Source of the DNA: Candidatus Bathyarchaeota archaeon
Lineage (GTDB): Archaea > Thermoproteota > Bathyarchaeia > 40CM-2-53-6
Reading direction: 5' to 3'
Length of the DNA stretch: 64,000 bases
NCBI GenBank assembly: GCA_963833125.1
Contig: CAWHWX010000001.1
Coordinates: forward strand, 1 to 64,000
The notes under the pieces are model-generated. The model searched no databases. It saw only the letters and a list, made by a program, of their open reading frames with translations, and was not told the origin of the DNA. The position numbers were made by a program, and so were the translations under genes. Below are positions 1 to 64,000 of the stretch, piece after piece (positions within the stretch are counted from its first letter, which is position 1; each line of letters begins with the position of its first letter).

Positions 1-38
1 TATGTTCTTGCACTTACTGGTTCGGTTGCGGTCTTGCT
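1..38 (+). other. Probable residual Oxford Nanopore ligation adapter (technical, not genomic)
   Basis: TGCACTTACTGGTTCGGTTGCGGTCTTGCT resembles the ONT adapter TGTACTTCGTTCAGTTACGTATTGCT with errors. AOR homology on the minus strand stops exactly at its edge. Confidence 0.75.
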
Positions 39-157
39 CCCTTTCCCCCAATGAATTGCTCTGCCCAATCAAATCGCAACGGCCCCTCTCGTATGTCGCC
101 GTTCGTAAGGTCTACGTGTAGGATTTTTCCGCAATACGCGCGGCCGGGTTTCAACAT
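39..157 (-). CDS. Aldehyde:ferredoxin oxidoreductase family, N-terminal fragment truncated by the read start
   Basis: Manual translation MLKPGRAYCGKILHVDLTNGDIREGPLRFDWAEQFIGGKG matches the AOR N-terminal pattern YxGKILxVDLT...IGGxG. It lies downstream of a MoaD gene, a common AOR context. Not in the ORF track. Confidence 0.8.
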
Positions 158-296
158 ATGAATCTGACACTAAGGGTGGGGACCCTGAATAATTAATCGT
201 ACTCGCGGTATTGCTTTTCACGAAAAAGGCGCCAGCATCGTGTTGTCGAGATAACCCGCCAGCTTCCTCTTGCAGGTATGGTGAATTGTTACTGTC

Positions 297-584
297 CTAA
301 CCTCCTGATGTAGGAGGGAAAATTACCAGGGTGGTATCTTCTGTGACCTCTGCGGAGAACCCGCCCATCATGGAAACTGAGCGGCCGTTCAAAAGGAAGT
401 TAAGATGAGGCCTGGGACTGCCAGATTGTGGGTCGAATAGGTACTCGTTCAGTTTCTCCCCGTGCTTCGTGGCGAGTGTTTTCAGGATTTCGAGGACTGT
501 GGTCGCTCCTTCAACCTGTAAAGTTTCTTCTCTAACTCCTGCCTTCTCGCGGGCAGCTGCTAAGTATTTCACTGTCACTTTCAA
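297..584 (-). CDS. MoaD/ThiS/SAMP family ubiquitin-like sulfur carrier
   Basis: 95 aa beta-grasp pattern (VKYLAAAREKAG...LLNGR...IFPPTSGG) with a C-terminal GG. Confidence 0.9.
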   Translation of the reverse strand: MKVTVKYLAAAREKAGVREETLQVEGATTVLEILKTLATKHGEKLNEYLFDPQSGSPRPHLNFLLNGRSVSMMGGFSAEVTEDTTLVIFPPTSGG

Positions 585-678
585 GACGCAAGATTCCGTT
601 TGGGTAAGGTGTGAGTGCCTGGTTTTGCCTGCCGCCTATAAACGATACTTGGGTCTCGATAGCCGGGAACAGGGTCTC

Positions 679-822
679 TTACGTCTCTCTGGCTCCCTCC
701 TCGCCAACTTTCTTGATCTTACCTTGAATTCCGACTGGGAGCTGGTAGCCGCAGATTTTGCACATCCAAGCCTCGTCGTAGTCGTGGCAGCAGCCCTCCT
801 CCCCCTTCTTCCCCTTCCCCAT
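679..822 (-). CDS. Small Cys-rich (zinc-binding-like) protein, 47 aa
   Basis: Manual translation MGKGKKGEEGCCHDYDEAWMCKICGYQLPVGIQGKIKKVGEEGARET*, containing CCH...CxxCG. Below the ORF-track length cutoff. Confidence 0.45.
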   Translation of the reverse strand: MGKGKKGEEGCCHDYDEAWMCKICGYQLPVGIQGKIKKVGEEGARET

Positions 823-1088
823 GATTCTTCAATGGCACAGGGGGGGTGTTATTTGGCCATCTATTCTGGAACGAATCCGGCTTCTCTACTCGAAGAATAC
901 GTGCTCCTCCCAAGTCTCCAACAATTAATACGGGTCTGCTTGGTCACGGTGCACGAGCTCATATGTACTGGTGAGTTGGTGTAAGAATTGCCTGCGTTAA
1001 AGACACGAAGTATCTTCGCTTGTGACTAAGTGAAGCTTGATATTATGTCCGCAAATGATGCTGAGTAGTGTTGTTTGGAAGGGTTCTT

Positions 1089-2193
1089 TTGAGAATCAAG
1101 AAAATCTCGGTATGGCGAGTAGATCTCCCCTTGCGAGAGGGAGCATACAAGTGGTCTGGGGGCAAATCTGTCACAGTATTTGATAGCACCATTGTTGGAG
1201 TTGAGACGGAAAGTGGCCCAATTGGCTACGGGGAAGTGTGCCCTCTTGGGCCATCCTATTTGCCGGCTTACTCAAATGGTGTTCGCGCGGGCATCAAGGA
1301 ATTGGGACCACACTTACTGGACGAAGATCCGTTAGAACTTACACGCCTCAACCTCCGCATGGACCATGAACTCAAAGGACATCCGTATGTTAAATCAGGG
1401 ATCGACATCGCTTGTTGGGACATTCTTGGCCAAACCACCGGCCAACCACTATGTGTGCTAATGGGGGGACGTTACGGCAAAGATTTCGGCCTCTACCGAG
1501 CCATCTCGCAGGAGTCTCCTCAAGAAATGGCTCGCAGCGTAGAAAACTACCGCGCGCAAGGCTATCGGCGCTTCCAGCTCAAAGTCGGCGGGGATCCAGA
1601 GATCGACATTGAACGCATCCGTGCAGCCTCAGCCAAGCTTCAGCCCGGTGACCGCCTCGTTGCCGACGCGAACACAGGTTGGTTGATGCATGACGCAGTC
1701 CGCGTCGTACGTGCGGTAAATGGTTTGGATGTGTATATCGAGCAACCATGTTTGACTTACGACGAATGCCTCTCCGTTCGCCGCCGCACTACCCACCCCT
1801 TCATTCTGGACGAAGTGATTGACAGCGTCGAGAGCATAGTGCGCGGGAAAGCCGATCTCGCTATGGATGTTGTGAACATCAAGATTAGTAAATTCGGCGG
1901 CCTGACGAAAGCGCGACAGGCGCGTGACTTGTGCGCGTCGCTAGGTATCGCTGTGACGATTGAAGATAGTTGGGGTGGCGATATCACGACCGCTGCTATT
2001 GCGCATCTGGCGCACAGTACACCACCAGATTTCTTGTTTACCACGACGGATTTCAACAGCTATGTCACCGTCGAGACAGTCGAAGGAGCACCACACCGCA
2101 GTCAATGGGCGAATGGCAGCGAGCACTCAACCAGGTCTTGGTATCAAACCGAAGATGGAAGTACTGGGCGAACCAGTAATGATCGTCGAATGA
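1089..2193 (+). CDS. Enolase superfamily (mandelate racemase/MLE), cis-3-hydroxy-L-proline dehydratase-like; one indel near 2095
   Basis: VDLPLREGAYKWSGG, LYRAISQE, FQLKVGG, DANTGW, IEQPC, LDEVID, NIKISKFGG, EDSWGGD and TDFNSY closely follow the recalled c3LHyp dehydratase subgroup. The true C-terminus (VNGRMAASTQPGLGIKP) is in the 1960..2193 frame. Confidence 0.8.
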
Positions 2194-2293
2194 GGCTAAC
2201 TTCCCGCACGATTAGACCGGGATACACTTCTTGAGACGACCGACTCTGCTAGGCACAAGATTTCATTAAGCAATCTCAGTCCAGGTATCGCCT

Positions 2294-3384
2294 ATGTCGC
2301 TCTCATTCACAAACCTCTTCGAACTTGAGAAACTAGCGATGGCGAAGATGCCTAAGGCCGTATTCGATTACATCGTAGGAGGCTCAGGTGATGAAGTGGC
2401 TCTTAGGCGAAACCGTGAGGCCTACAATCACTGGACTCTACGCCCGCACGTTCTGGTAGATGTGGGACAGCGAAACACTTCCACAACAGTTCTCGGTGAA
2501 CGAATATCAATGCCACTCCTCGTAGCGCCCACCGCTTTTCACGGCATGGTTCATCCGGAAGGTGAAATTGCATCGGCGCGGAACTGCGGAGGCTGGAACA
2601 ATATTCATAGCCAGTACCTTAGCGACGAGGTCCCTTGAAGAGATCGCACTCGGTAGAGCCCGCTCCGCGCTGGTTCCAGTTATATGTCTCCAAGGACCGC
2701 AACGCGACTGAGCGTCTAGTGCATAGGGCTGCGAAGGCAGGGTACCGGGCGATCTGCGTTACCGTCGATGCTCCAGTACTAGGTCGCCGCGAGCGGGATG
2801 AGAAGAACGCATTCACTCTTCCTCCGAATCTACGGATTCCTAATCTCGAATTAATCGGAATGGACCATATGGAACGGATTGGTGAGCCTGGTTCGGGTTT
2901 CGCTGCTCACTTCACTAAGATGATTGATCCGACACTGACTTGGAAGGATATTGACTGGCTTGGTTCTGTGAGCCCCTTGCCCTTGGTTCTAAAGGGAATC
3001 ATGACCGGTAAGGATGCGAAGCTTGCTGTTGCGCATAATGCAAAGGGAATAATCGTTTCTAACCATGGGGGGAGGCAGTTGGATGACACGGTTGGCACAT
3101 TGGATGCCTTGCCCGAGGTCGTTGAAGCTGTTCAAGGTAAAGTAGAGGTGTTAGTAGATGGCGGAATCCGTCGTGGAACCGACATCCTCAAGGCCATAGC
3201 GCTTGGAGCTCAAGCCGTCCTTTTGGGCCGACCGATCTTATGGGGATTGGCCCTTTCAGGCAGACAAGGAGTTAAGGCGGTTCTCGAACACTTGCGCATG
3301 GAACTCGATTCAGCAATGGCCCTAACTGGCCGAAGAACCATAGGCGAGATCGATCGAAGCCTTGTGCAACAAACGCTGAGTTAG
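2294..3384 (+). CDS. FMN-dependent alpha-hydroxy acid oxidase/dehydrogenase (lactate/glycolate oxidase family), split by indels
   Basis: FDYIVGGS, APTAFHG, WFQLY, TVDAP, SNHGGRQLD and DGGIRRGTD motifs spread across two ORFs. Confidence 0.9.
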
Positions 3385-3914
3385 AGAGTGACTTGCCCCG
3401 GCATCCAGTTTACCGGGCACGGCTTACCAGTCTGCAACGCTTGGAGAACCCTCAGGACCTCAGCGACATTCTGGCCAAGATCAGGGTCAATCATCATCTG
3501 GAACCTAACTCGGCCTTTTGGATCAATGATGAATGTTCCCCTGAGTGGCTCGCCTGACTTTTCATCGAGGATATCGTACGCCCTGCAGACTTCCTTCTTG
3601 AAATCACTGAGCAGAGGGTACTCAACCCTGGGCTGAAGTTGTTTTATCCAAGCCTCATGAGAGGAGATACTGTCAGCACTGACTCCAAACACCTCAGCGT
3701 TAAGCCGCTGAAAATCCGCGTATCTCCTCGCAAATTCAGGAACCTCAGTACTACAGACTGAGGTGAAATCTCCCGAATAGAAGAAAAGGACGACCCACTT
3801 CCCGCCTTCAGATCCTTCACTGGTGAGCTTCTTTGAAAGTTCAATCTCCCCCTTAGTCGACATTAGCTTGAAGTTTGGTGCAGGGTCAAGCACTCGGACC
3901 ATTCTAATCAACAC
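3381..3914 (-). CDS. 2-Cys peroxiredoxin (AhpC/Prx1 type)
   Basis: FFYSGDFTSVCSTE peroxidatic Cys motif, RGTFIIDP, and the resolving Cys in CPVNW. Confidence 0.9.
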   Translation of the reverse strand: MLIRMVRVLDPAPNFKLMSTKGEIELSKKLTSEGSEGGKWVVLFFYSGDFTSVCSTEVPEFARRYADFQRLNAEVFGVSADSISSHEAWIKQLQPRVEYPLLSDFKKEVCRAYDILDEKSGEPLRGTFIIDPKGRVRFQMMIDPDLGQNVAEVLRVLQALQTGKPCPVNWMPGQVTL

Positions 3915-4029
3915 AAATCTCGCTTGCTGTTCCCTTAAACTCGATGGTTAATTGTGGTCAGAATCTCCTGAAACGCTCATTAATCTGAGTAAAGCTAATT
4001 CGTTTGCTGGAATCTCAGATTTGGATTGG

Positions 4030-4467
4030 TTGAGGCGTAGGATTCTTCTCTTGGGAATATTCGCGCTCCTCGTTGCAAGTCTCCCCAGCGCATCAGCGCA
4101 ACCGCCCTGCCTCGTTCAGAACATTAACTACGATTTCCCATCCTCAGTAACTCTGGGCCAGCAGATCACAGTCACGACTCACCTTACGGCAACATGCGTT
4201 CAGTGGCCGCCCTACGCGAACGAGTACAGTATCCGCGTCGACCTCACCAACGTAGCCACTGGCTACGTCCTATCAACTACTTCCTACCAGGTGGGCTATG
4301 CGCAAACATACATCGACCAAGCCTTCCTTAACACCGCCACAGCACCCAACTCCCCAGCCAACTGGTTACTCAGGGTTGACGTGTACATTTGGGGAGGAAG
4401 CGGACAGCTGCTCATTCACATGTACGGATTACGCGAAACTCCCAGTTGGATGAACCTAAGCGACTAG
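4030..4467 (+). CDS. Secreted/surface hypothetical protein
   Basis: Signal peptide RRRILLLGIFALLVASLPSASA-Q followed by a Thr/Val-rich beta-strand domain. The C-terminus may be frameshifted. Confidence 0.6.
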   Translation: MRRRILLLGIFALLVASLPSASAQPPCLVQNINYDFPSSVTLGQQITVTTHLTATCVQWPPYANEYSIRVDLTNVATGYVLSTTSYQVGYAQTYIDQAFLNTATAPNSPANWLLRVDVYIWGGSGQLLIHMYGLRETPSWMNLSD

Positions 4468-4538
4468 GTTCCGTTAAGGAACGTTAGAGCCACAACTTTT
4501 AGCGTGCGTGGAATTCTTTGACTGCAGCGGCATTGGAT

Positions 4539-5055
4539 TTAGGTGAGTTGAAAATCTGCCGTCCATGTCCCAGAGATTGGTGCTGGTTGGTTTAGTTGGA
4601 TTTGACTAAAGTCTGAGCTTGTGAATGTGATCGTCCCGTCGAAGACGCCTGTTCCCTGAGTCGAGGTTAAAGTGCCGCTCCACTCCCCCTGCCCAACGAA
4701 GGTAGCTGTGCCACACCAGAAGAGGAAGTAGCACGCGTAAACCGTCCCGGACAACCTCCTGAATCGACCCCGATAGGATGCTGCCGTTACGCGCTCCAAC
4801 CCATAATCCGCTGGCGGTTATTGGTATTTGGCCGATTGAGGTTTGGAGATTTCCGTTAAGGATCATATTCATGGATACTGAATTTCCGTTGACGACAGCG
4901 TTCTCCAGGTTTCCGTTCAATGAGTATCCGGTTAGGTCTAACGCGAATGTACCTTCGCCAGCGCTGGCCATTACCGGAAGGAAAGAGTAGCTCAACGTGG
5001 CAACGAGCAGCAACAATGCTACTCCAAAAACTATAACACGGTTCGAGTTCGTCAA
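4539..5055 (-). CDS. Secreted hypothetical beta-rich protein, one indel near 4760
   Basis: Signal peptide MTNSNRVIVFGVALLLLVATLSYSFLPVMASA. The C-terminus continues in the 4539..4799 frame (GTVYACYFLFWCG...GTWTADFQLT). Confidence 0.6.
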
Positions 5056-5527
5056 AGGTGTTCTTTTTTGTTTGTGGGTCTCGCAGCTTAAGAGTCCGAT
5101 GTGACGCGAACACGTCTATGGCAACGCGTAGCTGAAGTGTTGAAGAAACCGGGGTTAAGCAGGTGATCGCAAATTCCAGCCTCGCTGAACATGCGTCATC
5201 GAGGATTGTAAGATGGGCTAATGGGACGTTGCCAGCTACCAGTTGAATCTCTCGTTAGAGTCGGGTAACTACAAAACATCTAAGCGTAGTTGGGTTGGTA
5301 GAGAGCCAGTCTTGACGGACCTCCGCAGCTATTCGTCAGCGTCTAGTCATCTGGTTCTCGCTGGCTTCGCTGCATCACGAGGCGTTGCTTCTAGTCTACG
5401 TTTGGCATTGGCTCAGCCTCCAAGGTAACGGAAGCAGCTTTCAAGTCATTTTCAAGGCGCGATATGGTCAGGTTATCAACGGAAGCGTCTGTCTTATTGT
5501 AATACGTGACTCGTTGTCTTGGTGAGT

Positions 5528-6023
5528 ATGCAACTAAGACTTGCGATCTTCCTCCTGGTTGCAGTCGCATTAACAACCATACCTACAAACACCTATGCGC
5601 AGACCTCTCGGTCAACAACATCAATCATCTCTCTCAATTACTACCCCAAAGTCGCTGTGGACTCTATGACTACGGTGAGTTTCGATGTATTTACTCCACG
5701 AATCAGAAAGTCTGGTTGATGACTGCCATAAGTTGCGAGGCAAATGAGACGAATTGCAGTTCAGCTTCAATGAATGGTGTAGATGCCTCACCATTTCAAT
5801 GTAACTCAGCAACCCGTTCGGTAATCAGTCGTCTCTCAATTTTGAAACTTGCTACCTTACCGTGTCGGGAAGCGGTGCTGATTTCTTTAGCTACAACATT
5901 TCATTCAGTAAGGCCGGAACTTACGACTTGACGGCAATGGCCCAGCTCAATCATCCTGGAAATTCGACCTATATTCCTGGATCTCAGAGTGAAAGCCAAA
6001 CCATGATCATTACAGTGACCTGA
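5528..6023 (+). CDS. Secreted Cys-containing hypothetical protein with several N-x-S/T sequons, split by indels
   Basis: Signal peptide MQLRLAIFLLVAVALTTIPTNTYA-Q. Reading across frames gives ...CEANETNCSS...FQCNSA...YNISFSKAGTYDLTA...TMIITVT*. Confidence 0.55.
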
Positions 6024-6028
6024 ACCAA

Positions 6029-6061
6029 GTAGCCTCCGCTCCATGCGGAGCGGAATGCTAC
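6029..6061. terminator. Stem-loop between convergent genes
   Basis: GTAGC-C-TCCGCTCC-ATGC-GGAGCGGA-AT-GCTAC inverted repeat between the stops at 6023 and 6091. Confidence 0.45.
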
Positions 6062-6090
6062 AACGGCTCGTATTCCGTAGGGTTACGTCT

Positions 6091-7677
6091 CTACTCGGGG
6101 GGTATCATTCTGTGCATCTTATCGACTGGTATGCCTCTTGACTTCTGGATGGCGTAGGATACGAAATAGATGACTAACCCTATCACGAATAGCGCGGCAA
6201 CCACGGTGATGTACTGCGGGTTAAGTGGCCCTACTAAAGCCGGCAGCATAGAAGCATAGGCGATGAGTAGTCCCATCGGTATGCTGATAGCCCCCACGAT
6301 CACGATTATTGGAACTCCAGCTATCTTTCTAGTTGTGAGCGGCGGTGAGAGGCTAAAGACATCTCCGCGAACTCGTGGGAAGAGAACTCCGGCTACGCCC
6401 ACGATCGCCACACTGATGAAGGAACCCGTTATAACATAGGTGAAGAACGCGGCTATCGACGTGTAGACAGTTAAGTAGACAAACAACAAGTCGATGATAA
6501 TCACGGTCAAAGTCGCAATGTACGGCACATGATACCTCTCGTTGACTTCGCTGAATTTTCTGGGAATAACAGCATCGAAACTCCAAGCAAACAAACATCT
6601 TACCGACGTAAAACTAGCCGCGAGCATGTATCCGAACAACGTTGCAAGCAACCCTATACCCATGATCCATTCAACGACTGCGTTCTTGGTGCCATATCCG
6701 GCCAAGAATTGCAGTATCGGTAACCCTGTGGGAAGGGTGTACGCAGAATTCCCGTTCAAAGCAAGATACGCAATAGACGCCAAAAAGTCATGACCCATCG
6801 CCGAATAGGTTACGAGCGCTACAAAGAACATCAGAACGATGTATACGATCGGCGCCCCCAACATCGCAATCACCTGCGAGCGTTGCGGATTCTTCACTTC
6901 GCCCCCAGTGTAGACCGATGCGGTGAACCCCCACACGGCTAGTAGGGTGTAGACCACGCCGAGCATAGTGTCCGAAGCATTGTAGGTGAGGTTTGCTCCT
7001 GCGCTCTGCGCCGTAGATATGACCGTGTTATACTGTGTAGTTGAAAGTGAATTGAAGTTTGAAATGAACTGAGCTATCGGTGTGGTGCCAATTGCGAAAA
7101 GGTAAACCAGTACGGAAAAGGTGGTTATTACGAAAAAGAGGCCTTTGAGCTTGAAGGTCATGCCTGTCCCGAAGAATAATGCTATGGGCAGGATGACCGC
7201 GAAGATTGCCCCTATAATGAATTGACTGGAGGTTGTCGTTAGGCTAGTAGCCAAGGTGGCCAGTCCAGGATCTCCGTTTATGCCACTCAGAGCGTTGAGC
7301 ATGGGGCCTAACGCCATCGTACTGATCCATACTGCTTCGACGCCGATGACCGAGATGTTGATGATCGTTGCGACAAAATTGATCATGAACCCTACTGATG
7401 GATGAAGGATACGGCCTACGAAGACATAGTCGCCCCCGGACCGCGGAAAAGCCGCGGAAAACTGCGCGTAGATGTAGGCTACGAGGAGGGAGGGAATCAA
7501 AGCCAGCAGAGCTGAAATGGGAAGATAGGCTCCAGGAAAGAGCCCCTGGCCTATGACCAGAAAAATCAACATGAACGCTGGGCTAGTGAACATCAGGTTC
7601 AGTACGAAGGCTCTGTACGCTGAGATTTCTCGAACGAGTCCAGTCGCTTCTCTTTCGAAGACTTTGCCTTTTGACAA
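6091..7677 (-). CDS. APC superfamily amino acid permease
   Basis: 528 aa with about 12 hydrophobic segments; FEREATGLVREI, FPRSGGDYVF, GGEVKNP, FAWSFD and C-terminal IPPE. Confidence 0.9.
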   Translation of the reverse strand: MSKGKVFEREATGLVREISAYRAFVLNLMFTSPAFMLIFLVIGQGLFPGAYLPISALLALIPSLLVAYIYAQFSAAFPRSGGDYVFVGRILHPSVGFMINFVATIINISVIGVEAVWISTMALGPMLNALSGINGDPGLATLATSLTTTSSQFIIGAIFAVILPIALFFGTGMTFKLKGLFFVITTFSVLVYLFAIGTTPIAQFISNFNSLSTTQYNTVISTAQSAGANLTYNASDTMLGVVYTLLAVWGFTASVYTGGEVKNPQRSQVIAMLGAPIVYIVLMFFVALVTYSAMGHDFLASIAYLALNGNSAYTLPTGLPILQFLAGYGTKNAVVEWIMGIGLLATLFGYMLAASFTSVRCLFAWSFDAVIPRKFSEVNERYHVPYIATLTVIIIDLLFVYLTVYTSIAAFFTYVITGSFISVAIVGVAGVLFPRVRGDVFSLSPPLTTRKIAGVPIIVIVGAISIPMGLLIAYASMLPALVGPLNPQYITVVAALFVIGLVIYFVSYAIQKSRGIPVDKMHRMIPPE

Positions 7678-7830
7678 CGAAACTCAACGACTGCTGAATC
7701 CAGATAGATATAACATTTCGCATGATCCCTCCATTCTTTTCGTGGCCTTCGAGTATTTTTCGAACCTCTAACTGCAGGGGAGGGCAAGATTCATGAATGG
7801 TGCCCCTTTCAGCTCATTTTGGTTTGAGAT

Positions 7831-9150
7831 ATGTCGGAAAGCGAGGCTGGAGTGGATCAGAATGTCAGATACTTGGATTTGGTGGTCAAGAAGAACCCCA
7901 ACCTAGTTTTATTCGCTGCAGAACTTCATCAGCGAAACCTCATCCCCGTAGACACATTCGTTCTAGACCTCGACACACATGTCCACAACGCGAAAGCAAT
8001 GATTGCTGAGGCAAGAAAGTTTGGGATCAAACTGTATTACATGAGCAAGCAAATCAACCGTAATCCAATCGTTGCGCAGGCAGTGGTGAACACAGGGTTC
8101 AATGGTGTTGTCACGGTGGAGCCTCAGGAGATGCGTAGCCTAGTAAGGTACGGAGTCAAGATCGCACACGTGGGACACTTGGTTAACGTTCCAGAAGCTG
8201 AAATCGACTACGTTCTGAAGAATGCACGGCCTGAAGTGATCACAGTTTTCAATGAAGAAAAGGCGAAGATGATTTCGGACTGCGCTGCCCGCCTCGGGTT
8301 GAAGCAGAATCTGTTGATTCGCCCCATGAGTAGTCAGGATGTCCTCTATCCGTATATGGAGGGAGGAGTGCCCGAGAAGGGCGCGTTAGATCTCATCAAG
8401 AAAATAAATTCATTTCCGAACACGAAGGTGGAAGGCGTCACCAGCTTCCCTTGCATCCTCTACGATCTCAAAACAAACAAACCAGTATTCATGCCAAACA
8501 TGGACACTATCACCCGTACCGCCAATGAAGCACGAAACCACGGCATACCAATGCCACAGGTTAACGCACCACCCATGTGCATCACAAAGACCATTGAATT
8601 GTACGCCAAGAAAGGCGCGACCCACCTTGAACCTGGGTTGGGAATGACGGGCATGTCACCCTGGCAGCTCTATCAACCCGAACTGCATCCGGAGATTCAA
8701 GCAGGAGTATACGTCACAGAAGTTTCACACTTCTATGATCAATACGCCTACGTTTACGCGGGTGGGATGAATTACATAGAAATATTCGAAACTGCATACG
8801 ACGGGAAAAGCTTCGTAGCTGATCCTTTGAAGCTAAAGATGAAAGCGATGGTAGGACGAACTCCTGACCAGCTGATGAACAATCCTGTCGACGCTGAGCA
8901 TTATCACGGCATAATTGACTATCACGCTAGGCTCTACAAGAAACCATCAGTCAAAGTAGGAGACACGGTTGTATACGGATATCGAACCCAGATGTTCGTA
9001 AATCGGGCTCAGGTAGCAGTGGTTTCCGGACTAAGAGATAACAACCCGCGACTACTCGGATTATTTGATCACGCCAACAACCTCATCGATCGACACGGAC
9101 ACCTCCTCGGCGAACAAAAGACAATAGACTTGATTAAAGAAAACTCGTAG
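7831..9150 (+). CDS. YhfX-family PLP-dependent protein (alanine racemase-like TIM barrel)
   Basis: LYYMSKQINRNP (PLP Lys), HVGHLVNVP, PEVITVF, GVTSFPCILYD, QVNAP, THLEPG, VYVTEVSH, IDYH and RTQMFVNR are recalled as YhfX signatures. Confidence 0.8.
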   Translation: MSESEAGVDQNVRYLDLVVKKNPNLVLFAAELHQRNLIPVDTFVLDLDTHVHNAKAMIAEARKFGIKLYYMSKQINRNPIVAQAVVNTGFNGVVTVEPQEMRSLVRYGVKIAHVGHLVNVPEAEIDYVLKNARPEVITVFNEEKAKMISDCAARLGLKQNLLIRPMSSQDVLYPYMEGGVPEKGALDLIKKINSFPNTKVEGVTSFPCILYDLKTNKPVFMPNMDTITRTANEARNHGIPMPQVNAPPMCITKTIELYAKKGATHLEPGLGMTGMSPWQLYQPELHPEIQAGVYVTEVSHFYDQYAYVYAGGMNYIEIFETAYDGKSFVADPLKLKMKAMVGRTPDQLMNNPVDAEHYHGIIDYHARLYKKPSVKVGDTVVYGYRTQMFVNRAQVAVVSGLRDNNPRLLGLFDHANNLIDRHGHLLGEQKTIDLIKENS

Positions 9151-9206
9151 ATTCGACAGATACAATGTAAGGATTCTTCAAATGGCGTTGAACATTCGCA
9201 AATTTC

Positions 9207-9653
9207 GTGAGTCGAGACACGAAAGAAACATCAAAGATGCTACTGGATGCGTTCCAATGGTTCCACAAACGGAATAAACGCTCATGGTTATGGAAGTCCC
9301 TCCAACCCTCCAGCGTGATTGCTAACAGTAAGATTCAGGACATTCTCGTCGCAGAGAAAGCGAACAATATCGTTGGTTACATATCATCCACCACAACCCC
9401 CTTCCAAGTTGCTTACATTCCGATGGTGGCAGTTGCTTCACATATGCAGAATGCAGGAATCGGAACAGCCTTACTAAACAGAAAAATGAGGTACCTTCGC
9501 CGACAAAAGGTCCGCAAAGTCTGGTTGCTAGTCACGAACTCCAATGTTCGTGCAATAACATTCTACTTGAAACACAAGTTCGTGATTGAAGGATACTTAC
9601 GCGATCACACAGGACCAGGGTTGGACGAAGTACTCCTGAGCAGGTTCATGTGA
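9207..9653 (+). CDS. GNAT family N-acetyltransferase
   Basis: VAVASHMQNAGIGTALL (motif A) and NVRAITFYLKHKF (motif B). Confidence 0.85.
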   Translation: MSRDTKETSKMLLDAFQWFHKRNKRSWLWKSLQPSSVIANSKIQDILVAEKANNIVGYISSTTTPFQVAYIPMVAVASHMQNAGIGTALLNRKMRYLRRQKVRKVWLLVTNSNVRAITFYLKHKFVIEGYLRDHTGPGLDEVLLSRFM

Positions 9654-9674
9654 AATCATTAGGTGAGATTATCG

Positions 9675-10829
9675 ATGCGTGTAGTCGGATTCATGTCAGG
9701 CACGTCCCTAGACGGATTAAGCATAGCATACGTGGAAATCGACGGGGCAAAACCACCCTTTTCATCAAAATTCATCGCGGGCAGAACATTTCCACTACCT
9801 GCCAATTTACGAGTACCCCTCCTCAAGTTAGCTCAGTCCGGAACTGTCACGTCACAAACTGTGGCAAACTGCAATCGTGAGTTGGGTATCCTGGCCGCCG
9901 ATTCATTAGAAATTTTGCTACGAGATCAGTCTTTGCAGCCACCAGAGCTAATTGGCTTCCATGGACAGACAATCTACCACCAGCCAAGTACCGATGGAAC
10001 GACAACATTACAGATTGGCGATCCATCGCCTCTTTGCTCTAGGTTCAATGTTCCAGTCGTATCAGATTTCAGGAGCATGGACACAGCCGTAAATGGACAA
10101 GGGGGGCCACTCGTTTCGGTCGTTGACTACCTCAAGTATCGCTCCGATAATGAGACGCGAGTAATTCTGAACTTGGGCGGGATCTCGAATTTTACAGTAC
10201 TGCCGCGGGGCTGCGACTTGGCTGGCGTCTTAGGTTTTGATGTAGGTCCCGCAAGCATCCTGATCGACGCCGTTGTTGACCAACTCACCCACAGTAAGTC
10301 AAAGTATGACGCTGAAGGTGAAATGGCATCACGAGGAAGCGTCTCGAAAGGGCTGCTTGACTCAATCATGCAAGCCGACGATTATCGATACCTGCCGTAT
10401 CCGAAGACGACCGGCCGCGAAAGGTATGGGCTCAGTGTCGTGGAGAAAATTCTGAACAAAGCAAAGGGGTTGAACTTAGACCCAGATGACATTGTGGCGA
10501 CGACGGCGTACTATACTGTGTTCATGATTACGTATCATCTCAAGAAACTCAAAGACAGTGGACTGACCCTGGATGAGTTGATTATTGGTGGGGGCGGTTC
10601 AGGAAACAAATATCTTGTTCAAGAGTTAAAACGGAACAATCCGGAATTGATTGTTAAATTCCATTCCGATTATGGGGTACCTTCAAGCTACTGGGAAAGC
10701 TATGCTTTCGCCGTACTCTCGTATCTGGCGCATCTCGGTTTTTCAGGAAATGTACCATCCGTAACAGGAGCTTCGAGACCCGTCTTGCTGGGCCGCACCA
10801 ATTTTCCTGCTGAACACATCCTCTCCTAA
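9675..10829 (+). CDS. anmK: Anhydro-N-acetylmuramic acid kinase
   Basis: GFMSGTSLDG, IGFHGQTIYH, DFRSMD...GQGGPL, LNLGGISN, FDVGP, PKTTGRE, GGGG and ESYAFA...GNVPSVTGA are all diagnostic AnmK motifs. Confidence 0.95.
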   Translation: MRVVGFMSGTSLDGLSIAYVEIDGAKPPFSSKFIAGRTFPLPANLRVPLLKLAQSGTVTSQTVANCNRELGILAADSLEILLRDQSLQPPELIGFHGQTIYHQPSTDGTTTLQIGDPSPLCSRFNVPVVSDFRSMDTAVNGQGGPLVSVVDYLKYRSDNETRVILNLGGISNFTVLPRGCDLAGVLGFDVGPASILIDAVVDQLTHSKSKYDAEGEMASRGSVSKGLLDSIMQADDYRYLPYPKTTGRERYGLSVVEKILNKAKGLNLDPDDIVATTAYYTVFMITYHLKKLKDSGLTLDELIIGGGGSGNKYLVQELKRNNPELIVKFHSDYGVPSSYWESYAFAVLSYLAHLGFSGNVPSVTGASRPVLLGRTNFPAEHILS

Positions 10830-10862
10830 TCCACGCACCGTACCGAACTAAGCCTAACATGT

Positions 10863-11972
10863 CTAGGTTATGGCTGCGATAACTTCGTTATGGAAATCCT
10901 GTAAGACATTAGTCCATGACGTGCGTCGACGCATCATTATACCAACGGACGCGTCCGAGCCAGGAATTCCTTCTCGAACTGGATGAATTCTATTGGTTAA
11001 TAGAATTATGAAGGCGTTCCTGACCTTGTCCAGCCAAATGGACGTCCCCGTGTAGCCGTTATGCCCGTAAGATCGAGGAGAAAGCCTTGACCCGACCGCG
11101 GGTGTCAATCGGGTTTTCACTCGCCATCCAAGACCGTAATTGGATCCCATATCGCTCGTATGGTTCTTTACCATCAGTCGAATGGTTCCTTTGTCAAGAA
11201 TTCGCTTTCCGGCATAAGTTCCGCCGTTAAGCATCATCATACAGAATATCGCCAGATCACTTGCAGTTGAGAAGAGACCTGCATGCCCGCTGACGCCGCC
11301 CATTGCGGCAGCGTTCTCATCATGCACCTCGCCCCTAATCATCCTAAACCTCCAGTTCGAGAATTCTGTAGCAGCCATGTTTTCAGCGGGCTTTGGTAGA
11401 AATGATGTGTGTTTCATTCCGAGAGGTATGTAAATTTCGTCTAATGCAAATTGGTCTAATGATCGGTTACTCGCTTTCTGAACGATCTCGCCCAGAATAA
11501 TGTAGCCCAGGTCACTGTAAGTGGCCCGTGTTCCCGGCGCCGACTGTAGAGGTATACCATTACAAATACTCCTGAGAATGGACGTCCTGCTGGCTCGAGG
11601 ATTTTCGTATAACGGTGCCCAGGCTGGCAGACCTGATGTGTGACAGAGCAGGTGTCTGACTCGAACCCTTTTCTTGGAGCCTTTTGAGAAGGAGGGAAAC
11701 AGATCAACTACTCTGGTTTCCAATTCTAACCGATTCTGTTCGACCAGAATCATGATGGAAGTTGCTGTGGCGACGACTTTGGTTACTGAGGCTAGATCAA
11801 ATAGAGTGTCGAGTTTGATTTCTTCTCGCTCTGGCAATATGCTGCTATAGCCAACCGCCTTATTCATGACCATTGATCCGTTAAGTCCAACGCAGGCAAC
11901 TGCGCCAGCATACGCATTTTGTTGTGAGCCATTTTCTATGATTTTAAATGCCGAATCAAGTTTTGGTGACAT
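10863..11972 (-). CDS. Beta-lactamase/class C-like serine hydrolase, AmiE (MurNAc-L-Ala amidase)-like by context
   Basis: FDLASVTK (SxxK), LLCHTSG, YSDLGY, RGEVHDENA, GHAGLFS and GHNGYTG. Immediately downstream of murQ, as amiE/ybbE is in the Bacillus recycling operon. No signal peptide. Confidence 0.8.
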   Translation of the reverse strand: MSPKLDSAFKIIENGSQQNAYAGAVACVGLNGSMVMNKAVGYSSILPEREEIKLDTLFDLASVTKVVATATSIMILVEQNRLELETRVVDLFPSFSKGSKKRVRVRHLLCHTSGLPAWAPLYENPRASRTSILRSICNGIPLQSAPGTRATYSDLGYIILGEIVQKASNRSLDQFALDEIYIPLGMKHTSFLPKPAENMAATEFSNWRFRMIRGEVHDENAAAMGGVSGHAGLFSTASDLAIFCMMMLNGGTYAGKRILDKGTIRLMVKNHTSDMGSNYGLGWRVKTRLTPAVGSRLSPRSYGHNGYTGTSIWLDKVRNAFIILLTNRIHPVREGIPGSDASVGIMMRRRTSWTNVLQDFHNEVIAAIT

Positions 11973-11990
11973 CTGCGCTTGTCCTCATCC

Positions 11991-12929
11991 TTATGAGAAA
12001 CTTCTAGCGCGTTTGCCCAGTTCGAGAGCTTTCTCGAGCGACCCGTGCGCTGTTTTGAGGAGTTTCCGTGCTGCTTGATAGCCCAAGTTTTCCCTGGCCA
12101 TGAGTATTGCGACGCGAACGTCCACTCGGGCCTCTTTGAGCTTTCTGAAAGCCGCTTGAGATTTCAGGCCAGTTTCCGTCGCGACAATCCTTGTTGCTCT
12201 CTCTATCAGCTTCCTGTTTGTGGGTCTTAGTCCAACCATGAGGTTTCCGTGAACTCTACCAAGTCTCAACATCGCTACTGTGCTGACCATGTTGAGTACA
12301 AGCTTCTGAGCGGTTCCCGCTTTCATTCTTGTCGACCCAGACAAAACCTCAGGGCCCGTCCTCGGGCAGATTACGATATGAGCGTAACGGAAAACCGTTG
12401 AGTGCGGATTGGACGTGAGCGCAATCGCTTCCGCATTACGAGCCTTTGCAAACCTGAGCGCTGCCGTTACGAATGGGGTGTTGCCACTCGCTGAGATTCC
12501 TAAAACTACGTCCCTCGAACATAACCCCATCTTCTTGAGCTGATCTACAGCTGACCGTTGGTTATCCTCCGCACCTTCAATAGGCCGGAAGGCTGCTCTC
12601 TTTCCGCCCGCAATTATCGCTCGCACGATTTCTGGGCCAGCACCGAATGTTGGGATGAGTTCTGAAGCGTCCAAGACGCCCAGCCGCCCACTCGTACCCG
12701 CACCCACGTAAATCAATCTCCCACCTTCCTCCAGACGCTTGACAATCTGAACGATGACTTTCGCAATTACCGGAATCTCTCTTCGCACTGCGTCGGGAAC
12801 TTGCCTGTCTTCATCGTTAATGATTTTGAGAATTGATTCGATGGGCAGAGAGCTCAACCTGCGTGTTCTTGGGTTACTCTCTTCTGTTGCAATTCGACCC
12901 ATGCGGTTTTTCGAATATTCCATAATCAA
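11991..12929 (-). CDS. murQ: N-acetylmuramic acid 6-phosphate etherase
   Basis: TEESNP, YVGAGTSGRLGVLDASE, EGAED, GISASGNTP, GPEVLSGSTRMKAGTAQKLVLNMVST and GNLMV...TNRKL. Both catalytic Glu residues are present. Confidence 0.95.
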   Translation of the reverse strand: MIMEYSKNRMGRIATEESNPRTRRLSSLPIESILKIINDEDRQVPDAVRREIPVIAKVIVQIVKRLEEGGRLIYVGAGTSGRLGVLDASELIPTFGAGPEIVRAIIAGGKRAAFRPIEGAEDNQRSAVDQLKKMGLCSRDVVLGISASGNTPFVTAALRFAKARNAEAIALTSNPHSTVFRYAHIVICPRTGPEVLSGSTRMKAGTAQKLVLNMVSTVAMLRLGRVHGNLMVGLRPTNRKLIERATRIVATETGLKSQAAFRKLKEARVDVRVAILMARENLGYQAARKLLKTAHGSLEKALELGKRARSFS

Positions 12930-13060
12930 ACCGGACTTTCTCGCTGAAGACTTGCCTATTACCTTTGGACTAAGATATCAGTCGACCCGCGTGGGTCATT
13001 GGAAGACCATTCTCTTTAAACAGGTTCCCCTCGAATACATTTGCGCGTCTGGCAGCCTAC

Positions 13061-13995
13061 GTGACTTCGATGCTCAACGAGAAGATTCGGAGAATAATTA
13101 GAGAACTCGAGAAGGAAGGTATTCCTCCATATTACACAATGTCTGTCAGTGAAGCGCGACGTCTATCAAAGGATATGGGGAGGAGATTCGCATCTTCACC
13201 ACCGAATCTTGCGTTAGTCAGAGAACTCGTTGCGTCGACACCAAAAGCAAGAATCCTAGTGAGGGTCTACGTGCCGAGAGATCAAGTGGACCTCCCCGTG
13301 CTAATCTATTTTCACGGGGGCGGATGGGTTTTAGGAGATCTTGACACTTCGGATTGGCTTTGTTGCTCGATCGCACTTGCAGCCAACTGCGTGGTCTTCT
13401 CCGTCGATTACCGCCTGGCACCTGAAAATAAGTTTCCAACTCCGGTTGAAGACTGTTATTGGGCCGTGAAATGGATTACAGAGAATGGTATTGAGCGTTA
13501 CGCAGATCTAAGACGGGTAGCGGTTGGTGGCGACAGCGCCGGGGGCAACTTAGCCGCGGCTGTCTGTTTGATGGCGCGGGACCGCGGTCAACCGACCATT
13601 TCTTTCCAGTTACTTATCTGCCCGGTCATGAATCATTCCTTTGATACGGAGTCATACCGTAAGTACGCAGATGGGTACCTTCTCACGTTGAAGGATATGG
13701 AATGGTTCTGGAATCATTACTTAGCGGCTGAGAAAGACGGTCAGAACCCATATGCGTCTCCGCTACTCGGCGACCTCCGATCCTTGCCGCCTGCGCTAAT
13801 TATGACAGCTGAGTTTGACCCGTTGCGCGATGAAGGAGAAGCCTACCGGAGCGATTACGGCAAGCCGGCGTCGCCGTTAGAATGGCCCGATACGAATCTA
13901 TGATTCACACTTGGACCGACTTTTCTCATCTCGAACAGACCACGGCGGCAATAAGGGAAGCAGCAATGGCGCTTCGCAAGGCATTTGGAACTTAG
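13061..13995 (+). CDS. HSL-family alpha/beta hydrolase (acetyl esterase-like), indel near 13845
   Basis: HGGGW, GDSAGG and DPLRDEG. The catalytic His (MIHTW) is in the shifted frame. Confidence 0.9.
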
Positions 13996-14045
13996 ATCAT
14001 TAGATTAGTCGCTAGTCAAATGAATCCTAAAACCGCTTCACCAAT

Positions 14046-15206
14046 CTACGGATACGCTTGGATCCCTTGAACAAAAGTTGAAACGACGTTCAGATTTTTG
14101 TCTAAGAGCACGATATCAGCGTCCTTACCTTCAACTAGACTTCCAGTTCTAGCTCCCAGATCCAATTGTCTTGCAGCATTGAGCGATGTCATCCGTATGA
14201 CATCAGGAAGTTCGAGGTGTCCCCAAGATAGGAGGTTTCTCACCGCTCGATCCAAAGTCAGTAGGCTGCCACAAAGTCCACCATCCTCCGTGAAGGACCC
14301 ACCATCATGAACGTAGCCTTTAGTCCCACACAAATCGAACTCAGTCAATTGCGTCCCCGTGGGCATCACCGAATCTGAAACGAGAATTATCCCATCAGGC
14401 CCCTTTGCTCGGACCGCAAGAAGTGCGACGTACGGGTTAAGGTGAAGGCCATCGGCGATAATTTCAGCTTTCACATCATCGGAGACAAGAGCAGCCCCAA
14501 CAGCACCTGGCTCCCGGCCTTGAAGCCCGGACATTGCGTTGAACGTATGAGTGATGTGAGTTATTCCCGTGTCAATACCCTTCATTGCTTGTTGAAAGGA
14601 GGCATTCGTGTGACCCATTGCCGCAACAATTCCCAGACGGACGCATTCTCTACATAATTCCAACCCGTCCTTCAGTTCGGGTGCTATTGTGATAATTTTC
14701 ACGACAGGCTCGTAATCTTGCACTATCTCCTTGAACGCGTCGAGGGACGGGGTCTGAAGGTATTCCTCGCGATGCACCCCACGCTTAGAGGAATTCAGGA
14801 AAGGTCCTTCGAGGTTCGCGCCTGCAATTTTGGCCCCTGCACGAGGGTTTGTCATGGAGCCTTTCACGGCTTGTAGAAAACTTCTGATTTGCTGGGTGGG
14901 CATGCTAACGGATGTTGGTAAGAATGTGGTGATGCCAAACCGGACAAGCGCCTTCCCCATTTGAATGATGGATTCCACATCGCCGCGAGTTGCGTCGTAA
15001 CCACCTGTGCCGTGAATATGAATGTCAATGAAACCGGGTGACACGTAGTTGTCAGTCGCATCAATCTGGGTTATGCCCGCGGGAATCGCTGATAGGGAAT
15101 CCGTAATTCTCTCAATCTTCCCAGACTTGACGAGGACATTACCTCGAAGAATTGTTGCCGATTCACCGATCAACGTGCCGTTTACGATGGCAAAATCAGC
15201 GGTCAA
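14046..15206 (-). CDS. nagA: N-acetylglucosamine-6-phosphate deacetylase
   Basis: PGFIDIHIHG, FLPT, NLEGPF, TIAPE, MGHTNA, THTFNAM, IADGLH, LVSDS and GGLCGS. Confidence 0.93.
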   Translation of the reverse strand: MTADFAIVNGTLIGESATILRGNVLVKSGKIERITDSLSAIPAGITQIDATDNYVSPGFIDIHIHGTGGYDATRGDVESIIQMGKALVRFGITTFLPTSVSMPTQQIRSFLQAVKGSMTNPRAGAKIAGANLEGPFLNSSKRGVHREEYLQTPSLDAFKEIVQDYEPVVKIITIAPELKDGLELCRECVRLGIVAAMGHTNASFQQAMKGIDTGITHITHTFNAMSGLQGREPGAVGAALVSDDVKAEIIADGLHLNPYVALLAVRAKGPDGIILVSDSVMPTGTQLTEFDLCGTKGYVHDGGSFTEDGGLCGSLLTLDRAVRNLLSWGHLELPDVIRMTSLNAARQLDLGARTGSLVEGKDADIVLLDKNLNVVSTFVQGIQAYP

Positions 15207-15289
15207 TTAGCAGACGCACCACCATATACTCGGTGTCATGTAAACGAAAAGGGCTGTTTTCCAATGTACTATGGTCGGAAGAAGCTGCT

Positions 15290-16580
15290 TCATTCACTCG
15301 CCGGAGATTTAGATGCGATGGCGTCTTTCATGCGGCGGATGTTCTCTATGTTCGGTTCGATTAGTAAAGCTTTCCCCGCAGCTTTCACGGCAGCGTGTAT
15401 ATCCTTTAACCCATTCCCCGTGACTACGACCACAATTTCCTCGTCGTGGTCAACAAGGTTTTCTCGAATAGCCTTCGCTAACCCGGCGTAACCTGTGGCA
15501 CCGGCGGGTTCGGCGAAGACTCCTTCCTCTCGGCGCTAACTTACGCATCGCCTCGAGCACTTCGTCATCTGTTACCGTGAGGTAAGCTCCCTGAGTTTCT
15601 CGGGCCGCACGCACCGCTCTAATTCCATCGCGTGGGAGTCCGACGCAGATCGAATCTGAAATCGTGTGGGCATCTACAGGCGTAATGGTTTCGGTTCCTG
15701 CTTTCCACGCGTTGTAGCAGGCTGCGGCTCCTTCGGCTTGTACGCCCATGAGTTTGGGCATTTTCTCAATCCAACCCAAAGCCAACAGGTCGCGCAGGCC
15801 TTTCCATAGTCCTGTTATGATATTGCCATCTCCGACCGCTACGAAAATACGGTCTGGAATGCTCCAGGTTCGAGGTGGAATCTTCGACTTTGCTAGAGCC
15901 AATTGTTCGCAGATTTCCAATGACGCAGTCTTCTTCCCCTCCACCGTATACGGGTTGTAACCCGTATTCCTTGAATACCAGCCAAACTCCTTGGAAGCGG
16001 CGAGGGATAAGTCGAATGCTTGATCATACGTTCCCTTCACCAAGAAAACCCGAGCCCCATAGATCAGCAACTGCGCGACCTTGGCTTCGGGGGCGGTGTG
16101 GGGAACGAAAACTACGGCCGGTACATGGCCGCTGGCAGCAAGACCCGCCAGAGCCGCTCCAGCGTTACCGCTACTCGCCGCAGTAATCACCTCGACCCCA
16201 AGTTCCTTGGCTTTCGCTACAACCACAGCGCTCGCACGATCCTTCAACGACCCCGTAGGATTCAACCCATCATCCTTCAACCAAAGACTCCGCAGCCCAA
16301 GCTCCTTGCCGAGTCGTTCAGCGTTGTAGAGCGGCGTCCAACCAACACGCAACTGAGGCACAACCGACCGATCAACAATCGGTAAGAGGTCCCAGTATCT
16401 CCAGATAGAGAAATCCTTAGACTTGGAGATATCCGCTGGCGTCAGTTGTGATTTAATCTTCTCATAATCGTACAACACATCCAGTAGCCCAACGTCCCCA
16501 TGTTTGGGACAAACATATCGAACCTCGTCAGGCGCATACACGGCGCCGCAAAGAGAACATTTCAGCTGACTTACATTCAT
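15290..16580 (-). CDS. thrC: Threonine synthase-like PLP fold-II enzyme, indel near 15530
   Basis: N-terminal CxxC...C, GWTPL, NPTGSLKDRAS, ASSGNAG, EGKKT and VGDGN. The C-terminus EGVFAEPAGA...TGNGLKD is in the shifted frame. Confidence 0.8.
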
Positions 16581-16670
16581 ACGCAAACCATGACGGTGCA
16601 TTAGGCAGGTTATGTATTACAATTTTGATAAGTTCATATGGAGAGGAGTAACTCGCTCCTAACGAGAACC

Positions 16671-17054
16671 TTGGAAAGACGAATACGCATTTCGACGAAA
16701 GGCATCGGAACAATGGATGCGATTCTTACCACAGAGAATCCGAAAACTGCTGAGGAAGTCTGGAAGGCCCTGCCGATAAAGGGAAACGCAAACCTTTGGG
16801 GAGATGAAATCTATTTTTCCACTCCCGTATCCCTTAACGAGGAGAACGGGAGGGAAGAAGTGGAGGTGGGAGCCATCGCCTATTGGCCTCCAGGCAAGGC
16901 CGTGTGCATTTTCTTCGGGCAAACTCCTGTGAGCCAGCATGGAGAGCCACGAGCCGCGAGTTCCGTCAACGTTTTCGCTAAGGTACTTGGGGATCCAACA
17001 ATATTCAAGAAAGTTCGCAATGGTGACCAGGTAACCCTAGCAAAGGCCGACTGA
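16671..17054 (+). CDS. Cyclophilin-like fold protein (DUF369/TM1367-like)
   Basis: LPIKGNANLWGDEIYFSTP, GAIAYWPPGKAVCIFFGQTP and AASSVNVF. Confidence 0.85.
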   Translation: MERRIRISTKGIGTMDAILTTENPKTAEEVWKALPIKGNANLWGDEIYFSTPVSLNEENGREEVEVGAIAYWPPGKAVCIFFGQTPVSQHGEPRAASSVNVFAKVLGDPTIFKKVRNGDQVTLAKAD

Positions 17055-17116
17055 GCCGCTAAAGCGGAGAGAGTGTTAAGGGAACGACGGTAATTCTCCG
17101 CCAAGCTCGCCCTAAA

Positions 17117-18089
17117 CTATTTCTTAGGATTCACTGGATTCGGCAACGGTTCGCCTTTCAAGCCCGCAATGAGGTTCTCCGCGGCCATCATCCCCATCTT
17201 CGTTCTGGTCGTGACTGATGCGCTCGCAATGTGCGGCGCAATAACAATATTCTCCAATTTCAGCAGTGGGTGGTCGATGGGTATTGGTTCGGGTTCTGTA
17301 ACATCCAATCCAGCGTACGCGATCTTTCCGTCGCGAAGCGCCTCGTATAATGCCATGTTATCAACGATTGGGACCACGAGAGGTGTTGATGAGAATACAG
17401 GTTCGTTTCATCTTCTTGAATTGTTCGGGGCCGATTAGGTGGTGAGTTTCAGGAGTCAGATTCGTATGCAGCGTGATGAAGTCTGATTCAGCCAAGAGTT
17501 TTCCCATCTCCACGTACTCTAACCCTAACTCTTTCTCAGTTTGCGGCTGCTGCCTGATCACGTCGGAGTACATGATCTTCATTCCGAAGCCTTTCGCACG
17601 CCTTGCCACCGCCACACCGATCCTTCCCATACCAACTATTCCAAGAGTTGAACCAAACACATCTTGGCCAAGTAGAATCATCGGCCCCCACGTCTTCCAC
17701 TTGCCCGCACGCACGTTTCTGTCTCCTTCAGCGACACGTCGAGCCGCAGCCAACATTAACGCGAATGCGAAATCCGCAGTTGTTTCCGTCAAAACTCCAG
17801 GCGTGTTTCCAACCGCTATACCTCGTTTGGTGGCGGCGTCGACGTCTATGTTATCAAAGCCGACTGCGATGTTGCTGATCACTTTCAGCTTTGGTGCCTT
17901 GTCCATAAGCGGTGCGTCTATCTTATCGGTGAGCAGACAAAGCAGCCCCTCCACGTTGGCAATGTTCTCAATTATGGTGTCTCTGGGAGGAGGCAATTCT
18001 CCCTCCCATACCTTGGCATCACAATAGGAGTAGATTCGATCCATCGCAGGTTTCGGCAACAACCTCGTAACGTAAACTTTCGGCTTCAA
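17117..18089 (-). CDS. D-2-hydroxyacid dehydrogenase (glyoxylate reductase/D-glycerate dehydrogenase type), indel near 17370
   Basis: [44 protein letters not shown] and APHIAS. Confidence 0.9.
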
Positions 18090-18105
18090 GGATCACTCCA
18101 CCTCA

Positions 18106-19024
18106 CTACAGAAGGCCCCACGCCTTACTCCAACTTCTCTTTCCATTCTCAATAACACTCTCAGAAGTTTCACCTGCGCCTGGTTTGAGTTCGAAACCGA
18201 TCACCGGAGAGATTTCTTGCGGAGTTGAGGGTATGTACCCAATGCTTTTCAGCGCTCGCAGGAATGCAACAAGCTGCGGGACATCATTCTCTCCGCCTTT
18301 CAGGCCGAACCTTGGATGCTTATCCCCATATGCGGGATGCCCTGGTGTCTTCACACAGTTGCCAACGTGTATGTGAACTAGATGATCCTTGAGCATACGC
18401 AAGCGAATCTGCAGGGTTCTCATCCAATAATGGGGCGTGTCCCATGTCGTACATTAATCCGAAGTCGGAGAATTTTCCTCTGACTGCCTTCGAAACCATA
18501 AGCGCTTCCGGTGAAGGGCCTATGAGACTCTTCTTCTCTATCGTCCGATCGAACGTCTCAAGGGTCACGCTCACGCCTCTCTCTTTAGCGTATGAGCAGA
18601 GTTGCAGGAGCGAATCCACGAGGAGTCGGCGTGCCTCTTCTCGTTTCTCGGAGCCCGGATCAGGTCCACTCAGTACGGTGAAACGTCTCGCTCCGATCTC
18701 CTTCGCCTCGTCGATGAAGGGTAACAGCGTCTTGATAGTTTCGCGTCGTCGTGACTCGTCCAGGGAATTTAGGTCCAGTTTTTGGCTGAGAATAGGTGGC
18801 TGCGCCCCAAAGGCTACGCGAGCATGCGAGGTCTCGATAACATCGGCAACTTGCTTTCTTACTTGAGGATCATTAACGTGAGATACCTCGACCATTGAAA
18901 AGAAGTTGTCATTGACTATTCGAGAGACCGTCTCAAGTATCGGCCCCGACCCTGCCATTGTGTCGGGGAATATCATGAAGTGAACGATGCTCAAGTCCAC
19001 AAGAGGTTTCCACGAATCTTTCAT
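18106..19024 (-). CDS. Sugar phosphate isomerase/epimerase (xylose-isomerase-like TIM barrel), one indel
   Basis: Metal-ligand pattern LETFD...YDMGH...HIHVGN...GFELKP spread over two frames. Confidence 0.75.
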
Positions 19025-19099
19025 TTTTCATTCACCAATACTTGCGAGCGGGCTATCCGTTTGGGCTATTTATTCCTGGTTTTGATTTCCTGTTGTTGA

Positions 19100-20445
19100 T
19101 TAGGTGACTTCTTTGTCTGCTACTACGAGTGCTTTGTCGAGCGCGCTGACGCCTTCGTCTATTTGCTCTGGCGTAACTATGAGCGGTGGAGCAATTATCA
19201 TGCAATTGAGCCACGACATTACGTAGGTCCCATTCTTCATGCATTCCGCGGCGACTCGATCAACAACCATCGGTTTACCTTGAAGCTTATCTTCACGGCT
19301 GTTGAAGGGCTGCTTGGATTTTCTGTTCCGGACAAGTTCGAGAGACCAGAATAGTCCTAATCCCGCGTACATCGCCAACGGATGGATGCTTTTCTTGTAG
19401 AGCCTTCAGCTGCTTTCCAAGGTGTTGACCCATCGTCCGCGCACGCTCAAGAAGGTTCAATCGCTTGTACTCTCCAATTGCGGCAACCCCCGGCGCGAGT
19501 GTCAGAGGGTGGGCTTCGTACGTATGGCCGTGGGCGAAGTAATGCTCTTCGAAGTAGTCGGAAATTTCGCGTGTTGTGGCAGTAACGCTGAGCGGAACAT
19601 AGGCTCCCGTGATGCCCTTGGCGGTGGTTAGGATGTCTGGTTTAACCTTCCAGTGATTAACGGCGAACCACTCGCCGATTCTGCCCCAACCTGTCATGAC
19701 TTCGTCGCAGATTAGCAAAACTCCGTTCTGCTCCGTGATCTCTCGCAGAGCGCGGCAGATACTCGTCAGGAGGAACAATGACGCCATTGGCCCCTACTAT
19801 CGGCTCTACGATAACAGCCGCGACGTTCGACTCATGTTTAATCATGTACTCGATGTAGTCAGCGCAAACGATGCCACAGTCCGGATGCTCTAATCCGAAT
19901 GGACAACGATAACAGTAAGCGTCCGGTCCGAAGAGCACACCTTCCATTTTGCCGGCAGGTTCGATTGGATAACGGCGCGGATCTCCAGTAGCGGCTATGG
20001 AACCGGGTGTTGACCCATGGTATGACACATATCGTGAGATTATCTTGTACTTGCCCGTGAATAGCCTCGCAATCTTGAAAGCAGCTTCATTTGCCTCAGT
20101 CCCTGAAGTAGCGTAGAAGAACTTCTCGAGTCCAGGTGGCATAACCTCTTCCAGAGCTGATGTCAATCGTGCTCGCGCCTCAGTTGTGAAACCTGGTGCG
20201 ACGTAGGGCAGCTTCTTAGCCTGCTCACATATTGCCTCGATCACCGCTTTGTTCCCATGGCCTAGATTGCTACACATCAGCTGTGATGCGAAATCCAAGA
20301 ATCGTTGACCCGATACGTCAGTGAAGTAGCACCCTTCTGCGCTGACAATTTCCCGAGGAGTCCAACCCTTTTGCGCACGCCACGTTCCATACGTATGCTG
20401 CTTAGTTACATCTACGACATCATTTTTGTCGATTACTTGGACCAT
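19100..20445 (-). CDS. Class III PLP aminotransferase (taurine/beta-alanine:pyruvate-like), split by indels
   Basis: FLDFASQLMCSNLGHG, SGTEANE, SYHGST, EPIVGANG, DEVMTGWGRIG, TAKGIT, HGHTYEAHP and APPL. Confidence 0.9.
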
Positions 20446-20578
20446 TAGCTTCAGTCTCGCGCCTTCCAGGATTAATTTAAGCCTAATAGGGTTACTATCC
20501 AGTTCCTGCGTTAGAATTCTGGGCATCCAATAAGAACTACAAATCAATTACCAACCAAAATAGAATCAGTATCCATCG

Positions 20579-21628
20579 GTGAAATTCATGCCAACATATG
20601 CTGAAAGCAAGTGGAGGGAACTCGGGGTTCAAATGGTAGAGGCTTCGGGAGTTTCTTCGGAAGACGCGCGAACAATCACAGATGTCCTAGTTTCAGGCAG
20701 CCTGAGAGGAATTGATTCTCATGGCGTCCGAGTTCTGCCTCGCTTCACGGAGAAGAGACGCAAAGCGGAGATGAAAGTGCTGAAAGAGATGCCGGCAACC
20801 GCACTGCTTGATGCCGGCGGTGCGTGGGGTCCCGTTTCAGCTAAGAAGGCTATGGAAATCGCAATCGAGAAGGCCAGAAAGATGGGAACTGCCTCCTGTA
20901 GCATTGTCAACGGCGAATGGATCACCAACCTCTTCTATTACTCAATGATGGCGCAGGAAAATGACATGATCGGAATTGCATTAGCTCGTGAAGGCCCAGT
21001 TTGTGCGCCTTGGGGAGGTACTAAACCGGTGACCGGTACGAATCCGATGAGCATCGCGATCCCCGCTGGAAAGCGGTTCCCAATAGTTTCGGATTTCGCT
21101 ACTACAATAGTTGCTGTGGGACATGTGAAGTCACTCCTCTTGGAAGGTAAACCAATACCTCAAGACTGGCTGATCGACAGACAAGGAAACGCGCTGAAAC
21201 CAGGTGACCTTACTATGCAAAATATCGATGCAACATTAGAGAAGCCATCATCACCATTCGCGCTTCTCCCCTTCGGCACGTACAAAGGCTACGGAATCAA
21301 CGTGGCCATCGACGTGCTTGGAGGGGCATTGAATCTGTCGGGCACTGGATCCAGGGCAAAGGGACAAGGAGCACTGATGACAGCCATCAACGTGGAAGCT
21401 TTCGTGCCCGTCAAAGACTTCAAAGACGAAGTCGACCGACTAATCGAAGAAATCAAATCATCACCAACGAGACCCGGCTTCCAGGAAGTCCTTCTTCCAG
21501 GAGAAAGAGAACATAAGACGATGAACCAGAGGAAGAAAGAGGGGATACCCATAGACGAGAAATCCTGGAAGGACATTGTTGATACCTGTATGAAATTAGG
21601 CATAGACGCAACGAAGATGATGAGCTAA
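20579..21628 (+). CDS. Ldh_2 family oxidoreductase (type 2 malate/lactate DH; DpkA/ComC/AllD clan)
   Basis: LRGIDSHG, GTNPMSIAIP, DFATT, LLPFGTYKGYG and LLPGERE. Confidence 0.88.
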   Translation: MKFMPTYAESKWRELGVQMVEASGVSSEDARTITDVLVSGSLRGIDSHGVRVLPRFTEKRRKAEMKVLKEMPATALLDAGGAWGPVSAKKAMEIAIEKARKMGTASCSIVNGEWITNLFYYSMMAQENDMIGIALAREGPVCAPWGGTKPVTGTNPMSIAIPAGKRFPIVSDFATTIVAVGHVKSLLLEGKPIPQDWLIDRQGNALKPGDLTMQNIDATLEKPSSPFALLPFGTYKGYGINVAIDVLGGALNLSGTGSRAKGQGALMTAINVEAFVPVKDFKDEVDRLIEEIKSSPTRPGFQEVLLPGEREHKTMNQRKKEGIPIDEKSWKDIVDTCMKLGIDATKMMS

Positions 21629-21776
21629 GATCTCAAACGACTTCCGAAATCCTGTTTCCACGCGCGGTGTTGAGCCGTCTAGGCAGAGTCGAAAAATGAT
21701 TGTTTTCTTTTATCGATTTGTAGGATTAGGGTTAATAAATCGCCGAACTTCACGCCGTCACTGCCGGCTAAATCAG

Positions 21777-23112
21777 ATGCAACTTACGGGACCGAAGATA
21801 ATCGTTGAGCCGCCTGGACCCAAGGCGAAGGAAATTATCAAGCGCGATGAAAAATTAACCTCTCCTTCCCTGACTAGAACAGCGCCACTTGTGGGCGTTA
21901 GGTCTGAAGGGGTTTGGGTTGAGGATATTGATGGGAATGTTTACTTGGATTTCGGATCTGGAATTGCGGTCTCAAATGTTGGTCATTCTCACAAGAAGGT
22001 TGTTGAAGCTATCAAGAAACAGGCGGATACGTGCGATCACATCAATAGCTGTGACTACTTTACCGTTCCCCAAGTCGAATATGCTGAAAAACTCCTGGCG
22101 AGGATGCCTGGTAACTTCACGAAGCGAGTTTTCTTCGGAAATAGTGGGGCTGAAGCGGTGGAGTGCGCGATTAAGATTGCAAAATGGCATTCCAAGAAGC
22201 CGTACCTGATCTGTTTCATTGGCGGGTTTCACGGACGAACGATGGGTGCTCTATCTCTAACAAGCACTTCTGCTGCTGCCAGAAAATTCTTCTTTCCGAT
22301 GATGCCTGGCGCCACGCACGTTCCCTACGCATACTGCTATCGATGCGTGTACGGACAGAGTTACCCGGATTGTGGAATGTGGTGCCTAAACTATATCGAG
22401 GAGGTAGTATTCAAGAAACTTGTTTCGCCTGACGAGGTTGCAGGGCTCATTGTAGAACCAATCCAAGGCGCGGGGGGTTACATCGTCCCGCCAAAGGAAT
22501 TTCTCCCAGGCCTAAGGAGAATATGCGAACAAGAACGGAATAATCATGATCGCGGACGAAGTCCAGACGGGGTTTGGTAGGACCGGCAAAATGCTTGCTT
22601 GTGAGCACTGGAATGTGATTCCAGATATCATATTGATGTCCAAAGCCATGGCAGGCGGACTCCCCATGAGCGCATGTATCTCAAGAGCCGAACTAATGGA
22701 CTGGGACCCTTCGGCCCACGAAAACACTTTGGGCGGGAACCCGATCGTCGTAGCTGCCGCGCTCGCTGTGCTCGATGTCCTTACAGAAGAGCGGCTGATC
22801 GAAAACGCGGAGAAGGTTGGAGCCTACATGCTCAAGAGATTTACCGAGATTATGGATGAATGCAACCTAGTTGGGGACGTACGAGGGAAGGGCATGATGG
22901 TAGGCGTTGAACTCGTAAAGGACAGAGAGACGAAGGAATACGCAACCAAGGAAAGAGACGACCTCATCCTCAGGACGTTCAAGAAAGGACTTCTAATTTT
23001 GGGAGCAGGACCATCTAGTGTTCGTCTTGCACCACCATTGATCACGACCACAGACCAAGCAGAAACTGGCATCCAAATATTCGAAAAAGAACTGAAGGCA
23101 GTCGCAAAGTAA
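21777..23112 (+). CDS. Class III PLP aminotransferase (GABA/acetylornithine-AT-like), indel near 22535
   Basis: PPGPKA, LDFGSGIAV, NSGAEAVE, GFHGRTMG, EPIQGAGG, DEVQTGFGRTG, SKAMAGG and TLGGNP. Confidence 0.9.
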
Positions 23113-23362
23113 TAGGCGAGTTCAGAACTCAAAGAATACCCGCTGACCTATCTTCATTGCAGTTAATGAAACGTAATTGTCGCTTAGCGATAGCTCTCGA
23201 GCTGCGCTGACGGTGCAGAAAGCATAAGTCGTGGGGTATTAATCGGGCTGCAAGCACGGTGATTGTCCAGTTGAACGGAGTTCCAGATTCTCTTGTCCGT
23301 TCAAACAGGGAAACGGAATGGGTTCTTGAACGCGGAGGGACAGAGCGATCATAAACTTAACA

Positions 23363-24814
23363 ATGAATGAAGCCGGTCTCGAGAGAACGGCGAAGAGATG
23401 TCGTGACAAGAATATCATCATCCCTACGTTCTCTCAGCTGAAAAATCCCAGCACCGCGCCCGACAAGATCAAGGAACAGCTGAAGCACATTGGATTATGG
23501 GATATAGTTCCGCAGAACTTGTTCAGAATCACATGGAAGAATGAACCCGTACCCAAGGGGGGACTCTTTCAATCTACTCCAAATTACATAGAATTGCCAA
23601 CTGAGTTGACCGGGGTTGAGGCACGCATAATCGCTTTGGTGGGAAAATGGTTCCCGACGGGTTCGCACAAGGTTGGAGCATCCTTCGGTTGCCTGGTACC
23701 TCCACTTGTTACCGGGCAATTCGACCCGACCGTGCACAAGGCCGTCTGGCCTAGCACTGGAAACTTCTGTAGGGGAGGAGCTTATGATGCGACTCTTCTG
23801 GGTTGTGATAGCATCGCCATCCTCCCCGAGCAAATGTCCCAGGAACGTTTTCAATGGCTCAAGACGGTAGCGGGTGAGATAATCGCCACACCCGGAAGCG
23901 AGAGTAACGTGAAGGAGATCTACGATAAAGTTTGGGAACTCAGGCGTACTCGGAAGGATATCTTCGTGTTCAATCAATTCGCCGAACCAGGCAACTACCT
24001 ATTCCACTACGACGTCACCGGACACGCATTCGAGGAAGTGATCAAACATGAAGCGAAAGGGAGTCGATTTCGCGGAGTCTGTTTCACCACGGGATCTGCG
24101 GGTACAATCGCTTCCGGCGATTACCTCAAACAAGTTTACCCAACTTCGAAAATTGCGGCAGGCGAAGCACTCCAGTGTCCAACACTCTTGCGGAATGGAT
24201 ATGGGGCTCATAGGATTGAGGGAATCGGAGACAAACACGTCCCCTGGATCCACAACGTAAGAAACACCGACCTAGTCATAGCAATCGACGACAATGATCC
24301 AATGAATTTGTTGAGGTTATTCAACGAACCAGCAGGACACGATTACCTGGTGAAAGATATTGGTGTATCACAAGAACTCGTCTCCCAACTTGATCTGCTT
24401 GGAATTTCGAGTATAGCCAACGTCCTAGCGGCGATTAAGTTCGCAAAATATTATGAGCTTACACACAATGATCTCATCCTCACCGTATTCACCGATTCAG
24501 CAGAATTGTACCAGTCCAGACTACAAGAAGCACGCAAACAACAGGGCGAATACCAAGAACGCGATGCAGTTCGTGATTATGGTCAGCATCTAATGGCTTT
24601 GAAGACCGATTCGATGATGGAACTCAACTATAATGACAGGAAGAGGGTACACAACCTGAAGTACTTTACGTGGATTGAACAACAAATGATTGACCTCGAC
24701 GAATTGAATCGCCAATGGTATGACTACGAAAACTATTGGGGAGAAATACGGGGAATGACGCCTAAAATTGATGAACTGATCACCCAATTCAACGACAGAG
24801 TAGGCCTGTTGTGA
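23363..24814 (+). CDS. Extended PLP-dependent fold-II (cysteine synthase/TrpB-like) enzyme of unknown function
   Basis: GKWFPTGSHKVGA (PLP Lys), WPSTGNFCRGG, NQF, TGSAGT and HRIEGIGDKHVP, plus a ~130 aa helical C-terminal extension. Confidence 0.8.
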   Translation: MNEAGLERTAKRCRDKNIIIPTFSQLKNPSTAPDKIKEQLKHIGLWDIVPQNLFRITWKNEPVPKGGLFQSTPNYIELPTELTGVEARIIALVGKWFPTGSHKVGASFGCLVPPLVTGQFDPTVHKAVWPSTGNFCRGGAYDATLLGCDSIAILPEQMSQERFQWLKTVAGEIIATPGSESNVKEIYDKVWELRRTRKDIFVFNQFAEPGNYLFHYDVTGHAFEEVIKHEAKGSRFRGVCFTTGSAGTIASGDYLKQVYPTSKIAAGEALQCPTLLRNGYGAHRIEGIGDKHVPWIHNVRNTDLVIAIDDNDPMNLLRLFNEPAGHDYLVKDIGVSQELVSQLDLLGISSIANVLAAIKFAKYYELTHNDLILTVFTDSAELYQSRLQEARKQQGEYQERDAVRDYGQHLMALKTDSMMELNYNDRKRVHNLKYFTWIEQQMIDLDELNRQWYDYENYWGEIRGMTPKIDELITQFNDRVGLL

Positions 24815-24882
24815 TAACTAATCGGTTTCGTGCCTGATTTTGAATCAACGTCTCGACTGCCCAGTTTACAGACTCGGGAGCT

Positions 24883-26274
24883 TCATTCCATCGCCCATTT
24901 TGGTTTGATATCGATCTCCGCTCGCTGGAGAAGCTTAGTTGCCTTTTCATTCGCATCGTGAATGATTTTCTCTTCGTTTAGTGATTTGACAATTCTATTC
25001 TCCATGATGATTTTGCCATCGATTATCGTGGTTTCAACGTCTGACCCTTCAGCCGCGTAGACGATGTGGGAGACTGGGTTGAAGGCTGGTGTGAGGTGGG
25101 GCTTCTGCATGTTCACAATGATCAAGTCCGCTCTTTTCCCAGGTTCTATAGAGCCGATCTGGTCCTGTAGGCTGAGAGATTTGGCTCCATTGATTGTCGC
25201 CATTTCGAGCACCGTCTCAGCGCTCAGGACGAGAGGATCCATCGTCCTCACTTTTTGTAGAAGTGATGCGGTTTTCATTTCTCGAATCATATCATAGCTA
25301 TTGTTGCTGGGGCCACCATCGCATCCAATACCCACATTCACCCCCGTCTGCATCATCTCCGGCACCTTTGCCATGCCTGAGGATAGTTTCATGTTAGATG
25401 ACGGGCAGTGGGCCACGCTTGCCCCTTTGCGAGCCAAGATTTCCCACTCCTTCTCCGTCAACCACACACCGTGCGCGAAGACAACATTCGGGCCAGTCAG
25501 GCCTACTTGGTCCATGAATTCCGCGGGCATCTTACCAAACTCCTTCTTCGTGTAACGAACGTCCTCCTGAACCTCACTCAGATGCATCGTAACCCCAGTC
25601 CCAAGACGCTGCGCCCCTTCCGCAATCCGTCTGTATAATTCGGGAGTGCAACCCCCAAGTGATCGGGCGCCGTACCAAACCCTAATCCTATCATCAGCCT
25701 TGCCATTCCAACGTTTGAAATGGGTTTCAACTTCACGAAGACATGTTTCAGCGTCCTCGATCATCCCCGGGTGCATGATGCTCTTCTCCGACCCATACCC
25801 GGGTAAACCCATCACGGTCTTGGAGAGAACCCCGCGCATTCCAGCCCTGTCAACAGCCTCAGCGATTCCATCAAAACCGTAACGAGAGTGAAGCAGACTT
25901 TCGAGAAATGTAGTCGTTCCTGATTTGATCATCTCAAGCATGCAAAGCTCAGCGCTCACCCTTCCGTCCTGAGCGTCAAAATTACCTTGGAGAGGCCAAA
26001 CGAACTTCTGAAGCCAATCAATCAGCGACGTGTCATCAGCGCTACCCCGAATGAGGGCCTGCGCCAAATGTACATGTGTATCAACCAAGCCCGGCAGCAC
26101 AACTTTCCCTGTCGCATCAATCTCGAACTCCGCACGACGTTGCGGTTTAACATCACTTGCCTTCCCAACTTGTGAAATCAAGCCATTCTCGATGAAAACC
26201 GCACCATCTCTGAGCACTCGTCGATGCGAGTCCATCGTTACTACTACACCACCCGTTACGAGAATGGAAGTCAA
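24883..26274 (-). CDS. Amidohydrolase, MtaD/SsnA/guanine-deaminase-like subgroup
   Basis: PGLVDTHVH, MHLSE, FAHGVW, HCPSSNMKL, GCDG and GSIEPGKRADL. Confidence 0.9.
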   Translation of the reverse strand: MTSILVTGGVVVTMDSHRRVLRDGAVFIENGLISQVGKASDVKPQRRAEFEIDATGKVVLPGLVDTHVHLAQALIRGSADDTSLIDWLQKFVWPLQGNFDAQDGRVSAELCMLEMIKSGTTTFLESLLHSRYGFDGIAEAVDRAGMRGVLSKTVMGLPGYGSEKSIMHPGMIEDAETCLREVETHFKRWNGKADDRIRVWYGARSLGGCTPELYRRIAEGAQRLGTGVTMHLSEVQEDVRYTKKEFGKMPAEFMDQVGLTGPNVVFAHGVWLTEKEWEILARKGASVAHCPSSNMKLSSGMAKVPEMMQTGVNVGIGCDGGPSNNSYDMIREMKTASLLQKVRTMDPLVLSAETVLEMATINGAKSLSLQDQIGSIEPGKRADLIIVNMQKPHLTPAFNPVSHIVYAAEGSDVETTIIDGKIIMENRIVKSLNEEKIIHDANEKATKLLQRAEIDIKPKWAME

Positions 26275-26361
26275 TTCTATCTAACCAGGCACGTGGCTCA
26301 CTAGTAATTACGGCTTGTTGATAGGTGGCAGGAGTAATTCGTCATGTAAATTGAATTAGAG

Positions 26362-27135
26362 TTATTCGCGTACGAGTTCGTCAATGTCTCTGGTACCATT
26401 TCCGTTTCTCTCCGATTTGGGATCTCATCTTCCATCCTCTTGACTTAGGCTCTTTATCGATTCGATCTCGTAAAGTGTGATCTTTGAAGCCACATCCGTC
26501 TTATCCTCTTCCGAGAGTTTCTCAAGGGTTTGTGTTGTTTTTCTCACGTTTTCTAGGTTGGTTGTGAATGTTTTCCAAAGTCCCCAGTCGCGGGCGGTAA
26601 TATGCGCTAAATGGTCTGCGTTGATCGTGTCATCGTCCGATCCGCTAATCGGATGTTCCCTGAACAGCATTATCGTGTCTATAGCGTCCTTCTCATTCAA
26701 TTTGACTATCTGCATTTTCTCCAAGAGTAGCTCTGCGAGAGGAATCGTCGGGTAATCCACTTCAAGCCTATCTTTGAAGTCAATGTCGTGGCAGAACTCT
26801 AGCTTGTCTATGAATACATCGCAGTGTCTACCCGTGCCACTGGTCTCGTAAAATACTAGCCTAGACCCAAAGAGGGCTCTTACTCGTACGTCATACTGAT
26901 ACCCAAGCGCGGCAAAGAGAGTATTGATTCCTTTGGTTTCCTTCTTGTAGGAAGCGAAGTCTATGTCAGTAAATGTGCGTCCGAGCATTTCCTGCATGTA
27001 GGAAAATTTGGGGCAGTGTATGTGAAACGCAAGCGCCCCGAGCAACCTCAATAACACGCCTTCGGCCTTGGCTGCATCCATGATCCGATTTACTTCTTCA
27101 AGAAAGTCAGAATGTGCATTGCCATACTTTGCCAA
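26362..27135 (-). CDS. Uncharacterised nucleotidyltransferase-fold-like protein, C-terminal indels
   Basis: RLLGALAF...TDIDF (hG-x-DxD-like), DVFIDKLEFCH and LLLEKMQIV...KD. The shifted C-terminus reads PKSRGWKMRSQIGEKRKWY...DELVRE*. Confidence 0.6.
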
Positions 27136-27260
27136 GGTATCCTGCGGAGAGTCAATGGGCCCACCTAAATGAAATTTGACCTCAACGCCTTACAAGATGA
27201 ATACGAGTAAATTGGAATGCCTAAAGGGAGCTCGAATTTTCGGCTTGGTAACCAGTAGTG

Positions 27261-27280
27261 AACATAAATACGAAGATGTT
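27261..27280. promoter_or_regulatory. AACAT-N10-ATGTT palindrome overlapping the AT-rich promoter of APC copy 1
   Basis: AACATAAATACGAAGATGTT, conserved at the same distance upstream of the paralog (41104..41123). Confidence 0.45.
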
Positions 27281-27317
27281 AAATTCACACAAACCGACGC
27301 TTAGGATGGTCTATCTT

Positions 27318-28871
27318 ATGACAAATCAACCTGCGGCGTTTGTAAGAAAAGCTTCGGGACTTACGCAGAGACGTTTCCTTGTTAGATGTAGTCGGCCTGA
27401 ATATTGAGTAACATGTCAGGCGGCGCAGCCCTCGGAATCATCGGGTACACAATGGTATTGCTGTCATCAAAGCAGGAGTAAACCTGGTTTACGGCTCCAT
27501 AATCGCCTGGGCGATAACAATTCCAGAGGTCATTGTCTATACAATGATGACAACGAGGATCAGTCGAACCGGTGGCGATTATGTGTGGGTCTCACGAGTC
27601 TATGGCGGATTTTTCGGAGGAGCACTTTCATTCATGGGGTACACACTTGAGACCCTAGCCTATCTCGCCCTCATAGCGCTCGCAGCAGTAGTCGCGATTG
27701 GTTCTGTTGGCGTTTCACTTGGATACTCTAACATGCTTCCCCTCGCTTTGCCGGGTAGCGTCCCCGGCTCCAATCTAGCTGCGCAAGTCATTATTGCGGC
27801 GACTAGTCTTTGCTATTCTCATAGCAGTCAACCTCCTGAAGCCAAAGTAGGTTACAAGGTCGTTGCGATCACGAGTAATAATTGGAATCGCCGCAACTTT
27901 CGTAGGTAATTTTCGTACTTTTGGCTGCTGGGACGACTGGGCGTGCAAGGTTACATGAATTTTCTTAACTCGATCGGCGCCAACGCCACCTACACTTCGG
28001 TTTAATTGCCGTCTACTGCCCCAACGTTAGATTTAGGAGGCAACAATCTTCATGATGCCATTTTTCGCTATTTTCGTCTATCCATGGTTGAACGCCGGAC
28101 CAGCTGTTGCTTCCGAGATTAAGGGCAAGGGCGCTCTGCGATACAATGTCGTGATTTCGTCGGTTGTAACCCTCATAGTAGTGACCAGCGCGTTCGCAGC
28201 CATGTATTACGCTGGCGGATTACTACTTCATCAATGGCGCATTAGGTAATCGCAAATCTCGTATACAATTGGACTTTCAATTCTGGACTCTCGCAATGGG
28301 TGTCGCACAAATCACGCCATTGCTTGGTTCATCGGCTTCGGTTGGGTTCTATGGAATGTTGCCGTTTTAGCTTACGGAATCATCGTTCTCTCACGATACT
28401 TCTTCACGCAGTCATTCGATAGATTCCTACCAGAGAAGATATCATATATAAGCCCGAAGACTAATTCGCCCTCCATCGCATTACTGATCGAACTCGTCGG
28501 AACAATTGTTTTGATTGCATTCGCTTCGTTCTTCTACGGGAGCTTAGAAGCACTCTATGGAGCCATAGTCGCATCCATGGTCTACTTCCTCTTCATAGGA
28601 ATAGCCGCCGTACTATACGCCCTCAAGAACGAGAAAGGACAACCTAAGGCAATCCTGAATACAGCAGGGACTTTGATGGCGATCGTTTTTGCGATACCTC
28701 ACATACCAGTTCCTCGCCTATTCCAGGAATATGGGGAGGAAACCACTTGCGTACGGATAGGCCGCGGGTAGCTTCATCGCTGGACTCATAATTTACCAGG
28801 TGTCGAAATCATACCACGCCAAGCGAGGAATCGACATCACTCTAGCATACAAGGAATTGCCACCACTATAG
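27318..28871 (+). CDS. APC amino acid permease, copy 1 (many indels: low-quality read segment or pseudogene)
   Basis: Aligns end to end with 41160..42704: MTNQPAAFVRKASG, RTGGDYVWVSR, WLNAGPAVASEIKGKGALRYNV and GIDITLAYKELPPL*. Confidence 0.85.
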
Positions 28872-28976
28872 GGCTTCAGCCAATTTCACGATCTGAGTAG
28901 TCCACCCAAGCCACGACTAACCCGAAGAACAGTTCACTAGTACAGTGTGATTGCGCTGAGAATTGAGTACTGAGTA

Positions 28977-30341
28977 CTAGCGGAAACGAATTCCCAGCTC
29001 TTCCAACTCTTTTCTCACTTCGTCGTACTTGCTGCTCCATTCTTGCAAGGGTTGGATTGTTTTCAGATCATAACATTCCTGAAACGACTTACCTCTGTCG
29101 GGATTACTCAGCTTGTCTTCATATTTCGGAAGTAACTTTTGCAGAACCTCGTTGGCTTTCTCTCGTTTCATCCCCGCAGTCGCGTGCGCAACCTCTCCCA
29201 AGAGTCTAACCTCCAGTCCCGTATTATGATCGGGCACTTTGCCACCTGTAGCGCCGACACCTTCCGTTTGCATCCCTGCGACAGAGCTCACCATTGAATT
29301 ACACGCGACTTCGTACAACAGTTCTTTAGTTGAAGGACCATGGGAACAGTAACAGTCCTCAAAACTGAGGATATTCGTATTTCGCGAGAGCTTGGCCGAC
29401 CACGGCCTCAGCCCACAGCCCCCACCTATTTGCGTTATTCAGAAATTTTATGTGGGTATGACTCATGTGGTGGAAGTCCGCGTGATATAATACGGCACCT
29501 ACCAAGTGCTCCGCGATGGTGACGATCGCAAGTCCTTCGGGACCTGGTGCATATCCCCCGATTATTGGAGTCATCAAGTTATAGATAGAAGCTCCATAAT
29601 CAAGGAGAAACGCTGTCATCGAAAGATGATCATAGTCAACCTTCATCTCGTTCATCTGGGAAACCAGAATCCCATCTGTGGGTCGAATACCACTTACAGG
29701 ATCACAAGAGCAGATTTTACCTTGGGAAGTCAGCCCCGCAGCATCATCGGCAATATGCAGACCAGGTCGACCGACCCTATGTAACGCCTCCCGAGCCCAA
29801 AGGATGGCGCTTCGCACTGATAGGATCTCGAGAGGTGAACCTGTGCAAGGATTCTTTCTCCTCTGATTGTTTGGAGGGACCCTGCTTGGAAAGCATCCAC
29901 AACTGGTTCCTGAGCAATGCTTTGTTCGTTCTTCACATAGAGTTCACCTTCTGAAACCAACGTTCCAGTCGGTCCGCCCAGAATCATCGGCGGATTGCGA
30001 TCCTCTACAGTACGCTTTCTCACTACTCTGGAATCTCGGCCAGCACCCAACGTGAACTTCAGTGGGCAAGTATCGTAGCACTTCTTTGACTTCGCTCTCG
30101 CTAAAATACGATACGTCTACTCGTGTCCATACAAAGGGCACCCAAGTCACGGAAGAGAATGAAACCAGACCAGGTATACATCATCAATGAGACTATTATC
30201 GGTTGGAACTGAATTGGCTAAAATAGTACTTTATGCCGAATTACTTTCATTAGTGACATGGTCTTCGTGGTGACAATGGAATCGAAGTCGGTTGCTTTGC
30301 AGAAAGGGCCACTCATCGCTCTTTTCAGATACTTGAATCAT
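28977..30341 (-). CDS. mtmB: Monomethylamine:corrinoid methyltransferase MtmB homolog without pyrrolysine, several indels
   Basis: Fragments SGPFCKATDFD, VPTDNSLIDDVY, GGPTG, GRPGL, VSQMNEMKVD, PIIGGY, TGLEVR...EVAHATAGMKREKANE and GKSFQECYD follow MtmB in order. Confidence 0.85.
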
Positions 30342-31469
30342 CCTGTTTGACGTTACTCGCCCACTTATGGAAAATAGCACGCGCCACTCATCGATGCAGT
30401 TTTGTTTTACTTGTAAAGGTTTTGTCGATTTTCTCATGTCTGTTATCAAACCACATCTCGCTAGCAAATGACCCATACGACTTGAAGCATCCATTCTTCA
30501 CTGCGTTATCTCTCTAATGAAAATTTAATTCTAAATAATCTATTCATAAACAAAAGACGCGGGGATAAGCGACGTTTTCCAGTCTAGTTTACAGATTTTG
30601 CGAATTTCATTTCATCATCCCCTTTTATGGTCATCTCAATCTCTGTCTCGCCCCAATTTATGATGCGCGCAGAACCTATCGCGGGGGCTTACACTCGGTT
30701 GTCAATTTAATTGTCCGATACTCAGAGGAACATCATCCTTAGTACTCTTGATTTCAAGTCGTAGGTGTTGTTGGGAGGCAATGATTAAACCCTACGAGGA
30801 CCGTTCCACTATCAGGTCTATTAGTGTCCCACCCGGCAATTTTCTTAATGTAGATGTCAGTGGTTCGAGATACTGTCGCAGATGCAACGTCACATACAGC
30901 ATGAAGTGTGCGATGCCAATTCAGGAAAGCCTTGTGGCCCAAGAACAACTTTTAAGCTTCTTCCCTCGTGCAGCACTTAACTTATCGCGGAACAGAACGG
31001 AGACCGGCTCCCAAGAAGAATCACGTTTGGATCGGTTTCGAACCTTTTGACTTAATACTGTGTTCCCAGACTTCGTGACCAACTATGCAGTCGTCCAGTG
31101 TGATTACTAACAGCGGTTTTGAAGGATGCCGTAGACTGGACGAATGATTAAGCGCAGAGGACAACCTGACGGTCCAAAACCAACTTCGCCCATTCATTAA
31201 CGAACTCCAATCCCGCAAAACCAGTGGCTGCGCAAGCTTCTTGTTCCATGCGAAGTCATCACCGACTTTGTTCAGAGTTCTGCACTAAGCACACATTATC
31301 AATGCCACTAATCACAGTCTAGCTTCGAGATTGCAGCGTTGACTGTGTTCAGTGCCCAACCGCTCTTTGAGTTCCACGCCATTCTTGGCACAAGATTGTT
31401 GAAAAAGACGTGTGTCTAATGCAGGCACACTGCATAAGACGTGCTGGAGCTGTCTTCGGGATACCTTTC

Positions 31470-33365
31470 TCATTGTTTGGATAGTTCAACTGCATCCCTG
31501 TGCGGAATGTACAGACTGTTGAAGAACTCTCTTTGGAAGTCTGGATCCGCGGCGAGTTCAACGTCTTCCAGCATTCCCGCCACTTTCAGGGCTTCCACGA
31601 GTTTTTCCTTAGAGAGTAGGCACATTCGTGCGCCTGAGCCAGCGGTATTTCCGGCGAATGATATGCGTCCGAGAGGTATGTCGGGGTACATACCGATCGT
31701 GCGTGCGCTATGCGGGTCCACGTAGGTCCCGAAGGCTCCTGCTACAAACAGTTTCGTGATATCGTCGATCCGAACCTTGAGGCGCTTTGTCAAAACGACG
31801 ATTCCAGAATAAGATCGCTGCCTTAGCCAACTTGATCTCCTCGATATCTCGTTGAGTTATGACAATGTCTCGACCTGTCTGAGTTTCATTCACCGCGCGA
31901 GAACGTACTCTCCCGAACCATTTACTCTTCTAAACCGCTTTGAAACAGTTTTCGGGTCGATTCGTCCCTCTAAGTTGATTATTCCAGTCCGGCGCATGCT
32001 TCGCGATGGCATCAATTACGCCGGAACCGCATATTCCTCTAGGTTTCGCTTCGCCTATAGTGCTGTACTCCGCCTCTAGGGTAGTAGGGTCTACCCATAC
32101 TCTTTCGATGGCTCCGACCTCAGCTCGCATCCCATGTTTGAGCTGTGCTCCCTTCAAATGCAGGGCCAGATGGTGAGGAGCAGGCAATCATTCGTTTCTC
32201 ATTTCCTAGAACTATTTCAGTGTTCGTGCCGATATCAACAAGGAGTTCCAGATTAGGCGACGTGTGTATTTGGGTCGCCAGGACGTCAGCGACGGCATCT
32301 GCACCGACGAAGCCAGCTACGTTGGGAAGAGCGTCAAGGAGGCAGCCCCGAATTGGCAATGATTCCCACTTCACTCGCATAGGTCCTAAAGGGCGCACAG
32401 AGAGCGGGCGTGTACGGAGCTAGCGCCACGTACTTTGGCGACGATGCCTAGAAAGATGTAATGCATTGCCCGTATTGCCAACGATTCTTGACCACCTGGA
32501 AGACCTCTTAAGGTTCAACGCGCAAGGCCTGTGCACAACACTCCTGAATAAGCGAGTTTGTCGCTTGAACGACTTTCCCTTGCAATTCGATAAGTTCGTT
32601 AGGTCCATTCGAAACGTATGAGATTAGAGAGATTACATCGCCCGCAGAATGCGACCTGCGGATTTGGTCATGGAAGCGTTGGCTACGACGATTCCCGAAG
32701 TCAGGTGGATTAAATCATCCCCGGCTAATTTTGTCGTTCCTATGTCTACGGCAAAACTCGTAAACCAGTCAGTCAGTTCGCCCTGCGTCAATCCAGGTGA
32801 TGAGTCTGTCCCCAGATACGGTAACCGTGACGTCCCATTCGCCTTTACGGATGGCCTACTGGCAGCTGCTTGAGGGCCGCATATCCAAGCTGCAATCCTG
32901 GAAGAGCACACTCCACCTGCATGACTTCGATAACTCTCTCAAAGTCACCTCTGAAATCTCTTAGCGAGGCCCGGCAGTTTGATGAAGTGTTTTTGGACAA
33001 TCGGCGACAAGTCGACTTTCGGTTGGATTCCAGCGACTAGGAGCTGATGCGCTTCGGTGAGACTTTCAGGCGGGATATGAACGGTGATTGGAGCAGCGGC
33101 AGTAATCTTGGCGCAACATGCAATCCTAAATCCTTGTTCAATGTCCTGCCCAGAGAGTGACATTCGCTCCAGGTCCGTTATTGGCGATACGTTCTCTGAT
33201 CCCGATGACACCTCAACTCGACACTTGCCGCACACGCCTCGCCCCGCACAGACGTTTGAGACCTGGAGTTGGGCTGCAAGTGCAGCGTCAAGCAGTGTTC
33301 TGCCCATCGCCACCTTCACGGTGTCGTTCTTGCGCCGGAAATTCTACCTCGGCTTCTGGTGCCAT
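31470..33365 (-). CDS. ASKHA-domain corrinoid reductive activator (RACo/RamA-like) with N-terminal 2Fe-2S domain, many indels
   Basis: CAGRGVCGKC...C ferredoxin, AVDIGTT, GFVGADA, LVDIGTNTEI, GPAFEG, GICGSG, ITQRDIEEI.LAKAA, AGAFG and GNTAGSGA. Confidence 0.88.
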
Positions 33366-33506
33366 TGATTCTGTAGTCACTTATCCAACTAGTTCAACTC
33401 GAATCCTGTTAAGAGCATTTCGAAGTTTCGTTGGAACCCTATCCTCGATTCGACCCTGAGAATTGCGGAGCCTAGAGACGATTAGACGGCTTCATAGCAT
33501 TATTAT

Positions 33507-34572
33507 TTATTTACTATGCAATTTCCGGGCGGGCATTCTTATTTCTTCAATCGAACGGTTTTGTATTTTCTTGGATTGTTTATCGAGTTTCAGAGGCGGT
33601 GCGTTTTCTTGTAGAGCCTTCACTGCCTGTATGAATGTCTTGATACTGTCTGTAGGTGTTGATGAAGGTAAATTGCACCCAAAGCTTGCAACTAAGTTTT
33701 CAGTTCCACCTCCGGCCGTTAGCATCTGTGTGACGTTTGTCCGAATCGTTTCAGGTTTCTCAACTGACAGATTAGTCGGAGAATAATTTCCAAAAACCAA
33801 CACATCACTTGGCACTGCTTTAATGGCGTCAGAGAGTGAGACGGTCTGGTCGATACTAATCGCCGCCACGCCCGTTTCACCCATTTGTTTAAGGAGATGG
33901 TTCACGCGCCCACAAATGTGTAAGATGATGTCTGTGGAAACTGCCTCCGCCACAAGACTTAGTGGGGTTTTGGCGAACTGCTCAAAGTGGCGCGGCGAAA
34001 TCAGGCTCGACGACATGTCTGCCATCACAAGAAAATCCACCCCCGAGTCTCCTAGGCGTTTAGCATAATCAACCACAGTTTCGGTGCAGTCCGCAATCAA
34101 TTTCGAAATTACAGCTTCGGAGCGTAGAAGCCCTAGCAACAATTGCTGAACGCCAAGAATCTGGCTAACTAACGTAAATGGGCCTGTCACAAAGAAACCT
34201 GTGGGAACATCCTTCACTTGCTGTGAAATCTGCTTTGCCGCCTCGACCATCGATGACATTCTGTCGGTGCGCATCTGATGCAGTGATGCTGTGACGCTGT
34301 CGAGGGGCACATACGTCCTGATCTCCGGCGGGTCATAGTCGCTGAATAAGGGATTGAGACCGTATGACTCAGCTTCAACTGTTAGGTCCATGAGAGAGAT
34401 AACCGCATCAGGTTCGAATTGTCGAAGATTACTCCGAACTAGTTCAGCGTGAAGCCTAGGGTCATGGAGGCATTGCTGCGCAGTTAACCCTCCCGTTTTG
34501 AGGCCCGCGATACCCCAAGATTGGAACAACGCCGAACCGATCTAACGAGCTGAAATAATCACGCAGCGTCAT
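33507..34572 (-). CDS. Uroporphyrinogen decarboxylase-family methylcorrinoid methyltransferase (MT2, MtaA/CmuA-like), indel near the 5' end
   Basis: DLTVEAESYG, GPFTL, SLISP, LHICG (Zn ligands H-x-C), SIDQ, FGNYSP and FGCNLP. The true start MTLRDYF is at 34572. Confidence 0.8.
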
Positions 34573-34590
34573 ACTCGCTTCGCCGTCATG

Positions 34591-36004
34591 TCAGATATTC
34601 AGCCCATATTCCTCTGGGACAAACGTTTGGCCCCAATTTTTCTTGATCTCCGGCTCTAACTCTTCGGGGGTTTCAGGCATTGATGCAAGCGCCTTCTCAA
34701 TTCGAGCCAACCATTTGCTTTCTGCAGCACTTGTCGAAAGCAAATTCTTGTTGGTGGCATCTCGCATTGTGCTGCATGCGGAATTGGCCGCCTTCAAAGT
34801 TCGTGCGTAGTCGTCCGATTCACTCACTATAGCCTTAGCTAATGGGAAGCAGATGTCCGGGTCGAGAAAGAGAGCTTGTGGATCCCTATAATGGTCGGAT
34901 TCAATTAGCAGATTCCGAAGAATTTTCGACTGCCGAAGATCGTGCGCGGTGTTCATGAGGCGACAGTCGTAGATAAGCATCTCAGTGCACACCTCGGGCG
35001 CCTGGCCCCCTAACAGCCTGACATTCTGGACCGACTCATTGGTCCAAAGGTCACAGACCGCGGACGCAATATTCCCCAAAGGTGAAGAATGCGCGCAGGC
35101 AGCAGACTTTCCCTCCATAGCAATCGGTACTCCTGCAATGATTTTCATTACGGGGTTCTCGTAACCGCAATCCTCCCCGGGACCAACAGCTCCTTCCTCA
35201 AACGCACATAACGTCCTCACGGCCGACACTGCTCGCACAAACGCCGCCAACACACGTGGGATGTAGTTCTGATGTGCGAGCTGCATGGCAGTGTTGGCGA
35301 ACACGCAGGCTGAGTCTCCACCGCCTAAAATGTTGTGTCTCGTGGTAATGTCGGTGACGTGACGCCAAAGATATCTCATGTCGCTGCAGGCGAGAACGCC
35401 TAGACTGTAAAGAATCGCAGTCACGTCCCCGCGCATTATGGCCTTGTCGAAAAGTTCCTTACCCCCAGTGCTCTCGATAGATAGAATATCGGCGCCTGAT
35501 GCGGCGCACTTTTCCATTGACTCCATAATCTTCTTGAAGCCTTCCCCCGTCCGCATTCTGGGTGGCCGCTCTGCTTCCCTCACATCGGCCACCGTAACTC
35601 GAAGCGCTGACATCAAACCATGCTTCCTGTGCGCTTCTTCGATAATCGATTTCATCTGCCGTGTAATTTCTGCGCCCCACTCCGGATGAGTTGTCAATTC
35701 GTAAAGGTGCTCAAACTCCAAAGCTAATGCAGGACAACCCAGCTGCGTTGCCTTCGCTAGTACCCCTTTTGACATCTCTTGGTACTGATGTTGGACCTCG
35801 TTCCAAGTAGAGGGTCCAATTGACATTGTAGGCAGCGTGAAGTCAACTTCAGGTAAAACCGTCCCTCCACCTATGGTCAACCCAAACCCTGCGCTGGACT
35901 GGGTTTGGAGCCACACCGAAGATGATGTCGTCCGGGGAGTCATATGACAAGCTACGGAAGCGTCGCTTAGGCTCTCGCGACTCCTTAGCCGCCGGAACTT
36001 GCAA
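34591..36004 (-). CDS. mtaB: Methanol:corrinoid methyltransferase MtaB (acetogen-type), indel near 35897
   Basis: FRSLSYDSPDDIIFG, IGGGTVLPEVDFTLP, PEWGAEI, GADILSIESTGGKE, GGDSACVFANTA, DCGYE, EGKSAACAHSS..GNI, WTNESVQNVRLL and DPQA. The Zn ligands Glu/Cys/Cys are present. Confidence 0.92.
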
Positions 36005-36273
36005 ATCGCATCGAGTCTCAAATCCAACCCGGTCACTAATAGCAAGCGCGTATGCAACCTACTTTTGCCAACAAGTTAACCAGCCTGCGCACTCCGACTG
36101 TCTCGATCATGGGCTACTTATCTAACGACAACTTTGAGATGAGCAGCAATGGATTTGCAGAATCCCCATTATGTAATGGTGGCATATTGCAGAAGTCGAG
36201 AGCATAGTCAGTGGACGTTGTGGTCGAAAATGACCATGCGGGCTATCCAGCACAAAGCTTCGACTGCTTTTTC

Positions 36274-36930
36274 TCAGTCGATCTCCAGAGATTTCATAGC
36301 TCTAGAAACGGCCGTGACGGCGTCCGGCGCGGAATCATCGGCACCAATCTCGTGCGCCCACTCTTGGGTAACTGGTGCTCCACCAACCATAATCTTCAGG
36401 CCGGACCGTAACCCTCTTTCAGTGAGCGTCTTGATAACCTCTGCTTGCTTCACCATTGTCGTTGAAAGCAGCGCTGAAAGTCCTAGTATGTTGGGTTTCA
36501 ACTCTTCGACTTTTTTTACGAAGACTTCTGTGTTAACGTCGCAGCCCAGGTCGTAGACCTTGAAACCATTCACCTCAAACATTGTAGCCACAATGGTCTT
36601 TCCGATGTCATGAATATCTCCTTCCACGGTACCAATCACTACGATCCCGACGTATTTCCGCTCCACTTTCGCTTTCCTCAACTCGGGCTCGATCACTTGT
36701 AGACCATTCTTCATGGCCTCGGCCGACATCATCAGATCTGTTAGGTAGGCTTCCTCTTTGCCGAATCTGTCTCCAACAATCATCAAACCCTTGGTTAAGC
36801 CTTCATTGAGTATTCTGACTGGGTCCATTCCAAGACTGACCAGTCTGGTGGTGAGTTCTTTGGATTTGTCAATGTCACCGTCTGTGACTGCCTGAACGAG
36901 TTCCGCAACGAGACCGTTCGTATCCGGCAA
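36274..36930 (-). CDS. Corrinoid (B12-binding) protein, MtaC/MtmC type
   Basis: Cap domain, GTVEGDIHDIGK (DxHxxG), SALLSTT and MVGGAP. Co-oriented upstream of mtaB. Confidence 0.93.
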   Translation of the reverse strand: MPDTNGLVAELVQAVTDGDIDKSKELTTRLVSLGMDPVRILNEGLTKGLMIVGDRFGKEEAYLTDLMMSAEAMKNGLQVIEPELRKAKVERKYVGIVVIGTVEGDIHDIGKTIVATMFEVNGFKVYDLGCDVNTEVFVKKVEELKPNILGLSALLSTTMVKQAEVIKTLTERGLRSGLKIMVGGAPVTQEWAHEIGADDSAPDAVTAVSRAMKSLEID

Positions 36931-37113
36931 AGTGTTTCCAGGGACTTATTTCCGACGAGGGTTGATAAACCTGTTTTCCGTCTCGCAGGGTTTGAATCTT
37001 CCTTACCTTGAAATTGTCGATGAGTCAGTCGCCTACTTAGTCGGCAAATCCGATGTGGTAACATGTCGCAAAGTTTTATGGGTGCTTCCAGAAATTGCTC
37101 CTCGGCTAGGAAT

Positions 37114-37760
37114 TTGCGATCTACTGAAGAAATCCTCGAAGACCTCAGAATCGCCGTCGTCAGCTATGACAGAGATCTTGCGATTAGAGTTGCCGAAGAA
37201 GCTCTGAGTTGTGGCATAGATCCCCTAAGGGCGATGGAGGAGGGGCTAGCCAAGGGAATAAAAGAGATTGGCTCCAAATTTGGCACAGAATGTTTCCTGT
37301 CGGATCTGATGATGGCAGCAGACGCCATGAAGGCGGGCGTTACCGTGCTCGAACTCGGGAATGAAAAACGATGAAAAAGAGCGGAGCGTGGGAACAGTGG
37401 TCATTGGAACCGTAAAGGGCGATATACACGATATCGGCAAGAACCTCGTATCAACTATGCTCGGTCAATGGTTTCAAGGTAATGGATCTGGGAGTCGATG
37501 TCCCTTCGGAGGCATTCATCCACAAAGCCGAAGAAGGATCAGCCAACATCATAGCAGTCTCATCTTTGCTATCAACGACCATTGCCTACATGGAAGACTT
37601 GATCCATCTTATGCGAGACCTCGGCTGCAGAGACAAGTACAAAGTTCTCGTTGGCGGAGGACAAGTTACCGAAGAGTTCGCGAAAGAAATAGGCGCAGAT
37701 GGCTACGGAGAAGAAGCGGCACAGGCTCCGGTCATAGCCAAGCAGCTCCTAGGGAAATAG
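37114..37760 (+). CDS. Second corrinoid protein, divergently transcribed, two indels
   Basis: GLAKGIKEIG...FLSDLMMAA, GTVKGDIHDIGKNLV, DLGVDVP, SSLLSTT, LVGGG and IGADGY. Confidence 0.9.
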
Positions 37761-38012
37761 AACAATTTGTCTGGCAACTACAAACCTCGGTATTCTCCCG
37801 ATTTCGGCATGATCCACGTCTCGGAGAAGAAAGATAATGCAATCTGATACGTCAAGCCACTCAGGTCCAGCTCGGAGCACCTATCCTAAACCACACAGTT
37901 GTGCAGATCTTCCTAGGCATCAATTGATTTCAGCTCAGACTGCGAGTTAGATGAAGGTTAGACTAAATACTATCGTGAACTGAGTAAAATCGCATGGGAG
38001 AATCGGACGCCG

Positions 38013-38977
38013 ATGCTCGATGATCCGGTTCTTGTAAATGATTGGCATGTGGTGGCGTTTTCGAAGATATACAGAAAGATAGAACGTCTGCCGCGTCTCC
38101 TGAGGGAGGACCTTGTTCTATGGCGATGTGGAGGTGAAGTCAAGGCCTGGCAGGATCTGTGCGTTCATCGTGGAACTCGCCTATCTCTAGGCTGGATCAA
38201 GGACCAGACACTCACTTGTTCATATCATGGCTGGACTTACGATGATTCGGGTAAATGCATACGCATACCAGCTCATCCGGATCAAAAACCTCCTCTGACG
38301 GCCAGAGTCAAAACATACCAGGCTAAGGAGCGGTACGGGTTTGTCTGGGTCTGTTTAGGAGAACCGAGGGCGGATATCCCAGAGATTCCTCAGTTGGACA
38401 ACCCGAGCTATACAAAGATCTTCTGCGGTCCATACCGTTACAAAGCTAGCGGTCCTCGTGCGATCGAGAACTTCTTAGACGTTCTGCGCATTTTCCATTT
38501 GTACACGAAGGACTTCTTGGTGACCCAAGGCATCCAGAAATCGCGGATTATGAACCAGTGATCGAACCGAACGGTGTTACGGCCAAATCCATTTCAGTGT
38601 GGCAGCCAGATCCCGATGGCACAGGACAGCCCGCGGTAGTCACCTACACTTATCGTGTGCTACGTCCTTTGACGGCGTATTTGGCGAAGGAGTCTGGGGA
38701 GAACCGGTACACCCTACTTATGATCGTGACGCCTGTGGACGCAGTCGATAGTATCGCATGGATGCTGATTGCGACTAACTACGCTCACGATCAGGTTGAA
38801 CAACTTAGGAGTTTCCAAAATAAAATCGTAAGTCAAGATGTCCCGGTGGTAGAATCTCAGCGGCCCGAACTTCTTCCTCTCGACTTACAAGCTGAGCTGC
38901 ATCTACGATCGGACCGAATGTCTATCGCCTATCGGAAATGGTTGAGAGAGATCGGTCTTACGTTCGGCACCGGGTAA
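38013..38977 (+). CDS. Rieske non-heme iron oxygenase alpha subunit (VanA/NdmA-like demethylase clan), indels
   Basis: DLCVHRG...CSYHGW Rieske motif, ENFLD..H mononuclear Fe site, QD...VESQRP and DRMSIAYRKWL. Confidence 0.88.
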
Positions 38978-39076
38978 ATCGATTCGATCGCGATCAAGAT
39001 CAGGCTGTTGAAACCGTTCTTAAGAAGATGGCGCGTAAGCAATTGTTCATGCAGTGTTCCGTTACCCGGTTCCTCG

Positions 39077-40924
39077 TCATGACTTTCCCGCGGGTTTTTC
39101 GTCAACCGCTGCAATTATCGGACTGACTATCTTCTGTCTTTCGAGGTCTACCCACCCTTTGTCAGTGATATTGTACCGGCCTGTTTCCCAGCCCCATCCT
39201 GTCAGAGCGCCGGTGAAAAATCCTAGGTGCATGAATGGATGCGTAAGTTTGCACCCCATACCTCTGAGAGACTCTTTCATCGACTTGATTTTTTCTGCCA
39301 TTGTCTGAATGTCTATGTCCGCCATCAGCCCCACAATCGGTAACGGTAAGCTATTCAGGACTTTTCCGTTGGCAACCGCGACCTGTCCGCCATGCATTCG
39401 AGCGATCTCGTTGCCAGCAAAGGCCATGTCATGAGGAGTTGTGCCTATCATCACTATGTTGTGGTGATCATGAGCTACAGTCGTCCCGATTGCTCCCATC
39501 TTAAGGCCGAGATCGGAAGCGAAGCCCGCGTGGATGCGCCCGCTTGCTCTGTGGCGTTCCGCAACAGCAATCAGTACTACGTCGTGCTGGATGCTTGGGA
39601 GAATGATTCCGTTTTTCACTTCCAATACAGCTTCGCCGTTTCTGAATCCTCGAAGCTCCTCATTACTCACAAGAGTTTGGACTCTTACGCTCTTAACGTT
39701 CTTCTTCGTTCGGACCAAGAAGTCAGTTGCCTTTAGCTTTCGTTTCAGCTTGACAGTGTCCGTCAACGTTGGTGTGTACCGAGTCTTAGGGAGGTGCATT
39801 ACCATCGTTCCGTTTTTGGCTACTACCTTGCCCATCGATATTGTTGTGTCAACCTTGAATTCCTCTAATTTACGCACCAAAAGTATGTCTGCGTATCTAC
39901 TGGGCGTGATACTTCCAATGGCATGGTCAATTCGAAATAGTTCAGCTGCGTTCAGAGTACCAATTTGTATCGCGACGACGGGGTCAACCCCTTCCTCGAT
40001 CGCTCTCCTGACGTGATGATCTATATGCCCCCGTTCAGCAATGTCTTCGGCGCTCAAATCATCTGTTGCGAAGCTGATGTGCCGTGATTGTACATGATGC
40101 TCAGTTATCACTTTAGCTTGATTCTTGAGATTTTGCATCCAAACGTTTCCGCCTTCAATGAAGTTGACTCTGATACCGTTCCGTAACATTTCAAGCTCCC
40201 CTTTCGTTGTCCATTCACCTTCATGTGAATAATCGACACCTGCGCAAACACAAGCTGGAATGGTTCGCTGCAGATCTTCAACAATCCCACAAGGTCCGTC
40301 CGTAACTTTTCCCAACTCTCTTGCGCACGCAATTTTGTCTACGATGTCCGCGTTCTTCGAGAGCAGCATGGGCACGCTCAGTTCATCCCACCCGACAGCT
40401 TCTGGCCAAGCTAACATCTTCTTCAGAGCTTCCTTACTGAAATGCCCGCCTACTGTTTCAACCTTTGACGGAGTCATTGGAATCTCGAAGCAAACGCTAA
40501 GCCACTCTTTGAAGGGCAGTCTCCGTGCTTCTTCCACAATCTCTCGTATGCCTCTCAACCCGGCGACTAACCCCACCTCATGCAGATCACACATAACTGA
40601 AGTGGTTCCTCTCGGCAAGACCGCTTCAGCAAAACGAGTCATTGAGAGCATCGTGCTCTCAATGTGTATGTGGGTATCTACGAGACCGGGTACGAGAAAT
40701 GCGCCTTCGGCATCAACGACAACTGTCCCATCTCCCACGCAATGCTTAACATCCCCAATCTTCGCAATCCTGTTACCGGCGACCGCAACACCTCCAGCGT
40801 ATATCTCCCCCGTGCAAACATTCACGATCTGGCCGTTCAATACCACCAAACTAGCCGACCGCTTATCCAAAGCAACATCCATAGCCTGAGAGAGTTCTTC
40901 GAAATTCAAACGGGAGGAACCCAT
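39077..40924 (-). CDS. Adenine deaminase family protein, divergent paralog
   Basis: PGLVDTHIHIES, GTTSVMCDLHE, ATDD, ERH, TVAHDHHN and LPLPIVGLM. Non-canonical WDELS, DGPC and SHEG in place of GEMM, DGH and DHE. Confidence 0.85.
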   Translation of the reverse strand: MGSSRLNFEELSQAMDVALDKRSASLVVLNGQIVNVCTGEIYAGGVAVAGNRIAKIGDVKHCVGDGTVVVDAEGAFLVPGLVDTHIHIESTMLSMTRFAEAVLPRGTTSVMCDLHEVGLVAGLRGIREIVEEARRLPFKEWLSVCFEIPMTPSKVETVGGHFSKEALKKMLAWPEAVGWDELSVPMLLSKNADIVDKIACARELGKVTDGPCGIVEDLQRTIPACVCAGVDYSHEGEWTTKGELEMLRNGIRVNFIEGGNVWMQNLKNQAKVITEHHVQSRHISFATDDLSAEDIAERGHIDHHVRRAIEEGVDPVVAIQIGTLNAAELFRIDHAIGSITPSRYADILLVRKLEEFKVDTTISMGKVVAKNGTMVMHLPKTRYTPTLTDTVKLKRKLKATDFLVRTKKNVKSVRVQTLVSNEELRGFRNGEAVLEVKNGIILPSIQHDVVLIAVAERHRASGRIHAGFASDLGLKMGAIGTTVAHDHHNIVMIGTTPHDMAFAGNEIARMHGGQVAVANGKVLNSLPLPIVGLMADIDIQTMAEKIKSMKESLRGMGCKLTHPFMHLGFFTGALTGWGWETGRYNITDKGWVDLERQKIVSPIIAAVDEKPAGKS

Positions 40925-41014
40925 TGAAATCTTCCTTCCTGATCAAATCGCTAGGGGTCAGCCTGTTTCTGACGCTATTTACTGGTTTTCAACTATGCGA
41001 ATCAAAGGTGTGTG

Positions 41015-41090
41015 AGAGTGGAAATTTGGACCAGATTATGTTAAACGCAAGCGCCCCCAACAACCTCATAAGTACATCTTCGGTCGGCTG
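41015..41090 (-). pseudogene. Relic of the nucleotidyltransferase-like gene at 26362..27135
   Basis: EDVLMRLLGALAFNIIWSKF versus EGVLLRLLGALAFHIHCPKF. The DNA AAACGCAAGCGCCCC..CAACCTCA is shared, and both sit divergent from an APC copy. Confidence 0.7.
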
Positions 41091-41103
41091 ATAATCAGTC
41101 CTG

Positions 41104-41123
41104 AACATAAGTACGAAGATGTT
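41104..41123. promoter_or_regulatory. AACAT-N10-ATGTT palindrome upstream of APC copy 2
   Basis: AACATAAGTACGAAGATGTT, matching 27261..27280 at 19 of 20 positions. Confidence 0.45.
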
Positions 41124-41159
41124 AAATTTGCATAAGCCGAGCCCTAGTGTGGTAATCTT

Positions 41160-42704
41160 ATGACAAGTCAACCTGCCGCGTTTGTAAGAAAAGCTTCAGG
41201 GTTACGTAGAGACGTTTCCATGTTGGATGTCGTAAGCCTGAATATTGGTAACATGTCAGGCGGCGCAGCCCTCGGAATCATAGGTTTCACAACGGTACTG
41301 CTCTCATCGATGTCTGGGGTAAACTTGGTATACGGCTCGATACTGGCTTGGTGCCTATCAATCCCCGAGATCGTCGTCTACACGATGATGACGACTAGGG
41401 TCAGTCGGACCGGTGGAGACTACGTTTGGGTCTCACGCGTCTACGGCGGATTATTCGGAGGACCACTTTCCTTCATGGGCTACACGCTTGAGACTATGGC
41501 ATATATGGCACTGATCGCGCTCGCCATGGTTTTCGCGATAGGTTCAGTTGGGGTAGCACTTGGATACTCGAACATGCTTCAATTTGCGTTGCCAGGCAAT
41601 ATTCCTGGAGCGAACTTGACGGGACAATTCCTCATTGCCGCACTAATCTTTGCCGCGCTCATAGGCATCAACGTTGTCAAGCCTAAAGTAGGTTTCAAAG
41701 TCGTTGCGGTTACGATAATAATCGCGATAGCGGCAACTTTCGTTGGCATTTTCTCGCTCTTGGCCGCTGGGACGGCGGGAGTGCAGGGTTACATGAGCTT
41801 CCTAAACTCGATTGGCTCCAATACGACGTATACGGCGGTTGCTAATTCGTACACTGGCCCAACCTTCGACTTTAATGCTACCATATTTATGCTCCCATTC
41901 TTCGCCATCTTCGTCTACCCCTGGTTGAACGCAGGACCAGCGGTCGCTTCCGAGATTAAGGGTAAAGGCGCTTTGCGGTACAACGTATTCCTATCATCAG
42001 TAGTAACCCTCATAGTTGTAACTGCGGGATTTGGAGCGATGTATTATGCTGGCGGATTCAACTTCGTGAATGGGGCATTAGGAAATGCGAATCTAGTATT
42101 CAATTGGAGCTTCAACTTCTGGACCCTCGCAATGGGTGTCTCAAGCACCCCTGTAGCTTGGTTCATCGGCTTAGGTTGGATCCTGTGGAACGTCGGCATT
42201 CTAGCATACGCAATAATCGTCCTATCACGATACCTCTTTGCTCAATCATTCGACCGATTCCTGCCCGAGAAGATCTCATACATTAGCCCGAAGTTCGGTT
42301 CGCCAACTGTCGCATTAACCATCAACCTCATAGGCACGGTTGTCTTGATCGGATTAGCCTCGTACTTCTACGGAACTCTAGTTTCACTCTACGGAGCAGT
42401 GATCGCAGCGATGATCTACTTCTTCTTCATAGGAATCGCCGCCGTACGCTATGCAATGAAGAATGAGAAAGGACAATCTAAAGCAATTCTCGCAATCTGC
42501 GGAATCCTGATGGCGATTGTATTTGGATACATCACGTACCAATTCCTCGCATATTCATCGATATGGGGAGGAAATCCAATTGCATACGGTTACGCCGGCG
42601 GCAGCTTCATCGCAGGACTCATAATCTATGTCTGGTCGAAATCATATCATGCCAAACGTGGAATCGACATCACACTCGCATACAAGGAACTACCCCCACT
42701 GTAG
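41160..42704 (+). CDS. APC amino acid permease, copy 2 (intact)
   Basis: 514 aa, highly hydrophobic; FVRKASGLRR, RTGGDYVW, ASEIKG, FAQSFDR and KELPPL. Confidence 0.92.
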   Translation: MTSQPAAFVRKASGLRRDVSMLDVVSLNIGNMSGGAALGIIGFTTVLLSSMSGVNLVYGSILAWCLSIPEIVVYTMMTTRVSRTGGDYVWVSRVYGGLFGGPLSFMGYTLETMAYMALIALAMVFAIGSVGVALGYSNMLQFALPGNIPGANLTGQFLIAALIFAALIGINVVKPKVGFKVVAVTIIIAIAATFVGIFSLLAAGTAGVQGYMSFLNSIGSNTTYTAVANSYTGPTFDFNATIFMLPFFAIFVYPWLNAGPAVASEIKGKGALRYNVFLSSVVTLIVVTAGFGAMYYAGGFNFVNGALGNANLVFNWSFNFWTLAMGVSSTPVAWFIGLGWILWNVGILAYAIIVLSRYLFAQSFDRFLPEKISYISPKFGSPTVALTINLIGTVVLIGLASYFYGTLVSLYGAVIAAMIYFFFIGIAAVRYAMKNEKGQSKAILAICGILMAIVFGYITYQFLAYSSIWGGNPIAYGYAGGSFIAGLIIYVWSKSYHAKRGIDITLAYKELPPL

Positions 42705-42922
42705 GTCAGCACTCATTCAGTAACCAACCTCAAATTCCCGTTAAGTCCGCGTCAGTGTCACACCGTGCGGTCCCCAGACTCCCACCAGTCTCCTGGCGGA
42801 AACGAGTCTGTATTAGCATACTCGGCGTTACGCGGATGGAAAATCAAGGATAACCAGTCAAACGTTCAGCTTCAAACCCGAGCATAGTTCATGTGAGACG
42901 TTAGCAAATAGCTGATTCTCAA

Positions 42923-43889
42923 TTATCCGGATGTGAGCTGTGAACTGAGAACTTTCTTGTCTCCGATATTGACGATCGCTCCCCTGAGCACTCCTTCAGG
43001 GTATTCGCTGCCAGGATTAACTACCAAAGTCTTTCCAATCCTGGTAGTTCCTCTAGATTCATGGATATGACCGCATAGGTCTACCAGAGGTTGATATTTT
43101 TCAACCTCGGACGAATTGCAGTGCTCCCAGCACCAATCATGACTGCCTGTCCCTTGTTGATAACGGGCTTCGGTGGATAAACGGATGCGTCCAGTTTCGG
43201 AACCGTATCTAATCCGCAGTCTATTGGAGGTACGTGAATGTTAAACACGCAATTTTCCCTATCCGATACCGAGGAAACCATCTTCTCGGTTGCTGTTTCA
43301 AGTTCTTCCTCAGTATGATCTCGCGGACATTTCCAGGGAGTGGGATTGCTCCACCCCAAGTTCACCATTTCGTGAAGCCCATCAATCTTGAGGACCCTGT
43401 TATCGGCGTTTTTCACATGAGGGGTGTCTCGGACGGCATCGACTATTTCTTGGTAATCATCATTTCCACCCGTCAAATAACACGTCACGCCCAGCTGAGA
43501 GAGGAATGGTTCAGCGGGTTGACCCACTTTGTTAACGTGTCCTTCATCTGGGTCATGAAGACCTTGTCAACTTTCTCCTTGGACGCGTTTAGCTCATCCA
43601 TCTCTGTCTTGCTACAAGGGTATGGGTAGTATCCGCTGTCAGTTATCTCCTGCGCCAAGGCTTTCGCCTCGTCTGGGCTATGTAGGGTTTTTTCGCCAAT
43701 ATAGTCCGCTTTGAACGTCCCGTCTCCATAATCAACGATCGGGACAAGCATCTTACCTGTCATGTCACCCCCCAGAACCAAGACGTCAACTTTGTAGAAT
43801 TTCGCGGCGCTCAATATCTTCTCGTAACATTTGCCAGAACCGTGGAGGTCTGTTGCAAAGAAAATCTTGGTGAACTTCTTGTCAGGCAT
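42923..43889 (-). CDS. Icc-like calcineurin-fold metallophosphoesterase, two indels
   Basis: ATDLHGS, GGDMTGK, GGNDD, HVPP, then GHIHESRG...VNPGSEYPEGVLRG in the shifted frame. Confidence 0.88.
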
Positions 43890-44074
43890 GTTTGCGCATC
43901 TTCGATGATCGCGTAGTGAACGGGGCGGTACTATAATTTATCTCCCCGAATTCCCGTCTGAGAAGAGCCTTTCGACTCTCTTCAGGCGCCTCGTGGCGAA
44001 GTTTGAATAAATCGAGGGCGAAATCATGAAGGTTCCTTAATTATGGAGACATTCGTGCTTTCGTATGAGAAACT

Positions 44075-45871
44075 ATGTTTGAAATCGACGGCAGGACACG
44101 CTTACATGATGTAACCCGCACGCTCGTAAACACTGCAATGGGTCGCACCAAAGCTGACTTGGTGATACGGAACGGCTCTCTTGTAAGTACAAACTCCGGC
44201 GAAATCATTGAGAATCAAGGAATAGCGATCAAGAACGACAGGATAGCGCTTGTTGGAAATGTGGAAAACACCATTGGACCTGATACTCAAGTAATTGACG
44301 CGCACAGAAAATGGGTTGCTCCAGGATTCATTGACGGTCACGTTCACGTAGAGAGCGCTATGGTCGCAGGGACTGAATTTGCGAGAGCCGTGATACCTCA
44401 CGGTACAACTACGGTTTTCATAGACCCTCACGAAATGGCAAACGTCCTTGGAATGGACGGTGTTCGATTCTTCATAAACGAAGCCCGAGGCCTTCCCCTT
44501 AAGATGCTCATCACATTTCCCTCCTGCGTTCCTGCCGCTCCCGGTTTCGAAACGAGCGGCGCTTCGTTTGGGCCGAAGGAGATTGAGGAGGCGATGAGTT
44601 GGAAGGAAGTCGTGGCCCTTGGCGAGATGATGAATTATCCCGGTGTTTTGGCAGCTGACCCAAACGTACACACGGAAATTGCAGCGACACTGAAGACCGG
44701 GCGGGTAGTGGAAGGTCACGCAGTCGATTTGCTAGACAGAGACCTGGGGGCTTATGCCGCAGCTGGAATAACCTCATGCCACGAATCAACAGAGGAAATT
44801 CAAGCAATCCAAAAACTCAGAAATGGCATGTACGCAATGCTAAGAGAGGCCTCCGGTGCGACAAACGTAGCCAATACAATCAAGGCCGTGACAAGAAAGA
44901 AACTTGATTCTCGCCACGCCTGTTTAGTTACAGACGACCGAGAACCAAGCGACCTGGTGAACGAAGGGCACGTAGATCACGTCATTCGCAGGGCCATTCA
45001 AGAGGGAGTTGACCCGATCGAAGCAATCCAGATGGCCACCCTCAACGTCGCAGAACATTTCGAATGTGCCAGAGAACTTGGGAACATAGCCCCAGCCCGT
45101 TTCGCGGATGTTGTCATTCTCGACAAACTCGAAACGGTCTCCGTAAACACAGTAATCACTGATGGAAAAGTCGTAAGTCACAATGGAAAGCTAACCACAC
45201 ACCTACCGACCCCGACCTACCCACAAGCAGTGATGCAGTCCATGCATCTGAAGCGCCCACCAAGCCTAGAGGATCTGGCTGTGAAGACCAAGACCAAGAA
45301 CGACTCGGTTAGGGTCAGGGCTATTGGAGTTTTGCCGACGAATATTCTCACACGCAACCTGGAGTTAGAAGTTCCTGTGAAAGATGGAAAGGCTTTGGCA
45401 AACCCAAGAGAGGATGTAGCGAAGATAGCTGTCTTTGAGCGACACAGAGGTTCAGGGAATGTGACAGTTGGATTCGTTAACGGGCTTGGGCTAAAGGAGG
45501 GAGCTGTCGCATCGACGGTAGGGCATGATTGCCACAACTTGGTCGTCGCTGGCATGGATGACGCCAGCATGATTGCGGCCGCAAATATCCTAGCTCAAAG
45601 CGGCGGAGGTATGGTCGCGGTTGAGGGTCAAAAATCGCTATCACATCTTCCGCTGCCCATAGCTGGGCTCATGTCGGACAAGTCCGTCGAAACGGTCTCA
45701 AAACAAATGAAGGAACTTAAGGACGCATGGGCAAAATTGGGCTCGAAGCTTCCGTCTCCTACGATCACACTCGCGTTCACTACACTCTCGGTTATTCCGG
45801 AACTAAGAATTACGGATAAGGGTGTCTTAGACACGGTCCACTTCAGATTCGTGAAGCCAATCATTGAATGA
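44075..45871 (+). CDS. ade: Adenine deaminase
   Basis: Canonical DGHVHVES, IDPHEM, PSCVP, LGEMMNYP, EGH, CHE, VTDD, ERH and GHDCHN. Confidence 0.92.
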   Translation: MFEIDGRTRLHDVTRTLVNTAMGRTKADLVIRNGSLVSTNSGEIIENQGIAIKNDRIALVGNVENTIGPDTQVIDAHRKWVAPGFIDGHVHVESAMVAGTEFARAVIPHGTTTVFIDPHEMANVLGMDGVRFFINEARGLPLKMLITFPSCVPAAPGFETSGASFGPKEIEEAMSWKEVVALGEMMNYPGVLAADPNVHTEIAATLKTGRVVEGHAVDLLDRDLGAYAAAGITSCHESTEEIQAIQKLRNGMYAMLREASGATNVANTIKAVTRKKLDSRHACLVTDDREPSDLVNEGHVDHVIRRAIQEGVDPIEAIQMATLNVAEHFECARELGNIAPARFADVVILDKLETVSVNTVITDGKVVSHNGKLTTHLPTPTYPQAVMQSMHLKRPPSLEDLAVKTKTKNDSVRVRAIGVLPTNILTRNLELEVPVKDGKALANPREDVAKIAVFERHRGSGNVTVGFVNGLGLKEGAVASTVGHDCHNLVVAGMDDASMIAAANILAQSGGGMVAVEGQKSLSHLPLPIAGLMSDKSVETVSKQMKELKDAWAKLGSKLPSPTITLAFTTLSVIPELRITDKGVLDTVHFRFVKPIIE

Positions 45872-45930
45872 ACTGAATTCTAGGTGAAATGTGAACCTAT
45901 ATCAGTCATTCTCTCTCTGAGATTTGTGCG

Positions 45931-46991
45931 TTAGTACACAAATTCAGTTTTCAAGCGATCAGTGGACCTGCGGATGGTCTTGCCCTCGAATGCGTCAATC
46001 ATGGCGTGAACGTTGTCGGCTAAGGGGTAGAGGATTGGGCAGTGCATCCGGTGGAGTTGTACTCCTCAACCTTCTTGAGGCAATCTTCTGCGGTTCCGCA
46101 GGCTGTGATTAGTCGAACGAGTTCATCATCTACTAACTGCTTGGCCTTTTCTAAGCCACCCGGTTTGGCGGGCCAACCCCCCAACGCAGACTTCACCTCT
46201 TCAATCAAGGATTCTTTCACACCACTGGCTTTGGCGATGTGGGGTTGCTGGCCCAGATACTGGGCGACGAGCGGTCGCGCGTCATCAATAGCCTTGTCAG
46301 CGTCGTCGTCTAGCGAACAAACAATCAGCTGAGGTCTATCAATAGCCTCGAATCGTCGACCTCTCTTCGCCGCCCCTGCTTTCAGGTGGTCTAAGGCTTG
46401 GCGATTGTAATTCGGAGAGACTAGGTAGTTGAGTAGAAGACCGTCGGCGATCTCGCCAGTTAGTTCAATCATGTCCCAACCAGTCGCACCTATGAAAATT
46501 GGAATTTTACGTGGAGTAGTAGGGTCGCCGTAGACAACGTCTAGTCGTATGTCCCGTACTTTTACGAATTCTCCCTCGAACGTGACGTTCTCCATTTGGA
46601 AGAGGCGTTGGAGAACGGTGACGTATTCTCGCATTGCTTTCAGCGGTTTCTTCCGTTCGATCCCAACCTTTGACGCTAGGGGATCCCACCAAGCACCGAT
46701 TCCAAGCAAGCTTCGACCGTCAGAGAGTTCATCGAGAGTTAGAAAAGACACGGCGGTCAGCGCCACGTTCCGTGTCCAATTATTTATCACCCCAGTTCCC
46801 AGTTTGATTTTATTGGTTACGGCGGCCATAGCCGCTAATGGTGTGAGGGCGTCTCGTGCGAGGCGGGATTCGGCATGCCAGATCGCTTCGAACCCTTTCT
46901 GTTCAGCATACTGAGCGAGCTTCATCTCTTCGCGAATAGTATGCTTGTCCTGAAGGTACAGGGCGACTCTTTGTGCTTTATCCACTAGCAT
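45931..46991 (-). CDS. LLM-class flavin/F420-dependent oxidoreductase (Mer-like fold), C-terminal indel
   Basis: [44 protein letters not shown] and GEIADG. The shifted end reads [10 protein letters not shown]. Confidence 0.85.
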
Positions 46992-47448
46992 TAACTCCTC
47001 CCAGCTAACTTACTCTGCGGCATTCTAGGAAACGGATACGAATACATGTTTTGGAACACTGAAACGTCAAGAAATGAGCCGTTTCAACGGCAATATCTGT
47101 TATCGGGACGTTAAGCGGTTTCGTCGTCCTCTAATTCTGAAGCCACTATCCCGAACGGCTTCTAGCTAGAAAGATGTAGATGTGGTAGTCTAGAGGTACA
47201 AAGAAACAGCGTTATTCGGGAGGAAAATTTACCAAACTAGGGAAAAAGAATCTGTTTACCCGGCTCCAATTAGAGAAGCCACCGAGGATCAAAGCTCCGT
47301 TTCGGCAGGGGCAGACCTCGTTAGGAGGCTGTTCGGTGGACGCTACGCTAAAGACCGAAAACAAGTAAGGGAATACGGAACCTAGCTCGATTACCGTTTT
47401 GGCTTCGATTCCACGAAGTGCTAAGGTCTCAGCTTTCGCTTGTTCGGT

Positions 47449-47934
47449 TCACTCAATTTGTGGCTGACGATTAGTGATCGTTCTGGCAAATTCGATTAGC
47501 CCGATCTTTGACTCCAACTGTGCATTGACGTAGAGCGTGGCGACTGCAGATTTTGATTGCTGTAGTTCTCTCAAACGGATTACCTGTAACTCATTGAGCA
47601 TGCAAGTAGTGAAGACATCGCTGCGCCCTTTTGGTCGAATGCCTTCATCGGGTTTATCATAACACTTTGCGAAGGCGAAAAACTGTTGCTGAAGTAAGAT
47701 TTGAACTGTAAATTCGTGAACTCGCCATGCTAGATTCGTAAAGTTAGTTACCGTAAACCAGCCATGTACCATGGGCAAGTAAGTGCCAAGTACAAAGGAC
47801 AACGGGTTGGTGCTTCTGGTGTCAATTAAGACTTCTTTGTCTAGGCGCATTTTGCTATAGTATCGATGCAGAATGACGCTTGGTAATCGTGAAATGATCT
47901 TGTCCGCAGTCGTGAAGGCTAGTTCAGAAATCAA
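47449..47934 (-). CDS. Hypothetical protein
   Basis: 161 aa ORF with a CTTAAG box upstream and no recognised motif. Confidence 0.5.
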   Translation of the reverse strand: MISELAFTTADKIISRLPSVILHRYYSKMRLDKEVLIDTRSTNPLSFVLGTYLPMVHGWFTVTNFTNLAWRVHEFTVQILLQQQFFAFAKCYDKPDEGIRPKGRSDVFTTCMLNELQVIRLRELQQSKSAVATLYVNAQLESKIGLIEFARTITNRQPQIE

Positions 47935-48054
47935 GTCCGAAATCCCTGGACTCTACTCTTTGCCTGCTAGTTGGCTCATTTTCCATTCACTTCGGTTGCT
48001 TAAGCCCTATGGTATGGAGCATCATTCATCATTCTTAGCGGGTAGGAGTCTCCG

Positions 48055-48351
48055 TTAGCTTATGTATGCTCGATCTTTGTTTCGCTTGAACCATTCAGAT
48101 AAAGTTCTAGCCGCCTCTGGGGACCTCGCCAACACGTAGGTACTCACGGCACTTAGAATTGCCGCCTTTTCGTCATCAGACAGACTATTCCAGAGTGCGG
48201 CGAGTAACCGCATAACGCTTTGCGCTATGTCGATAGGAGCGTAGAAAGGAGCATACGGCAGTGCTTGACGGTTAGCTTGACATGTTCCGCAACCATCGCA
48301 AAACGTCGCATCTTCAGTAAGATTCCGTCTACAAGATTCGCAAATATGCAT
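48055..48351 (-). CDS. Zinc-ribbon domain protein
   Basis: CESC-x9-FCDGCG at the N-terminus followed by a helical tail. Confidence 0.65.
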   Translation of the reverse strand: MHICESCRRNLTEDATFCDGCGTCQANRQALPYAPFYAPIDIAQSVMRLLAALWNSLSDDEKAAILSAVSTYVLARSPEAARTLSEWFKRNKDRAYIS

Positions 48352-48374
48352 GCGAGTCTCTCGCGCGAGAACAA

Positions 48375-48385
48375 CTTAAGATTTC
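48375..48385 (-). promoter_or_regulatory. Archaeal-type BRE/TATA-like box (GAAATCTTAAG)
   Basis: Lies about 24 nt upstream of the ATG at 48351. Similar CTTAAG boxes precede the minus-strand genes starting at 49151 (49189..49194) and 5055. Confidence 0.45.
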
Positions 48386-48496
48386 GCGTATCCCAGAATC
48401 TTGAAGTTTGAATGACATACCTCGATTCATAAGAGGAACTGCCCTGCAAATTTTGGCTCATCGTCTTGCGGTGGTTTCGGGGAAGCCTGATCGGGG

Positions 48497-49151
48497 CTAA
48501 CTTGTTGAGTTAAGGATCGATGTAGCGGTGTTAAATTCGTCTGTCGCTTGGTTAACGAAGGCGTTGCCTTCTGTGATCAGCGATGGATTATTTTGGATAA
48601 GCCCGTCTTCGTAAAGCGTAAACGCTGAGTAGCAGAGACTCAAAGCGTTGACGATATGGACATGGGCTTCGGCGAAGTGCTGATGGAGGGTGTAGTCTGA
48701 GGGCGCTTTCCATCAGAACTTTGAGGTTGTCCTTTTGCTGGCTCACGAATGAGATTAAGTCAGTTTGAGACATCTGCCCGTTACTGAACGCACGAAAGTT
48801 ATCTGCGCTCTGAGTCGTTATGTTGTGAAATTCGGAGAATATGGCTGACATTGCGGTTTTGTATTCTGTAACGTTAGCTTCCACCGTGACCATGACTGGC
48901 AGCGTGTACGTGGTCGTCTCCGTTGCAGTTGTCGCCCCGCTATGGGTTGAACCGGCAGCCCCTAGCATACCTCCTATGACGAGTACGATGATTAGCAGAC
49001 CGAGTGTCTTAGCCTGAGATTTTTTCTTGGGAGCAATTGGTTGCTCGACAGTTTTGACGGGTGACGTGGAAGGCGTTGTTGGTGTTCCGCACGATGGACA
49101 GAAGCTCACGTTAGCAGCGAACTGGCTTCCACATTTCGAGCAGAAAGGCAA
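48497..49151 (-). CDS. Zinc-ribbon, single-TM membrane protein, indel near 48670
   Basis: MPFCSKCG...FCPSCG, TM LGLLIIVLVIGGMLGAAG and a Thr-rich linker. The helical C-terminus continues in the shifted frame (AEAHVHIVNALSLCYSAFTLY...). Confidence 0.7.
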
Positions 49152-49276
49152 GTCTTTCCCAGGTATGCCTATGCTTCAGTTCGTCGTGCTTAAGATTTTA
49201 CATGCCTTAAGGAATAGATTGTCTTGCATAATGTAAAATATGAATGAGTGGGGTTTTGATCCGAGGTTCAGTCAAA

Positions 49277-50134
49277 ATGCCCTTTTGCCGGAATTGTGGC
49301 GAAGCAACTGCAGTTGGGACGAGATTCTGTCCGAAATGTGGAGCAGACATGTGGAATGCGAACCCATCGCAACCTGCATCTGAACACCGCATCAATCGTA
49401 TGCCTGAACTTATTCTCGGACTGATTGGTGGCGTCTTGGGGCTTCTATTCATACCTGTAATGGTCTTCCTCGGTGCTTTCGGGGAGGCGTTTACTGGAAG
49501 CCCGGGTACTCTTTATGCGCAAGCAGCAGTTGCTGCTCTGATTTCTATCATCGGACTTGTTGCGGCAGTCCTGGTTAAGAGCAAACCCAGAGAGTGGGGC
49601 ATCTGCTTGGTGATTTGTGGAATTATCGGCGTCATAGTTGCTTCAGGCTTCTACGTTGGAGGTCTCTTGCTGCTAGTTGCTGGAATTCTAGCTCTCGTAA
49701 GAAGGGATTCTAAAGAAAGTCAAGACGATCTCTCTTTCTTAACTGAGGAGCAACCTCGGAGAACGGGGTTGAGGGGTTCGTTTCCGCTTGATGAACTCAC
49801 GATTAACAAGGAGGTTTCTAACGTTTCGCCTGGAGTATTTGTTCTCGGGCGCAAGGAGGGCAAGACTTTCTACGTTCGCACCGTCGGTCGGGCTGATGTT
49901 GACGTGAGGACTCGACTCAAGGAACACATTGGCAGATATGACCGGTTTAAGTTCGAATATGCAAATTCACCTGAAGATGCTTTCAGAAAGGAATGTGACT
50001 TGTACCACGACTTCCGGGGACCGGAAGGCAAACTCGACAATGAGAATCATCCTGAGAGACCCCAGGGTGTGGCTTGGCTTTGTACCAAGTGTAACAAGTT
50101 TAGTCCACAAGGTGTTGAGCAAACGACGACCTGA
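49277..50134 (+). CDS. Zinc-ribbon + 4-TM + C-terminal GIY-YIG-like domain protein
   Basis: MPFCRNCG...FCPKCG, four hydrophobic helices, then PGVFVLG...VGRAD.DVRTRLKEH...AFRKECDLYHDF...LDN..HP...CTKC. Confidence 0.65.
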   Translation: MPFCRNCGEATAVGTRFCPKCGADMWNANPSQPASEHRINRMPELILGLIGGVLGLLFIPVMVFLGAFGEAFTGSPGTLYAQAAVAALISIIGLVAAVLVKSKPREWGICLVICGIIGVIVASGFYVGGLLLLVAGILALVRRDSKESQDDLSFLTEEQPRRTGLRGSFPLDELTINKEVSNVSPGVFVLGRKEGKTFYVRTVGRADVDVRTRLKEHIGRYDRFKFEYANSPEDAFRKECDLYHDFRGPEGKLDNENHPERPQGVAWLCTKCNKFSPQGVEQTTT

Positions 50135-50459
50135 TGGAACCGACAACTTGCGAGCATCCGCTCGGGTACGGAGTTAGTCGGGCTTGTATTTGCTCGCTTC
50201 GATAAACCATTCCTTCTCGGACAGGCTCAGTAGGTACGATAAGAGTGCTACCGCTCATATAGTCTGCTTGCGCCGTTTCTGCAAGCCAAGCTAGATGAAT
50301 TTACTCTCGTTTGTCAGGAGTATCCGCTTCGGTTCTAAATTTGTCTCCAACCCCTATAGTTCTCGTGAATTCATAGTTACACTTCATTATGGTCAAGTAG
50401 GCTTTTCGTAAGTCCTCTCTTGTTTCATAAGGGAAAAACGCAACATCGCGATCAGGAAA

Positions 50460-50768
50460 CTACTTGAACAGGACTGGATTGACAGTGCACTCGTCAATCA
50501 CGATATTTTCTCCTCTCATAATCAGTCGCCAATACCGTTGATGAGGTTCAGACTTATGCCAATGCTCAGTTTCAATCATGATGCCACCGCCAATTTCTGC
50601 AACTTTCACGCTGGCAATTATTTGAGTATCATTTCTACACGAGCCATTTCGCCATTGCTTATCTATCTTGAGGGCTAAATCTGCGGTTAATGGTACTTCG
50701 ACCATACCCATGGACTCGCTAGTATACATGATAAAACTAGCGCTTGTCAGGCTCGGCAGCGTTTGCAT
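50460..50768 (-). CDS. Hypothetical protein
   Basis: 102 aa ORF with no recognised motif. Confidence 0.35.
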   Translation of the reverse strand: MQTLPSLTSASFIMYTSESMGMVEVPLTADLALKIDKQWRNGSCRNDTQIIASVKVAEIGGGIMIETEHWHKSEPHQRYWRLIMRGENIVIDECTVNPVLFK

Positions 50769-50977
50769 TACCGTCAGCCATTTGTCGTTAGGCTAAGTCA
50801 TATAGCATTCGGGTTTTGTAGCGATGGTTTTCCGAACGCAAGCTCAAAATCAAAGCGCTGAGCGATAATCAGGACTCGAATTGTCTGATTCGAACATAAA
50901 ATCGACGCAGAATCAAATTAGTGATTTGATTGGTCAAATTTTGATCCAATTGAAAGCGCTTTATCGGTCAGACGGAT

Positions 50978-51459
50978 GTGATGATCAGGATTAAGGCACC
51001 GTGTGAGTGTTTAGCTACGGAAAAGACGAATTTTATCGAACTGGTTAAAAAGGAAGATCAAGTTGAGCAAAATGGTTTGAAAGAGCGAGTTGAACTGAGC
51101 GAAATGCTTAGCGTTTTACAAAGAGACAAACGTGATAGTGGGTGTAGGTGCCATAAAACGACCTTATCATTCTTATCGAGATAAAATTTTTAAAATTGCA
51201 GAGTCAAAAGCCATACCTACGCAATATGAAATTGAGTTAGGATGGATTTCTATTGAGCGTGAGTTTACGGGGCGGCATATCGCCACGAAGATTGTGGGTA
51301 AATTACTCGGAAAAGTCAAGGGTACGAAAATCTAATGCAACCACTCGCACCAATAATGAGCCGATGAAACGCATACTAAAATCTTCTAATTTCCATCAGT
51401 CTGGTAAGGAATACAAATCTGGAGATAAACAATTCGTCCTATTTGTAAGGGATAGTTGA
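50978..51459 (+). CDS. GNAT family acetyltransferase, split by indels
   Basis: IVGVGAIK, ELGWISIEREFTGRHIATKIV and ATTRTNNEPMKRILKSSNF across three frames. Confidence 0.65.
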
Positions 51460-51565
51460 AAATTTTCGCTGAATTTGCAAGATCACTTTCCTGCAATCTA
51501 GCTGTTTGGTTCCCGGCAACATCAATATCTCCGCACACGACATAGTTCATCTAGAGAATTGTGAT

Positions 51566-52546
51566 TTGTCAGAATCCACCACGAATACGCCTATACCCGT
51601 GATTCTAGACCAGAAGATTGGATCTATCTTGCCCGAGGACGAAGCGGGGAAGATTCAGTAGAAGACTCAGCGAGTACCTCCGTAGTGCTGCCAGTGACAA
51701 TAAGGTGATAGTTCCGCTTTCTATTACTCACTTTGGAGAAACAGTGAAGCGACTCGATGAGCCGAGTAGGCGTCGTTTGGCTGGGTTCATGTTCGAACTC
51801 TCCAAAGGGAACGTAATAGTCCTGCACCGACGGCAATCAACTTCGAGATTGACAACGCATGCAGGAGACTTTGTGGCAGCTCTGCGACGGATTTGCGAAG
51901 TATAATCTTTGGAACAGGGATTTCTCATATGTTGGGAGCAAGGGCGTTATCGAAAGCAACAGTACTTTGGAACCAGAGTTAGAAAGTAACCTCCTTCAGA
52001 AAATAGAAAGTCCGGAAACGATTCTCGAATTGATGAGCATCGGTCTCAACCCTGAAAAAATAAAGACATTAAACGAGCGTGCAACACGTCTGCCGAGAGA
52101 TTGGAACGCATCAGAAAAGAAACCGCTTCCGTCAAAGACATGAAAGATCGTTACTTAAGGCAAGTCGTCGAATACTTCCATAGTACGATAGACCCCCCTT
52201 TACTCAAATGCCTCTTGGCGCATGAAGTTTCGCCTACAGTAATGGACTCAACATTCGGTAGTAAAGAGAAGATATTCGATTTATTCAAATCAATTCCCAC
52301 AGCTTATTGTTTCTTCGAACTTGATTTCTACAGAGATTCTCAGCAACAAAGGAGAATTCAACCAAATGACCTACATGACATTGTGGGTCTTGCTATAGCA
52401 GTTCCGTATGCGAAAGTGGTTGTGACTGAACGATTCTCTGGCAGAATGGAATCAAAAGCAGAAAGCTTGATTCAATCAATAATGCTATCGTACTCAGTTC
52501 TCGTGATTTGCCAAATCTGAGTAACGTTATTGAGAAGATGCTCTGA
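51566..52546 (+). CDS. Hypothetical protein with a PIN-like acidic pattern, several indels
   Basis: Reconstructed VILDQK.WIYLAR, VPLSITHFGETVK and NDLHDIVGLAIAVPYAKVVVTE. The D...E...ND..D spacing resembles PIN-fold nucleases. Confidence 0.5.
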
Positions 52547-52669
52547 ACTATCTAGTCTGCTTGAAGAATGCGATTCCTCTAGATGACCAGCCAAAGTGAG
52601 GTTGTGAGGTTCGCTCCCTACTACTGGGAATTCATCTGATACCTCTAAGAGAATGCACTCAAACAGCGA

Positions 52670-53653
52670 TCAATAACTCAAGCTAACTTTCGCTGAACCA
52701 GGCTCAGTTTCAGAACTCCATATCAACGCAGACCCGTGTGCCTGAAAACTTTCCAGAAGTTTCGCAATTATCTCTTGTGAGAAGCTCAGGTCGAAATGGA
52801 ACTTCATTGACGGCATGTTCATGTTTTCGAGAATTTTCTTTATGATTGGTTCTAATTGCTCTTTTCCAGGTGCCTGTCCAAACGGCGAACCCGGAAGAAG
52901 TAGCAGTTTGGGTGTGAATTTCCCATCCCCTAGCTCTCCTGGGAAGTAATCTTCCCCACAATTGACTGCGTAGAACAGGTGGTTTCCCGTTATGTAGGAA
53001 ATGACGCTACGCAAAGGCGTTATTATTGACTCGTAAATCTCAATTTGCGGCGACGGGACGAAGCATAGAATATTGAACCATCCGACCTGAGGCGGTACAA
53101 GGCTCTCTCTTGTTTCGATTGTGGTGCAAGACGGCGCTCTCGATCGTCTGTCAAGAGCAGTCAACAGCGATGCAGTTATTTGTTGTTGCGGGTTCTTCAG
53201 CTTCATTCCCGGTATCAGAGATAAACCATGTTTGAATTTGTTGTAGGGTATTGAGTTGCATTCGTAGAAGGTTATCACGACATTAAGAAGCCGTTCAAAT
53301 ACCATCTCGGTTTCTTCGAATGCTTTTATGATGATGTCCTTTTCTGATTGAGTCATCGATAGTTTGTTCAGGTCGGGAAGACCGGCAAGTCTTTGCAAGT
53401 CTATTTGCTGCGCTCTAAATTTCCCTATAAAGGCTAAGTTGGCGGAATCCCTGTAGCTTGCCATTGTTTCCGCAATTTTCGGATACCCCTTGGCAGGATC
53501 TGATATCGCATCCGACAGCGCAAGCAAGCCCTCGATCAGCATCATTATTTTTGCCAGCGCATCCATGTAGAGGAATTGCTTGGTTTCCGATAGAAAGTCC
53601 TCAGTTAGTCCGGTCTGAAATTCTCCTCTTTCGATCTTTCCATGTAACGCCAT
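52670..53653 (-). CDS. Hypothetical protein, possible HEPN-like (YNKFKHG); N-terminus probably extends upstream
   Basis: 327 aa, largely helical, with an NxxKHG motif. Confidence 0.5.
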   Translation of the reverse strand: MALHGKIERGEFQTGLTEDFLSETKQFLYMDALAKIMMLIEGLLALSDAISDPAKGYPKIAETMASYRDSANLAFIGKFRAQQIDLQRLAGLPDLNKLSMTQSEKDIIIKAFEETEMVFERLLNVVITFYECNSIPYNKFKHGLSLIPGMKLKNPQQQITASLLTALDRRSRAPSCTTIETRESLVPPQVGWFNILCFVPSPQIEIYESIITPLRSVISYITGNHLFYAVNCGEDYFPGELGDGKFTPKLLLLPGSPFGQAPGKEQLEPIIKKILENMNMPSMKFHFDLSFSQEIIAKLLESFQAHGSALIWSSETEPGSAKVSLSY

Positions 53654-53885
53654 TTCGAGCCTGATGACGTTTATCAGAGCGATGGAATGCGGTTGAACAA
53701 TGTTAATTCTATCAGAGCCGATTCTGTAAAGTTATTCGCAATGAAATCGAACTGCAGCCGCTTCTTTTCTTCAAGGTGCAAGGTAACCGATCGACCTTGA
53801 CAAACTAAAGTAAGCGTGAATATTGTGTTTTGCCGTATCTAGTTGAGCCTCAAAGAAAGACGAAAAACCGTAAGTTCCCGAGTGT

Positions 53886-55208
53886 TCACTGCGGAACCAG
53901 TCGCCCTGCATTGGATTGGATAGCTTCCAAGTAGGCACCGAGTTCGTAAATGGTGACCACTTGAATGTGGGAAGAATTCTGTGAGAATAGTGGTCTTTCA
54001 GTTACAAAAAGACCAAGAACTTTCCGTTCACCAGCAATAACTCGACCTAGCAATTGCTTTTCCAGCTCAGGAAGAATATCTTCTTTGCCCAATCCATTTT
54101 CTCTCGTAACTTCTGCTCCCATTCCAGAAGTACTCCGTCTTGGGCAGAAATTGACGAAGCTCAGGAACAAAAGCAGAAGTCTTGCACTCGATAACGATGC
54201 ATAAGGGTTCAGTCTCATGTACGCCTACGCAATCGATTTGCCCGGTTGGACATTGGAATTCAGAAATCTCACTTGCAGCAAATCCAGATTTGCTCACTAT
54301 TTGCCGCACGTGAACCTCGAACGACTTCGCATGCTCTGCCCGTACTTTCTCTGTGCGTGGACCAATGGGTGACCAAAAAACTCCTCGGTTACCCTAATTG
54401 GAATCGCTCGGGCCAAAGTAAACAGCCCAACAAATGTTACACCGCTGGAAATAGTCAAGAAAGGATGACGTCCTACGCTGCCCTTGCGCCCGTAAATCTT
54501 GGTGTATTCGAAGATGCCGCTAGGCGCTATCGTCTCCTTGCTAGACCCATAGTCAGCGAACATTGCCTCCACTCTCTTTCTCTCGAGAATCGGATTTCTT
54601 AACAACTCACTGACTAGCATATTCCTGGGTTCGGACAATATTCGATACTTGGGAAAAACCGATAATGCAATCGCCTTCTCCGTGGCGAGAAGGTCGTTTA
54701 CAGAATAACCGTGCTTATTCATGAACTCCTGCTTGTCAGGCGTAACTTGACCGTCGAATGATGGCGATGCCTTCCTCTTTTCATGTTCGAGTTGTGTGAG
54801 AATTTTGGGGCTATTAATCATCTCATCCTCAGGGAAATGGATACTCCCGTCTTCGTCTATTACCAGTTCTCCTTTCACAAGCTCATAAGTGAATGCTTCC
54901 GCAGTTCTTGAATAAGCCATTACTTCACGTGCTACTTCTAACAAGCTATGGGTTTGTTGTGTGGACAAGTCCTCTACGCCTTTTCCACTGTAAACCGTGG
55001 CGACCTCGGTCAAGTAGATCGAGACTACGGTGTTACCATTCGCTGCCGCTAGCGAGCTTTCGATGGACTCGGGAGGCAAACGTGCTGCGAATGTGCTTAG
55101 ACCAAGCGGGCTTGAATAGAAAGCGGAGTAGTCGAAGTATGAGTATATGGTTGAAAGCAGTTTAGCCGTATCCAAAGGAACACATAGACCAATGAGATGT
55201 TGATGCAA
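53886..55208 (-). CDS. Large hypothetical protein with C-terminal PD-(D/E)xK (NERD/REase-like) domain, several indels
   Basis: Three co-oriented overlapping ORFs, with the GQIDCVGV...IVIECKTS motif in the 54067..54309 frame. Confidence 0.6.
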
Positions 55209-55585
55209 TTCACTCGCTATCCTACTGAGAATCGCACCAGCATCCTTCCACGATAGTGCCCCGGATTGCCTGAATGCAAAATGGTCTCCTTTGACCGGCT
55301 TTTGTCAAGCGTCAAGCTATATCACGGATCGACCTAGAGTAGCTCGAACAACACGTGCGAATGAACTAAACACCCCCATTGATCCCCCAACAACAAGCTG
55401 CTTAGCCACACTGGCAACAACCACAGTTAAAACACAACAAGCGCCAGCGCTGGCTTATACAATTACTAAGTCATTGCACTAAACATGCAAGCAAACGTGT
55501 TCCTCTGCTTTGGTTAGTTAGTTCAAATTCGTCACTCGAATAGCAATTACTATGGAGAGGATGCCCGTAACCAAAAAGATAATCC

Positions 55586-55798
55586 CTAGTATCTCAACAT
55601 AACCGAGACCTGAAAGTTTTCCGATTGTTGCGATAACTTTGCAAGCATAAAGCCTGCTTGCGTCGTTAGAGAATACGCTTGACCTATTGTAGCACCAGCA
55701 AGCACACCAAAGAGCGTAAGCACCAGATCACGTTGTCGTTGAGTTAGAGTTCTCTGTATTCTTGGACTTTTCCTGCGTTTTGAATTATGGTACGGCAT
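55586..55798 (-). CDS. Small membrane hypothetical protein (probably longer, frameshifted)
   Basis: Basic N-terminus followed by TM LVLTLFGVLAGATIG. Confidence 0.35.
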   Translation of the reverse strand: MPYHNSKRRKSPRIQRTLTQRQRDLVLTLFGVLAGATIGQAYSLTTQAGFMLAKLSQQSENFQVSVMLRY

Positions 55799-56054
55799 TT
55801 ATCTTCTCCTAAAACATGAATGCTTGCAATATCAGCGGCTTTCTTGCCTTCTAAGGCTTAATGTGGACCCATGTAGTCATGGTAAAATGGTAAGCCAGTA
55901 ATCCACGAAGCAACAGTTACGTCTTAGTCGGAGTGCGGTGGGAGTCACATGGAATTATCTTTGGGAGGGAGGTCTTTGACAAGTTAGGTAAGGTCAGCGT
56001 CTCTTCTGGTGGTTCTCGAGACTATTATGCTTGAATAGTCACGGCTGAGTTTAG

Positions 56055-56285
56055 TTACGTGACGTTGGGGCTTGCTAGGTTCTTTCTAGAGTTGGGGTTT
56101 AGAGACCATCCAACCACATTGCCCTCTGTATCCAACTTGACTTCAAAAGGACCCAGATTTTGGTCGCTACCGACATCCCCTCGAACCACGAAGAATGTTC
56201 CATCAAAAGCTACGCTCGTAGCATGGAGACCAAGAGCCGCATAGTTAGGGAATGTGGTCTTGAAGTATTTTGAGGCTATTTGCAA
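56055..56285 (-). CDS. Small hypothetical protein
   Basis: 76 aa ORF with a helix-then-beta pattern (IASKYFK...FFVVRG...FEVKLD..GNVVGW). Confidence 0.45.
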   Translation of the reverse strand: MQIASKYFKTTFPNYAALGLHATSVAFDGTFFVVRGDVGSDQNLGPFEVKLDTEGNVVGWSLNPNSRKNLASPNVT

Positions 56286-56558
56286 TGCTTCGTCGGTTGT
56301 TTTTTCACTGGCACGTTAAGGTACGCATAGTATGCAAGTCTAGCCTATAGTATCATTGTTTGTGCCCTTTGGTTGAACAAGAGTGTTTTGCCCCGCTCTC
56401 AGCCGCGTTCACTTATTAAGCGTAAAATCGGTTGAAGAATTCCAGAGTCTTGCTGTCTGTTTCTGCAAGAACTCGTCAAGGGTTAAGAGTTACACGTATA
56501 GAATCGTTCCACCTTCGACGACTACGAAAATTCGTAATGATCCAGAGGTAAACAGCTC

Positions 56559-57035
56559 TTGCGGGTTGAAAAGACAGTGAATTTCAAACTCAACAGGGAG
56601 CCTGTTACTGTCAAGTGTCCCCCAGCTTACACTTTGCTTGAAGTCCTCCGCGAGGAACTCCACGTTACGGGTCCAAAGGAAGACTGCGCCAAGGGAGAGT
56701 GTGGAGCATGCACCGTAATCAAGGACGGTGTACCCGTGTGTTCATGCCTCGTGCTCGTTTCACAAGCCGAAGGATCTGAAATCATAACATCCGAGGGACT
56801 CGTTAAGGACGAAAGATTGAACTCGGTTCAAGAGGCTTTCCTGAATGAAGGAGCAGTGCAATGCGGCCACTGCATCCCAGGCATGATCGTCTCCGCCTCC
56901 GCCCTCTTGATGCACAACCCGCACCCAACAATAGATGAGATTCGCACTGCCCTCTCGGGTAACCTCTGCCGGTGCACGGGTTACTCAAAGATCATCACAG
57001 CTGTTCAGGAGGCCGCGAAGCTGCGGAGGCGTTAG
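56559..57035 (+). CDS. Xanthine dehydrogenase/CoxS-family 2x[2Fe-2S] small subunit (complex 1)
   Basis: CAKGECGAC...CSC and QCGHC...NLCRCTGY. Confidence 0.95.
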   Translation: MRVEKTVNFKLNREPVTVKCPPAYTLLEVLREELHVTGPKEDCAKGECGACTVIKDGVPVCSCLVLVSQAEGSEIITSEGLVKDERLNSVQEAFLNEGAVQCGHCIPGMIVSASALLMHNPHPTIDEIRTALSGNLCRCTGYSKIITAVQEAAKLRRR

Positions 57036-57043
57036 AATCGTTG

Positions 57044-57923
57044 ATGCGATCTGAAGTTGACGTACTAACGCCCAGAAACCTCGACGAAGCACTGAATATT
57101 CTCCATGAAAACCGGAGTGGGCTTAAGATTATCGCGGGAGGTTCTGATGTTATTGTTCAACTTAGGGACGGCGTCATCAAAGCGAATGAACTCCTCAACA
57201 TATTATCAATCAAGGAACTGAGATTTGTAAGAAAAGACAAGGATCGAATCCACATCGGAGCACTCGCAACCTATAGCGACATCGTTCACTCTCAAGCAAC
57301 CCGGGACCATGCTTGGCCCCTAGTGGAAGCGGCAAGACAGATTGGAGCAATTCAACTTCAAAATACAGCAACTATAGGTGGCAACCTAGGGAATGCTTCA
57401 CCGGCAGGTGACAGCCTACCCCCACTCTACGCCCTCGACGCAGTTGTAGTCACACGAAGCAAGATAGAAAGACGTGAAATTCCAATCGAAAAATTCTTCC
57501 TAGCCTACAGAAAGACCACGCTCAAGCCTGATGAATTAATCGAGCAAGTATACTTCGACGCTCTAGGTGAACAGGACCGAGGAGCGTATGTGAAGCTTGG
57601 ACTCCGCGAAGCGAACGCAATCTCAATCGTGGATGTGGCAACCGTATTGAGGCATAGGGGCAAGAATGAAACGTTTGCTGAAGCGAGGGTTGCTTTGGGA
57701 GCAGTCGCGCCTAACATTCTACGGGCCAGAGAATGTGAACGCGCCTTGACGAACAAACCCTTGAACCAAGAGATCTTGAAGAGTGCCGGATCTCTCGCGG
57801 CCGACGATGCTAAACCGATAGATGACATCCGGGGGTTCAGCTCAGTACAGAAAAGAGGTTGTAGCTTCCCTCGTGTTCGAGGCGTTAAACCAGGCGCTCT
57901 ACAGGAAGAAGTGGGATGAGTAG
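57044..57923 (+). CDS. XDH/CoxM-family FAD-binding medium subunit (complex 1), indel near 57835
   Basis: AGGSD, ATIGGNLGNASPAGD, GAVAP and PIDDIRG, with S..YRK in the shifted frame. Confidence 0.93.
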
Positions 57924-58155
57924 GCGGTTGCTGGTCAAGGTCAAGGTTTTCGGTGCCCCATCTCTCGCACTCGAAAGAAAGGAACTTATTCTCGAATTGA
58001 AAGACAACGCAACAACCGAAGACCTACTTCAATCACTACCCGTCAAAGACAAGGATTACCTGTACGTTGTTCGCGAAGGTATCCGGCTAGATTCCAAATC
58101 CAAGATCAAGGACGGCGACGAAATCCTAGTCGTCCCACCGATCGCAGGGGGTTGA
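57916..58155 (+). CDS. MoaD/ThiS family ubiquitin-like protein inside the XDH operon
   Basis: 79 aa ending IKDGDEILVVPPIAGG. Confidence 0.9.
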   Translation: MSRRLLVKVKVFGAPSLALERKELILELKDNATTEDLLQSLPVKDKDYLYVVREGIRLDSKSKIKDGDEILVVPPIAGG

Positions 58156-58160
58156 AACAA

Positions 58161-60471
58161 ATGACCATCAAACGAGAAGGGACGCAGTGGGTAGGGAAAT
58201 CAATCGTACGTAAAGATGGTCGGGGCAAGGTCACGGGAGAGACGAAATTCTTCTCCGATATGGCCCTGCCTAACATGCTCTACGCAAAAGTCGCGCGTAG
58301 CAAATACCCGCACGCGCTGATCAAGAAAATCAGCACAGAGAAAGCCAAGGCTATTCCTGGCGTTGTAGCCGTCTTAACGTACAAGGACATTCCAGCGGTC
58401 AATGGGTTCGGTATCTTGATCCCCGACCAACCCGTTCTCTGCTTCGATAAGGTCAGGTATCTTGGAGACGCAGTCGCCGTAGTCGCGGCTGAAAGCCTAG
58501 AAGCTGCAGAAAGAGGGGTGCAGGCAGTTGAAGTTGAGTACGAACCGCTTCCAGTCGTATCTGATCCACTCGAAGCGATGAAACCCGACGCTCCTAAAGT
58601 TCACGAGAAAGGGAACATCCTCCGACACGCAACGGTTCGAGTGGGAGACGTAGACAAGGCATTCCGCGATGCGGCGGTAGTTGTGGAGAACACCTACCGG
58701 ACTGGGCGACAAATGCACATGTACCTCGAGACCGAGGCAGGGATCGCGATGTTAGACGAGCATGAACGGCTCGTTCTCTACACCGGGGGCCAGTCCCCGT
58801 ACCGAGATCAAATGCAGATCTCCAGATCTTTAGGAATCAAACCTGAGGAAATTAGAGTCATCTCGACTCCGGTAGGGGGCGCATTCGGCGGGAAGGAAGA
58901 AAATACCGTCCAAATTCACCTTGCTCTGCTGGCTATGAGAACAAAGCGTCCCGTCAGGATGGTCTGGACGCGCGAGGAATCGGGTGTGGCGGGGATGAAA
59001 AGGCACCCGATGATTGTAACAACGAAGACGGCGGCCGACCGGGACGGAAGAATCTTGGCGAATCAGGTTCGAATAGTGGCCGATACAGGTGCCTACGCAT
59101 CCCTCGGCCCCACAGTACTTGACGTCGCCGTCGAAAATTCCTGCGGGCCATATCGCATTCCGAACATCGATATCGATGCCTACTCAATCTATACGAATAA
59201 CGGAGTTGCCGGCGCCTTCCGTGGCTTCGGCGCGCCCCAAGTAAATTTTGCAATCGAATCGAACATAGATATCATCGCGGAGAAGTTAGGGATCGATAGA
59301 CTGGAAATTCGCAAAAAGAATGTGCTTCGTGAAGGTGACATCGGACCTTTCGGCTACAAAATGCTCGGCAGCGTTGGAATCTATGAAACGCTCCAGAACG
59401 CCGAGCGCACAGATCTTTGGAAAAATAGAATGAAACACAAATCCAAAGCGTCAGCTCCATGGTGTAAGAGAGGAATCGCTGTAACAACAGCTATCAAAGG
59501 CTTTGGCTTCGGCGCCCTTCCCGACTTCGCTGCCGCCTCAATTCAAATCACACCGACTGGCAAATTCGTAGTGGGCGTTAGTTGCCCCGAGATTGGCCAA
59601 GGTGCGGTCACAGCCTATTCCCAGATTGCTGCAGAGGCTTTGCATTGCAACATCGCAGACATATACCTCGCCTCCGCCGACTCACAACTCTCACCCGATA
59701 CTGGGACTTCATCCGCGTCGATGGCCCTGGTCAGGGGCGGAAATGCAATCTTGGCTGCCGCGCCTAAGATGAATGAATTACTCCTCGACGTAGCCAGCCA
59801 GATAACTGAGCAGCCCAAAAGTGATCTTGAATTCGGCGAATCAAGAATCATCAGTAGAGAGAAGACTGAGAAATCCGTCACATATGTTGAGATCGCGCAA
59901 TCTCTCAACAACAGAGGCTCGGAAACAAAGATTGTCGCTGGGTTCGAAGTTCCGCGTGTCGACAAACCGGTCGAGGGCAGCATAGAAATTCCCCATTGGT
60001 CATACATGTACGCCACCGCCATTGCCCTTGTAGAAGTTGACACCTTAACCGGCGCCACGAAAGTTCTGCGATTCTACCTCTCACCAGATTCTGGTACCGT
60101 AATCAACCCACAATCGTACACGGGCCAGTGCGAGGGCGCAATAGTGCAAGGATTAGGGTTCGCGTTTAACTGAAGAAACACAGATCGATAATGGAGTAGT
60201 CAAGACAAATAATTTCACAACATACATCATACCCACCATCCGCGACGTCCCGGAGATGCAGATCGAGCCAGTAGAGACGTACGAAAAGATCGGTCCCTTC
60301 GGCGCCAAGGGTTTGGGAGAGATCGGCATAATACCCGTCGGATCAGCCGTCGCAAACGCAATCTACGACGCCACAGGAACGCGGCTCTTCACCCTACCCG
60401 CAACTCCAGAACGGGTTTTCCAAGCCCTCAGACGGAATGAGAATCGAGATGGCGGCAAGAGTCAGGGTTAG
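58161..60471 (+). CDS. XDH/CoxL-family molybdopterin-binding large subunit (complex 1), indel near 60168
   Basis: KVTG, GGAFGGK, KRHP, GAFRGFGAPQ, EIGQG, GAIVQGLG and GAKGLGE...ANAIYDATG. Confidence 0.94.
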
Positions 60472-60724
60472 GCTATTTCATGAACTGAGGGCCGCCCTGG
60501 GCCAAAGCGAGATAGAACTTGAAGCCAATACCCTCAACGACGTCGTGAAATCGTTGATTTCGGCGAATGGTTCCGTGAAAGAGCTGTTTTTCGACGCACA
60601 AGGGAAGCTGCGCAGCTACACCATGTTCTACATTAACAATACTCCTCAAAATCCTCCGGAATTAACAAGGAAACTAAATGACGGGGACCTAATCCTATTA
60701 GTTCCAACAGCAGCGGGTGGATGA
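60449..60724 (+). CDS. Second MoaD/ThiS family ubiquitin-like protein inside the XDH operon
   Basis: VRLFHELRAALG...FYINN...LNDGDLILLVPTAAGG. Confidence 0.9.
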   Translation: MAARVRVRLFHELRAALGQSEIELEANTLNDVVKSLISANGSVKELFFDAQGKLRSYTMFYINNTPQNPPELTRKLNDGDLILLVPTAAGG

Positions 60725-60730
60725 GAATAG

Positions 60731-61615
60731 TTGCGCAGGTTTGACATGTTCGTACCGGAAAACCTAGACGATCTGATGCAGTATCTCGACTCACATCAAG
60801 CTGGAGTCCATATAATCGCGAACGGCACCGACCTGATCAATAGGATTCAGCGAAAACAGGTTAGTCCGAAAATGCTAGTGGACCTCACGGGATTAACTGA
60901 GTTCAGTTATGTGAAGTGGGAGGGCGGTATGATTAAGATCGGAGGCTTAACGACCATATCGGAACTTATTGCCTCCCCCTTCCTAGACTCGCGATATAAT
61001 GTCTTCCGAGAGGTTGCAACGAAGTTTGGCGGACCGTCGATAATTAACATGGCAACCGTCGCGGGAAACATTTGCTCCGCTTCATCATCAGAGGACCTGC
61101 TGCCAGTGCTACTGGTTCTTGACGCAGAAGTTAAGGTTCGCAGTATCCACGGAGAGCGAACGCTGCGGGTGGAAGATTTCGTCAAAGGAAAACGAATGAC
61201 CGACCTAAAGCCAAACGAGATCCTCGTAGAGACAAGCTTCAAGGAATTAGAACCACGTTCCGCCTGCAGCTTTGAAAAGGTTGGAATGAGAAATTCACTC
61301 ATCATAGCATTCGTAAATTGCGCAGTCTACCTGAAGCTTGCTGAGAACAAGGAGTGCGAGGAGGTTCGGATCGCATTCAACCGAGTTAACGGAAAGATTC
61401 CGCAGCGGGCACGACAGACTGAAAGAATAATGAAAGGAAAGAAACTGAGTGAACAAACCTTATCCGACGCCGTCGAAATATTGAGAAAAGAATTCAAGCT
61501 GACCTCAGACTTTAGAGTCTCGGAAGAATACCGCGTAGAGGTCGCATGTTCCATCTTCAAGCGTACGGTAGGCAGATGCGCGGATAGACTCGTTGGAGAG
61601 AAAATACTTGTCTAA
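60731..61615 (+). CDS. XDH/CoxM-family FAD-binding subunit (complex 2)
   Basis: ANGTDL, ATVAGNICSASSSED, FEKVGMRN and SDFRVSEEYR. The FAD motifs are somewhat divergent. Confidence 0.9.
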   Translation: MRRFDMFVPENLDDLMQYLDSHQAGVHIIANGTDLINRIQRKQVSPKMLVDLTGLTEFSYVKWEGGMIKIGGLTTISELIASPFLDSRYNVFREVATKFGGPSIINMATVAGNICSASSSEDLLPVLLVLDAEVKVRSIHGERTLRVEDFVKGKRMTDLKPNEILVETSFKELEPRSACSFEKVGMRNSLIIAFVNCAVYLKLAENKECEEVRIAFNRVNGKIPQRARQTERIMKGKKLSEQTLSDAVEILRKEFKLTSDFRVSEEYRVEVACSIFKRTVGRCADRLVGEKILV

Positions 61616-62087
61616 ACATTTACTGAAATTCTCGGTTAACGGCAAAGACCACGCTGTCGTCGTCCAATCACATGAACGACTATTGGACGTGTTGCGGGAC
61701 AAGTTAGGGTTGAAGGGAACGAAGGAAGGCTGCAGCACAGGCGACTGTGGTATATGTGGCGTATTGATGGATGGGAAACTGGTGAACTCATGCCTGGTTT
61801 TTGCAATTCAAGCCAGAAACAAGAAAATCGTGACTATCGAAGGGGTAGGTTCCGCAGAAAACCCGCATCCAATACAACGGGCGTTCATGAAGTGGAATGC
61901 CTCCCAGTGTGGTTACTGTATCCCAGCCATGATCTTGGCAAGTAAGGATCTGCTCGAAAAGAATCCCGATCCCACTACTGAAGAGATCAAGAACGCGACT
62001 CGCGGCATCATTTGCCGATGCACAGGGTATCTGAAAATCTTCGAGGCCGTGAAAACGGCTGCCGCTGAAATGAGGGAGGCCGAGTAG
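61608..62087 (+). CDS. XDH/CoxS-family [2Fe-2S] subunit (complex 2)
   Basis: GCSTGDCGIC...NSC and SQCGYC...ICRCTGY. Confidence 0.94.
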   Translation: MSKHLLKFSVNGKDHAVVVQSHERLLDVLRDKLGLKGTKEGCSTGDCGICGVLMDGKLVNSCLVFAIQARNKKIVTIEGVGSAENPHPIQRAFMKWNASQCGYCIPAMILASKDLLEKNPDPTTEEIKNATRGIICRCTGYLKIFEAVKTAAAEMREAE

Positions 62088-64000
62088 TTGACTGATCATG
62101 CAGTTGTGAAGAAGGTGGCGCAGAGCCAACAGATGCTGGTAGTTGGTAAGAGTGTTGGACGAGTAGATTCACTCGATAAAGTACTTGGTAAACCAATCTA
62201 CACGATGGACATTGTACCAGAAAACGCACTCTACTTGAAAGTAGTCAGATCCAGTGTAGCCCACGCGCTACTCAAGCGAGTGGATTTATCGGAAGCACGA
62301 AAATATCCAGGCGTCGTAGCTGTAGTAACAGCTCAGGACATCCCTGGAATCAACGAGTCGACTGCCCTACTCCCTGACAAACCATTGTTCGCGACGGATA
62401 GAGTACGTTTTGCGGGCGAACCGATAGCGGCGATTGCAGCCTACGACGCCTCCATCGCCGAGGAAGCAGTTGACCTCGTCAAGATAGAGTATGAGCCCCT
62501 CCCATCAGTATTCTCACCGCTCGACGCAATGAAACCTGAAGCGCCCAAGATTCATGAGAAAGGAAATGTAGCAAAGTATCTGAAGGTTCGAAAGGGCAAT
62601 GTGGAAGAAGGTTTCAAGCAAGCGGACATGATTGTTGAAGGAACTTACAAGACTCCATTTCAGGAACCCGTACCCTTGGAACCTGAAGCCGGGTTCGTGA
62701 TACCTGAACCCGACGGTTCGGTTACTTGCGTTGGCTCCATTCAGAGCCCTTACCACGTGCAAACAGGAATCGCAAAGATCCTCTCACTTCGTCCCGAACA
62801 GGTTCGAGTCATTCAAGCAGCCACCGGCGGAGCTTTCGGACCAAAATCCGACGAAATCCCAGTCGACGTGCTTGGGATGGCGGCGCTGGTTGCTGTTAGA
62901 ACGGGGAAGCCTGCCGCCCTCGCCTACACCAGAGAAGAGTCCATGATAGGCCACACGAAGCGACACCCATTCGTTATCTCCGTGAAGGTCGGCGTAAAGA
63001 AGAACGGGAAACTCACAGCTTGGGAGACGAAAATGGTCGCCGACACCGGCGCGTATGCCTCGCTTGGTCCGCTGGTCGTAATCCGTGCATGTTTCCACGC
63101 AACCGGCCCCTACGTCATACCAAACGTCAAAACCGACGCCTACTGCGTCTACACAAACAACACGATGGCCGGATCATTCAGAGGATTCGGAGGACCACAA
63201 TCCCATTTCGCTGCTGAATCCCACATGGATGAGATCGCAAAGAAGCTCGGCATGGATCCGTTGGAACTTCGTTTAATGAACATGCTTAGGCCTGGAACAC
63301 TAACCGCCACAAGCCAAATGGTTGACGAAGGCTGTGGGCTCGAAGAATGCGTAAAGAAAGCAATTGCGGAATCGGACTGGTATAATAAACGTCGAAAATT
63401 CCAGAGTATGACAGGGACAAAGAAACGAGGGTTAGGAATTGCAATCATGTATCATGGCAACAGCCTAGGCCCAGAAGGCAACGACTTTGCCACGGTGCAC
63501 ATGCAAATTGATAGCGAGTGCAAGATCAGAGTTAGAACGGCGCTCACCGAGTATGGAACAGGAGCTCCATCCGGCTTACTTCAGATCGCGGCCGAAACAA
63601 TGCATCTACCCTTAGACTACTTCACTCTCGATTCGTCCGACACAGAATATTGCGGCGACTCGGGGCCGACGGTCGCCTCCCGAACGATAACGATAGGCGG
63701 CCGTGCTACCCAGATGGTTGCTGGAAAGCTTGGCCAGAGGCTAAGAGAGATCGCAGCATCGATGCTTGAGTGCTCGGCAAATGAGGTGGAATCAAGCGAA
63801 GGAATCTTCCACTCCAAATCAGCTCACTCAGTATCCTTCCGTGAGGTAGTAGCTCACGCTTATTCACGAGGGATATCTTTGAAGGAGTCCAGCACGTTCA
63901 CAGCGCCAAAATGCGACTACGACCCTGAGACCACCCAAGGAACGGTGTATTTGCAATATACCTACGCTGCGGTCACAGCGGAGGTTGAGGTTGATACTGA
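62088..64000 (+). CDS. XDH/CoxL-family molybdopterin-binding large subunit (complex 2), runs off the window
   Basis: Manual reading: VGKSVGRVDSLDKVLG, GGAFGPKS, KRHP, DTGAYASLG, GSFRGFGGPQ, TEYGTG and DSGPTVASR. Absent from the ORF track because no stop occurs before the window end. Confidence 0.92.
   Translation, partial: MTDHAVVKKVAQSQQMLVVGKSVGRVDSLDKVLGKPIYTMDIVPENALYLKVVRSSVAHALLKRVDLSEARKYPGVVAVVTAQDIPGINESTALLPDKPLFATDRVRFAGEPIAAIAAYDASIAEEAVDLVKIEYEPLPSVFSPLDAMKPEAPKIHEKGNVAKYLKVRKGNVEEGFKQADMIVEGTYKTPFQEPVPLEPEAGFVIPEPDGSVTCVGSIQSPYHVQTGIAKILSLRPEQVRVIQAATGGAFGPKSDEIPVDVLGMAALVAVRTGKPAALAYTREESMIGHTKRHPFVISVKVGVKKNGKLTAWETKMVADTGAYASLGPLVVIRACFHATGPYVIPNVKTDAYCVYTNNTMAGSFRGFGGPQSHFAAESHMDEIAKKLGMDPLELRLMNMLRPGTLTATSQMVDEGCGLEECVKKAIAESDWYNKRRKFQSMTGTKKRGLGIAIMYHGNSLGPEGNDFATVHMQIDSECKIRVRTALTEYGTGAPSGLLQIAAETMHLPLDYFTLDSSDTEYCGDSGPTVASRTITIGGRATQMVAGKLGQRLREIAASMLECSANEVESSEGIFHSKSAHSVSFREVVAHAYSRGISLKESSTFTAPKCDYDPETTQGTVYLQYTYAAVTAEVEVDT

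Follow-up and report, generated by a model that had tools for sequence, protein, structure and literature searches.

Our results suggest that bacterial wall fragments are a probable food of an archaeon that makes no bacterial-type wall itself. The chromosome of this organism carries a gene cluster that we consider likely to be the core of bacterial MurNAc/anhydro-MurNAc catabolism, fed by murein fragments from outside. The most likely reading is that of a known bacterial pathway residing in a wall-less host and used there to scavenge murein. Murein scavenging had already been proposed in a first-pass annotation of the window (the whole stretch of 64,000 nucleotides analysed here), and our analysis supports it, since neither the identity of the host, nor its capacity for wall synthesis, nor the search for a chimera refuted it.

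The cluster encodes three predicted core enzymes of MurNAc catabolism

Gene families were judged by Pfam profiles and by NCBIfam models with curated cut-offs. Positions 6091-15206 of the window comprise eight ORFs (Table 1), all lying where the first-pass annotation had placed them; two of its descriptions had to be changed, as the gene called racemase-like is YhfX-like and the esterase gene is frameshifted.

Table 1. Genes of the cluster, with positions in the window and profile scores
Product	Position	Strand	Profile matches
APC-superfamily permease	6091-7677	-	PF13520 70.4 bits, PF00324 60.8 bits
YhfX-like fold-type-III PLP enzyme	7831-9150	+	PF21279 73.2 bits, PF01168 (Ala_racemase_N) 44.6 bits
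GNAT N-acetyltransferase	9207-9653	+	PF00583 58.1 bits
AnmK-family kinase	9663-10829	+	PF03702 302.5 bits (cut-off 24)
SxxK serine hydrolase, PBP4B/AmiE-like	10863-11972	-	PF00144 215 bits
MurQ	11991-12929	-	TIGR00274 319.7 bits (cut-off 302)
HSL-type esterase, frameshifted	13061-13995; ORF stop 13903	+	PF07859 240.1 bits
NagA	14046-15206	-	TIGR00221 342.4 bits (cut-off 225.65)

Besides the model in Table 1, MurQ matched NF003915 (382.8 bits, cut-off 168) and NF009222 (369.7 bits, cut-off 255). A gap-free alignment with E. coli MurQ shows 45% identity, with Glu at both positions that correspond to E. coli Glu83 and Glu114, which we take to be the catalytic glutamates. This equivalog-level match predicts a MurNAc-6-phosphate etherase producing GlcNAc-6P and D-lactate. 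Likewise, NagA aligns to positions 2-379 of the 380 of TIGR00221, carries the motif DIHIHG and, matching at the equivalog level, is predicted to be the GlcNAc-6-phosphate deacetylase, releasing GlcN-6P and acetate.

The kinase belongs to the AnmK family, covering positions 1-363 of the 367 of PF03702. Its motifs MSGTSLDG and FDVGP align with the matching stretches of PDB 3cqy, and both positions are invariant in our alignment A1; presumably the N-terminal motif binds phosphate and the Asp of FDxGPGN is a functional site. Since all 14 NCBIfam equivalog models stayed below their cut-offs (the best, NF007148, at 346.9 bits vs 387), the sequence does not settle the substrate, and it is the gene context that points to the conversion of anhMurNAc into MurNAc-6P. 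The earlier description of anmK, murQ and nagA as intact and motif-complete is borne out for all three by family scores and motifs.

A predicted cytoplasmic serine hydrolase accompanies MurQ

Known members of the PBP4B/AmiE group act outside the cytoplasm. The hydrolase of the cluster has no N-terminal signal stretch, its domain beginning at about residue 10; it aligns to positions 53-397 of the 432 of the top NCBIfam model, NF002968 (PBP4B), and to E. coli YfeW from residue 96 on, being shorter by about 50 profile positions or about 95 residues of YfeW. The score with this model is far under the cut-off (207.9 bits vs 385), identity to YfeW is 37%, and the best solved relatives are carboxylesterases. 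It has the SxxK, Y-x-[ND] and [KH]-x-G motifs of the serine beta-lactamase fold, with SVTK, YSD and HNGYTG aligning to SNTK, YSD and HTGWTG of YfeW. Its gene lies 18 bp from murQ, in the same order in a congener (G016, see below) and in the metagenome fragment L176, which repeats the order anmK, pbp4b, murQ. Homologues appear to share contigs with AnmK of clade A, the clade into which the kinase of the window falls; fusions with NamZ (P0347) and with a GH3 C-terminal domain (P0377) also occur among them. We infer that the hydrolase is a cytoplasmic enzyme and a candidate MurNAc-peptide amidase, which would give it the role of AmiE.

The APC permease, 95% identical in amino acids to its G016 counterpart, is a candidate importer; the genome encodes more than 30 paralogues, this one included, so that its adjacency to the cluster is weak evidence. 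The YhfX-like gene is divergent from the permease gene, and its product, which may process D-amino acids, scored 212 bits against E. coli YhfX (PDB 4kbx) and gave no match in the NCBIfam search. The GNAT gene stops 9 bp upstream of anmK, and its product is under the cut-off of all NCBIfam models. The esterase reached 342 bits with the LipP1 model (cut-off 350). Compared with G016, where the gene is intact, it has a 1-bp deletion near 13847, the remainder being read in another frame to about 13995, and this frameshift removes the C-terminal part with the MIHTW histidine. Note that the assembly has several further split genes, and the frameshift may therefore be due to faulty assembly.

The host is an archaeon of the class Bathyarchaeia

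The cluster resides in an archaeon of the class Bathyarchaeia, not in a bacterium. The SSU gene of the window's own genome (G000) scored 1424.5 bits with the archaeal model vs 1045.7 bits with the bacterial one. The genome has three TFIIB genes, and among the controls the TFIIB search matched only the four archaeal ones. MCM was also found, and six of its seven relatives with an organism name (87-92% identity) are labelled 'Candidatus Bathyarchaeia archaeon'. The tRNA search recovered 31 tRNAs with the intron mode vs 7 without it. What had been called an apparently archaeal genome is thus archaeal by SSU, TFIIB, MCM and intron-mode tRNAs, and the marker genes place it in the Bathyarchaeia.

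The same block was found in a second species of the genus. In G016 it occupies 9.2 kb (437334-446481) of contig G016:C1, which is 1,572,808 bp long and also bears an archaeal 16S gene (1523096-1524647). The eight genes are collinear in the two genomes, with 84-95% amino acid identity; at the nucleotide level the block shows 86.1% identity and so falls inside the range spanned by 24 other blocks (76-87%), and identity between the 16S genes is 98.5%. The 410-kb contig G000:C1 is collinear with G016:C1 over its first c. 230 kb and last c. 40 kb. Moreover, the tetranucleotide profile of the cluster is typical of G000, ranking at the 62nd percentile among 320 windows of this genome. Synteny, the 16S gene on the same G016 contig and composition all speak against a chimera.

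No murein synthesis was found, and a putative catabolic branch is what the host has

Searches of all 23 genomes of the genus, including three at 100% completeness, yielded neither Mur ligases nor PBP transpeptidases, and MurG in G000 reached no more than 58.7 bits (cut-off 250). This agrees with the earlier inference that the host has no wall of its own to recycle; without murein of its own, it must obtain the substrate from elsewhere. The first-pass annotation had also remarked that neither NagZ nor NagB was visible in the window. This extends to the whole 88%-complete G000, where GH3 NagZ, NamZ, GH20 and classical NagB (PF01182) were not found and neither an AmpG- nor a MurP-type importer could be recognised. 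Set against the complete bacterial murein recycling route, G000 thus falls short at NagZ/NamZ, AmpG/MurP, NagB and a sacculus of its own. As NagZ, NamZ and NagB were not found in G000, nor Mur ligases and PBPs in the genus, the system resembles only the catabolic half of the route and would act on outside material.

We propose the following pathway. The source would be muropeptides or free (anh)MurNAc from living or dead bacteria. The APC-type permease, assigned by adjacency, might import (anh)MurNAc or (anh)MurNAc-peptide, and the signal-less PBP4B/AmiE-like hydrolase would strip the stem peptide in the cytoplasm. AnmK would then open the 1,6-anhydro ring and phosphorylate the sugar to MurNAc-6P, from which MurQ would form GlcNAc-6P and D-lactate, and NagA would release GlcN-6P and acetate. 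GlcN-6P could enter glycolysis through a candidate GlmS-C-like SIS deaminase encoded elsewhere in G000, or be used for UDP-GlcNAc synthesis. The only deaminase candidates scored 143 bits with NagB-II (cut-off 430) and 111 bits with GlmD (cut-off 580), and they adjoin PfkB kinases, as fructosamine genes do.

The cluster is under purifying selection and related sets are widespread

Between G000 and G016, dN/dS was 0.05-0.21 for seven genes at a dS of 0.4-0.57 (permease 0.064, YhfX-like 0.050, GNAT 0.117, AnmK 0.142, hydrolase 0.168, MurQ 0.211, NagA 0.150). The cluster is therefore kept under purifying selection. Within the genus it occurs in these two of 23 genomes; 20 of the 22 congeners are without it, and a third species (G002) has fragments only, the permease tail and the esterase head. 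This absence, together with the fragments, indicates that the cluster is dispensable. The block was probably taken up by an ancestor shared by two species of the genus, or perhaps by three.

The trait is not peculiar to G000, since comparable sets of genes occur widely among the Thermoproteota. Of the 301 Bathyarchaeia sampled, 42 have AnmK, 42 have MurQ and 36 have both (by comparison of the two lists); AnmK was also found in 33 of 400 other Thermoproteota genomes. In the class the genes mostly form an operon unlike the cluster of the window: in 14 of the 20 class loci examined, murK-like, murQ, namZ, nagA and anmK lie on one strand. Other Thermoproteota classes also link AnmK with PBP4B-like, MurQ and NamZ proteins. 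Clades composed of archaeal sequences were seen in both the AnmK and the MurQ tree, and the latter suggests that the block came from an archaeal pool and not directly from bacteria. The first-pass annotation had proposed an undescribed system. This stands insofar as we found no description of the pathway in archaea in the literature searched; it does not stand for the gene sets themselves, which are widespread in Thermoproteota and already annotated automatically in public databases.

Alternative explanations

Could the contig come from a bacterial contaminant of the bin, or have been assembled as a chimera? The G000 bin (88% complete) has an estimated contamination of 7%, and the 64-kb window has neither an archaeal hallmark gene nor a tRNA. 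However, the presence of the block in an independent genome, where a 1.57-Mb contig bears both it and an archaeal 16S gene, the collinearity of G000:C1 and G016:C1 over long stretches and the typical composition make this extremely improbable, as one identical chimera would be required in both assemblies. We also judge it highly improbable that the archaeon itself makes a MurNAc-like (lactyl-ether) sugar, with the genes serving its own turnover. Nothing direct favours this idea, its one basis being that the genes have long resided in Thermoproteota, whereas neither a Mur ligase nor a PBP nor a MurG-level match was found in the genus, and a cluster present in 2 of 23 genomes is ill-suited to a structural cell component.

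The cluster might instead be a decaying relic of horizontal transfer that no longer serves a pathway. The broken esterase, the remnants in G002, the absence from 20 of 22 congeners and the missing downstream NagB would all fit, but seven genes have stayed intact under constraint in two species at the dS given above, and the frameshift may come from the assembly; we regard a relic as quite unlikely. Finally, the enzymes could use other substrates, the kinase acting on a 1,6-anhydrosugar such as levoglucosan, and the supposed etherase and the deacetylase on other sugar phosphates, in which case the bacterial wall would not be food. The kinase lies under every NCBIfam AnmK equivalog cut-off and still scores 159, 156 and 156 bits against levoglucosan kinase chains, and G000 is without a NagZ or NamZ that would free MurNAc from disaccharides. 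Against this, AnmK chains are the better matches (195, 187 and 187 bits), MurQ and NagA both exceed equivalog cut-offs, anmK is linked to murQ in all 22 archaeal loci compared, and across the class more broadly its linked genes include namZ, of an exo-muramidase family. This explanation is unlikely, and catabolism of MurNAc from outside is the reading that we prefer.

Comparison with the closest known systems

E. coli, with murR and murQ-murP-yfeW (PBP4B) in one place and anmK and nagA elsewhere, shares the AnmK, MurQ and NagA chemistry, and its operon also links murQ to a PBP4B-family hydrolase. The archaeal host differs in having no murein to recycle, and its system is without the PTS (MurP), the MurR regulator and AmpG. 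Its hydrolase lacks the N-terminal signal region of YfeW, anmK and nagA lie in the same block, and the APC permease, YhfX-like, GNAT and esterase genes are added. In Bacillus subtilis, AmiE, encoded next to murQ, is a beta-lactamase-fold enzyme that cleaves MurNAc-L-Ala; like NagZ, it works extracellularly. The muropeptide rescue operon of this bacterium, murQ-murR-murP-amiE-nagZ, was reportedly described by Litzinger et al. in 2010. AmiE next to murQ may serve as a model for the proposed role of the archaeal hydrolase, although the latter has no signal peptide and G000 has no NagZ.

Closer in host is the MurK-like/MurQ/NamZ/NagA/AnmK operon of other Bathyarchaeia and Thermoproteota, which has the same three core enzymes and a MurQ that groups with that of the window in the tree. 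NamZ, a BadF/BadG-type kinase and an M20 peptidase, joined in one genus by GH20 and PIG-L, distinguish this operon from the cluster of the window. Its AnmK falls in a separate clade and is only 34-41% identical to that of the window. A close PBP4B-like gene (E<=1e-50) was found in none of the 299 class genomes other than G000 and G016.

A wall-less recipient of the same gene set is also known among eukaryotes. According to one report, anaerobic ciliates laterally acquired pbp4b, NamZ, anmK, murQ and nagB, interpreted by its authors as a means to digest bacterial peptidoglycan (PMC13198582). The ciliates, being eukaryotes, ingest bacteria by phagocytosis, whereas the archaeon must import fragments across its membrane.

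Assignment of the cluster genes

All the open reading frames that the first-pass annotation had read as a murein-fragment catabolism cluster are present, and their profile matches are collected in the table.

Features in and near the cluster (positions in the window; scores are profile bit scores unless a PDB entry is named)
Feature	Position	Strand	Evidence
cis-3-hydroxy-L-proline dehydratase	1068-2234	+	543 bits, cut-off 500
APC-type permease	6091-7677	-	PF13520, 70 bits
YhfX-like fold-type-III PLP protein	7831-9150	+	PF21279, 73 bits; Ala_racemase_N, 45; PDB 4kbx, 212
GNAT	9207-9653	+	PF00583, 58 bits
AnmK	9663-10829	+	PF03702, 302.5 bits
Serine beta-lactamase-fold hydrolase	10863-11972	-	PF00144, 215 bits; top NCBIfam PBP4B, 208 (cut-off 385)
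MurQ	11991-12929	-	TIGR00274, 319.7 bits (cut-off 302)
Hormone-sensitive-lipase-type esterase	13061-13903	+	PF07859, 240 bits
NagA	14046-15206	-	TIGR00221, 342.4 bits (cut-off 225.65)

MurQ aligns with its E. coli counterpart without gaps at 45% identity, and keeps a glutamate at both positions aligned to Glu83 and Glu114, which we take to be the catalytic residues of the E. coli enzyme. AnmK likewise has its MSGTSLDG and FDVGP stretches in place. When compared with solved structures, AnmK scored 195, 187 and 187 bits against AnmK chains versus 159, 156 and 156 bits against levoglucosan kinase chains; it fell below all 14 of the NCBIfam AnmK equivalog cut-offs, with a top score of 346.9 versus 387. 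The esterase, counted as one of the cluster genes, needed correction: relative to the intact orthologue it carries a 1-bp deletion near 13847, which puts its C-terminal part, including the MIHTW histidine, out of frame.

The cluster is carried by an archaeal chromosome

The host had been called apparently archaeal from the window alone, and the complete bin bears this out. Its SSU gene scored 1424.5 bits with the archaeal Rfam model versus 1045.7 with the bacterial one. Moreover, the bin encodes MCM and three TFIIB genes (among the controls, the TFIIB search matches just the four archaeal genomes), and ARAGORN found 31 tRNAs with introns allowed versus 7 without. Seven MCM relatives with an organism name are 87-92% identical, six of them named 'Candidatus Bathyarchaeia archaeon'. 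Note that one MCM (P0248), 89% identical to that of the host, is publicly labelled 'Candidatus Saccharimonadales bacterium', and probably comes from a mis-binned archaeal contig.

Since the window contains only metabolic genes, with no hallmark gene found in it, tying the cluster to the archaeal chromosome needed other proof. The window's contig measures 409,701 bp, of which the window makes up the first 64 kb, in a bin of 39 contigs and 3.07 Mb (87.8% complete, 7% contamination). All eight genes recur with unchanged order in the congener G016 (3 contigs, 96% complete), with 84-95% amino acid identity, in a block of 9,231 bp (G016:C1:437334-446481; 86% nucleotide identity), and this contig of 1,572,808 bp also bears an archaeal 16S gene (1523096-1524647). 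The two contigs are collinear over roughly the first 230 kb of the window's contig, plus its last 40 kb inverted, and the 16S genes of the two genomes are 98.5% identical. In addition, 24 other collinear blocks between these genomes are 76-87% identical, a range that includes the value of the cluster, and the cluster's tetranucleotide profile is ordinary (62nd percentile of 320 genome windows, against a genome mean that took in the window's contig itself). Taken together, these results make contamination and chimerism very unlikely, and the locus can be regarded as non-chimeric.

The cluster genes have been kept by purifying selection in the archaeal lineage. In support of this, Nei-Gojobori comparison of the window's genome with G016 gave dN/dS values of 0.05-0.21, at dS 0.41-0.57, for seven genes (permease, yhfX-like, gnat, anmK, the hydrolase gene, murQ and nagA). 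A third species, the congener G002, has what looks like the scar of a cluster loss (L257:10045-10560; G002:C7:52046-52556): the last 100 permease codons (aa 429-528, 86% identity) and, about 100 bp away and inverted relative to the window, around 40 codons of the esterase start (aa 4-42, 72%). No further parts of the cluster were found in G002.

The host has several other split or truncated genes. Two overlapping ORFs (21696-23112) share a class-III aminotransferase, about 107 profile positions are missing from the N-terminus of an FMN dehydrogenase (2635-3384), a 2-hydroxyacid dehydrogenase (17361-18089) stops short of its C-terminus, and the MCM on contig C16 (L128:1789-3348) has 519 aa versus 680 aa in relatives. 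Together with the esterase frameshift, this suggests either assembly indel errors or genuine decay.

No murein synthesis found in the host

The cluster had been interpreted as scavenging of foreign walls by a host with no wall of its own. Neither a PBP transpeptidase (PF00905) nor a Mur-ligase domain (PF08245) was found in the genome, and both were absent from all 23 genus genomes, three of them 100% complete, while the bacterial controls were positive for both. The MurG model reached just 58.7 bits in the host versus a cut-off of 250; archaeal controls also match this model, none above the cut-off.

The absence of NagZ and NagB, noted for the window, holds genome-wide: family searches did not find GH3, PF01182 or NamZ in the host genome, and tblastn did not find GH20 or PIG-L. 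The sole GlcN-6P deaminase candidates are GlmS-C-terminal-like double-SIS proteins on contig C16, where they adjoin a kinase of the BadF/BadG type that shares 36-38% identity with the MurK-like kinase found in other Bathyarchaeia. We do not regard the SIS proteins as firm deaminases, since they score far under the cut-offs (NagB-II 143 versus 430; GlmD 111 versus 580) and, like fructosamine genes, adjoin PfkB kinases.

The permease belongs to an unusual transporter-family expansion, with more than 30 paralogues of 25-42% identity across the genome, including several on the window's contig (for example C1:108269-109853, C1:276421-278046 and, elsewhere, C4:245497-247089). With so many paralogues, adjacency cannot tell its substrate.

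The hydrolase is a PBP4B-like protein

The gene next to murQ had been described as a cytoplasmic SxxK serine hydrolase, and this description stands. The protein aligns with E. coli YfeW/PBP4B at 37% identity, keeping the SVTK, YSD and HNGYTG motifs in register, and it begins directly with the catalytic domain, so there is no signal stretch. The pairing of murQ with a PBP4B-like gene is shared with the E. coli murQ-murP-yfeW operon. Its homologues include Thermoprotei, Methanomethylicota and Bathyarchaeota B24 proteins (45-49% identity) and Bacillota proteins (43-50%). Six of these homologues and AnmK hits of the window's own clade (clade A, described below) have equal longest contigs (1572808, 7260, 24329, 215426, 2699 and 11707), from which we read both genes as contig-mates. 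Fusions also occur among the homologues, with NamZ in one case and with a GH3 C-terminal domain in another. The anmK/pbp4b/murQ order is repeated, at 78-84% identity, in a 1.7-kb metagenome fragment (L176), the sole useful one among the metagenome matches listed; the other 79 are distant contigs of 27-35% identity. The top solved relatives of the hydrolase are carboxylesterases. Homology, contig sharing, fusions and gene order support a predicted role in muropeptide processing, for which we assume B. subtilis AmiE to be the model; the amidase activity is putative.

A second operon architecture in Bathyarchaeia and beyond

The window version of the cluster was present in just 2 of the 23 genus genomes (the host and G016). 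AnmK of any kind occurs in 7 of the 105 genomes of the order, the five outside this pair at 33-45% identity. Across the class, the window-type hydrolase (E<=1e-50) was again limited to 2 of 301 genomes; AnmK and MurQ each occurred in 42 of the 301, and comparison of the lists gave 36 genomes with both. The dominant family accounts for many of these (AnmK 34/71, MurQ 36/71), and a second family has each gene in 4 of 7 genomes.

We fetched 20 of the class loci. A BadF/BadG kinase, MurQ, NamZ (PF07075, 278 bits), NagA and AnmK are all encoded on the same strand in 14 of them, and these operons mostly continue into an M20 peptidase. In two loci the contig ends after murQ, two from one genus add GH20 and PIG-L, and two have murQ and anmK only, a pair seen in one more locus of that family. 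The operon adjoins an XPD-type helicase in the two class loci annotated with Pfam. In 6 of the 20 loci, murQ and namZ are separated by a conserved 332-aa ORF without a Pfam match (in the class genome G214, L139:6615-7613 on contig C48). Compared with this MurK-like/MurQ/NamZ/NagA/AnmK operon, the window carries a PBP4B-like variant in a genome where NamZ was not found.

Outside the class, homologues of the window AnmK occurred in 33 of 400 genomes of the phylum, at 31-40% identity. Among seven loci fetched, one links MurK-like, MurQ, NamZ, PBP4B-like and AnmK genes, another links AnmK, NamZ, MurQ and MurK-like genes, and two have AnmK and a PBP4B-like gene, which are direct neighbours in one locus and separated by about 7 kb in the second.

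Phylogeny of AnmK and MurQ

The first-pass annotation had proposed trees as a check for an archaeal clade, and such groupings were recovered for both enzymes. In a careful IQ-TREE search (LG+G4) of 90 AnmK sequences (27 archaeal, 34 bacterial and 29 without an organism name), the window protein fell in clade A (support 100/100) with its G016 orthologue, one 'Thermoprotei archaeon' protein and 27 metagenome proteins without an organism name. The remaining Thermoproteota sequences formed clade B (81/99), with 24 known archaeal proteins and one without an organism name. A search of genome contigs for clade-A relatives gave at least 80 bacterial loci among the matches listed. A quick tree had placed Clostridia between A and B, as two independent bacterial donors would have it. 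We do not retain this scenario: the careful tree does not resolve the backbone among A, B, Bacillota, Acidobacteriota and the other sequences, and an AU test did not reject A plus B as one clade (p 0.863).

The MurQ tree contained 37 sequences, 23 archaeal and 14 bacterial, the latter from loci fetched for another purpose. All 23 archaeal sequences lie on one side of a branch (91/96), and the MurQ proteins of the host and G016 cluster with those of two further classes in the phylum (96/93). This grouping suggests that the block came to the genus from another archaeon. With just 14 bacterial sequences, the tree is suggestive, not decisive.

A proposed route and its significance

We propose that the substrate would be imported by the APC permease and that the cytoplasmic hydrolase would remove the stem peptide. 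AnmK, MurQ and NagA, as assigned at family level, would then convert anhMurNAc to GlcN-6P, D-lactate and acetate, and GlcN-6P may be turned into fructose-6-P or feed UDP-GlcNAc synthesis. In its chemistry this is the textbook bacterial route, here carried by a wall-less archaeon in a gene architecture of its own.

The cluster had also been put forward as an undescribed system. This holds insofar as our literature search turned up no publication that describes catabolism by AnmK, MurQ or NamZ in archaea, although supplementary tables of Bathyarchaeia reconstructions may list such KEGG functions; it does not hold for the chemistry, nor for the proteins, since archaeal proteins of this kind are already auto-labelled 'anhydro-N-acetylmuramic acid kinase' by public pipelines.

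Peptidoglycan forms a large and persistent share of microbial necromass, and Bathyarchaeia are among the most abundant archaea of anoxic sediments, with a diet still argued mainly from peptidase and carbohydrate genes. The cluster represents a defined, conserved and selectively maintained muramic-acid route in organisms that cannot be recycling a wall of their own. We tentatively suggest, while leaning slightly towards doubt, that Thermoproteota, including the sediment-dominating Bathyarchaeia, keep old archaea-specific AnmK and MurQ lineages and whole muramic-acid operons (MurK-like, MurQ, NamZ, NagA and AnmK, or the PBP4B-like variant) as dedicated consumers of bacterial wall sugars, and that in anoxic sediments and soils they constitute a sink for peptidoglycan necromass that has gone unrecognised. 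Wall-eating by these archaea becomes directly testable with the enzymes, with labelled substrate in SIP and with marker genes in metatranscriptomes.

In one report, highly expressed 'cell wall-associated hydrolases' of Bathyarchaeota, described as being without the peptidoglycan-targeting NlpC/P60 domain, were speculated to recycle bacterial biomass (PMC5264521). A parallel to the archaeal cluster comes from anaerobic ciliates, which are reported to have gained the same set laterally: pbp4b, NamZ, anmK, murQ and nagB (PMC13198582). Two architectures in one archaeal phylum, together with this parallel, suggest that the toolkit has been repeatedly recruited by wall-less organisms.

Genes around the cluster

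The enolase-superfamily gene upstream of the cluster was considered as an L-Ala-D/L-Glu epimerase for murein peptides, and rejected: it is the hydroxyproline dehydratase of the table, outside the system. An Ldh_2-family dehydrogenase is also encoded near the cluster (20579-21628, + strand), and the two may form a module for hydroxyproline catabolism next to the amino-sugar genes. A candidate shared operator, TTTTCGAA, found in two intergenic regions, was also discarded, as its 5 matches compare with an expectation of 4.1 and as many were obtained in 33 of 100 shuffles. Inspection of the intergenic regions by eye gave no archaeal TATA-like element firm enough to claim.

In G016, about 18 kb absent from the host separates nagA from a thrC-like gene (L091:6481-20000; G016:C1:446481-460000). 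This region encodes two D-serine-dehydratase-like PLP enzymes, PhzF, an APC permease, a 543-aa amidohydrolase, an isochorismatase, a 3-hydroxyacyl-CoA dehydrogenase and an EamA transporter, and may serve as a module for D-amino acids. More widely, the neighbourhood is pieced together from modules for unusual amino acids that pair a permease with enzymes; with its hydroxyproline dehydratase and the D-serine-dehydratase-like genes of G016, it fits a scavenger of detrital small molecules.

Finally, two further regions of the window deserve mention. Two adenine-deaminase-like genes and two sets of xanthine-dehydrogenase-type molybdoenzyme subunits (39077-40924, - strand; 44075-45871 and 56972-63998, + strand) may make up a purine-degradation region. 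An MtaB-family methanol:cobalamin methyltransferase (34591-36057, - strand; PF12176, 518 bits) has a URO-D-like, MtaA-type neighbour (33507-34529, - strand), and with this pair the Bathyarchaeia genome would possess a module for methyl transfer.

Follow-up and report, generated by a model that had tools for sequence, protein, structure and literature searches.

A probable self-contained island for corrinoid-dependent methyl transfer, comprising two substrate modules, in a genome of Bathyarchaeia

The window (the whole stretch of 64,000 nucleotides analysed) encodes a set of proteins related to corrinoid-dependent methyl transfer, which are distributed on both strands (Table 1). The six components named in the original prediction (MtaB, an MtmB-like enzyme, two corrinoid proteins, a UroD-family MT2 and an activator) were all found where they had been placed, and the four peptide strings quoted for MtaB are all present in its translation. 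To these can be added a conserved ORF, an APC permease and frameshifts, of which nearly all genes of the cluster, MtaB included, have one or more. A search of the whole genome revealed that the cluster holds its only MtaB, MtmB, RACo and MT2-like UroD genes as well as its only two B12-binding_2 proteins, while no MttB was found in this search. The gene order MtaC-MtaB-UroD is the same in a relative locus, L002.

Table 1. Features of the methyl-transfer cluster, with positions counted from the first nucleotide of the window
Feature	Position	Strand	Evidence and state
APC-family amino-acid/amine permease	~27339-28771	+	adjoins MtmB; read in several frames
Non-pyrrolysine MtmB-family MT1	28977-30341	-	PF05369 on three fragments; 8 frameshifts
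Conserved ORF, ~200 aa	~30780-31306	-	between activase and MtmB; at least 6 frameshifts
RACo/AcsV-type ATP-dependent corrinoid reductive activase	31484-33365	-	Fer2, Raco_middle, RACo_C_ter; 14 frameshifts, 2 apparent in-frame stops
UroD-family methyltransferase (presumed MT2)	33507-34572	-	PF01208, 191 bits; one frameshift near N-terminus
MtaB methanol:corrinoid methyltransferase	34591-36004	-	PF12176, 518 bits; one frameshift ~35896
Corrinoid protein 1 (MtaC-like)	36274-36930	-	B12-binding + B12-binding_2
Corrinoid protein 2 (presumed partner of MtmB-like enzyme)	37055-37760	+	three frames, 3 frameshifts

The called ORF of MtaB spans positions 25-460 of the 460 in the PF12176 profile, and its absent N-terminus was recovered in another frame; the protein is 94% identical to the intact 471-aa homologs P0001, P0122 and P0126, and one extra base sets off the first 37 residues. 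Glu, Cys and Cys align with E164, C220 and C269 of M. barkeri MtaB (2I2X; numbering checked on the alignment), which we take to be the Zn ligands of that enzyme, and the match to it amounts to 340 bits. Assignment to the methanogen MtaB equivalog (NF040651) was rejected (442 bits, cut-off 720). Outside Bathyarchaeia the nearest named neighbours are non-acetogenic bacteria, with no classical acetogens among these names: MAG proteins of SAR202 and Armatimonadota match at 57-58% identity and 545-567 bits, followed at a greater distance by Anaerolineae, Dictyoglomaceae, Nitrospinota and Sumerlaeaceae. In a tree of the best matches (114 of 120 rows, 6 rows shorter than 420 aa having been dropped) the relatives of the window's MtaB form a 23-row clade with an SH-like support of 100, whose named members are Bathyarchaeia only, and all 13 rows with bacterial names fall outside this clade.

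Corrinoid protein 1 scored 218.9 bits against TIGR02370 (methyltransferase cognate corrinoid protein), above the cut-off of 215.3; corrinoid protein 2 was scored for this model as two fragments only. The DxHxxG motif (GDIHDIGK) is present in the translations of both, and corrinoid protein 2 is 65.8% identical to a corrinoid gene (L009:2935-3654) located divergently beside MtmB in the relative G002. The UroD-family protein, with its frame change at ~34509, is 67.4% identical to the MT2 of L002. Membership in the MtaA/CmuA family TIGR01463 was rejected (127.4 bits, cut-off 235.4); the protein falls below every curated MtaA/MtbA/CmuA cut-off (TIGR01463, MtaA_Meth, MtbA) and reaches only that of the broad URO-D Pfam family. 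Its H-x-C...C motif (LHICG and GC), presumably the Zn ligands, aligns with M. mazei MtaA (4AY7). This conserved Zn site is equally compatible with a thiol acceptor.

A plant-type 2Fe-2S domain was detected at the N-terminus of the activase (Fer2, E = 5.7e-11, first fragment) and PF17651 and PF14574 on its fragments, and 620 aa align with ~90% identity to the intact 623-aa orthologues P0241 and P0245, which carry PF17650, PF00111, PF17651 and PF14574; the window gene differs from these by one extra base at each of 13 sites and by a 2-base change at another. As had been proposed, the protein has the architecture of RACo rather than RamA, beginning with a 2Fe-2S domain and lacking the 4Fe-4S part at the C-terminus. 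A full-length relative (L024) matches AcsV over 2-627 of 632 positions and RamA only over 1-411 of 534. RamA (TIGR04270) was discarded as a candidate family, L024 scoring 122.6 bits against a cut-off of 500 and the window gene stopping directly after the ASKHA domain.

The MtmB fragments together cover positions 89-450 of PF05369 and are 93.1% identical over 451 aa to the intact 452-aa proteins P0277 and P0279, annotated as monomethylamine:corrinoid methyltransferase, with zero in-frame stops; seven of the differences in frame are single extra bases and the eighth is a 2-base change. A pyrrolysine-dependent MtmB was rejected, as Ala and not an in-frame TAG aligns with Pyl202 of M. barkeri MtmB; in the relatives the equivalent residue is A, I, H, V, Q or L, and 26 of the 27 near-full-length matches to relatives have no internal stop. 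The Pfam search gave no family for the conserved ORF, which is 43.5% identical to an ORF downstream of MtmB in the relative G012 (L013:3098-3703), and the accession gap from RACo to MtmB in close relatives is consistent with one gene at this place, as in the window. The permease is 34% identical to an AA_permease gene that follows MtmB in the relative G020 (L014:2968-4236) and contains ~9 frame changes, a count that, like the ends of the gene, is uncertain due to the low identity.

Around 30 frameshifts break the genes of the cluster, nearly all of them single extra bases; in frameshift-aware alignments of MtaB, the activase and MtmB (90-94% identity), 21 of 23 frame changes consist of one extra base. 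These breaks are assembly indel errors and not decay, as evidenced by intact orthologues in close relatives and by near-identical short-read contigs that lack exactly these bases, so that the true pseudogenization contemplated in the original prediction was not encountered. Intact MtaB (471 aa), RACo (623 aa) and MtmB (452 aa) belong to the same 90% clusters and come from contigs of 780,901 and 3,074,791 bases; their accession numbers are spaced +2 and +4, which fits the gene order of the window. The short-read check comprised 14 near-identical contigs from runs X1 and X2, either of which may be the sample of origin, the populations not being necessarily independent; 12 were covered by a close reference, and in all 12 the number of gaps was as predicted from the frameshift map (0, 1, 2 or 5). 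The sites at which one base was left out (30216, 30243, 31000, 31156 and 31811) coincide with mapped frameshifts. The alternative, in which the cluster would be a decaying remnant with MtmB, the activase, corrinoid protein 2 and the permease as true pseudogenes and only MtaC, MtaB and MT2 surviving, is improbable. It could be favored by the clustering of the breaks in certain genes (~6 frame changes per kb in 27.3-33.4 kb vs ~1 per kb in 33.5-37.0 kb), by the patchy occurrence of MtaB in the host genus (2 of 22 other genomes), by an MttB remnant adjoining MtaB in G002 and by the two in-frame stops of the activase, TGA at 32771 and TAA at 32510, neither of which is accounted for by single extra bases and which, if real, would mean that the activase of this strain is dead. 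However, besides the short-read contigs without the extra bases at the predicted sites and the intact orthologues (90-94% identity) with accession numbering consistent with the same order, the prevalence of one extra base is a technical and not a mutational signature, the amino-acid identity of the broken genes (90-93%) is near that of MtaB (94%), and the COX1 of the host is broken likewise, being split over three frames while it is one frame of ~495 aa in 14 congeneric genomes. As a practical lesson, calls of gene loss or "decay" in this genome need read-level checks.

The host is represented by a Bathyarchaeia MAG with 87.8% completeness and 7% contamination. Its archaeal origin, as originally predicted, is supported by an archaeal rRNA operon and by the best named matches of MtaB and RACo, which are Bathyarchaeia, as are those of MtmB. 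The absence of mcr, originally noted for the window, extends to the whole genome (87.8% complete), in which McrA (PF02249, MCR_alpha) was not found while it was detected in control genomes; CdhC (ACS), FTHFS, Ftr, Mch, MtrH, Pterin_bind and ComA were not found in the same genome either. The host encodes MTHFR (MetF, 342 bits) adjoining MetE-like genes, FolD adjoining FTCD, GCV_T adjoining an MTHFR-like gene, and a haem-copper oxidase (COX1). In the host family, COX1 occurs in 23 of 24 other genomes and CdhC in 1 of 24, whereas the order's other families, represented by 16 genomes, gave COX1 in one (below the cut-off) and CdhC in nine.

Based on these gene absences and on the family pattern, the proposed feeding of methyl groups into the Wood-Ljungdahl pathway is unsupported. 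Methylotrophic acetogenesis by this route is described as a proposal for other Bathyarchaeia with the H4MPT pathway in the available sections of two reports (PMC10321748, PMC11264602), and the genome is just 87.8% complete; nevertheless, it is very improbable for this host, in which CdhC, FTHFS, FTR, MCH and MtrH were not found, and for a family that carries COX1 and in which CdhC turned up in a single genome of 24, several of these being 96-100% complete. In addition, the available text of PMC10321748 describes a soil genus without the pathway and with a cytochrome c oxidase. Hardly credible is a cryptic methanogen or alkanotroph in which an MCR encoded in the unassembled 12% of the genome makes use of the cluster: the genome is incomplete and mcr-like genes are mentioned for some Bathyarchaeia (PMC10321748, available text), but MCR_alpha, MtrH and the H4MPT enzymes were not found in the host, and its lineage has a terminal oxidase. 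A reading in which the UroD enzyme methylates a thiol (CoM, another low-molecular-weight thiol or homocysteine) and not a pterin, as part of a detoxification or biosynthetic route, deserves more weight than the preceding alternatives but is still unlikely. The H-x-C...C Zn motif is conserved with respect to the CoM methyltransferase 4AY7, the best curated family matches of the protein are CoM methyltransferases, and neither MtrH nor a Pterin_bind methyltransferase was found in the host genome; on the other hand, the CoM-methyltransferase models score far under their cut-offs (129 vs 400, 97 vs 600), the host has folate C1 enzymes, and McrA and ComA were not found, the ComA result being weak in view of the control M. 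acetivorans, which likewise gave no ComA match. From the presence of MetF, FolD, GcvT-like, FTCD and MetE-like genes and the failure to find MtrH, Pterin_bind, Ftr, Mch and ComA, in an incomplete genome with 7% contamination, we infer that tetrahydrofolate is most likely the methyl acceptor; the lack of a detected Pterin_bind protein (the family of DHPS) in the host weakens the case for de novo folate synthesis.

Altogether, this evidence suggests that the cluster is probably a self-contained island for corrinoid-dependent methyl transfer and comprises two substrate modules. The Bathyarchaeia genome that carries it belongs to a soil/peat lineage in which a terminal oxidase is present and MCR, Mtr and acetyl-CoA synthase are lacking. 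Judged from sequence, it would provide a non-methane-making soil/peat archaeon with the full gene set for demethylation of methanol and a methylated amine. In the proposed mechanism the RACo-type activase would reset the corrinoid proteins to Co(I), consuming ATP and an electron supplied by its 2Fe-2S cluster, MtaB would then methylate Co(I) on corrinoid protein 1 from methanol, and the non-Pyl MtmB homolog would methylate corrinoid protein 2, speculatively from a methylated nitrogen compound imported by the adjacent APC permease. By analogy with MtqB, this compound may be a quaternary amine. The single UroD-family enzyme would pass the methyl group to the C1 carrier of the cell, most likely tetrahydrofolate, and the methyl group would be oxidized through MetF/FolD or assimilated, leading neither to methane nor to Wood-Ljungdahl acetyl-CoA. 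A more specific proposal, possible but tentative, is that this oxidase-bearing soil archaeon without MCR or Wood-Ljungdahl pathway demethylates methanol and methylated amines by means of a divergent UroD enzyme that delivers methyl groups to tetrahydrofolate or a novel thiol, their oxidation feeding (micro)aerobic respiration. If true, archaea would have an equivalent of the CmuAB logic of aerobic bacteria, and a third fate would be added to those of their corrinoid-bound methyl groups.

Bathyarchaeia are abundant in soils and peat, and the use of methanol and methylated amines by these organisms without methane formation would change the reading of C1 fluxes in such environments. With this cluster, both a methanol module that is complete and a module based on a non-Pyl MtmB are placed in an oxidase-bearing Bathyarchaeia branch that lacks acetyl-CoA synthase. 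The usual explanation by acetogenesis does not fit this branch, and thus the cluster constitutes a defined gene set for probing the methyl acceptor.

The cluster shares with the Methanosarcina MtaABC system (2I2X, 4AY7) three protein families and the logic of MtaC-MtaB-MT2, including the Zn ligands of MtaB and the HxC...C motif of MT2. In contrast, its proteins score under the methanogen equivalog cut-offs (MtaB 442/720, MtaA 129/400, MtaC 127/420), the corrinoid protein resembles the short MtgC/MtbC type, the activase is RACo-type and not RamA-type, and the host is without MCR. Methyltransferase systems have likewise been proposed for non-methanogenic methylotrophy in Brockarchaeota. For Bathyarchaeia a proposal of this metabolism is already published, and the present cluster adds a member: according to the available sections of Hou et al. 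(2023; PMC10321748), mtmB and mttB occur in seven Bathyarchaeia orders and mtaB only in two Jinwuousiales MAGs, with methylotrophy coupled to the H4MPT Wood-Ljungdahl pathway and acetogenesis. The idea of corrinoid methyltransferase systems without MCR is common to both, whereas the lineage of the window (its host being placed here to class only) lacks ACS and has COX1. With regard to the second module, the available text of PMC13044021 presents MtqB of Methanococcoides methylutens Q3c, which acts on tetramethylammonium and choline, as the first non-Pyl MtmB homolog with demonstrated function, the function of most non-Pyl MtmBs being given there as unknown. In MtqB/MtqC (PMC13044021) a non-Pyl MtmB homolog is likewise combined with its own corrinoid protein, but the partner of MtqB is a CoM methyltransferase and the organism, unlike the host of the window, is a methanogen. 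The available part of PMC8630106 draws the same contrast between RACo and the RamA of methanogens, with its two 4Fe-4S clusters at the C-terminus. Finally, the activase has in common with bacterial RACo/AcsV the layout of an N-terminal 2Fe-2S domain, a linker, a middle domain and a C-terminal ASKHA domain, although its relative L024 remains below the AcsV cut-off (517 vs 800 bits) and the window gene is associated with MtaB/MtmB modules and not with CoFeSP.

Based on translation and family scans, every component of the methyl-transfer cluster in the original prediction (two MT1 enzymes, two corrinoid proteins, a UroD-family protein and an activase) was recovered, and the four peptide strings quoted there are present in the MtaB translation. 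Six-frame family searches of the whole host genome detected neither a second copy of any cluster function nor MttB, the other UroD match being a HemE-like gene at 245 kb (410 bits). An Atlas search with the relative's counterpart (L013:3098-3703) of the unannotated ORF of ~200 aa produced no usable match (scores of at most 0.86, TM of at most 0.43, pLDDT 0.34).

Cluster genes with the relatives' proteins (P-numbers) or loci (L-numbers) used as references, and contigs of sequencing runs X1 and X2 aligned to the region
Feature	Coordinates	Strand	Family evidence	Reference	Identity	Frame changes or gaps
Corrinoid protein 1 (MtaC-like)	36930-36274	-	B12-binding, B12-binding_2; TIGR02370, 218.9 bits (cut-off 215.3)			
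MtaB	36004-34591	-	PF12176, 518 bits	P0001, P0122, P0126 (471 aa)	~94%	1 extra base at ~35896
UroD-family protein (MT2)	34572-33507	-	PF01208, 191 bits	L002 MT2	67.4%	1 secure
Activase	33365-31484	-	Fer2, Raco_middle, RACo_C_ter	P0241, P0245 (623 aa, same 90% cluster)	~90% over 620 aa	14 (13 one extra base, 1 two-base)
ORF without annotation, ~200 aa	31306-30780	-		L013:3098-3703	43.5%	at least 6
MtmB-family protein	30341-28977	-		P0277, P0279 (452 aa)	93.1% over 451 aa	8 (7 one extra base, 1 two-base); no stop
Corrinoid protein 2, divergent from the minus-strand genes	37055-37760	+		L009 corrinoid gene	65.8%	3
APC-type permease, beyond MtmB	~27339-28771	+		L014 permease	34%	~9
X1/X2 contigs	29482-29651, 29613-29763, 31472-31662, 33733-33894, 33903-34044, 36176-36326, 36309-36459					0 gaps, seen = predicted
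X1/X2 contigs	29914-30065, 33283-33478, 37233-37431					1 gap, seen = predicted
X1/X2 contig	31774-31924					2 gaps, seen = predicted
X1/X2 contig	30002-30324					5 gaps, seen = predicted
X1/X2 contig, ~200-aa ORF/spacer	30791-30950					4 gaps; frameshift map incomplete there
X1/X2 contig, ~200-aa ORF/spacer	30592-30745					3 gaps; frameshift map incomplete there

In the assembly, MtmB, the activase, the ~200-aa ORF, the permease and corrinoid protein 2 appear as many short ORFs, and the products deposited for the window comprise an MtaB of 481 aa and an activase fragment of 120 aa. The breaks were mapped with a purpose-written frameshift-aware protein-to-DNA aligner using proteins or genes of relatives, the references for corrinoid protein 2, MT2, the ~200-aa ORF and the permease being more distant than those for the activase, MtmB and MtaB. 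In the latter three, well-referenced genes, one extra base accounts for 21 of the 23 frame changes, and such one-directional changes are a technical pattern; the activase displayed in addition two apparent in-frame stops, at 32771 and 32510. The MtaB frame change severs the true first 37 residues, and because the real N-terminus is thereby removed, the called 488-aa ORF matches all relatives only from residue 54 on. Candidate changes towards the C-terminus of MT2 (33614) and the N-terminus of MtaC (36923) rested on four and about 20 poorly aligned residues, respectively, and were not counted.

True pseudogenisation, one of the outcomes that the original prediction named as refuting it, is opposed by these one-way indels, and by close relatives with intact MtaB, RACo and MtmB. 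Their contigs measure 780,901 and 3,074,791 bases, the larger being from a closed relative with P0122, P0245 and P0279, and the accession spacing (RACo at +2 and MtmB at +4 from MtaB) is consistent with the order in the window. Further evidence against decay came from Logan contigs of four sequencing runs (X1, X2, X3 and X12) aligned to the window. Runs X1 and X2, either of which could be the source sample of the assembly, provided 14 short contigs nearly identical to it, 13 with 0-2 substitutions per 140-200 bases and the remaining one, of 322 bases, with 13 substitutions. Twelve of these fall where a close reference existed, and all 12 have the predicted number of gaps. Contigs of X3 and X12, ~90-92% identical, cover the cluster in the same gene order and, among the indels listed (12 of 80), leave out one base at 30216, 30243, 31000, 31156 and 31811, which are mapped frameshift sites. 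The host gene for haem-copper oxidase subunit I (COX1, G000:C12:135377-136687, loci L035, L036 and L040), located on the rRNA contig, also lies in three frames and forms a single frame of ~495 aa in 14 congeneric genomes; it speaks against decay as well, as a further indication of patchy indel errors across this assembly. Altogether, the broken cluster genes are best read as assembly errors and not as pseudogenes, an explanation that does not extend to the activase stops at 32771 and 32510.

An assembly uniformly ridden with errors was considered and rejected, since stop-to-stop ORFs of at least 150 aa cover 78% of the genome compared to 37% of the 28-32 kb bin; the errors are patchy. The stretch at 33.5-37.0 kb is far cleaner than its flanks, for which no explanation was found. 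Outside the cluster, a class III aminotransferase is divided between two ORFs (21696-23112, +), FMN_dh (2635-3384, +) lacks about the first 107 Pfam profile positions, and a 2-hydroxyacid dehydrogenase (17361-18089, -) and a second aminotransferase (19293-20547, -) are truncated; these are probably further frameshift errors.

Regarding the enzymes, a Glu and two Cys residues of MtaB align with E164, C220 and C269 of the Methanosarcina barkeri enzyme, and the protein scored 442 bits against the methanogen equivalog model (cut-off 720). The MtmB homologue has Ala at the pyrrolysine position of M. barkeri MtmB, relatives carry A, I, H, V, Q or L there, and an internal stop is absent from 26 of their 27 near-full-length matches, evidence pointing to a non-Pyl MtmB. 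Recoding, including pyrrolysine, was rejected as the origin of the in-frame stops, as the breaks are frame changes and not TAG codons and the pyrrolysine position is Ala. Among non-Pyl MtmBs, a function has been demonstrated only for MtqB, which acts on tetramethylammonium and choline; according to the authors who described it, that of the others is not known (PMC13044021). An APC permease adjoins MtmB in the window and in the relative G020, and this neighborhood would fit a charged nitrogen compound as a possible substrate. Corrinoid protein 2 is probably the partner of MtmB, because its closest match adjoins MtmB in the relative G002.

Directly after corrinoid protein 2, Rieske 2Fe-2S and VanA_C oxygenase domains are encoded on two overlapping ORFs (38013-38977, +) with weak best curated matches (SdmA and GbcA models), probably representing one frameshifted Rieske-type demethylating monooxygenase. 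The adjacency of an O2-dependent demethylase to a corrinoid demethylation cluster, both predicted, is suggestive.

The activase agrees with the RACo type with an N-terminal 2Fe-2S domain that had been proposed: the three expected domains are present, and a full-length relative aligns with AcsV from one end to the other, its match to RamA being confined to the part without the C-terminal 4Fe-4S region. The same distinction between bacterial and methanogen activases is made in PMC8630106. The UroD-family protein aligns with Methanosarcina mazei MtaA and keeps the HxC...C motif, scoring under the cut-offs of TIGR01463, MtaA_Meth and MtbA; it is called MT2 by position, because the order MtaC-MtaB-UroD recurs at L002, a locus of the relative G012.

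The window opens contig C1 of a 3.07 Mb assembly (39 contigs, 87.8% complete, 7% contamination). An archaeal host, as anticipated, is indicated by its archaeal rRNA operon and by the closest MtaB (95% identity), RACo and MtmB sequences, all named Candidatus Bathyarchaeia. L002, a Bathyarchaeia MAG contig with 82% MtaB identity, was the only locus returned by a search of genome contigs with MtaB. Among 24 listed sequencing runs, four of which supplied the contigs compared with the window, only 0.05-0.10 of sampled words were present in each, and the other 20 contribute nothing to the reading of the habitat. Elsewhere in the window, an AnmK-like anhydro-MurNAc kinase, a beta-lactamase-family protein and a MurQ-like SIS protein are grouped (9663-12929), a set that looks like bacterial peptidoglycan recycling or scavenging in an archaeal genome.

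MtaB was detected in 3 of the 41 genomes searched (the host, 2 of 22 congeneric genomes and none of 18 from the rest of the order), MtmB in 13 and RACo in 18. In a FastTree tree of 114 of the best 120 MtaB matches (six rows shorter than 420 aa were left out), a set with no acetogen or methanogen sequence among its rows, the relatives of the window's protein form a 23-row clade (SH-like support 100) whose named members are all Bathyarchaeia. Thirteen bacterial-named rows fall outside it (SAR202, Armatimonadota, Anaerolineae, Dictyoglomaceae, Chthonomonadetes, Sumerlaeaceae and Nitrospinota). On present evidence, "acetogen-type" does not seem the best label for this MtaB. Two CoxSML-like (xanthine dehydrogenase family) gene sets occur at 56559-64000 (+), and a similar set directly follows MtaC-MtaB-MT2 in G012 (L002:3797-7424). 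In G002, a 124-aa ORF after MtaB (L006:11968-12342) covers just positions 387-495 of the MTTB profile (500 positions) and is possibly a true remnant of a trimethylamine-type methyltransferase.

With respect to the fate of the methyl group, family searches of the host genome (87.8% complete), with control searches positive in the expected reference genomes, did not find MCR_alpha, CdhC, MtrH, FTR, FTHFS, Pterin_bind, MCH or ComA. The predicted lack of mcr thus holds for the host genome searched; the proposed feeding of methyl groups into the Wood-Ljungdahl pathway is not supported. Across 40 relatives, CdhC was detected in 1 of the 24 belonging to the host family versus 9 of the 16 from other families of the order, so the lack of acetyl-CoA synthase characterises the lineage and does not stem from the incompleteness of a single MAG, which argues against the Wood-Ljungdahl reading. 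COX1, present in the host, is found in 23 of 24 versus 1 of 16, that one below the cut-off. The host encodes MetF (342 bits) next to MetE-like genes, FolD next to formiminotransferase-cyclodeaminase, and a GcvT-like gene beside FAD monooxygenases and an MTHFR-like gene. By the most economical interpretation, the UroD-family enzyme would transfer the methyl group to tetrahydrofolate, for oxidation through MetF/FolD or for assimilation; the acceptor may instead be a thiol. At L028 (G000:C23:43697-47260) and L029 (contig C22), a GcvT-family aminomethyltransferase adjoins a short MTHFR-like gene and genes for FAD-dependent monooxygenases, with the monooxygenase of L028 spread over three frames; a folate-dependent demethylase module is possible.

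For Bathyarchaeia, MCR-free systems of corrinoid methyltransferases and the concept of non-methanogenic methylotrophy have already been published (PMC10321748; PMC11264602). The survey of 2023 reports mtaB in two Jinwuousiales MAGs, ties methylotrophy to acetogenesis and describes a soil genus without the H4MPT pathway and with cytochrome c oxidase (PMC10321748), a description with which the traits of the host lineage agree. As a methodological point, the apparent pseudogenes of this cluster are not pseudogenes. The type of cluster is already known, and it is the host context, oxidase-bearing and without acetyl-CoA synthase, that is less expected.
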